From: Hadesarchaea archaeon
GTDB taxonomy: Archaea > Hadarchaeota > Hadarchaeia > Hadarchaeales > Hadarchaeaceae
NCBI GenBank assembly: GCA_004375695.1
Contig: SOKQ01000037.1
Coordinates: 1 to 44,178 of the forward strand
Direction: 5' to 3'
DNA: 44,178 nt
Shown here: positions 1 to 44,178 of the stretch, in pieces
Layout of the letters: every line of letters starts with the position of its first letter
How positions within the stretch are numbered: the first letter of the stretch is position 1
Made by a program: the position numbers and the translations under genes
Notes under the pieces: model-generated
Told to the model about the DNA's origin: nothing
Seen by the model: the letters and a program-made list of their open reading frames with translations, nothing else
Databases searched by the model: none

Positions 1-177
1 ATAGTGGTGATAAACAAGACTGATTTGCTCGATGAGCAGCGGGTGCGAGAGGTTCGAGAATTATGCAAAGACGCCGTTTTCATAGCTGCAGCGACGGACC
101 AAGGGGTACCAGAGCTCGAGAAGATCATAAGAAGTATTAAATCAAAACTTACTGGAAAAATTGTCTGGTTTCGGTAG
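1..177 (+). CDS. GTP-binding protein, C-terminal fragment (5' end lies outside the window)
   Basis: Frame 1 is open from base 1 to TAG at 175-177. Translation IVVINKTDLLDEQRVREVRELCKDAVFIAAATDQGVPELEKII carries the G4 NKxD motif (NKTD) of P-loop GTPases. Not in the ORF track because it is short. Confidence 0.6.
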   Translation: MVVINKTDLLDEQRVREVRELCKDAVFIAAATDQGVPELEKIIRSIKSKLTGKIVWFR

Positions 178-278
178 TCTAAACGGTAGTTTAAACTTAT
201 TCCCCGCACCGAGGTTGCTCCAAAAGTGACTTCTGCTCCTAAAGTGGGAGGTGACTCGGGGTTTAGGAGCAAAGCCTG

Positions 279-1307
279 TCATGGCCGTAACGCTGGGACC
301 TCTAATCCCTCTGTTTCATCAAATCCGAACATCAAATTCATGTTTTGAATAGCCTGCCCCGAGGCGCCCTTGACGAGATTGTCGATGGCCGAAACCACGA
401 CAAGTCGATTGCCCGCCGCGTCAGGTTCGAATCCAATGTCGCAGTAGTTTGATCCAACCACGAAGTTCACCTGCGGTAGTTCCTCAAGTACCCGCACGAA
501 GGGCTCGTTGGCGTAGAACTTTCGGTAGAGGTCAAGTAATGATTTTTTACTAGTCGACTTTCGCAGGAAGACATGTGTTGTCGAGAGGATTCCTCGCACG
601 ATTGAGACGAGATGGGGTGTGAAGTGGGCTTCGACCTTTCCTCCGGCCAGCTTGCTCAACTCTTGGTTGATCTCAGGGGCGTGGCGGTGGGTGGTCGCGG
701 CGTAAGCTCGAATGTTTGCGCATACGAGGGGGTGGTGGGTCACTTCGCTAGGTGTGGCCCCCGCACCGGAGGTTCCAGTTTTAGCGTCGATGACGATGTG
801 GTCGAGGTCGATCAGGCGTTGCTTGATTAGCGGTGCCAGGCTCAGAGTTGCGGCTGTCGGGTAGCACCCCGGATTCGCGACGAGGCGTGCACGCTTGATC
901 TTCGCGCGATGGAGTTCAGGCAGCCCATAAACCCTTTTGACCATTGGACTTTCGTGCTTGGTGTAGTATCGCTCATACACCTTTACGTCATCGAATCGAT
1001 AGTCCGCGCTGAGGTCGATTATCTTCGCTTTCCCCTTGAGCAACTTTGGCACAAATTTCATTGCAACACGGTGGGGGGTAGCTACGAAGACGACATCAGT
1101 CTGCTTTCCGATTTTCAAGTAGTCGGGTTTCACGATTTTCAGATTAACTATTTCACGAAGGTTTGGATGAACCTCGCCCACAAGTTTCCCGACGTTGTGG
1201 ATGTCGTAGGCACCAATGAGCTTTACTTCGGGGTGGCCGGCAAGCAACCTGAAGAGTTCCACGCCCGTGTAGCCCGATGCTCCGACTACCGCAGCCGTGA
1301 CCGTCAT
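279..1307 (-). CDS. argC: N-acetyl-gamma-glutamyl-phosphate reductase (ArgC/LysY family)
   Basis: 342 aa. N-terminal Rossmann motif VVGASGYTG and active-site NPGCYPTA. Its start overlaps the argH stop by 4 nt. Confidence 0.9.
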   Translation of the reverse strand: MTVTAAVVGASGYTGVELFRLLAGHPEVKLIGAYDIHNVGKLVGEVHPNLREIVNLKIVKPDYLKIGKQTDVVFVATPHRVAMKFVPKLLKGKAKIIDLSADYRFDDVKVYERYYTKHESPMVKRVYGLPELHRAKIKRARLVANPGCYPTAATLSLAPLIKQRLIDLDHIVIDAKTGTSGAGATPSEVTHHPLVCANIRAYAATTHRHAPEINQELSKLAGGKVEAHFTPHLVSIVRGILSTTHVFLRKSTSKKSLLDLYRKFYANEPFVRVLEELPQVNFVVGSNYCDIGFEPDAAGNRLVVVSAIDNLVKGASGQAIQNMNLMFGFDETEGLEVPALRP

Positions 1308-2794
1308 CGCGAACGCCTCTTGGCATCCTTCAATAACTTTAACTCTGCTTTTGTAATTGCTCGCCTTCGGGTGCGCGTAAGCTTCGCGCGGTATTTCGCC
1401 TCTCGCTTCAATAACTTAAGTTGATTTTTAACAGCTTTTGGCGCGGGGCCACCAGGTAGCGCCCTGGCAACGATGCATTTGTCTAGGTCGAGAGCTCCCT
1501 TCAACTCCTCGGGCGTTAGGTTAACCTCCTTGTTGAGAACCTCCTTCGACGCTGCCCGCAGATCCTCGATGTTCAGCTCTTCTGAGGATCGGCCATCCTT
1601 GGTCGCGCGGGCAATCATCCTTCCAACTACTGCATGAGCATCCCTGAATGCCATCCCTGCTTTTCGCACGAGCACATCGGCGAGTTCGGTTGCGGCCGCG
1701 AATCCTCCTTCGGCCCGCTTACGCATGAGCTCTCTATTTGGCTCGACTGCGCTGATTAGTCTCGCCATCACTTCTGCACAATTCCTCACCTCATCGACGG
1801 AGTTCCACAGTGAGGGCGTTAAATCCTGAAGGTCGAGGTTATAAGATTGGGGGAGGGCCTTCACCATCGCGAGGGCTCCCGAGAGGTTCCCGAAAACGCG
1901 CCCAGCCTTCGCACGCGCGAGTTCGCCTACGACAGGGTTCTTCTTCTGTGGCATGATGCTGCTTGTCGCCGCGAATTCTTCGGGCAGCTCGATGAGGTTG
2001 AATTCCGCCGAACTCCAGAGCACGAGTTCTTCGGCCAGCCTGCTGAGGTTAGCCATTGCGATTGCCAAGGCGCTCATGGCCTGCAGGGCGAAATCACGTG
2101 AGCTGACGGCATCCATGGAGTTCTCGTCGATGTGCTTAAAACCCAACATGTGCGCCACCCGCACGCGATCGATGGGGAAGCTCGTCCCCGCTAGCGCGCA
2201 GGCTCCCATCGGACAGGAGTTCGTGACATCGTAGGCCTGCTCGATGCGCTCGACATCGCGGAGGAAGGCAAAAGTATGAGCGGCGAGGTGATGCGCGAAG
2301 GTGGTGGGCTGAGCCACTTGGAGGTGGGTGTAGCCGGGCATTATCGTATCGGTATTTTTTTCGGAGAGTGCAATCAAGGCGTTCACGAGTTCGAGCAGCT
2401 TCTCCTCAACGTCGAGCAGGTTCTTACGCAGAGTCAAGCGGATTGCTGTGGTGACCTGATCGTTGCGGCTCTTCGCAGTGTTGAACTTGCCCCCAACTTC
2501 TTCGCTCGTCTCCTTGGTCACGAAATCTTCAACTGCCATGTAGATGTCCTCGAGCTCTGGGCGAAGATCCAACCCACTAACGCCGTGCTCGTGGAGCTTG
2601 TAGAGCGCCTGGAGGATGGCGGCCGCGTCTGAGCCTTCGATAATCCTGCGCTCAGCAAGCATGATCGTGTGAGCTAGGTTGATTTGCACGACCGAGTAGA
2701 AAATCCGGGAATCAGCTTCCATCGAGGAGATGTATTCGCTAGCCAGAGGGTCCATCGCTCGCTCAAAGCGTCCCCGGCGAAGCATCCTAATCAC
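1304..2794 (-). CDS. argH: argininosuccinate lyase
   Basis: 496 aa. Fumarate-lyase superfamily signature SSIMPQKKNP, with length and layout typical of ArgH. Lies between argG and argC. Confidence 0.92.
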   Translation of the reverse strand: MIRMLRRGRFERAMDPLASEYISSMEADSRIFYSVVQINLAHTIMLAERRIIEGSDAAAILQALYKLHEHGVSGLDLRPELEDIYMAVEDFVTKETSEEVGGKFNTAKSRNDQVTTAIRLTLRKNLLDVEEKLLELVNALIALSEKNTDTIMPGYTHLQVAQPTTFAHHLAAHTFAFLRDVERIEQAYDVTNSCPMGACALAGTSFPIDRVRVAHMLGFKHIDENSMDAVSSRDFALQAMSALAIAMANLSRLAEELVLWSSAEFNLIELPEEFAATSSIMPQKKNPVVGELARAKAGRVFGNLSGALAMVKALPQSYNLDLQDLTPSLWNSVDEVRNCAEVMARLISAVEPNRELMRKRAEGGFAAATELADVLVRKAGMAFRDAHAVVGRMIARATKDGRSSEELNIEDLRAASKEVLNKEVNLTPEELKGALDLDKCIVARALPGGPAPKAVKNQLKLLKREAKYRAKLTRTRRRAITKAELKLLKDAKRRSR

Positions 2795-3968
2795 CCTTTC
2801 GCTTGTGTAGAATTTTGCTCTGAAGTGCGTGGAATTTTATGACTCCGATAGCATCGCGCTGGTCGAAGCCGTAGCGTTCAAATGAAGCAAGCTCCTCATC
2901 GTAGAGGGAGTAAGGTGAGCTACGGGCCACCACGCGCGAGTTGCCGCGGTTGAGTTCAACCTTTACCTTGCCCGTAACTCTTTTTTGCGTGTTATCTATG
3001 AAAGCATCTAAGTCCTCGCGTAGTGAGTCGAACCATAGCCCGCTGTACGCTAGGTCTGCCCAAGTTTGGTCGACCGCTTGTTTAAATGCCAGTTCCTGTT
3101 TTGTCAGCACGAGTTGCTCAAGCGCTCGGTGGGCTTGGATTAAGACGGTCGCTGCTGGTGCTTCATAGTTCTCCCGCGCCTTCAGCCCGAGGATTCGATC
3201 CTCGATGAGCTCTATTCTACCGACGCCGTACTCGCCGGCTATCTTGTTTAGTTTGGTGATGAGTTGGAGGCCGTCCATGCGCTTTTCATCGATTGCAATT
3301 GGTACGCCCTCCTTGAACTCGATTTCAATGATGCGCGGTTTCGGGGGAGCTTTCTCGGGCGGGCGGGTCCACACGTAAATCTCTTCAGGTGGAGCGCGTG
3401 CAGGGTCTTCGAGCACACCTCCCTCGATGGAGCGTCCCCAGAGATTTTCGTCGATGCTGTAGGACTTGCCTACTTTTGAGAGGGGGATACCCTGCTTCTG
3501 CGCATACTTGAGCTCCCACTTTCGGTCAAGATTAAGCTCTCGAATTGGTGCTATTGTTTTGAGTTCGGGACCCTTGATCGCAATGGTTGTATCGAAGCGA
3601 AACTGGTCGTTTCCTTTACCCGTGCATCCGTGCGCCACTGCATCGACTTTTTCTTTACGTGCGATTTCAACGAGTTTGCTTGCGATTGGATAACGGGCTA
3701 GTGCTGTAGAGAGCGGATAGCCCTCATAGATTCCATTCGCCTTGATGCTACGGAAGATGTACTCTTCGACGAATTCTTTGCGCGCGTCGACTTGAACGTG
3801 CTTGATAACACCTAGCTGCTTCGCCTTCACTGCAATTTCCTTCAGCTCTTGGGGGTCCTGCCCGACGTCAACGGAAACTGTGATGACATCGGCCTTGTAC
3901 TTGTCCTGAAGTAAACGGACCGCGACGCTAGTATCCAGTCCTCCACTGTAAGCGAGTGCGACTTTCGT
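2787..3968 (-). CDS. argG: argininosuccinate synthase; 5' end placed at a putative ACG start (first canonical in-frame start is GTG at 3830)
   Basis: The track ORF 2787..3830 lacks the ATP-binding N-terminus. The same frame stays open up to 3986 and encodes KVALAYSGGLDTSVAVRLL (the AYSGGLDTS signature). Starting at 3968 gives 393 aa, a normal ArgG length. Confidence 0.85.
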   Translation of the reverse strand, partial: TKVALAYSGGLDTSVAVRLLQDKYKADVITVSVDVGQDPQELKEIAVKAKQLGVIKHVQVDARKEFVEEYIFRSIKANGIYEGYPLSTALARYPIASKLVEIARKEKVDAVAHGCTGKGNDQFRFDTTIAIKGPELKTIAPIRELNLDRKWELKYAQKQGIPLSKVGKSYSIDENLWGRSIEGGVLEDPARAPPEEIYVWTRPPEKAPPKPRIIEIEFKEGVPIAIDEKRMDGLQLITKLNKIAGEYGVGRIELIEDRILGLKARENYEAPAATVLIQAHRALEQLVLTKQELAFKQAVDQTWADLAYSGLWFDSLREDLDAFIDNTQKRVTGKVKVELNRGNSRVVARSSPYSLYDEELASFERYGFDQRDAIGVIKFHALQSKILHKRKGD

Positions 3969-4139
3969 TTCCTCACCACTTGTTGTTTATGAAGTTGGCA
4001 TAAAAGGCTTGAGGTGTTTTGGATCGAATATGGTGAGAGTAACGCACATGTATTAGGCACCGTTTCCGAAAACCTTTTAGCGCTTGCCTCCATCGCTACG
4101 GTTGAGCCTTTGGATGTGAAAATGGCGAGGATTGTATAG

Positions 4140-4436
4140 ATGGAAGTAGTAGTCAAGTTGCACGGTGACCTGCGCGAGAAGGCCGGCATCGGTACGATAA
4201 AGGTCCCAATCGACGAGGACGAGACCGTTGACACCTTGCTTATGAAGCTCGGCCGACGTCATCTTCGAGTGGTCGAGATGATCCTTGATCCGACAACGGG
4301 GGAGCTCCAGGAGAATTTTAACATCCTTCTCAACGGCCGACGGATTCAGCAAATTCGCGGGATACACACGAAGCTCAAGCACAAGGACGAGATCACGATT
4401 TCTCCGCCTGCAGCTGAGGACAGCTCGGTAGAGTGA
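4140..4436 (+). CDS. MoaD/ThiS-like beta-grasp (ubiquitin-like) protein lacking a C-terminal Gly-Gly
   Basis: 98 aa. The C-terminal half NILLNGRRIQQIRGIHTKLKHKDEITISPPAAEDSSVE parallels the GG-terminated paralog at 12305..12586 (NILVNGRRLDFLQGLNTPLKDGALVAIFPPVAGG) but ends in AAEDSSVE. Confidence 0.5.
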   Translation: MEVVVKLHGDLREKAGIGTIKVPIDEDETVDTLLMKLGRRHLRVVEMILDPTTGELQENFNILLNGRRIQQIRGIHTKLKHKDEITISPPAAEDSSVE

Positions 4437-4630
4437 CTTATCTGACTTTTGAAAAGCTGGAAGGCACGTCGATATCGGTTTTCAGGCGCTCTACGGCACC
4501 GCGGTTTATGGGATTTAAGTTCGCCACCCCATCTCGGTCGGATTGATTGGATTTTCGATAGAGATAGTTCCTATCCTACTTCAAATTTAAAAAGCGGGAC
4601 CAAAATACCAGAGCAAATGGGATAAGCACT

Positions 4631-4906
4631 TCAGCAGAGTTTCTTGGATAGTCTCTTGACATCGGCTAAGAACCCCAAAATCGAAGGGTCCGAAAGTCGG
4701 TACATTGTCTTCTTCCCCTCGCGCCGTCTATGGATGAAGCCGCACTTACGCAGGGCCTGCAGGTGGTGTGATATCAACGATTGCTCTTTGTCGAGTTCGT
4801 CCATGATTTCGCATACACAACGTTCGCCTTTTTTCAATGTCAGGAGAATCTGGAGTCTCGTCTCGTCCGCCAAGCATTTGAGTAATCGAAGTTGGTTTTT
4901 AGTCAA
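4631..4906 (-). CDS. arsR: ArsR/SmtB family metalloregulatory repressor
   Basis: 91 aa. Winged-helix protein with the CVC metalloid-binding motif (ERCVCEI). Lies 3 nt downstream of acr3 on the same strand. Confidence 0.85.
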   Translation of the reverse strand: MTKNQLRLLKCLADETRLQILLTLKKGERCVCEIMDELDKEQSLISHHLQALRKCGFIHRRREGKKTMYRLSDPSILGFLADVKRLSKKLC

Positions 4907-4909
4907 ATT

Positions 4910-5962
4910 TTACACCCGCTTCTTTTCTGGGAACCAATGTTGGGTTCGAAGGCATATCTTTACAAGGATGAGCATCACGGGCACTTCTATCAATACACCA
5001 ACTACAGTTGCAAGAGCGGCGCCCGATTCGATGCCAAAAAGCATTACCGCAACGGCGATTGCTACCTCAAAGTGATTGCTGGCCCCGATCTGTGCAGTCG
5101 GCGCCGCATCCTCGTATGGGAGGCCGACTCGTTTGGAAATACCATAGCCGATGCCGAATATAAGGAATACTTGAATCAACAACGGTAGCGCGATCATTCC
5201 GATGATCAGCGGTTGTGCGACGATTACATCCCCCTGCAGGCTGAAGAGCACAATCAATGTAATCAGCAGAGCGATAATTGCAACGTAATGCAGGTAGGGT
5301 GCAAAGTGTTTTTCAAACCAGTCATGCCCTTTCCTCTTGAGAATTTCTCTCCTCGAAAAATAACCTACTACCAGCGGAAGCCCGATGTAGATCCCGACGG
5401 AGAAGGCAATGGTCTCCCACGGCACGGGAATTCGCGCCACCCCCAGCAAGAATGCGCCGAGGGGAGCGTAAAGGAAAACCATTGTCAGTGAGTTGATGGC
5501 AGTCATCACTAACGTATGTCCCATATTTCCATTGGATAAATAGCCCCAGACCAATACCATGGCTGTACATGGGGCGACGCCGAGGAGTATCATGCCCGCT
5601 TGGTATTGTGAAGCCATCTCCGCGGATATAAACGGTGCCCAAATCATTTTCATAAAAACCCAAGCGAAGAATGCCATGGTGAAGGGCTTGATCACCCAGT
5701 TCACGAACAGAGTCACGCCGACCGGTTTTGGTGTTTTTCCTGCTTGGATTACTTTTCTGAAGTCAATCTGGACCATTATCGGATAAATCATGAAGAAAAG
5801 GCAAACTGCGATGGGAATCGAAACTTGGGCATACTGAATCTCGCTCAGAATCCTAGACAGCTCGGGAAGCAGCTTGCCGAGGATTATTCCAACAATTATG
5901 CAGAGGATGACCCAGATGGTCAGATATTTCTCGAAGAAGCCTAGGCGTCGCTGCTTAGCCAT
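4910..5962 (-). CDS. acr3: ACR3 family arsenite efflux permease
   Basis: 350 aa polytopic membrane protein. The N-terminus [23 protein letters not shown] is typical of ACR3, and it is linked to arsR. Confidence 0.9.
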
Positions 5963-5973
5963 TTTATCCCTTA

Positions 5974-5993
5974 ATATGAAAATAGATTCATAT
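5974..5993. promoter_or_regulatory. inverted repeat ATATGAA-N6-TTCATAT, candidate ArsR operator upstream of acr3-arsR
   Basis: The sequence atatgaa aataga ttcatat lies 12-31 nt upstream of the acr3 start at 5962. The same half-sites and spacing recur at 9475-9494. Confidence 0.45.
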
Positions 5994-6103
5994 ATAAAAA
6001 ACTAATGGTGCAATTTTTAAGATCTCATGGGTATGCATTCCTTCTTGCCAATGTTGTTCAGCTACCGCATCACCTCCGTTTTAGTTTGGATTCGTCCCCA
6101 ATT

Positions 6104-7450
6104 TTACCAGAGATTGATACCCCAAAATCTCATCATCATGATTAATCCAATAATGAGGATTATGATTCCAAATACTTTCTGCGTCCATTTGCCAGCGGAT
6201 ACATATTTATTTCCAAGTTTCCCACGTACGCTACTCGTAACGGTGCATAGTGGCACGATTGGTACTCCATGGCCTAAACCAAACACGAACAAGAGTGCCC
6301 CACCCATGAGAATGGAAATCTCCTGCGTGAGGACCAGGATAAAGACAGGCATCATCAAAGAAATGGCGCACGGTGCCCACCCTATGGCAAAAAGGATACC
6401 TAAAAAAAGAGCACCGAGATAAAGCGATTTTCCACTGATTTTTAGAAACATCTTCTGTCCTTTTTCCATAATTTGTGAACTTGGTTCTCTTTTTGATTTT
6501 ATTTTAAGTATCTCTTTTATTGGTTTGGAAACATTTATTCCGAGAACAATAAGAATAACTCCAGCTATGAGATAAAAAATGGCAGATGCTTCTATGAACA
6601 AACCAACCGATGAGATGAACATTCCAAAAACAAAAAACATCATCGACATCCCTAACGTGAAGAATATTCCAATCCAGAATCCTTGGCCTGTGAGATTCTT
6701 AGATTTATCCTCTGAATCTTTCTGCAGTGAGCCAACATAAGAGACCATTGCAACCAATAAAGCAATCGAACAAGGTGATAACGCGGTAAGGATGCCTAAT
6801 GCAAAAATACCTAAAAATGTTATACTACCTCCAGAAATCTCTCCTTTAAATCCCTGCCATCTCCCTTCCGCAATATCCTGAATATCCTGAGCTAATGATT
6901 CAGCGGTTTGTACATCATCAAGTTTCCCTTTTCCCATACAATATACATGATAGACACCCACCACGTTTTGATTGTCGTCAATTAAAACAAGTGTTGGATT
7001 GGAAAATGCACCGTTAACTGTCCAATAATCTTGATAGAGCTTTGCTATCGGATACGGGCTGAAGTCTTCAACCCAATGCCAACTTACATTTATCCCATAA
7101 TCATGCTCAGCAATACCCCTGCCGCTAATTGAATAGGGATTATTCCTAATGTTAACGGTTATAATTCTAACATTATCAACCGATTGAGCGAGATTTTTTA
7201 GTTCTACTAGCTGCTCTTTCATCTCCTCCTCACATTCAATACACAACGGTGATTCCAACCCTGTAAAATGAAGAATAATAACATATCCCTTATAATCACT
7301 CAATGAAAACTCAGCTCCATTTTCATCAACAGCTGTAAAATCAGGAGCAGGCGTTACTTCATACTGATTTCCCCCAACCAAGGGCGAAAAAAGAGATAAA
7401 ACAAAGACAGCAGGAATAATAAGAAATAGTATATGAAAAACTTTCTTCAT
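6104..7450 (-). CDS. fusion protein: TlpA/ResA-like extracytoplasmic thioredoxin domain plus CcdA/DsbD-type transmembrane thiol-disulfide transfer domain
   Basis: 448 aa. Has a signal/anchor helix and a thioredoxin CxxC (SPLCIEC). The polytopic C-terminal half carries the two conserved membrane Cys of CcdA (LSPCSIALL and WAPCAISL). Confidence 0.8.
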   Translation of the reverse strand: MKKVFHILFLIIPAVFVLSLFSPLVGGNQYEVTPAPDFTAVDENGAEFSLSDYKGYVIILHFTGLESPLCIECEEEMKEQLVELKNLAQSVDNVRIITVNIRNNPYSISGRGIAEHDYGINVSWHWVEDFSPYPIAKLYQDYWTVNGAFSNPTLVLIDDNQNVVGVYHVYCMGKGKLDDVQTAESLAQDIQDIAEGRWQGFKGEISGGSITFLGIFALGILTALSPCSIALLVAMVSYVGSLQKDSEDKSKNLTGQGFWIGIFFTLGMSMMFFVFGMFISSVGLFIEASAIFYLIAGVILIVLGINVSKPIKEILKIKSKREPSSQIMEKGQKMFLKISGKSLYLGALFLGILFAIGWAPCAISLMMPVFILVLTQEISILMGGALLFVFGLGHGVPIVPLCTVTSSVRGKLGNKYVSAGKWTQKVFGIIILIIGLIMMMRFWGINLW

Positions 7451-7451
7451 T

Positions 7452-8042
7452 TTACTCGCCGCTATTTATGTGATAATAGTAAATCGCATCTTTTATCCAT
7501 CCTTCCAAATCAGATTTGTCCATGTCCCCCTCCCAGCCATGCCAACAATATTCAGCACCGCCGTTGTTGTCGATTGAAGTGATAATGGCGGTCAAAGCGA
7601 TATAATGTGGAGAATCATCAGGATCATATGCGATCGCTTCATATCCTTTACTTTCAACATCTCCCCCAAGCTCCAAATCCAAATCATAAAATGTTAGACT
7701 ATCTTTGTATTTGTTTCCAAGTTCAATTACTCTATCTGCTTGGGGCTGGCACCAAGCGCAACCCGTACGATGTACTACCAGCAGAACACAACTATTTTTC
7801 AATGAATCCAATACCCACTGAGGATGACTAACAGGTTGACCACCCTGTGGATGACCCGGTGGATAAGTTACCCAGAAACCATCTGCTCCAGTGCCGAGAG
7901 AATGCAAAGGCGTATAACTTTCCAACCAAGATGAATTATTATCCACTCCAGGTGGGTTATTAGAAATAATAAACAGCGCTATGATAACAACAGAAAGAAC
8001 TGACGGCAACAGAACTTTCAGCAACAGAGATTTGGGATTCAT
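7452..8042 (-). CDS. membrane-anchored thioredoxin-fold protein (CAWC)
   Basis: Start chosen at internal ATG 8042 (MNPKSLLLKVLLPSVLSVVIIALFII anchor). Has a CxxC motif, RTGCAWCQP. Its stop is 1 nt from the start of the downstream CcdA fusion. Confidence 0.55.
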   Translation of the reverse strand: MNPKSLLLKVLLPSVLSVVIIALFIISNNPPGVDNNSSWLESYTPLHSLGTGADGFWVTYPPGHPQGGQPVSHPQWVLDSLKNSCVLLVVHRTGCAWCQPQADRVIELGNKYKDSLTFYDLDLELGGDVESKGYEAIAYDPDDSPHYIALTAIITSIDNNGGAEYCWHGWEGDMDKSDLEGWIKDAIYYYHINSGE

Positions 8043-8133
8043 TTTAACCCCCTTCACCACCAACATCGAGGGGCCTTCCTGCAAATGTTTTGCCTCCGCC
8101 ACTGTATCATCCCCTTTTGCTTATTGTGCCCCG

Positions 8134-8367
8134 CTACCTCAACCACTTTTCGACCTCCTCTCTAGTTGGGATTCTTCCCTCAGATTTCACACTGCCGTCT
8201 ATCACCACCGCAGGCGTTGCCATTACACCATATTCTATTATTTTACCAATATCTGTGATCTCTTTGACTTCCGCTTCCATCCCGAGCTCTTCTATGGTTT
8301 CCTTCACCCTTTTTTTGACAAACTGGCACTTTGGACATCCGGGACCCAATATTTCTACTTTTTTTAT
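8134..8367 (-). CDS. small thioredoxin-family protein (redox-active disulfide protein 2 type, CPKC)
   Basis: The track ORF starts at TTG 8349 (MGPGCPKC). The frame is open upstream and reads (ATA)KKVEILGPGCPKCQ, matching the usual MK.(I/V)EILG.GCPKC N-terminus. AGGAGGTG lies 5 nt upstream of the ATA at 8367. Confidence 0.7.
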   Translation of the reverse strand: MKKVEILGPGCPKCQFVKKRVKETIEELGMEAEVKEITDIGKIIEYGVMATPAVVIDGSVKSEGRIPTREEVEKWLR

Positions 8368-8381
8368 TCCAACACCTCCTT

Positions 8382-9458
8382 TTATCCAACCAGCATTCCG
8401 TAAATGATGCCAAGCATGGTTGAAAATATCACAACCAACGCTATGTAAACGCTAGTTTTTCTTGCGCCAATAGTCTTCCACACCAAAAGCATGTTTGGGA
8501 GACTCAAGGATGGTCCGGCAAGAAGCAGGGCCAACGCGGGACCTGCACCGATGATACCTTGGCTGTATCCAAAGAGGGTGCCGACTATGGGGACTTCAAG
8601 CAGCGTCGGCATGTACAGTATTGCCCCGATTATTGAGGCGATGAAGCAAGAAAAAATTAGATTTCCACCCAACACACCCTTTACTGCATCGTACGGCATG
8701 AAGTATCCTATCACCCCGGTTATGAAAACGCCGAGTAGCAGGATTGGTACAAGTCTTTTAGCCAACCACCACGTTTCATGTCCCCACGCGCTAACTTCAT
8801 CCCGCGAATAGTGGAACTTCACGATCGCTAATGTCGCAATTATCAACGCGCCGACGATTACAGCTTTTAAGGTCAGGGGGATGTACCCAGAGGCTGCGAT
8901 TAGCAATATAAGCACAAGGAATGCAAAGAAGCCAAAACTCACATACCAAGCCCTTCTTTTTGAATCCCCATTGGGGTTTGTTTCGATGGTTGATATGGGG
9001 ACAGAGGCCTCATTTTTTTCTTGTCTCCCAAACACAGCGCCCATAATCAACCCTATCACTATTGCCACCGATATCGCACCAACTGCTCTTGCAATCCCGA
9101 GGCCTATGCCGAGAACACTTGCCGTCAGAACTATAGCTAAAAGGTTGATTGCGGGCCCAGAGTATAGGAAGGTTGTTGCGGGTCCTATGCCGCCTCCTCT
9201 CTTGTAAATACCCGCGAACATGGGGAGCACAGTACAACTACAAACGGCCAGAATTGTACCAGAAATAGAAGCCACACCGTGTGAGACCCATTTCTTTACT
9301 TTACTGCCAAAGTATCTCAGTACCGTACCCTTTGAGATAACCGCCGCAATAGCACCTGCGATGAAAAAAGCCGGAACTAAACATGTCACCACGTGTGCTG
9401 AGAGGTACTCTCCAAGCTGCTCTAATCCAGCCCATAATGCTCCCACTAGACCATTCAT
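8382..9458 (-). CDS. permease, COG0701/ArsP-like family
   Basis: 358 aa polytopic protein with the characteristic CSC motif (LAVCSCTVLPMFAGIYKRGG). It pairs with a small thioredoxin gene, as is common for this family. Confidence 0.75.
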   Translation of the reverse strand: MNGLVGALWAGLEQLGEYLSAHVVTCLVPAFFIAGAIAAVISKGTVLRYFGSKVKKWVSHGVASISGTILAVCSCTVLPMFAGIYKRGGGIGPATTFLYSGPAINLLAIVLTASVLGIGLGIARAVGAISVAIVIGLIMGAVFGRQEKNEASVPISTIETNPNGDSKRRAWYVSFGFFAFLVLILLIAASGYIPLTLKAVIVGALIIATLAIVKFHYSRDEVSAWGHETWWLAKRLVPILLLGVFITGVIGYFMPYDAVKGVLGGNLIFSCFIASIIGAILYMPTLLEVPIVGTLFGYSQGIIGAGPALALLLAGPSLSLPNMLLVWKTIGARKTSVYIALVVIFSTMLGIIYGMLVG

Positions 9459-9474
9459 TCTTCCACCCTCAAAT

Positions 9475-9494
9475 ATATGAATTTAAATTCATAT
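9475..9494. promoter_or_regulatory. perfect palindrome ATATGAATTT/AAATTCATAT, second copy of the candidate ArsR operator
   Basis: The sequence atatgaa tttaaa ttcatat lies 17 nt upstream of the permease start at 9458. Half-sites and N6 spacing are identical to 5974-5993. Confidence 0.45.
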
Positions 9495-9636
9495 GAAAAG
9501 TTTAAATATTTTTTCGTTTGATATGAAAGTCGATCGGTGGACAAAAAATGGAATTTCCATGCCCCGCTGAATTACCAAACACTTGACTCGAACCAAACTT
9601 TCTATACCTGCCTTGGCGATTGTAGGATTGATATTT

Positions 9637-10260
9637 ATGGAGATTGTGTTAGTCGGCCGCTCGAACGTCGGGAAGTCGAGCGTGATCAAGCAACTCACGG
9701 GAAAGCGGGTTCGGGTGGGCAAGCGACCCGGGGTGACGCGCAGGCCCTACCGCTATCGATGCGGCGAGCTCGATCTGGTTGACATGCCGGGCTTCGGCTT
9801 TATGGCGGGCGTCAGCCGCGAAAGGCGGGAGGAGATAAAGACAAGTATTGTGCGCTACTTGGAGCGAAATCGGCGAAGAATTCTGTTTGCACTTGAGGTG
9901 CTCGATGCCCGCGCCTTCAGCGAGATTGTAGAGCGGTGGAAGCGGCGGGGCCAGGTGCCCGTAGACGTTGAGATGTTTCAGTTTTTGCAGGAACTCGAAC
10001 TCCGCCCAATCGTTGTCGTGAACAAGATTGACCTCGTCTATCCTGAGGAGCGCGATGATGTGCTCGATAACATTTGTGAGAAGCTTGGCATGTCTTTCCC
10101 ATGGCGTCAGTGGGGGGATGTCGTAGTCCCATTTTCCGCGAAGACGGGAGAAGGTTGGGAGAATGTAATAAGACTGATTCGCGAGAGATTAACAGCTTGT
10201 GGCAAGCCCCATTTTAATAGATTTCTTAAACGTGGCCGGAGTCGCTTTACTAATCGTTAG
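9637..10260 (+). CDS. engB: ribosome-biogenesis GTPase EngB/YsxC
   Basis: Start placed at ATG 9637 (MEIVLVGRSNVGKSSVI, P-loop GxxxxGKS). DMPGFG (G3) and NKID (G4) motifs are present. Confidence 0.85.
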   Translation: MEIVLVGRSNVGKSSVIKQLTGKRVRVGKRPGVTRRPYRYRCGELDLVDMPGFGFMAGVSRERREEIKTSIVRYLERNRRRILFALEVLDARAFSEIVERWKRRGQVPVDVEMFQFLQELELRPIVVVNKIDLVYPEERDDVLDNICEKLGMSFPWRQWGDVVVPFSAKTGEGWENVIRLIRERLTACGKPHFNRFLKRGRSRFTNR

Positions 10261-10350
10261 CGTGTCGAAAGAGTGAGTTGTCGCGCGGAGCGTACATGAT
10301 AAAGAATGGCAAGATTGGAGGAAGAGGTCGAGATTGCCGCTGCGTGAAGT

Positions 10351-11565
10351 TTACTTGATGGCTAGACCTTGATCCTTGGCAATCTCAAGGAACGCCTTTG
10401 CAACATGCTCCACTTTTGCTTTAGTTAGTCCGTAGGTGTTGAGCTTAAAGTGCTTCGTCAATCCCGGCTGAATCCCAACGATGCCCCTGCGCTTCAGCTC
10501 ATCGTACAGGAAGAACCCGCGCCGTTTGTGAGTTTGCGACGCCTTGTAAAATCCATCCGACTCCATGTGGATTAGGGTATGTTGTTTGGGCTTGACCCCC
10601 AGTTGTCGGGTCCCCTCGATTCGCTCCAGCTGCTCGACTAGGTATCTTGCTTGCTCTACCTCTTGGGGCCAGTGTTCGACCCGTTCGACCACGTGAGGGA
10701 ATGAAGCCATCAGCGAGATGAGCGGCGCACCCATTACCGTGCAACCTAACAAAGCATACTCCTTGAGTCCGAATTTGCGCTCACTCCAGTCACCCACGAC
10801 TTTTGATCTCTCCAACATCTTGTCGACTAGCTCTTCCTTGAGTGCCAAGATGCCGGTTGGGGCGCTCGCCGCCCATGACTTGTGCCCGCTCGAGACGATG
10901 ATATCCGCGCCCAGCTTTTTTCCATCGATTGGCATCACCCCCGCCGTGTAAGCCGCGTTCAGCAGGAAGGGCACTCCATATTTTTTACATATTTCCCCCA
11001 CGGTCGCGGCATTGTTTAGGTTGCCGTAGATGTAATCGACGTGGGTGAGTAGCACCACCGCGGGGAGCTTTCCAGTCTCTCGCTTGACCTCCTCTATTTT
11101 ATCAGCGTACGCATCCAAGTCGAGCTTGAACTCAGGAGGACCGCTGTGGGGAACCTCCTTGATCTTGAGTCTGGCGAGTTCAGCAGCTATGTAAGTTGAG
11201 TAGTGAGCAAGGCTGTCGACGATCACGTAGTCACCGGGTTCCCCCAAGGTTGTGAATGTTATGAACTTCGCCTCTCTGCAGCGCGTAACTACTCGAGCTA
11301 CATCCATGTTTAAAAATTCAGCCAAGTCCCGCATGAACTGGGCTATGGGAGGGCGCTCGATCGCGTCGAGCCTCGCTGCTTTCGGCGGGCACCAGTCGCA
11401 GGTCGAGTAACCGTCACCGAACTCGAGCAGGGCCTTCCGCGCCTCTGGAGTCAGCACCCCTCCCCGCTGGATGGGGTTAAGGTTGATGTAGCGTTCTTCC
11501 TTGAACTCGCGCTTCAGACCGAGGTATCGCCCGAGCCTTTCCTTTGGTATCCGAGGCATACACAT
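10351..11565 (-). CDS. pscS: O-phospho-L-seryl-tRNA:Cys-tRNA synthase (SepCysS)
   Basis: 404 aa PLP enzyme. Has the SepCysS N-terminal signature YINLNPIQRGG, the PLP lysine motif SSGHKS and conserved Cys residues (STCDWCPP). Its start is 1 nt after the E1 stop. Confidence 0.9.
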   Translation of the reverse strand: MCMPRIPKERLGRYLGLKREFKEERYINLNPIQRGGVLTPEARKALLEFGDGYSTCDWCPPKAARLDAIERPPIAQFMRDLAEFLNMDVARVVTRCREAKFITFTTLGEPGDYVIVDSLAHYSTYIAAELARLKIKEVPHSGPPEFKLDLDAYADKIEEVKRETGKLPAVVLLTHVDYIYGNLNNAATVGEICKKYGVPFLLNAAYTAGVMPIDGKKLGADIIVSSGHKSWAASAPTGILALKEELVDKMLERSKVVGDWSERKFGLKEYALLGCTVMGAPLISLMASFPHVVERVEHWPQEVEQARYLVEQLERIEGTRQLGVKPKQHTLIHMESDGFYKASQTHKRRGFFLYDELKRRGIVGIQPGLTKHFKLNTYGLTKAKVEHVAKAFLEIAKDQGLAIK

Positions 11566-11566
11566 C

Positions 11567-12301
11567 TCACCTGCCCTGTCTGCCGCATACTTGGCAGCTA
11601 GGGTCTTGGTTGACTTTTATCTCGTCGAAGGTCATATCCATGCCGTTAAATATTAACATTCTACCTACAAGGGGCTTGCCCACCCCTGTTATGAGCTTTA
11701 TCGCCTCCATTGCTTGCAGGCACCCTATCACCCCCGGAGTCGCTCCGAGCACTGGAAAAAGGGGTTTCTTCGGTGGTTCCTTGGGTATCGCACACTTCAG
11801 GCACGGGCCCCCGCCTGGCAGGATTGTCATTAGCTGCCCCACTAAACCTTCGACCGCACCATGGATGAATGGGACGCGGTTTCGCACGCATGCCTCGTTG
11901 AGTAAATAACGTGTGTGATAATTGTCCATACCATCAACAACGACATCCACCCCTTTGGTGAGTCGGTTCACGTTTTCGGAAGTTATCTGTTCAAATATGG
12001 CGTCGACTTTGATGTTTGAATTCATCGTCGTCAACTTCTCGGTAGCAGATTCCACTTTTAACCGGCCTACATCTGGCCCCCAGTGCAGCATCTGTCGATT
12101 GAGGTTGCTGAGTTTCGCCCGTTGCGAATCTATGATCGTAAGGTGGCCAACCCCTGCAGTGGCCAAATAACTCGACGCTGGACTCCCGAGCCCACCAATA
12201 CCGGCCACAACTACATGGGCGGCCTTTAACTTGCGCTGTCCGGTCTTGCCGAAGCCATTAATAATCATCTGGCGGCTGTATCGCCCAAAATCCTCCGGCG
12301 T
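11567..12301 (-). CDS. ThiF/MoeB/UbaA-type E1-like adenylyltransferase (no rhodanese domain); 5' end placed at a putative ACG start
   Basis: Has the nucleotide-binding motif VVVAGIGGLGS and two CxxC pairs (CLKC, CQVC). The conserved RYSRQ motif is encoded in frame upstream of the first ATG (12268). GGAGGT lies 6 nt before the ACG at 12301. Confidence 0.8.
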   Translation of the reverse strand, partial: TPEDFGRYSRQMIINGFGKTGQRKLKAAHVVVAGIGGLGSPASSYLATAGVGHLTIIDSQRAKLSNLNRQMLHWGPDVGRLKVESATEKLTTMNSNIKVDAIFEQITSENVNRLTKGVDVVVDGMDNYHTRYLLNEACVRNRVPFIHGAVEGLVGQLMTILPGGGPCLKCAIPKEPPKKPLFPVLGATPGVIGCLQAMEAIKLITGVGKPLVGRMLIFNGMDMTFDEIKVNQDPSCQVCGRQGR

Positions 12302-12304
12302 AAG

Positions 12305-12586
12305 CTAACCTCCAGCAACTGGTGGAAATATCGCCACCAAAGCTCCATCTTTCAGTGGCGTGTTGAGTCCTTGGAGAAAATCTAGCCTTCTGCCATTCAC
12401 CAAAATGTTCACAGTTTTGCGGAGTTCTCGCGTGTCGGAGGAGTAAAGTCGTTCGGCTAGCTTTTTTCCAAACCTGCTGACGAGCTCGTCAAGGAGGGAA
12501 GTGACGTCGTTTACTCCCTCAATGCTCGCCTGTTTTTTCTCGGTAGCTTCACGGAATCCAGCGAAGAATTTCGCGGTGACTGCCAT
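12305..12586 (-). CDS. MoaD/ThiS/SAMP-like ubiquitin-like sulfur-carrier protein with C-terminal Gly-Gly
   Basis: 93 aa ending IFPPVAGG followed directly by the stop, the hallmark of thiocarboxylate-forming Ubl carriers. Lies immediately upstream of the E1 gene. Confidence 0.8.
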   Translation of the reverse strand: MAVTAKFFAGFREATEKKQASIEGVNDVTSLLDELVSRFGKKLAERLYSSDTRELRKTVNILVNGRRLDFLQGLNTPLKDGALVAIFPPVAGG

Positions 12587-12611
12587 CGATTTCCCATCTC
12601 ACATTGAAGTT

Positions 12612-13391
12612 CTATAAAATTAATGCCTGCTCTAGCCCGTAATCTTGATATTTTTTCCGGGTGTTGGAGAGTTCTTGGGATTCTGGCGATACCTGAATTA
12701 GCTCAGGGAGCTTGCCCCAAGTGCCAATGTGTTCTCTCCTCACGATCAGACAGCCCCTAATTTCTCGAATGCGCTTGGCCCGGCTCAGCCCCTGCTCGAT
12801 CGAAGATTTGAGGTCTTCTCCCCTAACTGCGTTCGCTATTGAGGTAGCTGCCGCGTCCGCCACCGAGGTCTCGCATGCAACTGCGACGACGGCATCTGCT
12901 TGCCCAAAGCTCAGCGAGTGACCGGTCGTTCCCGAGCTCGTGCAGATACCTATCGGCAACTCCACAGCCCGAACAAGAAATCCTATTTTTCCGGAGTTCT
13001 GTGTATCACCCGCGAAGACCCCTACACGGAAATCTCTAGCGCCAATTATGGCTATGTCTCCTCCGTTTTCCACCAGCACGTTTTCGGCGCCCGCGCTTCG
13101 CGCTGCTTCAGCCGCGACCTGTGAGATGGCTCCGGCAACAGCTGCGAAGGGTCCTATCCCTGCGAGCTCACCTGCCCTCAGCATGAGTTCGATGACCCTT
13201 GGACGCGCTCCCTCTAGCCTCAGAGGCTCAAGCGACCATCGAAACTCCGGGTGCGCGAGGACGTATCGCTCGATCTCGCATCGGGCCTGTAGGCTGGCGT
13301 CGATCGCAGAATCTATCGTCCGCTCATCGTCGCACTTTATGTGGAGGTTTGTCTCCTTGAAGGACCAAGTTTGCGAGTACATTTGAATCAC
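12612..13391 (-). CDS. UPF0280 / COG2122 ApbE-like protein (MA1715-type sulfide-assimilation factor)
   Basis: 259 aa. Motifs GPFAAVAGAISQ, VENGGDI, CTSSGTTGHSLSFGQADAVV and ADAAATS are as in UPF0280 family members. Confidence 0.75.
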   Translation of the reverse strand: MIQMYSQTWSFKETNLHIKCDDERTIDSAIDASLQARCEIERYVLAHPEFRWSLEPLRLEGARPRVIELMLRAGELAGIGPFAAVAGAISQVAAEAARSAGAENVLVENGGDIAIIGARDFRVGVFAGDTQNSGKIGFLVRAVELPIGICTSSGTTGHSLSFGQADAVVAVACETSVADAAATSIANAVRGEDLKSSIEQGLSRAKRIREIRGCLIVRREHIGTWGKLPELIQVSPESQELSNTRKKYQDYGLEQALIL

Positions 13392-13793
13392 CTAGAACCT
13401 CGATAGCTTGAGCGCTCGCACCGGGCATGATGGTACGCAGAGCTCGCAGTAAATACACTTGTCCTCGTCGAGCTCGACCGATTTGTCGTCAGTCATGTAA
13501 AGCGCGCCGGTCGGACAGAGTGAGAGACATGCCCCGCAGTCGAAGCATGAATCGCGGTCGAGCTCGATTGCACGCTTAATCTCTTGGACCTCGACGCCTT
13601 TTCGCTTGAACAGCGCGATTGTCTTATCAACCTCTTTGTCGGGAGCATCGATTGAAAGCAGTATCTCTCCACCTTTTGTGCTGAGTTCAGCGTACAGAAT
13701 ATTGGGCAGGATCTCAGTTTTTTTGATTACTGATGCTAAAATGGGCTCTGTGGCTTTCTGAGTGGAGTACCTCAATAGCACCTTTCGAGTCAT
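13392..13793 (-). CDS. NIL domain plus 2x[4Fe-4S] ferredoxin (MA1822-type)
   Basis: 133 aa. The N-terminal NIL-like domain is followed by two Cys clusters, CFDCGACLSLCP and CIYCELCVPSCP. Confidence 0.85.
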   Translation of the reverse strand: MTRKVLLRYSTQKATEPILASVIKKTEILPNILYAELSTKGGEILLSIDAPDKEVDKTIALFKRKGVEVQEIKRAIELDRDSCFDCGACLSLCPTGALYMTDDKSVELDEDKCIYCELCVPSCPVRALKLSRF

Positions 13794-15331
13794 CTTCCTC
13801 GTCCCCCCAACAACTTAGATAGATCCTGATTCGTCAGGATTCCTCTGAGCTCGCCCCGGGCGTTTATCACAGGAACTCCAGAGATTTTGTGTTTTTCAAG
13901 TTTCCTCGCCACGGCATCGACTGGCTCGTCCTCAGTTGCCGTGATGACCTTGGAAGTCAGAACCTCTGACAATTTCTTCTTACCAGTCCCGACTGCCACG
14001 GCGATGTCCCACGAGGTCGCGATTCCCACGAGTCTCCCTTTGGCATCTACGATCGGGAGATGGTCGAAGTTGCGCTTAGCGAATATCTTTGCTGCGCTGG
14101 CGATTGAGTCGCTTGGCTTGGCGGTCACCACCTCTCTCGTCATCAAATTCCTGACAAACGGGACGGCTGTGATTTGTTTCATCGGCTTGAACACTTGATC
14201 GGTGGACAGCCCTTCCACGGGTTGGGAAAGGAAGAATCGCTTTTCTTCAATCCACTTCTTTAGGACGCCAGAGATTTCTCTCGCCCACTTCAGGCTGCTC
14301 AGGGGGCTGACGAGTACTTCATTGCCATTGATTTCAACCTTCCCAGATTTCAGTTCAGAGTAGGTCACCTCCCTAAGGATTGGACGGCCCCTTCGAGGAG
14401 CCCCGTAGTCGGTGAGATCTGTTTTTATCTCATCATCGCTGACGCCAGTTGTCTTTGCAACTCGCTCGTTTATGATTGGAATTGGAATTCCCAAGCCGAC
14501 GTAGAGCGAAGTCCCGTAATTTTCGATTGTTACTCCCCTGATGTAGCGTGCATCCATCTCTTTCAAGTTCCCGATGGTCATGATGGTGCCCATTGTCTTG
14601 GTGGGGGCGTGTTGAGTGCCCTCCCAGAAGATGTAGCCTTGAGCACCCCCTAGGAAGATTCGCGTTCCAATCCCGATTGTTTCGTAGTTGGGGTCGTTGT
14701 GGAGCGGGCTTAGGCTGCCGGATCCCGAGTATGTCACGTTACCGTAGTTTGGCAGCAGGGTTCCCATGTAGGTGTATATCGTTTCATCACGCGAGTTCGT
14801 GGCCGCGACGTAGCGCTGGTAGGCGTTGCGTGGGTTGCATAGGACAGCCTGATTTATGTCGTCCTTGGTTATGGTGGTCTCGAGCTCCTTGCGTGGATAG
14901 CAATCGGTGCCATACGCGATTGCCCTGACATCGATTTTTTTACCTCTAATCAAATCTTCGATAACGTGCCCGCCGCCGTACTCAAAGCCGTGGGTCTCGC
15001 TGAGCTGGGTGGCGCCTATGTAAGCATCGACGGCCGCAACGCCGGCGTAAGCTTCGACATCGTTGAGCCAGACACGCTGCATTTTAATCGGCGGATCAGC
15101 ATGCCCGAAGTTCAGCCAAGCTCCCGAGCTACACATCGCTCCGAATGTACCCGTGGTGACGATGTCCACTTCTTTGGCAGCCGCGACTTCACCCCTTTCT
15201 CTCACGATCTCCACCATTTCCTCCGCTGTCACGACCACCGCATCGCCACGCCTGATCCGGTCGTTTATCTCGGCCACCGACTTGTTCACTTTGGTTTTAG
15301 TCAGTCCAATACCCCCTATTTCAGGAACCAA
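13790..15331 (-). CDS. COG1900 homocysteine-biosynthesis protein (MA1821-type) with C-terminal tandem CBS domains
   Basis: 513 aa. The N-terminal ~370 aa show the COG1900/DUF39 layout. The C-terminus has two CBS repeats (MTREVVTAKPSD..., HLPIVDAKGRLVGIATSWDI; VITATEDEPV..., GVPVINARGELRGILTNQDL). TTG start per the track. Confidence 0.85.
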   Translation of the reverse strand: MVPEIGGIGLTKTKVNKSVAEINDRIRRGDAVVVTAEEMVEIVRERGEVAAAKEVDIVTTGTFGAMCSSGAWLNFGHADPPIKMQRVWLNDVEAYAGVAAVDAYIGATQLSETHGFEYGGGHVIEDLIRGKKIDVRAIAYGTDCYPRKELETTITKDDINQAVLCNPRNAYQRYVAATNSRDETIYTYMGTLLPNYGNVTYSGSGSLSPLHNDPNYETIGIGTRIFLGGAQGYIFWEGTQHAPTKTMGTIMTIGNLKEMDARYIRGVTIENYGTSLYVGLGIPIPIINERVAKTTGVSDDEIKTDLTDYGAPRRGRPILREVTYSELKSGKVEINGNEVLVSPLSSLKWAREISGVLKKWIEEKRFFLSQPVEGLSTDQVFKPMKQITAVPFVRNLMTREVVTAKPSDSIASAAKIFAKRNFDHLPIVDAKGRLVGIATSWDIAVAVGTGKKKLSEVLTSKVITATEDEPVDAVARKLEKHKISGVPVINARGELRGILTNQDLSKLLGGRGR

Positions 15332-15373
15332 TGATAAATACTGCTATTTATATTTTTTGGATTAAAAAATTAC

Positions 15374-15580
15374 TCACAGGAATATCTCTAACCTTCTAGC
15401 GTTCAGGGTATCAGCTATAGTTTTTTGGCTCTTTTCCACGGCATCTGCAGCCTCTTGCCCGAGTGAGTAAAGAAAAAGTGGATGTCCAAATTTCTCGGTG
15501 AGGTACGGTAACATGGCGTCGAGGACCTCTTTAGCTACTTGGGTTGTTGTGCCATTGTCTAAGTAAGCTCTCATCGCCAT
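15374..15580 (-). pseudogene. remnant of a cysteine desulfurase (NifS/IscS) gene: N-terminal ~68 codons only
   Basis: MAMRAYLDNGTTTQVAKEVLDAMLPYLTEKFGHPLFLYSLG...ARRLEIFL aligns to the class V aminotransferase N-terminus (YLDNaaTT...amlpy.te.FGNPsS.HS.G...EIiFTSG). It stops where the FTSG segment should follow. Only 42 nt separate it from the next gene. Confidence 0.6.
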
Positions 15581-15708
15581 TCCTAATGTATAATGGTGTT
15601 ATATTATTAAGAATATTTACGCGGCCGGCAAGCATCTATGATCGGATTAATCACGCGCAGCCTTCCCGGACATCATTCCCACATTAAGTCAATCTCGCAG
15701 GGGTTTCT

Positions 15709-15855
15709 CTAGCATTTTGCATACTTCTCAGGGTTCTCCTCGAAGCTTGTCTTGCATGCAGGGGCGCAGAAGTAGTAGGTCTTGCCCTTGTACTCCGCCT
15801 TGTGCTCAGCCGTTGCCTCGTCCACGTCCATTCCACACACGGGATCCTTTGCCAT
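15709..15855 (-). CDS. YHS/TRASH-type metal-binding small protein (48 aa, below the ORF-track cutoff)
   Basis: Hand translation: MAKDPVCGMDVDEATAEHKAEYKGKTYYFCAPACKTSFEENPEKYAKC. YHS consensus DPVCGM...GK.YYFC...C...F..NPE.Y is present. GGAGGTGG lies 3 nt upstream of the ATG. It starts 13 nt downstream of the copA stop. Confidence 0.7.
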   Translation of the reverse strand: MAKDPVCGMDVDEATAEHKAEYKGKTYYFCAPACKTSFEENPEKYAKC

Positions 15856-15868
15856 TCTCCACCTCCTT

Positions 15869-18346
15869 TTATTTTTCAGATGAGTAAGAAGGTTGAATCT
15901 TGGCCCGCCTCAACAGATTAGCGTTGCTCACCACGCTCACCGAACTCGTCGCCATCGCCAGCTCCGCTATGACTGGGTGGAGCAGCCCGAAGATCGCAAG
16001 GGGTATCGCCGCCGTGTTATAGCCGAATGCCCAGAAGAGGTTCTGTTTGATCTTGCGGAACGTCGCCCGGGAGAGCTTTGTCGCGCTGACCACGCTCGAG
16101 AGGTCGCCGCGCACTAGGATGACGTCGCCAGCCTCGATTGCGATATCGGTGCCCGTACCGATCGCGATTCCAACGTTCGCTTGGGTAAGTGCGGGAGCAT
16201 CATTGATTCCATCCCCCACCATCGCCACCATCCCGACCTCCCCTTGCAGGCGCTTGATTTCTGCAACCTTCTGATCGGGCAGTACTTCCGAGAGCACGCG
16301 GTCAATGCCGACCTGTCGTGCGATGGCGTTGGCAGTGCGAGGGTTGTCGCCGGTAATCATGACCGACTTGAGCCCCATCTTGTGTAGCTCTTTGATCGCC
16401 TGCACCGAGTCTTCCTTCAGCGTGTCGGCCACCGCGCAGACCCCAGCGAGCTTCTTACCCGAAGCGACGAGTACGGCGGTCTTGCCCTCGTCTTCAAGGC
16501 GCTTCAGTTCACCCTCAAGTGGATCGACGTTTATACCGGCCTCCTTCAGTAAGAGCCGATTTCCAACCAAGATTTGCTTTCCATCGATGGTGGCTCGAAC
16601 GCCCTTCCCTCTCACCGCCTTGAATCCCTTGAGCTTCGCGGGCTCGACCTTCTTGGCGCGTGCTCCCTCAACTATGGCCTTGGCGATAGGGTGCTCGGAG
16701 CCAGCCTCGACACTCGCTGCCAGCCTCAGGACCTCGTGCTGAGCGAAATCCTTTGTCGTGACGACATCGGTCAGTGCTGGCTTTCCTTGGGTGATGGTGC
16801 CTGTCTTATCGAAGACGATCGTGTGCACGTCCTTGAGCGTCTGAATTGCCTCACCCTTACGGATTATGATCCCGTTTTCTGCACCCAAGCCGCTCCCGAC
16901 CATCAGCGTGGTAGGCGTCGCCAGACCAAGGGCGCAGGGGCAGGCGATGACGAGTACGGCGACCGTGGCGAAGATTGCGAGGGTGAACATACCCAACGTT
17001 GGGTCAACCCAAGGTAGGAACGATTGTGCCCAGTTGGCGATTCCCCCTATGAAACCCGGCACGACCATCCACAGAATGAAAGTCGCCGTAGCGATCAGCA
17101 ACACGGCTGGCACAAAAAAGCCGGTGACCTTGTCCGCGAATTCCTGAATTGGAACCTTGGTCCCTTGGCACTCTTCAACCATTTTAATTACTTGGGCGAG
17201 GAAGGTGTCTTTTCCGACTTTCGTGGCCTTGATCTTGAGCAGGCCATCTTGGTTGACCGTGGCGCCTATAGCCTCGCTCCCCTTCTTTTTATGCACGGGC
17301 ATTGACTCGCCCGTCGCCATCGACTCGTCGACTGCACTTTCACCCCCAATGACCACCCCATCGGTCGGGATTTTCTCGCCTGGGCGTACGATTATCACAT
17401 CGTCGACCTTCACTTCCTCGATTGGAACTTCCTTCTCCTTGTCCTTAACGAGAATGCGCGCAGATTTGGCTTCGAGCATTAGAAGCTTCTTAATAGCTTG
17501 GGATGCCCTACCCTTGGCCTTGGTCTCGACGTATCTGCCGGTGAGATTGAATGCCATAATCATCGCGGCAACGCCGGAGTAGTTCAGGATGGGAATTCCG
17601 AAGAATATGGGTGGACCAGTGAGGAAGGCTATTGTAGTTCCCATGGCAATGAGAACATCCATATTAGTAGATTTATGATAAATCGTTTTTGCAGCTGCAC
17701 GAAGCGTTGGTAGGCCCACCCAGAAAATCACAGGCACGGCGAGCAGGATAATCCCCAAATTGTAAATTTCCCAGTTCGGCCAGGTCACGCCGAAAATCAT
17801 CTCGGGGAGCATCCAGAGGATGATAGGGATGGTGAAGCCCCATGCCACCAACATACGCACTCGAGCTCGCTGCATCTCTACCAATGATTTGTCGACTTCC
17901 TTCTCCTCGCTTATATCGTAGCCAACACTTTGGACGGTCTTTCGGAGGTCCATCAGCGTCGCAACTTCGGGGGCGTATTCAACCGTTGCCTTTTCGGTCG
18001 CAAAATTGACACTGGCACGGCGAACTCCTTTCACGCTTTTAAGCGCTTTCTCGATCTTGGCCGCGCATGAAGCGCAGGTCATCCCAGTGAGCTTGAGGCT
18101 TATCTCGCGGGTTCGTTCGTCCTCATGCGTGATGCCTATGGGTTCATAACCTGTCCCCCGAATGGTTTCCCCGATTTTTTTGATGCTGATCTTTTTAGAA
18201 TCGTATTCCACAATGCCTTTCTCAGTAGCGACGTTGACGTTCGCACTGATAACCCCCGGCTGCTTTTTCAGAGCCTTCTCGATGGTTTTGCCACAGCTCA
18301 CGCAGCGCATACCAGAAATCTGGATGGTGGTCTTCTTTTTGCCCAT
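15869..18346 (-). CDS. copA: copper-translocating P1B-type ATPase
   Basis: 825 aa. Has two N-terminal HMA domains ([20 protein letters not shown]), the CPC transmembrane motif ([11 protein letters not shown]), the phosphorylation site DKTGTIT, plus HP and GDGINDAP motifs. Confidence 0.95.
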
Positions 18347-18460
18347 GTGGACTATGTGAATATTATGATGTTATAATGTAAAAAATTAGGTGAACCTCAG
18401 CAAGCGGAAATGGGTCACTTAGCTTATATGGGTGTAAAAACTCCATTTCAAGGTGAGAAA

Positions 18461-19393
18461 ATGGAACATTGGGATTTAATCGTCATCGGAGCGGGGCCAG
18501 CTGGACTAACCGCCGGCATATACGGCATTCGAAGCGGACTTAAAACCCTAATCCTCGAGGAGAAAATTCCTGGGGGGGCGGCCGCAGAATGTCCCCTTAT
18601 TGAAAACTATCCAGGTTTTCCCTCCATCAGCGGTCAAGAGTTGATTAGCAAAATGGTGGAACATTGCAAGAAATTAGGGGCACCGATTAATCAACTCGAG
18701 AAGGTCGTTGAGCTGGACATCAAAGGTGAGAAAAAGGTGATGAAAACCGAAAGAACCACATACACGGCTTCCGCGATCATCATCGCTTCTGGCTGCCATC
18801 ACCAGGAGCTCGGGGTGCCTGGCGAAAGCGAGTTTCGCGGCAGGGGGGTCAGCTATTGCGCGGTTTGCGATGGTGCCTTCTTCAAAGGTAAAAGGGTAAT
18901 CGTTGTGGGCGGAGGAAATTCGGCAGCTGTTTCTGCTATATTCCTATCGAACCTAGCGTCTGAAGTTAAGTTGGCCCACCGAAGAGTTCGACTGAGGGCG
19001 GAGGAAGCTCTCGTAAAAGATTTGGGGGGGCGAAAGGTGAAGGTCCTGTGGAATACGGAGCTCAAGGAAATTAAGGGCGACACCAAGGTTAAGAGCGTCC
19101 GCCTGTTCGACAACAAAAATGGCGGGACCAAAGAAGTGAAAATCGACGGCGTATTCATCCAGGCGGGGGAAATCCCCAACAGCCAAATCGCAAGGGAAGC
19201 AGGAGTAAAGGTGGACGATAGCGGCTACATCATCGTGGACGAGCAACAGAGAACTAACGTTCGAGGCGTGTATGCCGCAGGCGACGTGACTGCAGGTCGC
19301 GTGAAACAGGTGGGAGTGGCTGTTGGGCAAGCAATCGAGGCGGTTATCGATGCCTTTGGTTGCATTAAGAAGCCCTATTACTACAAGGGCTGA
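18461..19393 (+). CDS. trxB: thioredoxin-disulfide reductase
   Basis: Start placed at ATG 18461 (MEHWDLIVIGAGPAG, FAD motif), with GGTGAG 3 nt upstream. Has the redox CAVCDG and the second dinucleotide motif VVGGGNSA. Confidence 0.9.
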   Translation: MEHWDLIVIGAGPAGLTAGIYGIRSGLKTLILEEKIPGGAAAECPLIENYPGFPSISGQELISKMVEHCKKLGAPINQLEKVVELDIKGEKKVMKTERTTYTASAIIIASGCHHQELGVPGESEFRGRGVSYCAVCDGAFFKGKRVIVVGGGNSAAVSAIFLSNLASEVKLAHRRVRLRAEEALVKDLGGRKVKVLWNTELKEIKGDTKVKSVRLFDNKNGGTKEVKIDGVFIQAGEIPNSQIAREAGVKVDDSGYIIVDEQQRTNVRGVYAAGDVTAGRVKQVGVAVGQAIEAVIDAFGCIKKPYYYKG

Positions 19394-19641
19394 TCTAACC
19401 AGCGAACTAAAGATGGCGTGCTCATGGCCGCTAAGCTGCTTGAGTTAATGTCGCTCGAACGGAAGCTGCTCTCAAAAATTTTTGCTGAAAAGGCTCGTAG
19501 TTGAGGGGCGCGTCAAAGCTGAGATGGAGGAACTCAAAAAGATAGGACTTTATGACATTCGCGGATTTTTGAATAAGTAAAATCGTGCAAAAGGCGTGAT
19601 GTTTTAAAGCGAGCCGTTGAAATTAATGTGGAGGTAGGCGA

Positions 19642-19875
19642 ATGGTGGATGCGTATAGCTTAATATCTGCCGAACCGGGAAAGACGGCAGAGGTTTTCCG
19701 GAGGATCAAATCTATCGAGGGCATCAAGAAGGCGGAGACCGTCGCGGGCCCCTATGATATCGTCGCTCGGATTGAGATCGACTCGCTCGAACAGTTGACC
19801 AAAATTATTTTTGGCGAAATTCGGAGCACCCCAGGCGTCACTAATACTACGACGCTGATCGTGGTAGGGTTGTAA
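19642..19875 (+). CDS. stand-alone Lrp/AsnC-type ligand-binding (RAM) domain protein
   Basis: 77 aa. The pattern AYSLISAEPGKTAEVFRRIKSIEGIKKAETVAGPYDIVARIE is typical of the AsnC_trans_reg domain without a helix-turn-helix. Confidence 0.65.
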   Translation: MVDAYSLISAEPGKTAEVFRRIKSIEGIKKAETVAGPYDIVARIEIDSLEQLTKIIFGEIRSTPGVTNTTTLIVVGL

Positions 19876-20441
19876 TGGCTCTTGAGATAATCGGTATCGT
19901 CGGACTTCACGGTTCTGGGAAGAGCGAGGTGGCTAAGGCTCTTTCTGAATTTGATGTCACGAGTATTCGGATGGGCGACATTGTCTGGGAGGAAGTCAAG
20001 CGCCGGGGTCAAGAGATCAACGAATCGACCGTCGCGGCAGTTGCGAACGAGTTCAGGAAGCGTGAGGGCTTGGGCGTGATTGCCAAGCGATGTGTCCCGC
20101 TGATTGAGTCTCGGGGGAAGGGAAAGCAGGCAGTCGTCGTTGATGGAATTCGTGGTATAGCTGAGGTTGACGAGTTCCGCCGCTCCTTCGGCGACAGCTT
20201 TCATTTACTTGCGGTTTGGGCGAGCGAACACACCCGCTATTCCCGCGTTGCCTCCCGAGGGAGAGTCGACGATGTGATAGAGTTAAAATCATTTCGAAAG
20301 AAGGACCGCCGTGAGCTCAGCTGGGGTTTGGGTGAGGCGTTCGCGCTCGCAGATTTCATCATTGTGAACGAGGGAACACTCGATGAACTTCATAATCGTG
20401 CGGTCAAACTTTTTGAGAACTTGGTTGGTGGCAAGGCTTGA
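19875..20441 (+). CDS. P-loop nucleotide kinase-like protein (archaeal UPF0200 / dephospho-CoA-kinase-like)
   Basis: 188 aa with Walker A GLHGSGKS at the N-terminus. Overlaps the upstream gene by 1 nt and the downstream UPF0201-like gene by 4 nt. Confidence 0.6.
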   Translation: MALEIIGIVGLHGSGKSEVAKALSEFDVTSIRMGDIVWEEVKRRGQEINESTVAAVANEFRKREGLGVIAKRCVPLIESRGKGKQAVVVDGIRGIAEVDEFRRSFGDSFHLLAVWASEHTRYSRVASRGRVDDVIELKSFRKKDRRELSWGLGEAFALADFIIVNEGTLDELHNRAVKLFENLVGGKA

Positions 20442-20842
20442 GGTTGCTGGTCGAGGTCGAGGTAAAGCCGACTGAAGATAAGGAAAAGGTTGAAGCAGCG
20501 GTAAAGAAAATATTTCCCACCCTTGAGCTCAGCCAAAATGAAAATTCACTAGTTGGGAAATCCGTCCGCGCGGAGTCGCTTGACCGATTGCATCAGCTTT
20601 TGAGAGGACAAGCCATCCGTGACTCAGCCCGCTCAGTGATGCTCCGAGGCAGGCGAGGAAATTTGGTACAATTCATGTTAAATAAGCAGGTGGCTTTCGT
20701 CGGGAAAGTGAGCTTTACTGGAGGCGAGTCCCCGCTAGGCCCCATCGTCGTGACGCTGGAGGCTCCGGACATCGAACGTTTGATTGATTACCTCGCTCCT
20801 CGAACGCGGGAGGAAAAGCCCATCCGCGAGATCAGATATTGA
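20438..20842 (+). CDS. UPF0201 / COG1931 putative RNA-binding protein
   Basis: 134 aa. The N-terminus VEVEVKPTEDKEKVEAAVKKIFP and its pairing with a UPF0200-like gene are typical of euryarchaea. Assigned from memory of the family. Confidence 0.55.
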   Translation: MRLLVEVEVKPTEDKEKVEAAVKKIFPTLELSQNENSLVGKSVRAESLDRLHQLLRGQAIRDSARSVMLRGRRGNLVQFMLNKQVAFVGKVSFTGGESPLGPIVVTLEAPDIERLIDYLAPRTREEKPIREIRY

Positions 20843-21215
20843 CAAACAGCGCAAGCAGGGCTCCCAGCAAGTAGTATCCGATGGCATTATAGCCCTCGAA
20901 CAGAAAAATTTTTGTTACGAGTTTAGGGGGCTTTCGTTTTAAAAACCTCCAAGGTCTGACCCCACGATTCATCAGGTAAAGCTCGAGGGGGTCTATAACC
21001 GCGAGTACGAATAGGATCAAAAGTAAAGCCGTCAAGAAGTCCGAGAACCAGCAGATGATGAAGCCAGCTGGCAGGTATCCAACCCACCGTTCGACCGTTC
21101 CAAGCTTCGCGTGGCTTATCGGAACGCGAACTCCAAGTGAGCGGTAATACGTCACGATTTGCTTGAGCGCGAAGACATCGATGATTGGGAGCAGCCAGAG
21201 CAATACTTGTAACAT
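20832..21215 (-). CDS. hypothetical integral membrane protein
   Basis: 127 aa with 3-4 hydrophobic segments and no recognisable motif. Confidence 0.4.
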   Translation of the reverse strand: MLQVLLWLLPIIDVFALKQIVTYYRSLGVRVPISHAKLGTVERWVGYLPAGFIICWFSDFLTALLLILFVLAVIDPLELYLMNRGVRPWRFLKRKPPKLVTKIFLFEGYNAIGYYLLGALLALFVNI

Positions 21216-21265
21216 ATAAAAAACTTAAATTTGATTGTAAATGTATCTAGTGGGGAGGGTCGGGT

Positions 21266-22108
21266 GTGTACAAGATAATCACTAAAAGGGAAATAGCCCC
21301 GAATATCATTTCATTAGAAGTCGCTGCCCCGCTGATCGCAAAGAGGGTCAAGCCGGGACAGTTTATAATTTTGTTGGTCGATGAAAGAGGGGAACGAATT
21401 CCAGTGACCATTGCCGACTACAATCGAGAAAATGGGCGGATACGAATTATATTCCAAGTAGTAGGTAAGACTACAGCTCAGCTCTCTCAAATGAATGAGG
21501 GGGATGAACTTTTTGCGCTTGTCGGGCCCCTAGGCAATCCATCCGAAATCGACAATTATGGAACCGTGGTAACCGTGGGGGGAGGAACGGGTATCGCCAG
21601 CGTATACCCCATAACACGGGAACTAAAAGAAGCTGGCAACCGGGTCATCTCGATCATCGGCGCAAAAACAAGAGATTTGATTATCATGGAAGATGAGATA
21701 AGAAAAGCCTCCACTGAGCTTTTGGTTACTACCGATGACGGAAGTTACGCGAGGAAGGGTTTCGTAACGGAGATTTTAGATGAAGTGTTGCAAAAGGAGA
21801 AGGACGTGAAAAAAGTGTGGGCCATTGGTCCTGCCCCAATGATGAAGGCCGCATCTGAGGTTACTAAGCCGCATGGGATAGAAACAATCGTCAGCTTGAA
21901 CGCTATCATGGTGGACGGAACGGGCATGTGCGGCTCATGCAGGGTTACCGTGAATGGTGAGACGAAGTTTGTCTGTGTGGATGGTCCAGAGTTCAATGGA
22001 CACTTGGTTGACTGGCCAGAGTTCATGAACCGACTAGCGCGATATGAGAAGATGGAAAAACACTCTTTCGAAGCTTACAGAAAAGTATGTGGGGAAGAAA
22101 ATGGCTGA
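21266..22108 (+). CDS. nfnA: ferredoxin-NADP reductase-like small subunit (NfnA / SudB type)
   Basis: 280 aa. Has an FAD/NAD-binding FNR-like fold (GGGTGIASVYP) and a C-terminal [2Fe-2S] Cys cluster (GTGMCGSCRV...FVCVDGPEF). Confidence 0.85.
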   Translation: MYKIITKREIAPNIISLEVAAPLIAKRVKPGQFIILLVDERGERIPVTIADYNRENGRIRIIFQVVGKTTAQLSQMNEGDELFALVGPLGNPSEIDNYGTVVTVGGGTGIASVYPITRELKEAGNRVISIIGAKTRDLIIMEDEIRKASTELLVTTDDGSYARKGFVTEILDEVLQKEKDVKKVWAIGPAPMMKAASEVTKPHGIETIVSLNAIMVDGTGMCGSCRVTVNGETKFVCVDGPEFNGHLVDWPEFMNRLARYEKMEKHSFEAYRKVCGEENG

Positions 22109-23537
22109 AATGATACCCACCCCTGAGCGAATGAAAAGGTCTCAGCGCCCGATGCCCGAGCAAGATCCTAAAAAAAGGGTCTGCAATTTTGACGAAGTGC
22201 CGCTAGGATACACTACCGAAGACGCCATCTACGAGGCGCAGAGGTGTTTGCAATGTAAACCTGCGCCATGTGTGGAGGGCTGTCCGGCTGAGATTCACAT
22301 CCCCCAGTTCATCCTTAAGATAGTTGAGGAGGGTTTCGCTAGCGCATATCTTGAAATATTAAAAACAAATAGCCTCCCCACCATGTGTGGAAGGGTTTGT
22401 CCACAGGAGGAACAATGCCAGCGCGCATGTGTTTATAATAAAATGGGCAAGCCGATTTCCATAGGGAGGCTGGAACGTTTTGTCTCCGATTGGGCGAGAA
22501 AACATGATACAAAGGAGAAATTGCCGGATAGTAAAAAGAAGAGTAAACTGGTTGCGGTGGTGGGTTCTGGACCAGCCGGGTTGACTTGTGCAGCAGACCT
22601 AGCGAAGATGGGTTATGATGTAACGATATTCGAGGCGCTTCATAAAACGGGAGGTGTTTTAACTTATGGCATTCCTGAGTTCAGATTACCTAAAAAAATT
22701 GTGGGATATGAAGTAGACAAAATTAAAGATCTTGGCGTGAAAATCGTAACAGATTTCGTGGTGGGGCTTACAAAAGGCGTCGATGAACTAGCTGGGGAGT
22801 TTGACGCAATATTTCTCGCGAACGGCGCTGGCGCACCCCAGTTTATGCACATCCCTGGGGAAAATTTAAACGACGTATATTCTGCCAACGAATTCCTGAC
22901 ACGTTCTAATCTCATGAAGGCTTACAAATTTCCCGAATTTGACACACCCATCAAGGCGGGTAAAAAAGTGGTTGTCATAGGGGGCGGGAATGTGGCTATG
23001 GATGCCGCGAGGACCGCTTTGAGGCTGGGTGCGAAGGATGTGCATGTGGTTTACAGAAGGACCAAAGAAGAGGCGCCAGCTAGGGCGGAAGAAATTGCCC
23101 ATGCTGAGGAAGAGGGTATAGTGTTCGATTTTCTTACTCTGCCCGTGAGGATTCTGGGTGATGAGAAGGGCAACGTTACCGGAATGGAATGTATTAAGAT
23201 GCGACTGGGAGAACCAGACGAATCTGGGCGAAGAAGACCGCTTCCCATCGAGGGATCGAATTTCGTCATGCAAGTGGACATGGTTATCTGCGCAATTGGG
23301 ACGGCAGCGAATCCTATCGTTGCGAGAAGTGCAACTAGCGTACAAACAAACAAACGTGGATATTTTATAGTAGATGAAAAAACGCGTGCAACAAGCAGAG
23401 AAGGGATATTCGCAGGAGGAGATATCACTCGTGGGTCGGCGACGGTGATTTCAGCGATAGGGGATGGGAAAAAAGCTGCTAGGGCTATAGACCGCTATCT
23501 TTCTTCAGGCGGCAGCTTGAGGAAAAGTAAAAAATAA
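22101..23537 (+). CDS. nfnB: glutamate synthase small-chain-like NADPH oxidoreductase (NfnB / SudA / GltD type)
   Basis: Start placed at ATG 22101, overlapping the nfnA stop by 8 nt. Has N-terminal Fe-S Cys motifs (CLQCKPAPCVEGCP, CGRVCPQEEQCQRAC) and two dinucleotide motifs (VVGSGPAGL, VIGGGNVAMD). Confidence 0.85.
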   Translation: MAEMIPTPERMKRSQRPMPEQDPKKRVCNFDEVPLGYTTEDAIYEAQRCLQCKPAPCVEGCPAEIHIPQFILKIVEEGFASAYLEILKTNSLPTMCGRVCPQEEQCQRACVYNKMGKPISIGRLERFVSDWARKHDTKEKLPDSKKKSKLVAVVGSGPAGLTCAADLAKMGYDVTIFEALHKTGGVLTYGIPEFRLPKKIVGYEVDKIKDLGVKIVTDFVVGLTKGVDELAGEFDAIFLANGAGAPQFMHIPGENLNDVYSANEFLTRSNLMKAYKFPEFDTPIKAGKKVVVIGGGNVAMDAARTALRLGAKDVHVVYRRTKEEAPARAEEIAHAEEEGIVFDFLTLPVRILGDEKGNVTGMECIKMRLGEPDESGRRRPLPIEGSNFVMQVDMVICAIGTAANPIVARSATSVQTNKRGYFIVDEKTRATSREGIFAGGDITRGSATVISAIGDGKKAARAIDRYLSSGGSLRKSKK

Positions 23538-23706
23538 TAATTTCGCCAACATTCTCTCCGTATTTTTTTAAGGAGCATGGAATGAGGATTAAAGAATAAT
23601 TAATGCCGTGCGTAAAAATTAAGGTTCTAGCGCGTTAGGCGATGTGGTCGACCTTTTTATAGAGCTTCCTTTGGAAACGGTGTTTTAATCCATTATTAAC
23701 TATAAA

Positions 23707-24966
23707 CTAAATCCAACCACGAGTTTTCATTGCGTCAGCAACTCTCTTAACAGCGACTACGTAAGCAGCCTGTCGCATGTTTACATTGTATTCTTTAGAA
23801 GCTTTCAGTACCGAAGAATACGCAGCCGTTATTTTATTCTTTAAACGTTCGTGAACTTCTTTTTCACTCCAATAATACATGTAGAAATTCTGCACCATCT
23901 CAAAGTAGGAAACTGTTACTCCGCCAGCATTGCATAAGAAATCAGGTATCACATGAACACCATTTTTGTATAAAATATCATCAGCTTCCGGTGTAGTTGG
24001 ACCATTGGCCAACTCAGCAACGATTTTGGCTTTGATATTTGGCGCATTCTTTCCAGTGATAACATTTTCTAAAGCAGCAGGGATGAGTATATCCACTTCG
24101 AGCTCTAGGAGTTTTTCATTGGAAATAGGTTTAGTATTTGGGAAATTAATTACTGAACGTGTCTTAGCCTTGTGCTCACGAACTGCCTCCGAGTCAAGAC
24201 CCTCCTTGCTGAATATACCGCCCTTGCTATCGCTTACAGCAACTATCTTAGATCCGAAAAGAGTTTTGGCAAGATATGCTGCATAATACCCCGCATTACC
24301 GTAACCTTGCACGGCAATAGTAGCTTTCTTAAGGTCTATCCCGCAAACTTTTGCCGCTTCACGAACTGTGTGTAGACCACCCCGGGCTGTTGCATCACCG
24401 CGTCCGGCAGAACCACCTACGCCGAGTGGTTTACCGGTGACGACACCAAATCGATTTTTTCCAGCGATTTTTGAGTATTCGTCCATCATCCAAGCCATTA
24501 CCTGAGGGTTGGTGTAGACATCGGGTGCGGGAATGTCTTTATCCGGACCAATAAATTGCCCCACCTGATTTATGTATGCCCGACTCAAACGTTCCAACTC
24601 ACCTTGGGACATTTCTTTAGGGTTGCAGATTACCCCACCTTTTGCCCCCCCAAGAGGCAAGTCAAGAAGAGCACATTTCCATGTCATCCAAGCTGCAAGT
24701 GCCCGCACTGTATCGATTGTTTCATCGGGATGGAATCGAATTCCTCCTTTTGTTGGGCCTCTCGCATCATTGTATTGAACCCTGAACCCCTGGAATACTT
24801 TGATAGAGCCGTCATCCATGCGGATCGGCAAGGATACGTGAAGTTCACGCATCGGGACTCGAAGGATTTCATGTACATTAGGGTCTAACTTTAGAATCTT
24901 TGCACACTTATCCAACTGTTTTTGCACGACCTCGAACGGGTTAAGTTTTGTCATTTCTTTTGTCAC
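23707..24966 (-). CDS. gdhA: glutamate dehydrogenase
   Basis: 419 aa. Has the Glu/Leu/Phe/Val dehydrogenase active-site region (LPLGGAKGG) and the NAD(P) motif VQGYGNAG. Confidence 0.95.
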
Positions 24967-25225
24967 CTTCCCTAATTTTAATCTAAATATTTTTTTACCT
25001 CGAATATTTATGAATTGGCTTTCCTATATCCTTTATCATGAAAGAAATAAATAGCACTGCGCTACAGGAACGTTATGAATTAGGGGGGCGGGCGCATACA
25101 AGAAATAAAGTTAAGGAGGTAATTCTATCAAACAGGAAAAGTTATATTTCAGTTGTAAAAAAGTTTTTGAAATCGGGCAAAAAGGTATGAATATCCTTGG
25201 ACAAATCAGAAGAAGAGTATAATGG

Positions 25226-25750
25226 ATGGTGGGTGAGATTTTGAGACCAACAAAAGCTGAATATTATTTGGGGATTGCAAAAGCCGTATGTCTCAGATCT
25301 CCATGTTTGAGGAGAAAGTTTGGGGCTATCGTAGTCCGCGAGGATGTTGTGGTAAGCTCTGGATATAACGGCCCAGCCCGAGGAGTGATCAACTGCTCCG
25401 AGGTTGGTTGTATTAAAGATGAGCTAGATTTGCCCCACTACTCGAGCTATGATGAATGCCCGGGAGTCCACGCCGAAGAGAATGCAATCTTGAATGCAGC
25501 GAGGCATGGGGCAAACGTCCTAGGTGGAATTCTTTACGTTTTAGGGCAAAATGCGAATGGTTCGCTAACTGAAGCTAAACCGTGCAATAGATGCAAGCGG
25601 GTGATAATCAACGCGGGCATTAAAGAAGTTGTAATAAAAAAATCAGATGGAAGCATAGCAAAAATTGATGTCTCGGAATGGGCGAGCGAAGATACCAAAC
25701 GATACCTAGAGCGAATGGAAGAAGTTCGAAAAACAAAAAAGGGAAAATAA
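25226..25750 (+). CDS. dCMP deaminase (ComEB-type cytidine/deoxycytidylate deaminase)
   Basis: 174 aa with the zinc motifs HAEENAI and PCNRCKRVI. Confidence 0.85.
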   Translation: MVGEILRPTKAEYYLGIAKAVCLRSPCLRRKFGAIVVREDVVVSSGYNGPARGVINCSEVGCIKDELDLPHYSSYDECPGVHAEENAILNAARHGANVLGGILYVLGQNANGSLTEAKPCNRCKRVIINAGIKEVVIKKSDGSIAKIDVSEWASEDTKRYLERMEEVRKTKKGK

Positions 25751-25936
25751 TTCCAACAACCAAATTTTTCTCGCTTTTTGCCACCTTACCTGCAAAGTTT
25801 TGGGGAGGTGCTTTGAACTCCTAACCTCGCTCAAGATTTAAGCGAAAATTCAAATACCTGAAATTCGATTAAAATTGGGCGATGACGAGAAGAGGATTAT
25901 GCGACTTCAGATGAGCTAAACTTCCACCCGAGCCCT

Positions 25937-26848
25937 CTATTCTTGAAACTTCACATCGAGCTCCATCAGGTCGCGTGCCACGACGGTGTTAGAGAAAATT
26001 CGTTGTGCTTGTTTGAGGAGGATTGAATCATCTTTGTAGCGCGGACTCACGTGCAGGAGCACGAGTTGTTTCACGTTCGCCCGCTTGGCAACCTTGGCAG
26101 CCTCACTTGGGGTCGAGTGTGTGTTCTCCGCCGCTTTGTCCGCAAGTTCGTCGGAGAGCGTGCAGTCGTGAATGAGAACATCAGCATCGCGCGCGAGTTT
26201 GATGATACTCTCACATGGGCGGGTGTCACCAACATAAACAATCTTTCGTCCGGCTCGAGGGGGACCCATCACCTGCTCCGGTTTGACAACGCTCCCGTCG
26301 CGCAGTCTAATGCTTTTGCCTGACTTCAGGCGGGAGAAATCTGGGCCTGGTTTCACGCCTAACGCAACCGCTTTTTCAGGATAAAACTTGCCCGGGCGCT
26401 GGTCCTCAACCAAGGCGTAAGCAAGCGAGGGCACCGAGTGCTCGGCATCGGAAGTTAGGATGCGGTATCCCCGGCGTTTGACTTCCTCCTCCGGCTCCAG
26501 CTCGTGCACTGCTACCTCGAAGGTGAGGGTGTAGTGGGGAATTTGGAGGTATCTCTTAATGCGTTTACTCTCACCACGGGGACAGTAAACTTCGAGCTTT
26601 CGTTCTCGGTCCAGCAACGACATCGTCTGCACGAGCCCGGCGAGTCCAAGGAAGTGGTCGCCGTGCAAATGGGTTATGAAGATTGCGTTGATCTTTAGGG
26701 GACTGAGCTTTGCTCTGGTCATCTGGCGTTGCGTTCCCTCCGCGCAGTCGAAGAGCAGGAGTTCGCGTTCGTGCCGCAGGGCTATTGCGGGCAATCCTCG
26801 CTGGGGGGTTGGGATGCTTCCGCTGGTTCCTAGGAAGATGAGTTTCAC
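25937..26848 (-). CDS. rnz: ribonuclease Z (tRNA 3' endonuclease)
   Basis: 303 aa metallo-beta-lactamase fold. N-terminus MKLIFLGTSGSIPT and histidine motif ITHLHGDH. Confidence 0.9.
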   Translation of the reverse strand: MKLIFLGTSGSIPTPQRGLPAIALRHERELLLFDCAEGTQRQMTRAKLSPLKINAIFITHLHGDHFLGLAGLVQTMSLLDRERKLEVYCPRGESKRIKRYLQIPHYTLTFEVAVHELEPEEEVKRRGYRILTSDAEHSVPSLAYALVEDQRPGKFYPEKAVALGVKPGPDFSRLKSGKSIRLRDGSVVKPEQVMGPPRAGRKIVYVGDTRPCESIIKLARDADVLIHDCTLSDELADKAAENTHSTPSEAAKVAKRANVKQLVLLHVSPRYKDDSILLKQAQRIFSNTVVARDLMELDVKFQE

Positions 26849-26849
26849 C

Positions 26850-27881
26850 CTACTTCCTCCTGAATACGTAAATTCTTCTCGTCAAACTTCGGTGTACCCG
26901 CTGTTCGTGTTTTTCAATTGTTCGAAGTCCAGCGCTTACAGCTAATTCTTCAAGTTCTAACTCCTTGGGCGAGGTGATGCACGCGTACCCCTTGCGCCGG
27001 AGTACACCTGCGATTGAAGGTAACGCTTGTTCATAGAGATCCCTCAGTTGGGCCCCAGCCGTAGAGGCTTGGCGACCGAATGGGGGATCAGTTGCGACGG
27101 CATCGACCTCGAGTGCCGGTAGCTTGCGGGCATCCCCGACCATGAGCTGGAAGTCGACCACGCCGCTCGCCTCCAAGTTTTTTCGCGCCCCTTCAACCAT
27201 CTCGCGATTGATGTCTATGCCAACGAGTTTCGCCCCGATTAACCCCGCCTCGAGCAGGATGCCGCCCACACCGCAAAATGGATCTAATAGCATGCCACCT
27301 CGAGGGGTCCGAGCGAGGTTGATCATGCAGCGGGCGAACGAGGGCATAAGGGTACTAGGGTGGAATGCAGGCCTGAGCGTTGGCTTGCGTCGCGCGAGCT
27401 GGCGGCGGTTCACTCTCGCAGTCGTTATCCCAAGCGTGCACTGCTCCCCAGTCAATACCCCCAAGAGCTCGATATCGGGGTGGGCCAAATCGACCTTGAA
27501 CTCGACCTCTTCCGCGATGGTGTTAGCAATAGTCTTAGCGAGTTTCAGCGTATCGATTTCTGGTGAACTCCGCTTCACGCGCTTCAGATGCACCGCGAAG
27601 CTTTTTCCATGGGGAACAAGATCCACAATGTCAGAGCTTCCCACGGACTCGAGGATATCCTCCTTGCTTGCGTGAGCAGTGCAGAGGTGTACGCATATCT
27701 CGCGGCACATCGCTAGACGCGAGGCGAGCACCTCCGGGCTAGCCTTTGTTTCAGCGACTAGCACTTGGTTGAGCTGTTCAAGCACCCGGTAGGCGCGGTG
27801 CTCGGCCTTGATTGCGGCTACTGCTTCAGCCGTTGGCAATGTTGGATGCTCGCCTGAGAGCACGAACATTAGTCTTTGCAT
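26850..27881 (-). CDS. THUMP-domain tRNA guanine-N2 methyltransferase (archaeal Trm11/TrmG10-like)
   Basis: Start placed at ATG 27881 (MQRLMFVLSGEHPTLPTAEA), which removes the overlap with prs. Has the SAM motif LDPFCGVGGIL and the catalytic DPPFG. Confidence 0.8.
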   Translation of the reverse strand: MQRLMFVLSGEHPTLPTAEAVAAIKAEHRAYRVLEQLNQVLVAETKASPEVLASRLAMCREICVHLCTAHASKEDILESVGSSDIVDLVPHGKSFAVHLKRVKRSSPEIDTLKLAKTIANTIAEEVEFKVDLAHPDIELLGVLTGEQCTLGITTARVNRRQLARRKPTLRPAFHPSTLMPSFARCMINLARTPRGGMLLDPFCGVGGILLEAGLIGAKLVGIDINREMVEGARKNLEASGVVDFQLMVGDARKLPALEVDAVATDPPFGRQASTAGAQLRDLYEQALPSIAGVLRRKGYACITSPKELELEELAVSAGLRTIEKHEQRVHRSLTRRIYVFRRK

Positions 27882-27882
27882 G

Positions 27883-28773
27883 TTAAAACCCTTGATGGAT
27901 AGCCCCTGCGATAAGGGGGGCAACTGAGACCACACTTGTCCGGTGCTCGATGGTGTCGGTGGCAATGACTGCTTGCACGTCCACCTTCAGAATCTTTTGT
28001 AGGGCATCCCCCGCGAGCACTGGATGGGTACAGGCAGCATAGATTTTGTGCGCTCGTTGGCGTCGAAGGATTCGTGTTGCCTCGATGATGGTGCTGCCCG
28101 TGCTGATAATGTCATCCACCAAAACCACATCCCGCTTTGCGACATCGAGGTGTTTTGGTTGGATAGTGGTCTTCTTCGGGGGCGCTCTCCGCTTCTCTAA
28201 GTAATCATAGTCGGCCTTCAGCTCGACAGCTACCCTTCGAACGCGCTCAAGTAATCCTTTGTCAATCCCTAGGATGATGGGGTCTTGGAGCTTGAGTTTG
28301 GCAAGGTATTGTCCTAGCAAGGGAATCGCAGTGAGGTTGTAGGTTGGGATTGAAAAATTCTGTATGACTCCATCATTATGCATGTCTACGGTGAGGAAGT
28401 CGTCCGCCCCCGCGTGCTCGATGAGCTTACAGATAGTGTGGACGCTTGTAGCTTCTCCTGGCTTGAATCGCTTGTCCTGCCAGAGCGATGTGAGGTAAGG
28501 AACGGCAGCTGTAACGTGTCGAGCACCTAAATCCTTAGCGGCATCGAGCATCAGAAAGAGCTCGATGAGGTTGTCGTTCTGTGGCTGGCTGGTTGACTGA
28601 ACAATGGCTACGTCTTTTCCCTCAAGTTTGGTGTCGAGGCGTACGTAGAGCTCGCCATCGGGGAAGTGTTTTAGCTCGGGCTTTAAAAGTGGGCACTTTA
28701 GCTGCGTTGCAACCCTCGCCGCGAGCTTAGGTGAGGCGGATCCAGCGATGATTATCAAGCTATCCCTGCGCAA
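27883..28773 (-). CDS. prs: ribose-phosphate pyrophosphokinase
   Basis: 296 aa. Has the PRPP-binding loop VVLVDDIISTGSTI and an N-terminus typical of Prs (IIAGSASPKLA). Confidence 0.9.
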   Translation of the reverse strand: MRRDSLIIIAGSASPKLAARVATQLKCPLLKPELKHFPDGELYVRLDTKLEGKDVAIVQSTSQPQNDNLIELFLMLDAAKDLGARHVTAAVPYLTSLWQDKRFKPGEATSVHTICKLIEHAGADDFLTVDMHNDGVIQNFSIPTYNLTAIPLLGQYLAKLKLQDPIILGIDKGLLERVRRVAVELKADYDYLEKRRAPPKKTTIQPKHLDVAKRDVVLVDDIISTGSTIIEATRILRRQRAHKIYAACTHPVLAGDALQKILKVDVQAVIATDTIEHRTSVVSVAPLIAGAIHQGF

Positions 28774-28799
28774 TTCTTTAGCGTGACGATTTAAAATAT

Positions 28800-29906
28800 A
28801 TGATTGGTGCCCCCATGTGGCGGGTCTTCAGACCTGATGCGGTGACGGTGCTCCGCGACCAAAAGGCACGAAAGTCGCTTTCACGCTACTTTGCGGTCGT
28901 GGAGCGCAAGCTCCCAGCACGCTTTTTAGTATGCAAGCGCGTGAAGGTGAAGGTAGACCTTTCGGTGAGCAATGGGGAACTCTGGAGGGCTCACGAACAA
29001 GGATTGAAGCAGTTTCGCAAGTTACTAGTCGATGTTGACGATGGTAAAGTCAAACTCAGTGATGTGAAACGGCCTAAGGTTTCGCTTCTCGACCTCAAGG
29101 TGGAGCTTGCCCGGAGGATTCTAAAGTCGTGCCACTTCTGCGAGCGTCGGTGTGGAGTAGATCGAACGGTTGGCAAGGGCGGTGTGTGTGGGGTTGGAGA
29201 GCGTTCACGCATAGCATCTGAGTTTATGCATCACGGCGAGGAGAGCGTTTTGGTGCCCTCATACACAATTTTCTTTACTGGCTGTACTTTTCACTGCCAG
29301 TTTTGCCAGAATTGGGATATTTCTCAATACCCGGACTCCGGTGTGGAAGTTTCGCCGCAAACTTTGGCTAAGCTTGCTGAGGGTGCTCGGAGGAATGGTG
29401 CACGGAACGTAAACTGGGTCGGAGGTAATCCTGATCCCAATCTCCACACCATCTTGGCGGCTTTAAACGAGTGCAAAACAAGCATCGCATCAGTTTGGAA
29501 TTCTAATATGTATTACAGCTTGGAAGCCGCAAAATTGCTGTTTGGCACGCAGGATGTTTACTTAAGCGACTTTAAATGGTATGATAGCAACTGCGCGCTT
29601 AGATATTCGAAGGTGCCCAAATATCTTGAAGTGGTCTCACGAAATCATAGGCTTGCATTTGAGGATGCGGAGTTAATCATACGACATCTCGTCATGCCCG
29701 GTCACATCTCATGCTGTACCGAACCAATCCTAAAATGGATAGTGAAAAATTTGGGCCCGATGGTCAGGACGAACGTGATGAGCCAGTATCGGCCTATCTA
29801 TCTAGCGGATAAATATCCTGAGATAAATAGGCGTATAACCTCAGAAGAGTACGAGAATGCCTTGAATATTGCCAAGGAAGTGGGGCTACAAAATCTTGAA
29901 CCGTAA
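28800..29906 (+). CDS. radical SAM protein, PflX/COG1313-like (pyruvate formate-lyase activase homolog)
   Basis: 368 aa. Has the CxxxCxxC cluster CTFHCQFCQNWDISQ preceded by CHFCERRCGVDR. The start could instead be ATG 28815. Confidence 0.8.
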   Translation: MIGAPMWRVFRPDAVTVLRDQKARKSLSRYFAVVERKLPARFLVCKRVKVKVDLSVSNGELWRAHEQGLKQFRKLLVDVDDGKVKLSDVKRPKVSLLDLKVELARRILKSCHFCERRCGVDRTVGKGGVCGVGERSRIASEFMHHGEESVLVPSYTIFFTGCTFHCQFCQNWDISQYPDSGVEVSPQTLAKLAEGARRNGARNVNWVGGNPDPNLHTILAALNECKTSIASVWNSNMYYSLEAAKLLFGTQDVYLSDFKWYDSNCALRYSKVPKYLEVVSRNHRLAFEDAELIIRHLVMPGHISCCTEPILKWIVKNLGPMVRTNVMSQYRPIYLADKYPEINRRITSEEYENALNIAKEVGLQNLEP

Positions 29907-30026
29907 TTTTCCTAAAATGTCTGATGGGAGTTTTCGTGAAATTTGCAAGTGTAAATGCAATGGTGGAAAAAAGAAATTTTTTGCACTTCTATAAGGCTTA
30001 TTAAAACGGCCATCCAAGGCTCGTTC

Positions 30027-30668
30027 ATGCAGGTCCACCAAGTTGGCGGCTTGGGCTTCGACTCCAACATCTATCTAATAATCGACGAGGTCATCGCACT
30101 CATCGACGCCGGAACAGGAATGAACTTTGAAACGGTCAAACGAAATTTGAGTAAGTTCAATCTAACAGCAAATGATGTCGAGCTCATCATCAACACCCAC
30201 TGCCACTACGACCACGTGGGAGGCGACCGCGATTTTGTCGAGGCTGCGGGTTGTGAGGTGGCGATTCACGAGCTCGAGGCGGAGCTGCTTCGAAAAGGTG
30301 ATCAGATTATTACACTTGCTGGTGGTCTCGGCAGAAGGCTCGAGCCCATTGAGGTAGCGCGCGAACTTCACGATGGTGATCGGGTTAAACTAGGGGAATT
30401 AATGCTTGAGGTTCTCCACACGCCCGGTCACACCCAGGGCAGCATAAGCCTTTACGAGCCCGAGCGAAAAATTTTGTTTTCCGGCGACACGCTTTTCTAC
30501 GGCGGCGTTGGGCGCACGGACCTGCCGACCAGCGACGGGAAAGCGTTAGCTAATTCGCTACGGAGGCTTGCAAAACTTGAGCTGGAGCGGCTGTACCCCG
30601 GACACGGCCCGTTCGCCGAAAAGGGCGCACGCAGGCACGTGTTGGAAGCGCTCGAACTCTTCGGTTAG
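30027..30668 (+). CDS. metallo-beta-lactamase fold hydrolase (glyoxalase II-like)
   Basis: Start placed at ATG 30027 (MQVHQVGG). Has the motifs THCHYDHVGG, HTPGHTQGS and GDTLF. Confidence 0.8.
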   Translation: MQVHQVGGLGFDSNIYLIIDEVIALIDAGTGMNFETVKRNLSKFNLTANDVELIINTHCHYDHVGGDRDFVEAAGCEVAIHELEAELLRKGDQIITLAGGLGRRLEPIEVARELHDGDRVKLGELMLEVLHTPGHTQGSISLYEPERKILFSGDTLFYGGVGRTDLPTSDGKALANSLRRLAKLELERLYPGHGPFAEKGARRHVLEALELFG

Positions 30669-30717
30669 CGTTGGGCAATACCTCAAATAGTAAATTGGCT
30701 AAATTCTACTGATTTAA

Positions 30718-30960
30718 ATGGGACCGCGCGATGTGTTGAACAAGCTGAAGTGGGGCGGCGAAGACGAGTTACAAAGTTCTCGAGTGACGATTTTGCATCG
30801 TGGCGCCCCAAACGATGAACGTGTCATCGAAGGTAGTGATATCCTCGGGCTTGGGCGTGGCTTCATGCGCGTAGCTTCGCCCGAGGGAGAAGTTGAAATA
30901 CCTTATCATCGAATTTTGCAAATCGAGGCACGAGGTGAAATTCTCTGGCGGAAGACCTAG
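30718..30960 (+). CDS. DUF504 / UPF0248 family small protein
   Basis: 80 aa. The pattern LNKLKW...RG.....I....I.......F......IPYHRI is typical of archaeal UPF0248. Assigned from memory of the family. Confidence 0.6.
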   Translation: MGPRDVLNKLKWGGEDELQSSRVTILHRGAPNDERVIEGSDILGLGRGFMRVASPEGEVEIPYHRILQIEARGEILWRKT

Positions 30961-30963
30961 ACA

Positions 30964-31494
30964 TCACATAACTATCTTTATCAGAGCAGCGATTCCCGCG
31001 GTCGCTGCGGCAAACAATACCATCTTAAAGCCTGAGAGCGCGAGGTTCTCCCTCGAGACCCTGCCGATGTATATCCCTATGGAGAAGAAAAGCGCGAGTG
31101 TCACAGCTATAGACCACTCCAACGCCGGAAGCGCAGGCAGAATGAAAAACGGCAGTACGGGGATTACCGACCCGCCGATCGTCGCCAACCCATCTATCAC
31201 GCTGCTCAAGAGGATCCTCTTCTCGGTCTCTCTGTGTAACTCGCTGTTCTTGATCGCGCCACGCTTGAGCATTGCTCGCTCGACCTTCTCCAGTTCCTTG
31301 TGGGCAACGGTTTTCTCGGCTGCAAATGCTCCGATGATATTTGAGAGCCCGTTCGCGATTCCGCCTCCAATCCCGGCGGCTACAATAATTCGAGCCGCTT
31401 CCGGACTTAGGCCGATAGCGATGCTGGCGCCGATAACTATACCGAGCGTGGACAGAGAACCGTCGATTAGACCACGGATAAAATGTCTGGCCAT
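30964..31494 (-). CDS. VIT1/CCC1 family membrane protein (short archaeal type)
   Basis: 176 aa. The N-terminus IRGLIDGSLSTLGIVIGA, a central amphipathic linker and three C-terminal transmembrane helices match the family layout. Confidence 0.75.
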   Translation of the reverse strand: MARHFIRGLIDGSLSTLGIVIGASIAIGLSPEAARIIVAAGIGGGIANGLSNIIGAFAAEKTVAHKELEKVERAMLKRGAIKNSELHRETEKRILLSSVIDGLATIGGSVIPVLPFFILPALPALEWSIAVTLALFFSIGIYIGRVSRENLALSGFKMVLFAAATAGIAALIKIVM

Positions 31495-31778
31495 CGGGTC
31501 CAGGTTCCTCCGGTTTAATCTCAGTAGTAGCTCGTATTAATATCTCGCCGTCTATTTCACCTACGAGAGGTTGAGATGTGGTTCGATTTGCTCGTGATCG
31601 TGGTCTGCTTCGTGGTATTCGGACGCGCTTCGAACTACCTTATTAAAGGGCTGGCTTCGGTTCGGGCGGCTGAGCAGCATGGTGTCCCCAGAACTTTTCG
31701 CATTGATGGTGGTGACGACACTCATCACGACATTGCTCCCGCCGATATTCTCCAAGTTCGTCTCTAGGGATTGAGCCG

Positions 31779-32723
31779 ATGGTGGAGGAATTTATTCTAT
31801 ACGTCCTCGCGTTCGTGGCAGCCATCGTGCTGATCGCCAAGGCGGCCAATGTTTTCGTCGACTCGGCGTGCGGAATCGCTCGAGCGCTCGGCGTATCCCA
31901 AGTGATAATAGCATTAACCCTTGTGGCTTTTGCGACCTCAGTCCCTGAGTTCTTCACCTCCACCATGGCGGCTTGGTTCGGCAACGTCGGCATCTCCTAT
32001 GGGAACGTTGTCGGCTCCAACATCATCAACATCACTCCAATCTTGGCACTCGCCGCGATATTTGGTGTGGCTCAATTTAGGCGGGAGAGGCTCGGCGAAG
32101 GGATCATCATGTTGGCCGTTGGCGGAGCGCTCGCGGCGATGGCGCTAAACGGTGTGGTCGGGCGGGTGGAAGGCTTGCTCATGTTGGCTATCTTTGCGCT
32201 TTTCTTGAGGTTCGTGCTGAAGAGGGAGGCGAGAAAGATGAGGAAAAAAGTCCCAAGCGAGCAGAAGAGGTTGGGTAGGTCAATCCTCCTATTCATTCTG
32301 GGTACGGCCGGAGTGATTATTGGAGCTAGGCTGCTGATTTACTCCGGCGTAGGAATTGCTTTAGGTGTAGGTGTTCCAGAGGCAGCAATAGGTTTCACGT
32401 TGGTCGCCATCGGGACCTCAATCCCAGAGCTGGCCACTATAATCATATCCATTTCCAAGCGGTTGCCTGAGTTCTCCGTGGGCACCATCGTGGGCTCGAA
32501 CATTTTTAACACTGCACTCATCATCGGCAGCGCAGCGTTGATAAGACCCTTGACGGTGGACTCCCAAGCGCTCTGGTTCAGCAACTCGGTGATGCTCGCC
32601 GCGATGGCGCTGTTATTGGGGTTCATGTGGATGGGGCGAAGATTGACGCGTGGTCAAGGGCTGGCGTTGCTCGCCTTTTACGCTTTTTACATCGCCGGGC
32701 TCGCGTTTCTGTACGCATCCTAG
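31779..32723 (+). CDS. Ca2+/Na+ antiporter (CaCA / YrbG family)
   Basis: 314 aa with ~10 transmembrane helices. Both alpha-repeat signatures are present (LVAFATSVPEF and LVAIGTSIPEL, each followed by GSNIxN). Confidence 0.85.
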   Translation: MVEEFILYVLAFVAAIVLIAKAANVFVDSACGIARALGVSQVIIALTLVAFATSVPEFFTSTMAAWFGNVGISYGNVVGSNIINITPILALAAIFGVAQFRRERLGEGIIMLAVGGALAAMALNGVVGRVEGLLMLAIFALFLRFVLKREARKMRKKVPSEQKRLGRSILLFILGTAGVIIGARLLIYSGVGIALGVGVPEAAIGFTLVAIGTSIPELATIIISISKRLPEFSVGTIVGSNIFNTALIIGSAALIRPLTVDSQALWFSNSVMLAAMALLLGFMWMGRRLTRGQGLALLAFYAFYIAGLAFLYAS

Positions 32724-32787
32724 CCGCCCACCTCGCTGTAATTTTTCCTCCTTTTAAATGACTTTCACCTAAAGGCATGGCGGGGAG

Positions 32788-33213
32788 ATGTCGAACAGTG
32801 TGGCTGCTTCGGATGTGATTCGGTCGATGATGCGTTCTGGGTTCTCCCACGATGAAATCTACGATGTGCTCGCGGGCACAGGGTTGCCGGGCGAGCAGAT
32901 TCAGCTGCTCATCGACCGCGTGGCAGCGGAGTTTCAAGAGGCAAAGTTCGAGCCCCAGACTTCTCGATTGGGGGGCGAGGTCGAGAAGGTCTTCAGCGGG
33001 GCTTTTGAGGGACTACAGCACGATTTGTTTGAGCGCATCAATTCGGTTTCACGAAAGCTGGAGCTCGTGAGGGTGGAGCTCGAGAAGCTTGGTATGCGGG
33101 TAGTCGAGCTCCAAACCCTCGTTGAGCGAGGGCTGTTAAGTTCGGTTTCAGGTCTTGGTCGAAAGCGCCACCCGAGAGTTGACAGGGGCGTCAATTTAAT
33201 CAAGCCATTTTAG
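32788..33213 (+). CDS. hypothetical soluble coiled-coil protein
   Basis: 141 aa, acidic, with a heptad-like segment (LFERINSVSRKLELVRVELEKLGMRVVELQTLVERG). GGGGAG lies upstream of the ATG. Its 3' end converges on and overlaps the 33196 gene by 18 nt. Confidence 0.45.
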   Translation: MSNSVAASDVIRSMMRSGFSHDEIYDVLAGTGLPGEQIQLLIDRVAAEFQEAKFEPQTSRLGGEVEKVFSGAFEGLQHDLFERINSVSRKLELVRVELEKLGMRVVELQTLVERGLLSSVSGLGRKRHPRVDRGVNLIKPF

Positions 33214-35262
33214 AAGGCCATCAGATATGCTGAAGGGCTTCAAGCTGATGATCACAAGCCTGACGTTGAACATGTTGTTTGACACCTCGTGGCGGTACGC
33301 GAGCGGTTTATGAGCAATGAACTCCTCACCCATCGCTTCATGAGTCAGCGGCAGCGTTGGATTATCAAAGTCAAAGATCTCCTCGATGATTCCGTCTTCG
33401 AGCTCTAGAGTTATATCCCATTGAGCCCACCAGAGCGTCACCCCTATGAACCAGAGCGGGATCGGGGTGGGTGTAGGTAAGCCGAACCAGCCAGCAGGGT
33501 CCTCTCTACTGTATCGAACCTTCTTGATAGTGAAGTTATGAAACACGGAGAGCCCAGGTTGGGATTGGATTGGGGGTGGAGGCAGAAGTTCGTAGAGTTG
33601 CTCGCGGTCAATGCCAGAAAAATTCCCCGCATTCAGCTCAAGTTTTTGCCTGAGCGCCTCGTCAATATCTACGCTCATAATTTCATCGAGTGCTGGTTCG
33701 ACACTCCCAGAGAGCCTCTTCATTTCGTCGAGATTATTCCTTGCATTTTGTAGGATAATTTTGAGAGTGCCGATTGTGCCATCCCATTCACCATCTATGT
33801 ACACAGGAGTCATTTCTTCCACAGGGTCGGGTGGCTCCCCCTCATAGCTACCGGGCTCGGCGTAGCTGGTAAACCCGATCCAGTGCTTCGGAGCGGGTCC
33901 GGCGAGCAATTCTTGAACAGAGGAGGTAATTTCATCGAGTAAATTCATCATCGAGTTTTCGAGCCCAGCGACGGTGTTGTCGGCGCCTGCCTCTTGCGCA
34001 AAGCTGCTGATGTTTGTTTTGAGGTCGTTGAGTTTCGCCAAGGTGCCCTTGACTCCCCATGTGATCTGCTCCTGAGGCGATGGATAATCCTTCCTTATCC
34101 GCTCTACGAGGCTCTCGCGTAGCGCTCCCATCATCAAATTTTGACCCGCCGAGCGCATGGTGAAATTGATGAGTTGTTCAAAATGTTGGCCGACCTCCGA
34201 CACATGATTTCGAGCTTGGGTGACGCTTACAACGGCATCCCAAAGCGCTGTTTGCACGTTTTCGAGTGCTGAGTTAGCGTTGTCCGTGTTTTCATGGATT
34301 TGAGCGAGGGCATCGTTCGCACGTTGGGCATGCTCTTTCGCTCCCACTAGCGCGCTAGATGCTTGGGCGAGTGCTTCGAGCGCGCGGTCGATATATCCGC
34401 GCATTACATCAACATCAACGGCCTTCACGGGTGAGACGATCAAGCTGGTACTGGAAAGGTCAGAGAGGATATCTTCGCTTGTTTTGTTCACGGCAGTGGC
34501 TGCACTGGTCAGCCCGATCGCCGTCGCCGTATAGTCGGCCGAGCCAAAGATATCGAGCTCATGCGCTGCCCAGGCTAGTTCAAAGAACGCTTTACTACGC
34601 GAGACGTTTAGTTTGACGTTCCCACTCAACCACGCCCCGGCCCAAGCCGAAACGTACTCCATTACCGCCCAGTTTGTGCTTACGTTACCGATTCTGCTGA
34701 TGAATGCCCACATGCGCTCTTGGAGCAGGAAGTATCTGGAATCGATGAAGGTTTCGAGGTTCTCACAGGGTAGTTCGAGCACCAAGCTGTTGTCCCAGGA
34801 GCTAATCTTTACACGTGTCCCTTTTGGTAGCTTAACATCAGCCAATGTGTATCCGTCATCACCCTCTCGCAGATTGAAGGTTGACTGAGCGTTTGGATAT
34901 CCGAGTTCGAGTTCGATGCGTGCATCGTGGTTCGCGTATGCGTTTGGCAGCGCAGCGGCTCGCTTCGCGAAATATCTCGCCGCGAGATTTTTGATAGCCA
35001 GCTCCCTCGCCTCATCGCTAACATAACTGTCCGCGTCTTTGCTCACGGCCCAGAGAGCGTCGTAAACGGCGTATCGCGCTGCAGCTCGCAGGTCATTTTG
35101 AACGCTAGTGGCGATTGTCAGAAGTGCCGAGCTTGAGGCATCATCTACCGTGTTTAGCGAGCGCTGGTGTCTCAGTCCTACAGCCTGCCCCACCATTGCC
35201 ACGACGAGCATCACGATGGCAGCACCGACAACGCTGAAAGGTATAAATCCACGCTCTTTCAC
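33196..35262 (-). CDS. large prepilin-like (class III signal peptide-like) surface protein with central Ala/Asn/Gln-rich helical region
   Basis: Start preferred at GTG 35262, which forms a GTGA overlap with the upstream stop and gives MKERG|FIPFSVVGAAIVMLVVAMVG. The track start is 35271. Last gene of the six-gene operon. Confidence 0.6.
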   Translation of the reverse strand: MKERGFIPFSVVGAAIVMLVVAMVGQAVGLRHQRSLNTVDDASSSALLTIATSVQNDLRAAARYAVYDALWAVSKDADSYVSDEARELAIKNLAARYFAKRAAALPNAYANHDARIELELGYPNAQSTFNLREGDDGYTLADVKLPKGTRVKISSWDNSLVLELPCENLETFIDSRYFLLQERMWAFISRIGNVSTNWAVMEYVSAWAGAWLSGNVKLNVSRSKAFFELAWAAHELDIFGSADYTATAIGLTSAATAVNKTSEDILSDLSSTSLIVSPVKAVDVDVMRGYIDRALEALAQASSALVGAKEHAQRANDALAQIHENTDNANSALENVQTALWDAVVSVTQARNHVSEVGQHFEQLINFTMRSAGQNLMMGALRESLVERIRKDYPSPQEQITWGVKGTLAKLNDLKTNISSFAQEAGADNTVAGLENSMMNLLDEITSSVQELLAGPAPKHWIGFTSYAEPGSYEGEPPDPVEEMTPVYIDGEWDGTIGTLKIILQNARNNLDEMKRLSGSVEPALDEIMSVDIDEALRQKLELNAGNFSGIDREQLYELLPPPPIQSQPGLSVFHNFTIKKVRYSREDPAGWFGLPTPTPIPLWFIGVTLWWAQWDITLELEDGIIEEIFDFDNPTLPLTHEAMGEEFIAHKPLAYRHEVSNNMFNVRLVIISLKPFSISDGLLKWLD

Positions 35263-35930
35263 GAAGACCACAGTTCCAAGGTTATCTCGACGGCGATGTC
35301 GGGTTCGAGTTCTAAAGTGGTGTCAAGCACTTTCTGAATTCGTTGGGTTAGCTCCTCCTGCGAGATGGGCAGGGTTGCAACAATTGTTTCTGAGCAAAGC
35401 TTCCGTTGCGCACCCTCGTCGAAATTTTTGATCTCGCTCTCGAAGTGAACCCGGACAAAGCCGAGATCCAATGGCAAAGTTCTCACGATCAGGCGATATC
35501 CGAAACGTCCACCGATGAGCTTATCGAGCACCTTCTTCAGAAATTCTCGAAGCTCGCTTTTCATGCCCCAACTTGGCCCGGGTGGTTCAAGCCCAACTCC
35601 TTCAGCTTCGATGTGCAAGTTGAAAAGCGCATCCTCAACCAAAAGTTGTGTGAGAGCTTTATGGCGCAGGTTACGTTTGGTCGACCCTTTGAGTACAGGT
35701 ACGTTTGGTTCAAAACTGAGGGTGTCGAGTTGATATTCAAATCCGCCGAACTCATCCGCGGTCGAGTGTTGAAGCGCCAGTAAAGTGCTCTGCGCGAAGC
35801 TCGCGGCGTATCGAGTACTTTCAATTTTAGGATCGATGGGGCTTGCCCCGACCAAAAGTAAACTGGCGAACGAAATCAAGAGCGCAAAGACCAACATGTC
35901 TGCTATGTAACCAATGCCTTGTTTGTCCAT
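35259..35930 (-). CDS. prepilin-like (class III signal peptide-like) protein
   Basis: 223 aa. N-terminus MDKQG|IGYIADMLVFALLISFASLLLVG. Starts 1 nt after the upstream stop. Confidence 0.55.
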   Translation of the reverse strand: MDKQGIGYIADMLVFALLISFASLLLVGASPIDPKIESTRYAASFAQSTLLALQHSTADEFGGFEYQLDTLSFEPNVPVLKGSTKRNLRHKALTQLLVEDALFNLHIEAEGVGLEPPGPSWGMKSELREFLKKVLDKLIGGRFGYRLIVRTLPLDLGFVRVHFESEIKNFDEGAQRKLCSETIVATLPISQEELTQRIQKVLDTTLELEPDIAVEITLELWSS

Positions 35931-35931
35931 T

Positions 35932-36366
35932 TTATCTCCTCCACACCCACACGACTAACTCACAGAGCTGCGCCGACCCTTGGCCGCGCGTGACTGCCAC
36001 CGGTAGGCTGATTGAACAAGGTGGCGAGAAATATCCCCCAAGCTGGTTTTGCTCGGGGCCGTACGCTAGCAACACCTCGCCCCCAAGAGTTCTAACCTCG
36101 GCTCGCAGCTCGATGCCCTCTCGAGCAAGCAGTTTGGAGTAGTCCTCAAGCTTTTTCATCGTTAAATCAATCGACCCGGGTGAAGCGGCCAACACACGAT
36201 TTTTGATGTCCTCGGCGATGTTCAGCGCTAGGTCGAAGCTCTCGTAGGCGTTCTTCCTCTCCGCGTAGATGGAGTAAGAGTGCACGAGCGCCGCAATGAA
36301 AAGGCAGAGTAGACCGACGACCGCGAGCGTCGCGAATAGATCCTCGCCGACTGAGAGTTGCTCCAT
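35932..36366 (-). CDS. prepilin-like / N-terminally anchored protein
   Basis: 144 aa. N-terminus MEQLSVG|EDLFATLAVVGLLCLFIAALV. Its start directly abuts the upstream stop (36367). Confidence 0.5.
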   Translation of the reverse strand: MEQLSVGEDLFATLAVVGLLCLFIAALVHSYSIYAERKNAYESFDLALNIAEDIKNRVLAASPGSIDLTMKKLEDYSKLLAREGIELRAEVRTLGGEVLLAYGPEQNQLGGYFSPPCSISLPVAVTRGQGSAQLCELVVWVWRR

Positions 36367-36792
36367 CTAAATCAATTCCAATCGAACCCCGCCCGTTTTG
36401 CTCAGGCATATCGCGCTCGGGCTCTCGCGACTGATCGAAAACTCTCCACCGTTGACTTCGTGGTCGAGCATCAGGGTACGCTCGACTCGCTCCTGCGACT
36501 CCACGATTACACGAATTACTTGTATTCCTTGGTTGAGTTCACCGATGATTGTTACCTTGGTTTGATGCGCGATGGTTGGCAGCGTCCTCCTCAGCTCAAC
36601 CTTGCCGGGCATGCTCTCAGCGGCTCGAATCGCCCCTGCAATCGTGTCGGCGAGCGTCGCTAGGTCTTCTCTCTCCGCAGTGCGCTTGAACCCCAAGGAC
36701 ATCGTGAGCACAGCGCCAAACAAAGCCAGTGCAACAAGTGCGACGCCGATCTTGCAGGCGAAAAAGTCGGCCAGCACCCCGCGTTCATTTAT
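36367..36792 (-). CDS. prepilin-like protein; start uncertain (ATA 36792 or GTG 36777)
   Basis: The track ORF extends to 36933 but would overlap the upstream gene by 149 nt. An ATA start gives (M)NERG|VLADFFACKIGVALVALALFGAVL, which matches the leader pattern of its five neighbours. Confidence 0.5.
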   Translation of the reverse strand: MNERGVLADFFACKIGVALVALALFGAVLTMSLGFKRTAEREDLATLADTIAGAIRAAESMPGKVELRRTLPTIAHQTKVTIIGELNQGIQVIRVIVESQERVERTLMLDHEVNGGEFSISRESPSAICLSKTGGVRLELI

Positions 36793-37207
36793 GCGAAAGC
36801 CCCCGTACTTCCAGAAAATATCCGTCTTCGCTATCACGGAGTTCGATCGTGTAGCTCCCGGCACCGATTTCGAAGCCCCCGCCGTCCAGCACAACTGAGA
36901 GCGGTAGAATCTCGCTTCGCAGTATTTCCTCACCGTAAGTTAGCTGCACGAGGTTCATATCGACGACGAGCTTGCCCCCGTTCAGCCCGAGCTCGATCTG
37001 CCGTATGCTGCCGATGCCACCAGCGCTGGCCATGCGAGCCTGCTCAACGAATGAGTTGAAGCTCTCGATCGCGTGCTGTCGTTCACCAAGCCTTTGTGCT
37101 CGGTCAAGGCAAGCGGTGCCGATCGCCAGCGTAGATGCAGCTAGCACGGCACCGAGTAGCAGCACTACCGGCAGGGACTCGACGCCCTTAGCGTTGCGTC
37201 GCGTCAT
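36785..37207 (-). CDS. prepilin-like (class III signal peptide-like) protein
   Basis: 140 aa. N-terminus MTRRNAKG|VESLPVVLLLGAVLAASTLAIG. Confidence 0.55.
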   Translation of the reverse strand: MTRRNAKGVESLPVVLLLGAVLAASTLAIGTACLDRAQRLGERQHAIESFNSFVEQARMASAGGIGSIRQIELGLNGGKLVVDMNLVQLTYGEEILRSEILPLSVVLDGGGFEIGAGSYTIELRDSEDGYFLEVRGLSHK

Positions 37208-37212
37208 GCTTA

Positions 37213-37599
37213 CTACCTTGTTCTATGAACTGCAGCTTCCCCTTCCCACGGGATGTAGCCGCTATGCGTTACGCGCACTGTTACTACGGTGTACGATTTT
37301 GCTTCCATGGGTATGGTGAAGGTGTACTGGTTCGAGTTCGTCCCTAGCGTGTGGGCTTTCATACCCCCAAGATACTTTACCACGACGGTCGCCCCTCCTA
37401 GGGCATCGCCGCTCGCGGCGTCATACACCCGGACGGTCAGTCGATTGCTCGAAGTGCTAAAGGTCACTTTCATGTCTTTGAACACCGTTCGTTCGGCCGT
37501 GCCCACGAACTGCGTCAGCACGCCCATCGCCATGGTTCCGATCACTAGCGCCATCACCAGCTTTATCGGCACTCCCATGAGCTGTCCTTTCTCTTCCAT
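37213..37599 (-). CDS. prepilin-like protein with C-terminal beta-sandwich (carboxypeptidase-regulatory-like) domain
   Basis: Start placed at ATG 37599 (MEEKGQ|LMGVPIKLVMALVIGTMAMGVL). The C-terminus LTVRVYDAASGDALGGATVVVK...YTFTIP...VRVTHSGYIPWEGE resembles CarboxypepD_reg-type Ig folds. First gene of the operon. Confidence 0.55.
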   Translation of the reverse strand: MEEKGQLMGVPIKLVMALVIGTMAMGVLTQFVGTAERTVFKDMKVTFSTSSNRLTVRVYDAASGDALGGATVVVKYLGGMKAHTLGTNSNQYTFTIPMEAKSYTVVTVRVTHSGYIPWEGEAAVHRTR

Positions 37600-37629
37600 C
37601 TCTCCCGCCGAGGCTTTGGGTGAAGGTTG

Positions 37630-37637
37630 TTTATAAA
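37630..37637 (-). promoter_or_regulatory. TATA-like box (TTTATAAA) for the prepilin-like operon
   Basis: Lies 31-38 nt upstream of ATG 37599, inside the TTG-extended version of the track ORF. Confidence 0.35.
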
Positions 37638-37709
37638 GACGCAAATTTTAACCATGGACGCCCAGCCGACAATCGTTTATGGGCGCGCGGTTATTTTGAA
37701 GCGAATAAT

Positions 37710-37979
37710 ATGTCGGGGACCTACTACGTTTACCTTCTGAAGAGCCTGAAGGACGAAAAGTTTTACACGGGGCAGACCACCGACCTCAAAAATCGTCTTG
37801 CGCAGCACAATCGCGGCAGGGTGCGTTCGACCACGGCAAGACGACCATTCAAACTCGTCTACTGGGAGTCTCTCGAAACGCGCAGCGCCGCAATGAAACG
37901 TGAGCGCAGGTTGAAATCACTCAAACACGCTGATAAACTGAAGCTGGTTAAAGTGTTCGAACGAGGCAAAATAGGTTAG
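37710..37979 (+). CDS. stand-alone GIY-YIG nuclease-domain protein (UPF0213/YhbQ-like)
   Basis: Start placed at ATG 37710. YYVYLLKS...FYTGQTTDLKNRLAQHN matches the GIY-(10-11)-YIG core followed by the conserved R and E. Confidence 0.8.
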   Translation: MSGTYYVYLLKSLKDEKFYTGQTTDLKNRLAQHNRGRVRSTTARRPFKLVYWESLETRSAAMKRERRLKSLKHADKLKLVKVFERGKIG

Positions 37980-38021
37980 ACATATTTTTTAATCTCCAAA
38001 GTAATCTAATCTGGGGTTGAG

Positions 38022-38522
38022 TTGGGAGAAAGAGCTCTAAGTTGGGGCCTAAGACTTCTAGGGATAGCTCTGTTTGTAGGCCCATTTATTGCAGCATTTG
38101 CAGTTCACAATTGGGATCTTAAGGCGACGGTGATGCCCAGCCAAGAGGAAATGGATGAGATAACGGAAACGATTAGTGGGCTGTTTGGTGAGGGGTTCTC
38201 AGAAGACACGTTTACAATCGGAACCCCAACATCTTCCGGCAACACGATTAGGATACCGGTAAGGCTCACATCCCCCCTCAATCTGCCAATTAAGATCACA
38301 GATCTCTCCCTTACTATGTCCGACCAAGGCGTAGAAGTGGCTCAAGTGGAGATGGAGGAGACAGAGGTAGAGATTCCCGCCAATGGAACGGTGGATTTTA
38401 CATTAATTGGGCCGTACACGGGAACACTCCCAACTGATCCACAGCCCACCGACGTGAACATAACATTTGAGGCGTACGGCGTAACTTTACAGATGCAGGT
38501 GGGGCAGGGTGGGGAGGTTTAG
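38022..38522 (+). CDS. N-terminally anchored protein with beta-rich ectodomain (weak LEA14/LEA_2-like pattern)
   Basis: 166 aa with one N-terminal transmembrane helix (LRLLGIALFVGPFIAAFAV) followed by alternating beta-type sequence. Family call is tentative. Confidence 0.45.
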   Translation: MGERALSWGLRLLGIALFVGPFIAAFAVHNWDLKATVMPSQEEMDEITETISGLFGEGFSEDTFTIGTPTSSGNTIRIPVRLTSPLNLPIKITDLSLTMSDQGVEVAQVEMEETEVEIPANGTVDFTLIGPYTGTLPTDPQPTDVNITFEAYGVTLQMQVGQGGEV

Positions 38523-38523
38523 G

Positions 38524-39153
38524 ATGGAAACTAGCCCCCCTGAGACCAGCAGGCCAAAGAGGCGCTTACCGCCGATGAACTGGTTTGGCTTGGTCGCGGG
38601 CGCGTTGATGCTGTTACTACCGTTTCTCGGCCCGTGGTGGCGCGCCACGGTCGGGACCGGGGCGATGGACATTGCGCTCTCCCCCTTCGACTACAGCATA
38701 AGTTTGTTGGGGCAGTCAATTTCGTCGACATTGGTAGGATACTTCCTCTTGGCGGCTAAACTCTCGGTCATAATTGGTGGGGTGCTGATGATCGCCGGCT
38801 CCGTGGGGCCCAAGCGATGGTGGGGAAGGCGCTTGGTTCGGTTCGGGGCGATGAAGGTGTTTTGGATGGTCATCGGGTTAATAGCGTTGTTGCTGTTAGG
38901 GGCTTTTTTCCTGGAAAGCATCTTGCCAAACCTGATGTCGGGAATGGTTGAGGGTGGGACGATGCAGTTTAACGTCCCCTATGTGGAAGGGGTCGCGACA
39001 TCGACGATCCAGATGGGGGACGCAGCCACGATTACCGCGCCGATAACAGCATCGCTCACCGAGATTTTCTGGGTGGCAATATTGGTGGCGGCTCTCGGGA
39101 TTGCGGCGAGGATTTACCACCGAAGGTTAGTGAAGCCGGAGAAACCCAAATAA
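38524..39153 (+). CDS. hypothetical polytopic membrane protein
   Basis: Start placed at ATG 38524, 1 nt after the upstream TAG, with GGGGAGGT upstream. About 5 hydrophobic helices and no recognised motif. Confidence 0.45.
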   Translation: METSPPETSRPKRRLPPMNWFGLVAGALMLLLPFLGPWWRATVGTGAMDIALSPFDYSISLLGQSISSTLVGYFLLAAKLSVIIGGVLMIAGSVGPKRWWGRRLVRFGAMKVFWMVIGLIALLLLGAFFLESILPNLMSGMVEGGTMQFNVPYVEGVATSTIQMGDAATITAPITASLTEIFWVAILVAALGIAARIYHRRLVKPEKPK

Positions 39154-39210
39154 CGGATTTTGTATAGTGCGGAGGCTGGCTTTAGTGTTCAAACTAGCGA
39201 AATCACTGTC

Positions 39211-40284
39211 TTAGTTGCCAAGTTTCTTGATTCTTGGGAAATTCCTAATCCCGGATAACATCAGGATTCCCATTACTCCGCTCCTCGCCAGTTTCCCGGT
39301 CCACCGGATTGGGAGATCTCCCGCTCTCAACCTCGCATTTGGCATGGCTTTTGTGATCCATTGCTTGCTCCTCTCAATTCCCGATCTGGGCAGCTCTTCT
39401 GAAGGGCCGACTAGCAGGGACAAAACGTTTTTCACATTTTTCATGTCGCATTGGGCAGTGGTCCTTGCAGATGCGTTGATGATAGCCATCTCGCACCTGG
39501 TCGTGATATCGAGCCTGTCGATCGATGTTTTCTTCCTGAAGATAGACAGGAACCTTCTCGGAGCTCTTACCTCTGACCATCCAAGCACGGAAAAGCCGTC
39601 TAGTGTCGCCATGATGTCTGAAGCGTCAACCACCTTAATGCCGACCTTCTTTCCCGTGGTTTCTCCTGCCTGCAACAAAAATGGAAAAGCCCTCGCGAGT
39701 TCGTAATTCATCATTTGATAACTTTTCTTTAAGGATACTCCATCCGTGCTCCAGATTTCATTGTCGAATAAGATTATGCCGTCGGTCACTTTTTTCAACT
39801 CGTTGATAGTTCGTGCTGCATTAGCCTCCATCAATTTCCCCTCGGCCTTGCTCGGCAGGACTCCGATGACGTGCACCGGCAGCTCGTAGGTGTCTGCGAG
39901 TTCCTCGGCCAGAGCTGGTGCGCTGCCCGATCCAGTTCCACCCCCTAGTCCGATTGCGATCAAAAACGAATCGAGGTGGTAAGTTTCTTCCGTCCCGATC
40001 TCCCGCTTGACCGAACTCAATTCCTGCTTTATTATCCGTTTACTAACATTTCGCTTCAGCCCGACCCCGTGACCTCTCGCTGTCGTTTGGCCTATGAGGA
40101 TCCTGTTTTTTTTCGGCACTCTTTTCAACCCCATTAGGTCAGACTTAGCCGTATTAATCGCAAAAGAAAACGGGACCACTTTTTCTGAGACTTTTACATT
40201 TTTCTCAACACTTTCTAAAAGCGAATCTGTTATCCGCCCTCCAGCTTGTCCGATTCCAATAATGCCTACCCTCATTGACTTCAC
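39211..40284 (-). CDS. tubulin/FtsZ superfamily GTPase, CetZ-like
   Basis: 357 aa. N-terminus GIIGIGQAGGRITD and the tubulin-type signature GLGGGTGSGSAP (GGGTGSG rather than the FtsZ GGGTGTG). Also has LPSKAEG...NAAR and ILFDNE segments, as in CetZ. Confidence 0.75.
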   Translation of the reverse strand: MKSMRVGIIGIGQAGGRITDSLLESVEKNVKVSEKVVPFSFAINTAKSDLMGLKRVPKKNRILIGQTTARGHGVGLKRNVSKRIIKQELSSVKREIGTEETYHLDSFLIAIGLGGGTGSGSAPALAEELADTYELPVHVIGVLPSKAEGKLMEANAARTINELKKVTDGIILFDNEIWSTDGVSLKKSYQMMNYELARAFPFLLQAGETTGKKVGIKVVDASDIMATLDGFSVLGWSEVRAPRRFLSIFRKKTSIDRLDITTRCEMAIINASARTTAQCDMKNVKNVLSLLVGPSEELPRSGIERSKQWITKAMPNARLRAGDLPIRWTGKLARSGVMGILMLSGIRNFPRIKKLGN

Positions 40285-40430
40285 CTCTATTAATTTATCA
40301 AACGGTTTTTCACGGCGAAGTATAAAAAGATAACGGAGAAACGAAGATTAAAATTTCCATGCTAAGCGTTATCAGTCCTAGTCATATTTGCTCAATAGGC
40401 AAGAATCTTGTTCATTTTGCATATTTTTGG

Positions 40431-40527
40431 TGGTGCGACCGGATAGGTACAAACTAGCGTTCAAATCTTTCAGACGATTTTGGGCAAGAATCAGGCAAGA
40501 TTTAGGCAGGATTTTTGCCCAATATTA
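40431..40527 (+). repeat. repeat unit R1 (~97 bp): tRNA-3'-end-like head plus three 11-bp phased iterons
   Basis: The head is tggtgcgaccggatagg. Iterons are ggcaagaatca (40483-93), ggcaagattta (40494-504) and ggcaggatttt (40505-15), followed by tgcccaatatt. Homologous to 40752-40848. Confidence 0.7.
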
Positions 40528-40751
40528 AAAGTAGGCGCCGACCCCCGCTACGGCAACGATGACGACTATCTCGGCTGCCTTTATGGTCTTGCTCATCCCT
40601 TTTTCTTTCACCGACTTGCCCCAATCTAAATCTGTCAAGTATCAATAAAAACCTAACACGAGAGCCACGGATTGCCTGTCCTGATCCGTTGAAGCTCCTG
40701 CTAGAATACCTCTCAAAAATAAAAGGGTAGGGTAAGTTAACGGCATCAAGA

Positions 40752-40848
40752 TGGTGCGGCAGGATAGGTTACTTCTAGCGTTTAAATCTTTCATGCAATT
40801 TTCCGGCAAAAATTTGGCAAGGTTCAGGCAAGATTTTTGCTCAATATT
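40752..40848 (+). repeat. repeat unit R2 (~98 bp), same architecture as R1
   Basis: The head is tggtgcggcaggatagg. Iterons are ggcaaaaattt (40805-15), ggcaaggttca (40816-26) and ggcaagatttt (40827-37), followed by tgctcaatatt. By eye it is roughly three quarters identical to R1 with one 1-nt indel. Confidence 0.7.
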
Positions 40849-40954
40849 AGATCTCGCTTGGATTCACATGAAGCGAAAATTTGGAGCATGAGCGACAAGA
40901 AGATCGTGCGGTGAGGAACGAGCTGCGGTTCCTGCTAGCACCGAAGATTGAGGG

Positions 40955-40991
40955 TGTAGTACGTAACTTTAAATACCTGTAGTACGTAACT
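40955..40991 (+). promoter_or_regulatory. two direct copies of TGTAGTACGTAACT flanking a TTTAAATA box; candidate promoter and operator of the small-protein/Doc-like operon
   Basis: Identical 14-mers lie at 40955-40968 and 40978-40991, each containing the palindromic core TACGTA. A TATA-like box sits at 40968-40975. The GTG start at 41000 lies ~25 nt downstream, so the mRNA would be leaderless or nearly so. Confidence 0.5.
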
Positions 40992-40999
40992 AATAACGG

Positions 41000-41260
41000 G
41001 TGTATACCGTGGTGCATGTCAGGCTAAGGACGATTAAAGGCAACAAGTACCTTTACCTCTACGCGTCCGAGCGCATCGGCGGCAGGCCCAAGTCCAAATA
41101 CATCGCCTACTTGGGTCGGGTGGGATCGAACGCGGTGAAAAGGCTGCCGAGGAAGTACAAGTCCAGCGAGCTAGTGGAGCAGGTCAGGGCGCTCGAGTTC
41201 GACACGAGACTGGACGAGATACTCAGAGACTGGCACGACATACTGGTGAGGCTCGGATGA
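41000..41260 (+). CDS. small basic protein, candidate antitoxin/regulator partner of the Doc-like protein
   Basis: 86 aa with a GTG start. The N-terminal beta-hairpin-like KGNKYLYLYASERIGGRPKSKYIAYLGRV is followed by a helical acidic C-terminus. Its stop overlaps the next ATG (ATGA). Confidence 0.5.
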   Translation: MYTVVHVRLRTIKGNKYLYLYASERIGGRPKSKYIAYLGRVGSNAVKRLPRKYKSSELVEQVRALEFDTRLDEILRDWHDILVRLG

Positions 41261-41721
41261 AGTCCATATCCGACCGCCTGAAGGTGGAGGAAATACTCAA
41301 TATCAACCAAAAGCTTGCCAGACACGACGTTCCATACACAGGCTCTGAGGATTATCCCGTTAGAAGGGAAAAGGTGGAACGCTTGGTCAAGAACGTCCCG
41401 GCCCAGAGCCCGATTAGTGTTGCGGCATACTACCTCAAGAACCTAACCCTCCTGCAGCCGTTTCCAGATGCCAACCATCGGACTGGACTAATCGCGGCGC
41501 GGATGTATTTGGAACGAAAGGGGTATCGCTTTGACTTTACGGAGGATGAGGCAGAACAGCTGAGGGATCAGATGCTGAACCTGCAGTTCAAGCTCTATGG
41601 CACCTACGAGGAGCTGTCAGAAGTTGTAACCACAGAACCCGACAACGAGATCTTCCGCCTGTGCCGCGATTGCATAAAAAAACACGCAATGCGAGCCCGT
41701 CCTAAGACTCGACCGAAGTAA
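41257..41721 (+). CDS. Fic/Doc-family protein with a degenerate active-site motif
   Basis: 154 aa. The core LLQPFPDANHRTGLIAARMYLERKGY aligns to the Doc motif HxFx(D/N)(A/G)NKR, but the catalytic His position is Gln (CAG, 41455-41457). Confidence 0.65.
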   Translation: MKSISDRLKVEEILNINQKLARHDVPYTGSEDYPVRREKVERLVKNVPAQSPISVAAYYLKNLTLLQPFPDANHRTGLIAARMYLERKGYRFDFTEDEAEQLRDQMLNLQFKLYGTYEELSEVVTTEPDNEIFRLCRDCIKKHAMRARPKTRPK

Positions 41722-41738
41722 ATGCTGTTTTAAAAATT

Positions 41739-41780
41739 TGGTGCGGCCGGATAGATGGCTTCTATCGTTTTGAAAGATTT
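41739..41780 (+). repeat. repeat head R3 (third copy of the tRNA-3'-end-like head)
   Basis: The sequence tggtgcggccggatagatggcttctatcg matches the R1/R2 heads. It contains the hairpin GATAG-atggctt-CTATC (41750-41766). An inverted iteron-like gcaagat lies at 41858-41864. It sits 147 bp from the tRNA 3' end. Confidence 0.6.
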
Positions 41781-41886
41781 AAACCTAGATCAAAAATCGA
41801 AAGTATGACAAAAAATAAGCGAGGATTATGCGCTTTATTTGCCCAAGATATGCCAATATCTTGCACTTCAGCATGTTAAGAAAAAG

Positions 41887-41960
41887 TGCGGCCGGCGGGA
41901 TTCGAACCCGCGCTACAGGCTTGGAGGGCCTGAGTCCTGACCAGGCTGGACCACGGCCGC
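41887..41960 (-). tRNA. tRNA, most likely tRNA-Gly(UCC); no encoded CCA
   Basis: Hand-folded cloverleaf of 74 nt: acceptor GCGGCCG/CGGCCGC, D arm GUCC-AGCCUGGUCA-GGAC, anticodon arm CAGGC-CCUCCAA-GCCUG, variable UAGC, T arm GCGGG-UUCGAAU-CCCGC, discriminator A. Followed by a T5 run. Confidence 0.8.
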
Positions 41961-42008
41961 ACAATAACTATTTGTGGTGGGAATAAGAATTAAGCTTCTT
42001 GGGATAGC

Positions 42009-42995
42009 ATGCGAGCGATTGTTACAAATGGCCTAACCCGAGAATTCAATGGTTTAACCGCGGTCGACCATGTAGATCTCCAGATAGAAAAAGGCGAGCT
42101 CTTTGGTCTCCTCGGTCCTAACGGTGCGGGGAAGACGACTCTCATTCACATGCTCTGCACGATTCTCCCACCAACGGAGGGCACGGCGAAGGTCGCGGGC
42201 TTTGGTATAGGCAAAAAACCAGATTCGGTTCGGGCGTCGATAGGGATAGTATTCCAAGACCCTTCCCTTGACAACCGCCTCACTGGTAAGGAAAACCTAG
42301 ATTTCCACGGGCGGGTTTACGGGATGAGTAAAACTCTGAGGGAGAAGCGGATCGACGAAGTTTTGAAGTTAGTTGGGTTAGAGGACCGTGCGAATGCTTT
42401 GGTTCAAACTTACTCGAGTGGGATGAGGCGAAGGCTTGAGATAGCTAGGAGTTTCATGCATCACCCGAAAATAATGTTCTTGGACGAGCCCACCCTCGGG
42501 CTAGACCCCCAGACGCGCAGGAAGATTTGGGAACACATCCAGATGCTTAACAAGCAGGAGAAGATCACGATCTTGCTCACGACGCACTACATGGATGAAG
42601 CCGATTATCTCTGCGACCGCGTGGGCATCATCGATCACGGTAGAATCATAGTGTTGGACAAGCCCAAGAAGCTCAAGGATCAGCTCGAAGGCGACATCGT
42701 CTCCCTTGAAGTTCCTCAGCCGAAAAAGTACGCTGATGTCTTTCGAGAGAGGAAGTACGTGAAAGAGGTGAAAATAGTAGGGGATTATTTGTATCTCACG
42801 GTCACGGGCGGCGAGAAGGCTGTCCCAAAGCTGATAGATATCGTCGCGAGGCATGGGGGCAAGGTGCGCTCAGTTGGATGCAGGAGCCCGACGCTGGAAG
42901 ATGTTTTCATTCGCTATACAGGCAGGGGCATCCGCGAAGAGGAAGGCGGGATAAAGGAGCAAATGCGAGCGCATATGAGAGCCCACATGAGGTGA
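42009..42995 (+). CDS. ABC transporter ATP-binding protein (ABC-2 / DrrA-like)
   Basis: 328 aa. Has Walker A GPNGAGKTT, the signature YSSGMRRRL and Walker B IMFLDEPTLGLD. Confidence 0.9.
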   Translation: MRAIVTNGLTREFNGLTAVDHVDLQIEKGELFGLLGPNGAGKTTLIHMLCTILPPTEGTAKVAGFGIGKKPDSVRASIGIVFQDPSLDNRLTGKENLDFHGRVYGMSKTLREKRIDEVLKLVGLEDRANALVQTYSSGMRRRLEIARSFMHHPKIMFLDEPTLGLDPQTRRKIWEHIQMLNKQEKITILLTTHYMDEADYLCDRVGIIDHGRIIVLDKPKKLKDQLEGDIVSLEVPQPKKYADVFRERKYVKEVKIVGDYLYLTVTGGEKAVPKLIDIVARHGGKVRSVGCRSPTLEDVFIRYTGRGIREEEGGIKEQMRAHMRAHMR

Positions 42996-42999
42996 TGAG

Positions 43000-43752
43000 A
43001 TGAGTGCTCAAGCGATCTATGTGCTCTGGCTCCGCGACATGAAGTGGTTCCTACGGGCCAAAGCTAGGATAATATCCACAATCGTGATGCCTTTCTTATG
43101 GCTCGCGATTCTCGGGATGGGTTTAGGCGCAGTCACCCAAATTCCAGGTGTCGGGAACTACATCGATTTTTTGGCCCCAGGAATTGTGGCGATGGCGATT
43201 CTTTTCAACGCGACGATGTCTGGGGTTTCGGTGTTATGGGATAAGCAGTTCGGGTTCATGAAGGAGATTCTCGTAGCCCCAGTTTCGCGGATATCCATCA
43301 TGCTCGGCAAGACATTTGGAGGGACAACGACCTCGATCATTCAAGGGGTAATGTTGCTTTTAGTCGCGGGATTGATCGGGGCGAAAATGCCTGGGCCCGC
43401 TGGGTTTCTCTTGGCTTTACTTTTCATGATTGTTCTCGCCATCGGTTTCGTCGGTTTGGGTCTAGCGATTGCTTCGAGAATAGAAGATCCAGTCGCGTTC
43501 CCGCTCGTGATAAATTTCCTCATCATGCCACTCTTTTTCCTGTCAGGGGCAATTTTCCCAATAAGTATGGCGCCTGAGTGGCTGAGGTCAATCTCCTACA
43601 TCAATCCGGTGACGTATGGGGTCGACGGCTTGCGGGGGGTCATCATTGGGGTATCTGAGTTTCCGATATGGCTTGACTTAGGCATTTTAGCGATTTTCTC
43701 GTTGGCCATGGTTCTATTGGGCGCATATTTGTTCAAAAAGATGTCAGCTTGA
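43000..43752 (+). CDS. ABC-2 type transporter permease
   Basis: 250 aa with 6 predicted transmembrane helices. Begins 4 nt after the ATPase stop. The N-terminus LWLRDMKWFLRAKARIIS is typical of ABC-2 permeases. Confidence 0.85.
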   Translation: MSAQAIYVLWLRDMKWFLRAKARIISTIVMPFLWLAILGMGLGAVTQIPGVGNYIDFLAPGIVAMAILFNATMSGVSVLWDKQFGFMKEILVAPVSRISIMLGKTFGGTTTSIIQGVMLLLVAGLIGAKMPGPAGFLLALLFMIVLAIGFVGLGLAIASRIEDPVAFPLVINFLIMPLFFLSGAIFPISMAPEWLRSISYINPVTYGVDGLRGVIIGVSEFPIWLDLGILAIFSLAMVLLGAYLFKKMSA

Positions 43753-43841
43753 TTCCCAGAGATTCATCAGAAATAAATATGTGATACAGATAAAACACAT
43801 TGCGAAGTTAAGAAATCCGTCAAAGTTAAAATGGTGAGATA

Positions 43842-44054
43842 ATGCCAATTGAGGGGCATGTAGAGTATAAAAAGCGAGAATTTTGCAACGACGTGAGATG
43901 TCCGGTGCAGCTGGCTTTAAACTCTCAAAAGGAGGGTTCGGAAGAATACGAAAAAATAAGGCAAACTTGTAAAACAAATTGTAAACATACCACGTGGGGG
44001 TTCCATCATTGGTTAATAGAGAAAGGCTATTTAATCGTCAAACCTGAAAAATAA
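43842..44054 (+). CDS. hypothetical small Cys/His-rich protein
   Basis: 70 aa with 5 Cys and several His (CNDVRCP...CKTNCKH). No family recognised. Confidence 0.35.
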   Translation: MPIEGHVEYKKREFCNDVRCPVQLALNSQKEGSEEYEKIRQTCKTNCKHTTWGFHHWLIEKGYLIVKPEK

Positions 44055-44067
44055 AGGAGGCGTGAGA

Positions 44068-44178
44068 ATGGATTGGGGAATGAAAAACAGGCTTGCACAA
44101 CTAATTCAACGTGATGGTAGGGTTCTCTTTTTGCCCATAGATCACGGGTATTTTCAAGGGCCCACACGTAAATTAGAG
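44068..44178 (+). CDS. class I aldolase, DhnA/FbaB/ADH-synthase family, 5' fragment (continues beyond the window)
   Basis: ATG at 44068 is preceded by AAGGAGG. The translation MDWGMKNRLAQLIQRDGRVLFLPIDHGYFQGPT matches the family N-terminus (..G...Rl.ri...dgr.....P.DHG...GP). Confidence 0.6.
   Translation, partial: MDWGMKNRLAQLIQRDGRVLFLPIDHGYFQGPTRKLE

Follow-up and report, generated by a model that had tools for sequence, protein, structure and literature searches.

A MoaD/MoeB-type sulfur-carrier pair in a sulfide-assimilation operon of Hadarchaeota, with SepCysS as a possible additional client

Six co-directional open reading frames, all on the minus strand, fill positions 10351-15331 of the window, by which we mean the whole 44,178-nt stretch analysed. 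They follow each other in the order COG1900 with two CBS domains, NIL-ferredoxin, COG2122, a ubiquitin-like protein (Ubl), an E1 and SepCysS, and are listed below together with the Ubl-E1 junction and two further relevant genes.

13790..15331, minus strand: COG1900/HcyBio protein with two CBS domains, catalytic subunit of L-aspartate-semialdehyde sulfurtransferase (homocysteine synthesis); PF01837, 498 bits, and CBS x2
13392..13793, minus strand: NIL and 2x[4Fe-4S] ferredoxin, the electron-supplying partner of COG1900; PF09383 (NIL) and Fer4 families
12612..13391, minus strand: COG2122/UPF0280 protein (ApbE-like); NCBIfam PRK04334.1-1, and PF27030 on orthologues
12305..12586, minus strand: ubiquitin-like sulfur carrier of the archaeal MoaD/SAMP1 type, ThiS fold; TIGR01687 and NF041918
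12269..12304, minus strand: 12 codons (LTPEDFGRYSRQ) between the Ubl TAG and the E1 ATG; junction sequences
11567..12268, minus strand: ThiF/MoeB/UbaA-type E1 adenylyltransferase; PF00899, 236.7 bits
10351..11565, minus strand: SepCysS (Sep-tRNA:Cys-tRNA synthase); TIGR02539, 516 bits against a cut-off of 365
15374..15580, minus strand: NifS-like cysteine desulfurase, a 68-aa N-terminal remnant; PF00266, positions 2-64 of 371 only
4140..4436, plus strand: second beta-grasp protein of the ThiS/SAMP1 family; PF02597, E=2.9e-8

The identities and domain contents that an earlier note had proposed for the six genes were borne out by profile matches and alignments. Its description of the packing, with no gap above 25 nt, stands for most of the operon (a 4-nt overlap of the NIL-ferredoxin gene with the upstream COG1900 gene, then spacings of 0 and 25 nt, and SepCysS beginning 1 nt past the E1 stop), but not for the 36 nt between the Ubl stop and the first ATG of E1. 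The start of the COG1900 gene is uncertain, the ORF list placing it at a TTG at 15331 and gene callers giving 499 aa in the 97%-identical L003. The COG2122 protein matches PRK04334 (E=5e-72) with 242.5 bits, slightly below the curated cut-off of 262, and PF27030 is precomputed on identical orthologues. SepCysS aligns with the Methanocaldococcus jannaschii enzyme 3WKR (E=1.5e-118) at the PLP lysine and at all three catalytic cysteines, a CxxC plus a third Cys. Judged by family membership, COG1900 and the NIL-ferredoxin would make homocysteine from aspartate semialdehyde, SepCysS would convert Sep-tRNA(Cys) to Cys-tRNA(Cys), and COG2122 may aid in sulfide capture or trafficking. Genetic evidence connects COG2122/UPF0280 with sulfide assimilation in Methanosarcina acetivorans and Desulfovibrio vulgaris (PMC5764234), and as late as 2025 a paper called it unclear which sulfur species the COG1900 enzyme uses (PMC12068725).

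The Ubl passes both the archaeal MoaD model TIGR01687 moaD_arch (77.6 against 49.5) and the SAMP1 model NF041918 (66.8 against 60), and ends in FPPVAGG, the GG being followed directly by TAG. The E1 (233 aa) has E. coli MoeB (1JW9, E=5e-50) as its closest solved structure, and in the alignment its two CxxC pairs, CLKC and CQVC, fall on the MoeB zinc cysteines; a profile search found no rhodanese domain in it. It falls under the cut-off of every NCBIfam equivalog model, scoring 228 bits against 450 for UbaA. The 36-nt junction is in frame with both genes, so that the Ubl GG-TAG reads in frame into E1, and the 12 codons that separate the TAG from the first ATG spell out the canonical MoeB/ThiF N-terminal motif, aligning to MoeB residues 6-15. 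In sister lineages Ubl and E1 are fused across this junction, and many lineages carry true Ubl::E1 fusions; a codon test on the 12 junction codons is only suggestive.

The NifS remnant just upstream of the operon matches, at 75% identity, the N-terminus of a full-length NifS from L076, where the gene belongs to a SepCysS-ThiF-NifS-NifU operon. The protein at 4140..4436 is the window's only ThiS-family protein besides the operon Ubl; it ends in SPPAAEDSSVE without a C-terminal GG, which is mostly missing from its orthologues too. No JAB, TusA or MoaE gene was found within the window.

The gene order is not unique to this contig. Among 29 Hadarchaeota species loci, 13 show all six genes in this order and two more are cut by contig ends; the order also recurs in further metagenome contigs, and such an arrangement lies far beyond chance. 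More widely, 41 of 63 species-level loci for SepCysS have an E1 gene no more than 700 nt away (22/29 in Hadarchaeota, 18/21 in Methanomethylicia), and these neighbourhoods involve four E1 lineages in at least five arrangements: E1 upstream and co-directional; E1 downstream (L053); E1b-TusA-JAB downstream (L021-23, L066); E1b-TusA upstream (L058); and, in the 18 Methanomethylicia loci, E1 divergent from SepCysSn-SepCysS with no COG1900 or COG2122 nearby. In DG-33-1 the contig that bears a Ubl::E1-MoaE also has a second ThiF (348 aa) adjoining a second, bona fide SepCysS, and at the Hadarchaeum SepCysS locus E1b-TusA takes the place of Ubl-E1a. What persists through rearrangement is specifically the link of E1 to an adjoining SepCysS. 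It is not obligatory, since 22 of the 63 loci lack an E1 at this distance, among them loci of Methanospirillum, Alkanophaga, Asgard and Bathyarchaeia and 7 of Hadarchaeota; in the Methanomethylicia and E1b loci the E1 has no Ubl gene as its neighbour, and no E1::SepCysS or Ubl::SepCysS fusion was found among the best 120 SepCysS relatives. The SepCysS genes of Hadarchaeota and Methanomethylicia are 66-72% identical, and joint transfer of E1 and SepCysS together with inherited synteny would cut the independent events to a handful.

The reading of the earlier note would make the Ubl/E1 pair specific to this pathway, and here the sister genomes speak against it. Orthologues of the operon E1 (67-74% identical) and of the operon Ubl (54-65%) lie directly beside MoaE or AOR, in the orders TBP<>Ubl::E1-MoaE (L076, L081, L087), ThiS-MoaE<>E1 (L006, L077) and, on the tungsten AOR side, AOR-ThiS-ThiF (L096). 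The operon Ubl is 54-65% identical to the MoaE-adjacent Ubls of L076, L081 and L084 but only 31% to the window's second Ubl, and in a neighbour-joining tree the MoaE-linked E1s are nested within the SepCysS-linked clade. Two genomes, both incomplete MAGs, give reciprocal pictures: in GCA_030601675.1 the unit is present in the SepCysS cluster and gone from the MoaE locus, and in GCA_020725055.1 the reverse is seen. Operon Ubl and E1 are the same orthologous unit as the fused pair next to MoaE or AOR, and the pair is probably the lineage's general MoaD/SAMP1-type carrier with a MoeB/UbaA-type E1 rather than a dedicated one. This would come close to the case which the earlier note had named as contrary to its reading, that of the genome's MoaD/MoeB pair partnering MoaE elsewhere; such partnering would still leave room for SepCysS as a further client. 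Archaeal Ubls are redundant, multi-client sulfur carriers, important at low sulfur (PMC11323500). Taken as a whole, the earlier interpretation survives in part, the gene order recurring and the E1-SepCysS link being kept, but without the pathway specificity of the pair.

The explanation we favour, tentatively and with a probability of roughly 45%, is that the six genes are a conserved operon for sulfide assimilation in this Hadarchaeota archaeon, in which a shared MoaD/MoeB-type thiocarboxylate system is embedded, SepCysS being a likely additional client. The GG terminus of the Ubl would be adenylated by the E1, and sulfur mobilised by the operon would turn the acyl-adenylate into a thiocarboxylate; COG2122 is the candidate source because the E1 is rhodanese-less and the NifS gene nearby survives only as a remnant. 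The thiocarboxylate would feed a molybdopterin synthase encoded elsewhere and would probably also hand sulfur to SepCysS, which we infer because four separate E1 lineages adjoin that gene. Transfer could proceed by direct attack on a PLP-bound dehydroalanyl-tRNA, as with CysO/CysM, or by persulfidation of the SepCysS catalytic cysteines, as with Urm1. COG1900 could be a further client, with no comparative signal specific to it. Against this explanation counts the ability of SepCysS to work with free sulfide in vitro. In the literature searched no Ubl or E1 is linked to SepCysS, and the earlier note was not aware of any demonstration of such a relay for tRNA-dependent cysteine synthesis; the wide recurrence of Ubl/E1 in the SepCysS operon makes the sulfur donor of this pathway testable.

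It is possible, though rather doubtful, that the pair serves molybdopterin/tungstopterin synthesis and tRNA thiolation solely, and that a common sulfide-derived sulfur pool and the same signal account for its place in the operon, no Ubl sulfur reaching SepCysS or COG1900. The orthologues beside MoaE or AOR would suit such co-regulation, as would the Thi4, ThiI and SufCB genes of the same neighbourhoods, which make up a general "sulfur island", the seven Hadarchaeota clusters without the pair, and L008, whose main difference from the window is the missing pair. However, through all rearrangements SepCysS stays the constant neighbour of E1, even where COG1900, COG2122, Thi4 and Suf genes are missing, as in Methanomethylicia, DG-33-1 has another E1 beside SepCysS despite its Ubl::E1 with MoaE, and in Hadarchaeum E1b-TusA substitutes for the pair. 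The dedicated relay of the earlier note, a tRNA-level counterpart of CysO/MoeZ/CysM/Mec+ specific to cysteine and/or homocysteine, with other MoaD/MoeB genes of the cell handling cofactor synthesis, is unlikely. The pair is set tightly between COG2122 and SepCysS, a JAB gene directly follows SepCysS in 10 related loci as an echo of Mec+, and MoaD can stay beside MoaE without E1 (L084-86); yet the Ubl is orthologous to MoaE-adjacent Ubls, the MoaE locus of the cluster-bearing GCA_030601675.1 lacks both genes, the window's sole other ThiS-family protein has no GG terminus, and JAB, TusA and MoaE are absent from the window.

Sulfur might also flow the other way, from SepCysS, a NifS-fold PLP enzyme with cysteine persulfides, to the E1/Ubl, much as CsdA serves the E1-like CsdL and IscS the ThiF/MoeB systems. 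We consider this quite improbable: we know of no report of desulfurase or trans-persulfidase activity for SepCysS, its own sulfur source would be left unexplained, and in L076, where NifS and SepCysS occur together, it would be redundant as a donor. In its favour are the rhodanese-less E1, the NifS remnant, and the usual clustering of E1 genes with sulfur donors, here TusA (L021, L058) and NifS-NifU (L076). Least probable of all appears attachment of the Ubl to SepCysS or the COG1900 enzyme for regulation or protection (sampylation/urmylation), with JAB reversing it. The Ubl passes the SAMP1 model, the SepCysS-adjacent JAB is a weak match to the model for haloarchaeal desampylase, with 46.8 bits against a cut-off of 130, and T. 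kodakarensis Ubls conjugate to specific proteins, but the window has no JAB and no target is indicated; moreover, within the Ubl family conjugation and sulfur carriage can go together.

The favoured explanation, a shared system with SepCysS as client, can be set against known systems. M. acetivorans MA1821/MA1822 (L-ASST) and MA1715 (COG2122), and the Desulfovibrio DUF39/NIL-ferredoxin/COG2122 proteins, represent the same three families, likewise with COG1900 followed by NIL-ferredoxin and genetically tied to sulfide assimilation and homocysteine; there the three genes are scattered and these papers describe no role for a Ubl or E1 (PMC5764234, PMC12068725), whereas here they form one operon with Ubl, E1 and SepCysS. 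In Wolinella succinogenes HcyS/HcyF/MetY, as cited in PMC5764234, clusters also hold Ubl, E1 and sulfur-assimilation genes and a Ubl thiocarboxylate is the sulfur source for homocysteine, but through a MetY-type PLP sulfhydrylase unrelated to COG1900/NIL-ferredoxin. Mycobacterium tuberculosis CysO/MoeZ/CysM/Mec+ and the ThiS/MoaD-E1-JAB-cysteine synthase operons (Iyer et al. 2006) share the GG-ended Ubl and E1, a PLP enzyme eliminating phosphate from O-phosphoserine to give an aminoacrylate, and the JAB/JAMM peptidase gene, adjacent in sister loci though not in the window. Here, however, the PLP enzyme is SepCysS, of fold type I with a tRNA-bound substrate and a merely predicted chemistry, the E1, unlike MoeZ, has no rhodanese domain, and the pair seems to be shared with MoaE. 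In E. coli CsdA-CsdE-CsdL(TcdA) a small sulfur-relay protein stands between a NifS-fold PLP gene and the adjacent E1-like gene of the ThiF family, comparable to E1b-TusA-SepCysS in L058, but CsdL dehydrates t6A on tRNA without a Ubl substrate, and CsdA acts as a cysteine desulfurase rather than as a Cys-tRNA synthase. From Haloferax volcanii SAMP1/UbaA with MoaE, and from Thermococcus kodakarensis UblB/TK2118, the present pair is set apart by its position within a Cys/Hcy operon, its shortfall against the UbaA equivalog and the fusion of Ubl and E1, or their parting by one in-frame TAG; what they share are the SAMP1 and moaD_arch matches, a rhodanese-less E1 of the kind that serves several Ubls, and orthologues beside MoaE or AOR.

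All six protein families encoded by the minus-strand cluster at 10351-15331 are already known, and a co-occurrence link of COG1900, NIL and COG2122 genes with SepCysS has already been published. Full-text searches of the literature gave no description of a Ubl or an E1 associated with SepCysS, and neither did the text or supplements of Mukai et al. (2017), figures aside; the sulfur species used by the COG1900 enzymes was still called unclear in 2025 (PMC12068725). On the comparative support described here, the cluster appears best described as a putative new form of protein-thiocarboxylate sulfur relay. The six open reading frames and their domains, as read by the earlier note, were borne out by ORF calls, Pfam and NCBIfam; the gene spacings, which it put at 25 nt or less, also stood, save for the distance from the Ubl stop to the first ATG of the E1 gene, which is 36 nt. 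The features of the window are as follows.

4140-4436, plus strand: second ThiS/SAMP1-family beta-grasp protein, without a terminal GG (...SPPAAEDSSVE); its gene overlaps a 130-aa minus-strand ORF without a family match
6104-9458 and 15581-19393: redox and metal-homeostasis genes flanking the operon (a DsbD-like membrane protein with a fused redoxin, a protein of the thioredoxin fold, an ArsP-type permease, a Cu-type P-type ATPase carrying two HMA domains, a small ORF with a YHS domain and a flavoprotein resembling thioredoxin reductase)
10351-15331, minus strand: the cluster, in the order COG1900 protein with two CBS domains, NIL-ferredoxin, COG2122 protein, Ubl, ThiF/MoeB-type E1, SepCysS
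15374-15580, minus strand: 68-aa N-terminal remnant of a NifS-like cysteine desulfurase, upstream of the operon
33196-37644, minus strand: five co-directional ORFs of 691, 223, 144, 188 and 143 aa without a significant Pfam match

SepCysS passed the curated equivalog cut-off of TIGR02539 (516.3 against 365.25 bits; NCBIfam), and in an alignment with the M. jannaschii enzyme (3WKR) C-D-W-C stands opposite C-D-Y-C and LLGCT opposite MLGCT, with SGHKS kept; these matches cover the PLP-binding lysine and all three catalytic/persulfide cysteines. The E1, of 233 aa, has the ThiF adenylation domain (PF00899, 236.7 bits) as its sole Pfam domain, a rhodanese domain not being found; E. coli MoeB (1JW9) aligns with the whole of it, including both zinc CxxC pairs, and the Gly-rich nucleotide loop of the family is present. 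It falls under every equivalog cut-off in NCBIfam: UbaA (228 against 450), MoeB PRK08762 (270 against 449), ThiF (207 against 275) and MoeZ (193 against 647). The 93-aa Ubl, which ends in ...PPVAGG, exceeds those of both TIGR01687 moaD_arch (77.6 against 49.5) and SAMP1 NF041918 (66.8 against 60). The COG1900 protein combines HcyBio (PF01837, 498.5 bits) with two CBS domains and is not ComF, as it reaches only 160 of the 364 bits required by the methanogenesis marker 16 model. The gene of the NIL protein (PF09383 and Fer4 families, 2x[4Fe-4S]) overlaps the COG1900 gene by 4 nt, and the COG2122/UPF0280-type protein matches PRK04334.1-1 (E=5e-72) with 242.5 bits, slightly below the cut-off of 262; PF27030 matches its orthologues.

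The nearest relatives of each cluster gene belong to Hadarchaeota (Hadesarchaea) MAGs, and the cluster of Hadesarchaea DG-33 (L007; L numbers denote the compared loci) is 91-94% identical to that of the window. No SepRS gene lies within the 44,178-nt window; a SepRS from the DG-33 MAG is among the sequences compiled by Mukai et al. (2017), and the tRNA-dependent Cys pathway is thus plausibly complete in this lineage.

The six-gene order recurs beyond the window. A scan anchored on SepCysS sampled each GTDB species by a single genome and gave 69 loci, onto which tblastn placed the six cluster proteins together with accessory ones; the Hadarchaeota loci among them show the arrangements listed below.

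Gene arrangements at 29 Hadarchaeota SepCysS loci
Six-gene order: complete in 13, truncated at a contig end in 2
E1 without an adjacent Ubl: 2 (L024, L033)
E1 downstream of SepCysS: 1 (L053)
SepCysS-E1b-TusA, JAB peptidase gene convergent: 4 (Hadarchaeum L021-23, L066)
No E1 nearby: 7

E1b is a separate E1 lineage, that of Hadarchaeum being ~43% identical to the window E1, and an unclassified archaeon (L058) has the order E1b-TusA-SepCysS-DUF169. In Methanomethylicia an E1 50-60% identical to that of the window is divergent from SepCysSn-SepCysS in 18 of 21 loci, with no COG1900, NIL or COG2122 gene near the three genes in those 18. Counting all lineages, 41 of 63 loci have an E1 gene no more than 700 nt from SepCysS; none was found at that range in the sampled loci of Bathyarchaeia, Asgard, Alkanophaga, Hydrothermarchaeota and Methanospirillum. 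A search with an HMM made from 20+ Ubls revealed none adjoining E1 in the Methanomethylicia or E1b loci, and the 297-aa protein encoded after the Methanosuratincola E1 gene is poorly conserved and without a Pfam or NCBIfam match. Fusions of SepCysS with E1, Ubl or TusA were not seen among its best 120 relatives. Through every rearrangement the constant neighbour of E1 is SepCysS, not COG2122 or COG1900.

Other variation was observed at these loci. A DUF169 (COG2043) gene lies directly beside SepCysS, on either side, in several lineages (L009, 12365-12955; L021, 8300-8893; L022; L058, 2905-3468; L059; L066). Hadesarchaea S4B3_HD70 has a DUF2099 gene (methanogenesis marker 8-like) in place of COG2122 and Ubl upstream of E1-SepCysS (L024 / L078-L080, 9423-10004); its overlap with the start of E1 is 4 nt. 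L008 is a recombination mosaic exactly at the carrier segment: its HcyBio, NIL and SepCysS proteins are 92-93% identical to those of the window, its COG2122 protein (9146-9922 against 12612-13391) just 69%, and it is without Ubl and E1. In L011 a free GG-ended Ubl (8467-8766) and a fused Ubl::E1 gene (8983-9993) stand in tandem between COG2122 and SepCysS, and in L004, L005 and L025 a 57-aa zinc-ribbon ORF precedes the fusion.

The junction between Ubl and E1 is itself unusual in that the Ubl ends in GG-TAG, in frame with E1, both in the window (12269-12307, minus strand) and in 16 related sequences (L001-3, L007, L009, L010, L015, L020, L061, L089-L095). Twelve in-frame codons, reading L-T-x-E-x-F-x-R-Y-x-R-Q (LTPEDFGRYSRQ in the window), follow the TAG and precede an ATG or GTG, the latter in L091; in the window, the RYxRQ segment thus falls after the Ubl TAG but ahead of the first ATG. 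The twelve codons encode the canonical N-terminal motif of MoeB/ThiF proteins and match residues 6-15 of E. coli MoeB, a segment that contributes an arginine to the ATP site. In sister lineages a sense codon (K, G or R) stands at the TAG position and gives true Ubl::E1 fusions, and in the distant lineages L028 and L031 E1 starts independently, in another frame, with E-R-Y-x-R-Q kept.

Such a junction could reflect read-through, initiation at a non-AUG codon or an E1 shortened at its N-terminus. Motif residues are invariant among the junctions with some synonymous changes (CGA/AGA/AGG, TAC/TAT, CTT/CTC), and at a single locus, L020, ATA replaces ATG, leaving an apparent lack of a start codon. 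Eight synonymous and 12 non-synonymous variants were counted among the 12 codons, 23% synonymous being expected, which is only suggestive of their translation. Pyrrolysine recoding of the TAG was rejected: TAG is an ordinary stop in the source genome, ending 15 of 43 window genes, and tRNA-Pyl is not in the window.

The dedication of the Ubl/E1 pair to the Cys/Hcy route, which the earlier note implied, appears contradicted by orthologues beside MoaE and AOR; this comes near the case that its author had set against the proposal, a genome's only MoaD/MoeB pair partnering with MoaE, the MAGs being incomplete. Among the E1 relatives at 67-75% identity, many carry an N-terminal Ubl as Ubl::E1 fusions, and several further fused E1s come from contigs equal in length to those of MoaE hits. 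Divergent from TBP, the order Ubl::E1-MoaE-radical SAM occurs in Hadesarchaea DG-33-1 (L076), a Hodarchaeaceae MAG and Hadarchaeum sp. BE2011_56_16; other contexts are ThiS-MoaE divergent from E1, and AOR-ThiS-ThiF. In a neighbour-joining tree the MoaE-linked E1s nest within the SepCysS-linked Hadarchaeota clade. A profile search found no MoaE gene in the window. Directly upstream of MoaE in L076, L081, L084 and L087 are orthologous Ubls, free or fused to E1, and MoaE-adjacent Ubls are 54-65% identical to the window Ubl against just 31% for the second ThiS-family protein of the window; the L006 paralogues, MoaE-adjacent (52%) and NifU-adjacent (56%), are not discriminated by identity. Two assemblies, both incomplete MAGs, were examined at both loci: in GCA_030601675.1 the SepCysS cluster is complete and includes Ubl::E1 (L014), and the MoaE locus, divergent from TBP, is without Ubl or E1 (L083); GCA_020725055.1 has HcyBio-NIL-SepCysS-SufCB without E1 (L027) and Ubl::E1-MoaE divergent from TBP (L087). 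The simplest reading would be that each genome has a single MoaD::MoeB-type unit, moving between client loci.

Orthologues of the second beta-grasp protein also lack GG in L008, L017, L028 and L031; that of L010 has GG followed by V and that of L033 GG followed by 10 residues. In L083, L084 and L087 the locus EPSP synthase-ThiI-TBP-MoaE adjoins runs of unannotated small ORFs comparable to that at 33196-37644 of the window, one of the ORFs carrying DUF7266.

The Ubl/E1 unit also stands beside MoaE and AOR, enzymes that form or use a product of the thiocarboxylate; for SepCysS, its third recurring neighbour, the simplest reading of the gene orders is that it is likely a further client. The Hadarchaeum SepCysS locus has E1b-TusA instead of Ubl and the window-type E1. 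DG-33-1 carries on a single contig both Ubl::E1-MoaE and an operon of SepCysS, a 348-aa ThiF, NifS and NifU, its second SepCysS being bona fide (409.6 against 365 bits); a genome with a housekeeping E1 at MoaE therefore still puts another E1 beside SepCysS.

The earlier note proposed that a Ubl thiocarboxylate made by the cluster E1 donates sulfur to SepCysS and/or COG1900, an idea which gains from the E1-SepCysS linkage. In CysO/CysM, a Ubl thiocarboxylate attacks the PLP-aminoacrylate formed from O-phosphoserine and a JAMM peptidase resolves the adduct. The operon type of CysO/CysM-like systems has been described (PMC1779556), and in PMC9574740 Urm1-COSH is described as persulfidating target cysteines; the conserved SepCysS cysteines would be compatible with both routes. 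E1 would activate the MoaD/SAMP1-type Ubl, and Ubl-COSH would then attack a SepCysS-bound dehydroalanyl-tRNA or else persulfidate SepCysS. A JAB peptidase would resolve the adduct or mature a fused precursor, and at the Ubl-TAG-E1 junction termination would yield free Ubl and read-through a little Ubl::E1, thereby setting the carrier-to-enzyme ratio. We give about one chance in four to the joint reading, JAB and junction steps included, that the physiological sulfur donor of the tRNA-dependent Cys pathway is a protein thiocarboxylate.

Profile searches found neither JAB nor TusA genes in the window. A Prok-JAB/JAMM peptidase gene is convergent to the SepCysS cluster, after SepCysS or E1b-TusA, in 10 related loci, six with a fused Ubl::E1 (L011-L014, L016, L019) and four with E1b-TusA (L021-L023, L066). 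As to the source of sulfur, the NifS remnant shares 75% identity with its intact counterpart in the DG-33-1 SepCysS operon, which suggests that the desulfurase was lost in the lineage of the window. Since E1 is without a rhodanese domain, NifS is only a remnant and the COG2122 gene is immediately upstream of the Ubl gene, sulfide trafficked by COG2122 may, we infer, supply the Ubl thiocarboxylate.

With E1 genes of four lineages recurring beside SepCysS in two archaeal phyla, an E1-activated carrier becomes a concrete sulfur-donor candidate. If true, protein-thiocarboxylate chemistry would reach an aminoacyl-tRNA, beyond free amino acids and cofactors, and cysteine coding would be tied to an ancestral ubiquitin-like system. 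If false, the cluster would still show a MoaD::MoeB unit shifting between client loci among close genomes, which helps the annotation of Hadarchaeota sulfur metabolism.

The relay would be a tRNA-level counterpart of CysO/CysM/Mec+. In the CysO/CysM/MoeZ/Mec+ system E1 is fused to a rhodanese domain, which the window E1 lacks, and a JAMM/JAB peptidase is part of the system, one being absent from the window and present in the 10 related loci; CysM is a fold type II O-phosphoserine sulfhydrylase, whereas SepCysS, the PLP enzyme of the window, has the class V aminotransferase fold.

Follow-up and report, generated by a model that had tools for sequence, protein, structure and literature searches.

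Within the 44-kb Hadarchaeota window, the whole stretch of DNA that was analysed, six co-directional genes (G1 to G6) form a minus-strand block at 33196-37599. The junctions between successive genes from G1 to G6 measure +5, -8, 0, +1 and -4 nt, and all six of the minus-strand open reading frames that the first-pass annotation had placed at gaps or overlaps of -8 to +5 nt are present with matching junctions. G1 (37213-37599, 128 aa) opens the block at an ATG with the leader MEEKG/QLMGVPIKLVMALVIG (MEEKG/QLMGVPIKL; here and below a slash marks the end of the leader), a start supported by the open reading frame and by orthologues; because the L017 and L018 orthologues contain no internal Met, the upstream Met and the leader of G1 must be translated. 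Starts supported by orthologues likewise define G2 (36785-37207, 140 aa, MTRRNAKG/VESLPVVLLLG), G4 (35932-36366, 144 aa, MEQLSVG/EDLF) and G5 (35259-35930, 223 aa, MDKQG/IGYIADMLVFALLIS, beginning MDKQG/IGYIAD), and the block ends with G6 (33196-35262, 688 aa, MKERG/FIPFS), which starts at a GTG. G3 (36367-36792, 141 aa, (M)NERG/VLADFFACKIG) has no canonical start codon in the window, where the conserved start position reads ATA; the homologous codon in other loci is ATG, GTG or TTG. Upstream of G1 on the same strand, 30 nt separate the G1 ATG from an archaeal TATA-box-like element (TTTATAAA, 37630-37637) read from the sequence. The box and the conserved stretch of ~30 nt that follows it (ccacccaaagcctcggcgggaRaR) are kept at the nucleotide level 5′ of G1 in most of 16 loci, with looser conservation in the most divergent loci (L024, L025, L030 and L032), and the element probably acts as the promoter of the block. 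On the plus strand and convergent to G6 lies D1 (32788-33213), which encodes a 141-aa soluble coiled-coil protein.

All six products begin with a leader of 5-8 residues that ends in Gly and is followed by the only hydrophobic segment of the protein, which by Kyte-Doolittle analysis starts at residues 3-8, directly after the Gly. Orthologues from about 20 Hadarchaeota loci retain these leaders. Across the distinct orthologue sequences of the six families, position -1 is Gly in 108/111 and Ala in the other 3/111, with no other residue found, so that the class III leader architecture that had been proposed for all six genes holds across the phylum with Gly or Ala at -1 in 111/111. Archaeal prepilin processing is described as requiring Gly, Ala or Ser at -1 before a hydrophobic domain together with a charged residue at -2, the latter called critical for archaeal peptidases (PMC4371748). 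Judged by FlaFind-type criteria, the -1 residue is of the accepted kind in all six families, and each leader is short and precedes a single H-domain of ~20 residues. Lys or Arg occupies position -2 in 13/14 G1, 14/18 G2, 13/18 G3, 12/20 G5 and 17/22 G6 sequences and in 0/19 G4 sequences, where Val, Ile or Ala is found in 19/19, making G4 the sole family of the six without a basic -2 residue. Downstream of the Gly each family keeps further positions of its own: G1, in which -1 is Gly or Ala, has Gln at +1 and Val at +5 in 14/14 sequences; G2 has Gly at -1 in 18/18 and Glu at +2 in 17/18; and G3 has Gly at -1 and Phe at +5 in 18/18, with Asp or Glu at +4 in 13/18. The +1 residue in G2-G6 is Val, Leu, Glu, Ile or Phe and never Gln, acidic residues are conserved within +1 to +6 in G2-G5, and Glu is found at +5 in none of the six orthologue families. 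Beyond the N-terminus the six families have no detectable similarity to one another, and a motif shared by otherwise dissimilar families argues for a common constraint of processing or assembly. By analogy with archaeal prepilins, class III leader removal would be carried out by PibD, FlaK or EppA.

Every Hadarchaeota locus of sufficient length carries the same six genes with their order unchanged, and this order holds down to 33% identity in G6 and in loci with different flanks. A search in relatives, as the first-pass annotation had suggested, thus recovers the block as a conserved unit across Hadarchaeota. D1 adjoins G6 in nearly all loci that reach past G6, and even the divergent loci L030 and L032 retain it despite their different upstream flanks. 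It matches no Pfam or NCBIfam family and has no recognisable enzymatic domain; D1 is a possible cytoplasmic partner whose membership in the system is uncertain. Two membrane proteins, M1 and M2, often occur as divergent neighbours of the block, and several loci lack them. The CetZ-like gene near the block is not a conserved neighbour in other lineages, which lends no support to a functional link.

Searches with the Pfam models Pilin_N (PF07790), Class_IIIsignal (PF04021) and Arch_flagellin (PF01917) returned no match to the six window proteins or their orthologues even at E<=1, the NCBIfam pilin and archaellin models gave none for the six window proteins, and G2 matched nothing in Pfam or NCBIfam. 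G1, whose orthologues are 65-98% identical, is better conserved than the other five, and its mature part is a small beta-sandwich-like domain after the leader. The CarboxypepD_reg resemblance noted earlier for this domain is detectable at a sub-threshold level (22.4 bits against a cut-off of 32.3, E 1.6e-4; E 2.2e-3 for the L012 orthologue). G5 of the window scores 15.9 bits against Pfam DUF7284 (cut-off 27) and its L012 and L014 orthologues score 31.4 and 29.0 bits, in matches confined to the N-terminal half of the profile (positions 2-126 of 278); 18 G5 homologues carry a precomputed PF23955 match, and by this borderline sequence match G5 appears to be a divergent member of DUF7284. In an AlphaFold2 (AF2) model (pLDDT 79.3, pTM 0.70), G5 opens with a long helix that is kinked (residues 5-29 and 34-55) and continues into an alpha/beta domain that includes a beta sheet; Foldseek found no match to this model in the PDB at E<1e-3. 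G4 reaches 13.5 bits against DUF7285 (E 0.12) and its L012 orthologue 15.5 bits (E 0.028), below the cut-off of 27, in alignments that span at least the C-terminal two thirds of the profile. G6 sequences score 8.9 and 11 bits against DUF7286 (cut-off 27) over the N-terminal 30-65 positions only. The three adjacent genes G5, G4 and G6 thus match three consecutively numbered families (DUF7284-DUF7286), the last two below threshold, and the literature searched contained no mention of DUF7284, DUF7285 or DUF7286.

The predicted extracellular part of G6 is large and combines a beta region with long helical hairpins; its C-terminal beta domain is conserved. The AF2 model of G6 (pLDDT 69.8) places helices at high pLDDT in residues 281-453, bearing out the long helical segment that had been read from the sequence of the last gene, and Foldseek found no PDB fold match to it at E<1e-3. 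Only 69 clusters among 1.84e9 representatives belong to the G6 family at E<1e-10, and a short leader ending in Gly is kept in 14/14 of the divergent members inspected. At the sequence level, the families other than G5 appear to be specific to Hadarchaeota.

Pfam searches of the main open reading frames of the window revealed no PilB-like ATPase, TadC or peptidase, and the Pfam-annotated flanks of eight loci contain no type IV pilus ATPase, platform or peptidase. A pattern scan of ~419 kb from the window and related loci found no PilB-type Walker A sequence; this larger scan concerns the ATPase only, whereas TadC and the peptidase were searched for by Pfam annotation in the window and the eight loci. 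The earlier statement that no such machinery is encoded nearby therefore stands for PilB-, TadC- and peptidase-like proteins and fails in its claim that no Walker A motif occurs within 5 kb, since an ABC ATPase at 42009-42995, which is not PilB-like, carries GPNGAGKTT. Machinery encoded away from its pilins is a documented archaeal arrangement, in which ATPase/TadC modules use pilins in trans (PMC4858521), and because archaeal pilins are often encoded apart in this way, the absence of machinery in cis says little.

The closest described counterparts are the six-gene "clade 2" pilin operons of Archaeoglobales tabulated by Makarova et al. in 2016 (PMC4858521, Fig. 4B, Table S4). These operons (System 2, PilB4-type) comprise arCOG06117, arCOG04652, arCOG07777 or arCOG06552, arCOG03926 and arCOG02911 twice (PMC4858521), and like G1-G6 they consist of six co-directional genes whose products each have one N-terminal transmembrane segment or class III signal. 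In A. profundus the operon encodes proteins of 135, 171, 159, 130, 217 and 422 aa and adjoins TadC and an ATPase, and A. fulgidus AF0751-0756 is a stand-alone clade 2 operon among housekeeping genes (PMC4858521). Four small proteins precede larger ones in both the A. profundus operon and the Hadarchaeota block, whose sizes of 128, 140, 141, 144, 223 and 688 aa fit the pattern of about six pilins, small plus large, in Table S4 (PMC4858521). The large protein is encoded by the fourth gene in A. fulgidus and A. veneficus and by the last gene, G6, in Hadarchaeota; a convergent coiled-coil gene such as D1 is not described for clade 2 loci; and, set against the clade 2 sets, the helical and beta architecture of G6 is detectable in Hadarchaeota only. 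The block is thus a lineage-specific form of a kind of multi-pilin operon known from other archaea, and its likeness to the Archaeoglobus and haloarchaeal pilin sets consists of architecture and one borderline Pfam match. The suggestion that these genes might be an undescribed family is unsupported or goes too far, as operons of this kind are already tabulated as clade_2 (PMC4858521) and G5 orthologues pass the DUF7284 cut-off.

Other filament systems share single features with the block. The Epd pili of Methanococcus maripaludis (EpdA-E, EppA and EpdJKL) also draw on several pilin-like genes, and the processing site of EpdD, KG/QL (PMC4371748, Table 1), is identical to that of G1, with the +1 Gln that is a hallmark of EppA. 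A further parallel is that some Epd pilins lie at separate loci. The Hadarchaeota locus differs in that G1 lacks a +5 Glu, G2-G6 lack the +1 Gln, EppA, ATPase and platform genes are not in the locus, and a Class_IIIsignal match is absent. In Haloferax volcanii the genes for PilA1-6 are unlinked to the PilB3/PilC3 operon that uses them in trans (PMC4858521, PMC4371748), although these pilins are paralogues encoded at scattered sites, with an H-domain in common and N-termini of the DUF1628/Pilin_N type, whereas the Hadarchaeota block unites in one operon six families that are unrelated and show no match to Pilin_N. Bacterial type II secretion system (T2SS) pseudopilins (GspG-K) and type IV pilus (T4P) minor pilins (FimU-PilVWXE with PilY1) combine a major-like subunit with several small minor ones and a single large one. 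As in the block, a prepilin leader is common to all members of these operons, and their tip or priming complexes offer a functional analogy. The bacterial G/F(T/S)LxE motif with its Glu5 is absent from the block, whose leaders are of the archaeal type, and no similarity to bacterial pseudopilins or minor pilins was detected by sequence, or by fold for the G5 and G6 models.

We propose, with a probability of about 0.6, that G1-G6 form one operon for a Hadarchaeota-specific surface structure that resembles a type IV filament, be it a pilus or a short pseudopilus. In its favour are the close spacing of the six genes behind one conserved TATA box, the single N-terminal hydrophobic segment of each product, the residues at -1 and, in five families, at -2, the KG/QL site of G1, the acidic residues of G2-G5, the conserved gene order, the clade 2 precedent, and the DUF7284 match and long N-terminal helix of G5. 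Each product would enter the membrane through its N-terminal hydrophobic helix, a class III signal peptidase of the PibD/FlaK/EppA type would cut off the leader of 5-8 residues behind the conserved Gly, and the mature helices would pack as the filament core. G1, which is small, encoded first, most conserved and equipped with a beta-sandwich domain, is a candidate major subunit; G2-G5 would be minor subunits; and G6, with its 688 aa, is a candidate for a large tip or adhesin-like subunit. G4, which has no basic -2 residue, may keep its leader and serve as a base component anchored in the membrane. A PilB/TadA-like ATPase and a TadC-like platform would be required for assembly, presumably supplied in trans, as with Haloferax PilB3/C3 and in A. 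fulgidus.

Counting against a filament are the missing pilin-family matches (Pfam, NCBIfam), the lack of a pilin fold match for the G5 and G6 models, the failure to recognise assembly machinery in the sequence examined, and the uncharged -2 position of G4. Each of these points, together with the frequent presence of the membrane proteins M1 and M2 as divergent neighbours, is what one would see if the six products were ordinary bitopic signal-anchored proteins of a non-filamentous envelope complex, such as an S-layer anchor or scaffold, with uncleaved leaders in which the Gly marks the start of the helix. A plain anchor, though, would not call for strictly Gly or Ala at a constant distance (5-8 residues) from the start, as six unrelated families keep it throughout a phylum; the motif that these otherwise dissimilar families have in common points to constraint by processing or assembly, and the KG/Q of G1 matches the EppA-type processing site. 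We therefore consider such a complex unlikely.

A filament-like structure served by machinery in trans must also be weighed against a self-sufficient one, in which Hadarchaeota would have no type IV ATPase and no PilB/TadC module and the block with D1, or perhaps aided by M1 and M2, would build a hitherto unknown envelope structure that has prepilin-like N-termini and assembles independently of an ATPase. The linkage of D1 to the block even where flanks differ, the confinement of the G6 family to the lineage (the 69 clusters given above) and the lack of an ATPase in cis in any locus examined are in keeping with this idea. We nonetheless regard it as distinctly improbable: all type IV filaments known so far need both an ATPase and a platform to assemble. 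D1 moreover has no recognisable enzymatic domain, M1 and M2 are absent from several loci, and archaeal pilins are commonly encoded apart from their machinery (PMC4858521). If Hadarchaeota did lack PilB/TadC machinery, G6 would represent a new fold class of surface protein.

Gene structure and a conserved N-terminal motif confirm the proposal in the first-pass annotation that six packed minus-strand ORFs at 33196-37599 share class-III-like N-termini. With starts set by orthologue comparison, the genes are, in transcription order and all on the minus strand (a slash marks the predicted processing site after the leader Gly), G1 (37213-37599, 128 aa, MEEKG/QLMGVPIKL), G2 (36785-37207, 140 aa, MTRRNAKG/VESLP), G3 (36367-36792, 141 aa, (M)NERG/VLADFF), G4 (35932-36366, 144 aa, MEQLSVG/EDLF), G5 (35259-35930, 223 aa, MDKQG/IGYIAD) and G6 (33196-35262, 688 aa, MKERG/FIPFS). 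Successive junctions from G1 to G6 measure +5, -8, 0, +1 and -4 nt, and each protein has a single hydrophobic segment directly behind the leader Gly. A TATA-like box (TTTATAAA, 37637-37630, minus strand) ends 30 nt ahead of the G1 ATG. The box and the ~30 nt that follow it (ccacccaaagcctcggcgggaRaR) are conserved at the nucleotide level across the window (37600-37640) and 15 other loci, in most of them, even where the G6 proteins are only 40-50% identical, with a looser fit in the most divergent loci. This upstream stretch may serve as an operator or as a 5′ leader element; it has no match in Rfam, and the sole Rfam match in the window is a tRNA. The conserved start position of G3 is ATA in the window (36790-36792, minus strand) and in related loci L001, L004 and L006, and ATG, GTG or TTG in other loci, while in L001 and L020 G4 begins with ACG (non-canonical G3/G4 start sites at 8471-8473 and 8897-8899 in L001 and 1262-1264 in L020). 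These unusual starts sit at or directly after the upstream stop codon, an arrangement that suggests non-canonical initiation or termination-reinitiation coupling.

Counted over 111 distinct orthologue sequences from the six families together, 108 have Gly as the residue before the predicted processing site (-1) and the other three have Ala. Lys or Arg predominates at -2 in G1, G2, G3, G5 and G6 and never occurs there in G4, where the residue is Val, Ile or Ala. Downstream of the site, Gln is invariant at +1 in G1 and Phe at +1 in G6, and conserved acidic positions occur at +2 in G2, +4 in G3, +1/+2 in G4 and +6 in G5. Divergent G6 relatives retain a short leader with a terminal Gly in 14 of 14 inspected, the next residue being F, L, Y or S. 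The G1 leader must be translated, since Thr replaces the internal Met of other orthologues in the G1 proteins of L017 and L018. All prepilins need G, A or S at -1, a charged -2 residue is critical in archaea, and EppA substrates carry Gln at +1 (PMC4371748); the G1 processing site, KGQL, is the same as the EpdD site given in Table 1 of that work. Paralogy among the six proteins was rejected: hhalign comparison of all pairs of families gave no probability above 34%, indicating distinct families, and because the proteins have no mutual similarity beyond the N-terminus, the common motif reflects a shared constraint. A crude FlaFind-like rule proved too blunt, missing G1, G3 and G5 and flagging internal starts of polytopic proteins, and was not counted as evidence.

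Wherever a locus is long enough to cover the six genes, their order is identical, with G6 identity down to 33%. All G6 homologues with a source name come from Candidatus Hadarchaeota/Hadesarchaea. A G6 profile picked out 24 GTDB loci, of which 23 have that same origin and one (L026) is labelled only 'Methanobacteriota archaeon'. The window itself matches contigs of GCA_009619155.1 (349 kb) and of a JGI metagenome. The block is kept in L030, from a metagenome, and in L032, an NCBI contig, despite a differing upstream flank, in which Pelota/eRF1 replaces a GIY-YIG gene, and G6 is ~750 aa long in both; a further G6 variant (P0085) has 607 aa on a contig that ends just upstream of G6, leaving G6 and the downstream genes visible. 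An exhaustive HMMER search of 1.84 billion cluster representatives with the G6 profile returned no more than 69 clusters at E<1e-10, and the few weaker matches were coiled-coil noise confined to the helical region. One named divergent member is from Hadarchaeales. At the sequence level the G6 family is therefore lineage-specific.

Pfam and NCBIfam pilin and archaellin models do not match any of the six proteins, and five of the six families are without a Pfam or NCBIfam model, so that their alignments could seed annotation models. G1 gives a sub-threshold match to the CarboxypepD_reg beta-sandwich (E 1.6e-4) that appears again in its L012 orthologue. G5 recurrently matches Pfam DUF7284, at 31.4 bits in L012 and 29.0 bits in L014 (gathering score 27), and a precomputed PF23955 match is present on 18 G5 homologues. 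G4 gives recurrent sub-threshold matches to DUF7285 that span the C-terminal two thirds or more of the profile, and G6 matches DUF7286 at profile positions 1 to 30-65 only, in the signal/TM region. Homology between the G6 domain and DUF7286 was rejected on this restriction and on the outcome of the exhaustive HMMER search. That three adjacent genes point to three consecutively numbered families is unlikely to be chance, judged from these profile matches. In a G5 homologue search the named sequences were all from Hadarchaeota and the rest were unassigned metagenome proteins; an alignment-based search for DUF7284 relatives yielded one protein, tblastn against plasmids found no haloarchaeal DUF7284 relatives, and a literature search found no mention of DUF7284, DUF7285 or DUF7286. 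In the AF2 model of G5 (pLDDT 79.3) a long N-terminal helix with a kink (5-29, 34-55) leads into an alpha/beta domain. The G6 model (pLDDT 69.8) shows an N-terminal helix, a beta region at 116-174, confident long helical hairpins at 281-453 and, at the C-terminus, a conserved beta domain. Foldseek searches of the PDB with both models gave no match at E<1e-3, the hits (E ~0.04-0.1) being to helical-bundle toxins and ribosomal protein S3, and PDB sequence searches with G1, G5 and G6 profiles returned noise only.

Beyond gene structure and motif conservation, we infer a pathway, with a probability of about 0.6, in which each protein would undergo Sec-dependent membrane insertion, a class III peptidase would cut the leader behind the conserved Gly, and an ATPase and platform protein encoded in trans would build the N-terminal helices into a type IV filament-like structure. 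In this scheme the major subunit would be G1, with G2-G5 as minor subunits and G6 as a tip or adhesin. G4, the family with an uncharged -2 residue, possibly stays uncleaved. A rival explanation, a signal-anchored envelope complex of uncleaved proteins, we consider unlikely.

Among the main ORFs of the window, which Pfam assigns to arginine and sulfur metabolism, transporters, a P-type ATPase, CetZ and an ABC transporter, there are no T2SSE-, T2SSF- or Peptidase_A24-type genes, the counterparts of a PilB/TadA-like ATPase, TadC-like platform and class III signal peptidase. None occur in the Pfam-annotated flanks of eight other loci, and no machinery genes lie within 10 kb added beyond each window end. 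A PilB-type Walker A pattern, which alone covered the flanks of the remaining GTDB loci, is absent from the 419 kb searched (window and related loci), the sole pattern match being a 238-aa ORF with an ABC-transporter-type P-loop. The statement in the first-pass annotation that no Walker A motif lies within 5 kb does not hold, as an ABC transporter ATPase inside that distance (42009-42995, plus strand), followed by an ABC-2 permease (43000-43752), carries GPNGAGKTT. A new structure built independently of an ATPase would fit the lack of recognised machinery in cis, but we regard it as improbable, more so than the uncleaved envelope complex. The search spanned the window and locus flanks, and assembly machinery encoded elsewhere in Hadarchaeota genomes is putative. 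Were it true that these genomes lack assembly machinery, the finding would be much more interesting.

The earlier interpretation is partly supported: it stands as regards the conserved class III motif and the lack of recognised machinery in cis, and is overstated as regards a possible undescribed family, since Makarova et al. 2016 (PMC4858521) list six-gene pilin operons. Their euryarchaeal clade 2 systems include six-gene operons of Archaeoglobales (Table S4: arCOG06117, arCOG04652, arCOG07777 or arCOG06552, arCOG03926 and two copies of arCOG02911), of which that of A. profundus (135, 171, 159, 130, 217 and 422 aa) adjoins TadC and ATPase genes and that of A. fulgidus (genes 751-756) stands alone, flanked by TFE and ribosomal protein genes. 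The same architecture is seen in the Hadarchaeota block (128, 140, 141, 144, 223 and 688 aa), and a 2026 preprint describes System 2 loci alike, with multiple pilins, some without SPIII motifs, and large adhesin-like proteins; this kind of operon is therefore already known. New here are the lineage-specific set of families, the G6 fold and a conserved neighbour, D1. The operon extends to a deep-branching lineage the picture that the pilin sets of archaea evolve, and move, separately from the ATPase/TadC module.

The Hadarchaeota, archaea of the subsurface, are uncultured and have small genomes; a literature search on their cell surface, pili and archaella found nothing usable. The six-gene prepilin-like operon, which has a conserved promoter region and occurs across the sampled lineages, probably encodes their main predicted surface appendage, and it offers a handle on how the cells attach or interact.

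D1 (32788-33213, plus strand) encodes a convergent 141-aa coiled-coil protein of no known family that overlaps the G6 3′ end; it adjoins the block in nearly all loci, with an extra 138-146 aa gene between D1 and G6 in L030 and L032. Divergent from the operon on the plus strand are a GIY-YIG nuclease gene (within 37620-39153) and two membrane-protein genes of no known family, M1 (38022-38522) and M2 (38509-39153). In many, though not all, Hadarchaeota loci M1 and M2 are conserved upstream of the block; some of these loci lack the GIY-YIG gene. The CetZ gene (39211-40284, minus strand) is genuine, with Tubulin and CetZ_C domains. A functional link to the block was rejected as unlikely because the adjacency is limited to the window lineage (the window and L034). 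Two small genes overlap at 41000-41721 (plus strand) and, with a Fic/DOC domain (E 7.5e-6) in the second, form a possible toxin-antitoxin-like module; a tRNA gene (41887-41960, minus strand) lies just downstream. A low-GC stretch at ~5000-9000 (GC 0.40-0.44 versus ~0.53 elsewhere, with negative GC skew) contains SBF/ACR3-like, thioredoxin/DsbD-like and ArsP-permease genes; it is possibly an acquired islet for resistance to metals or arsenic.
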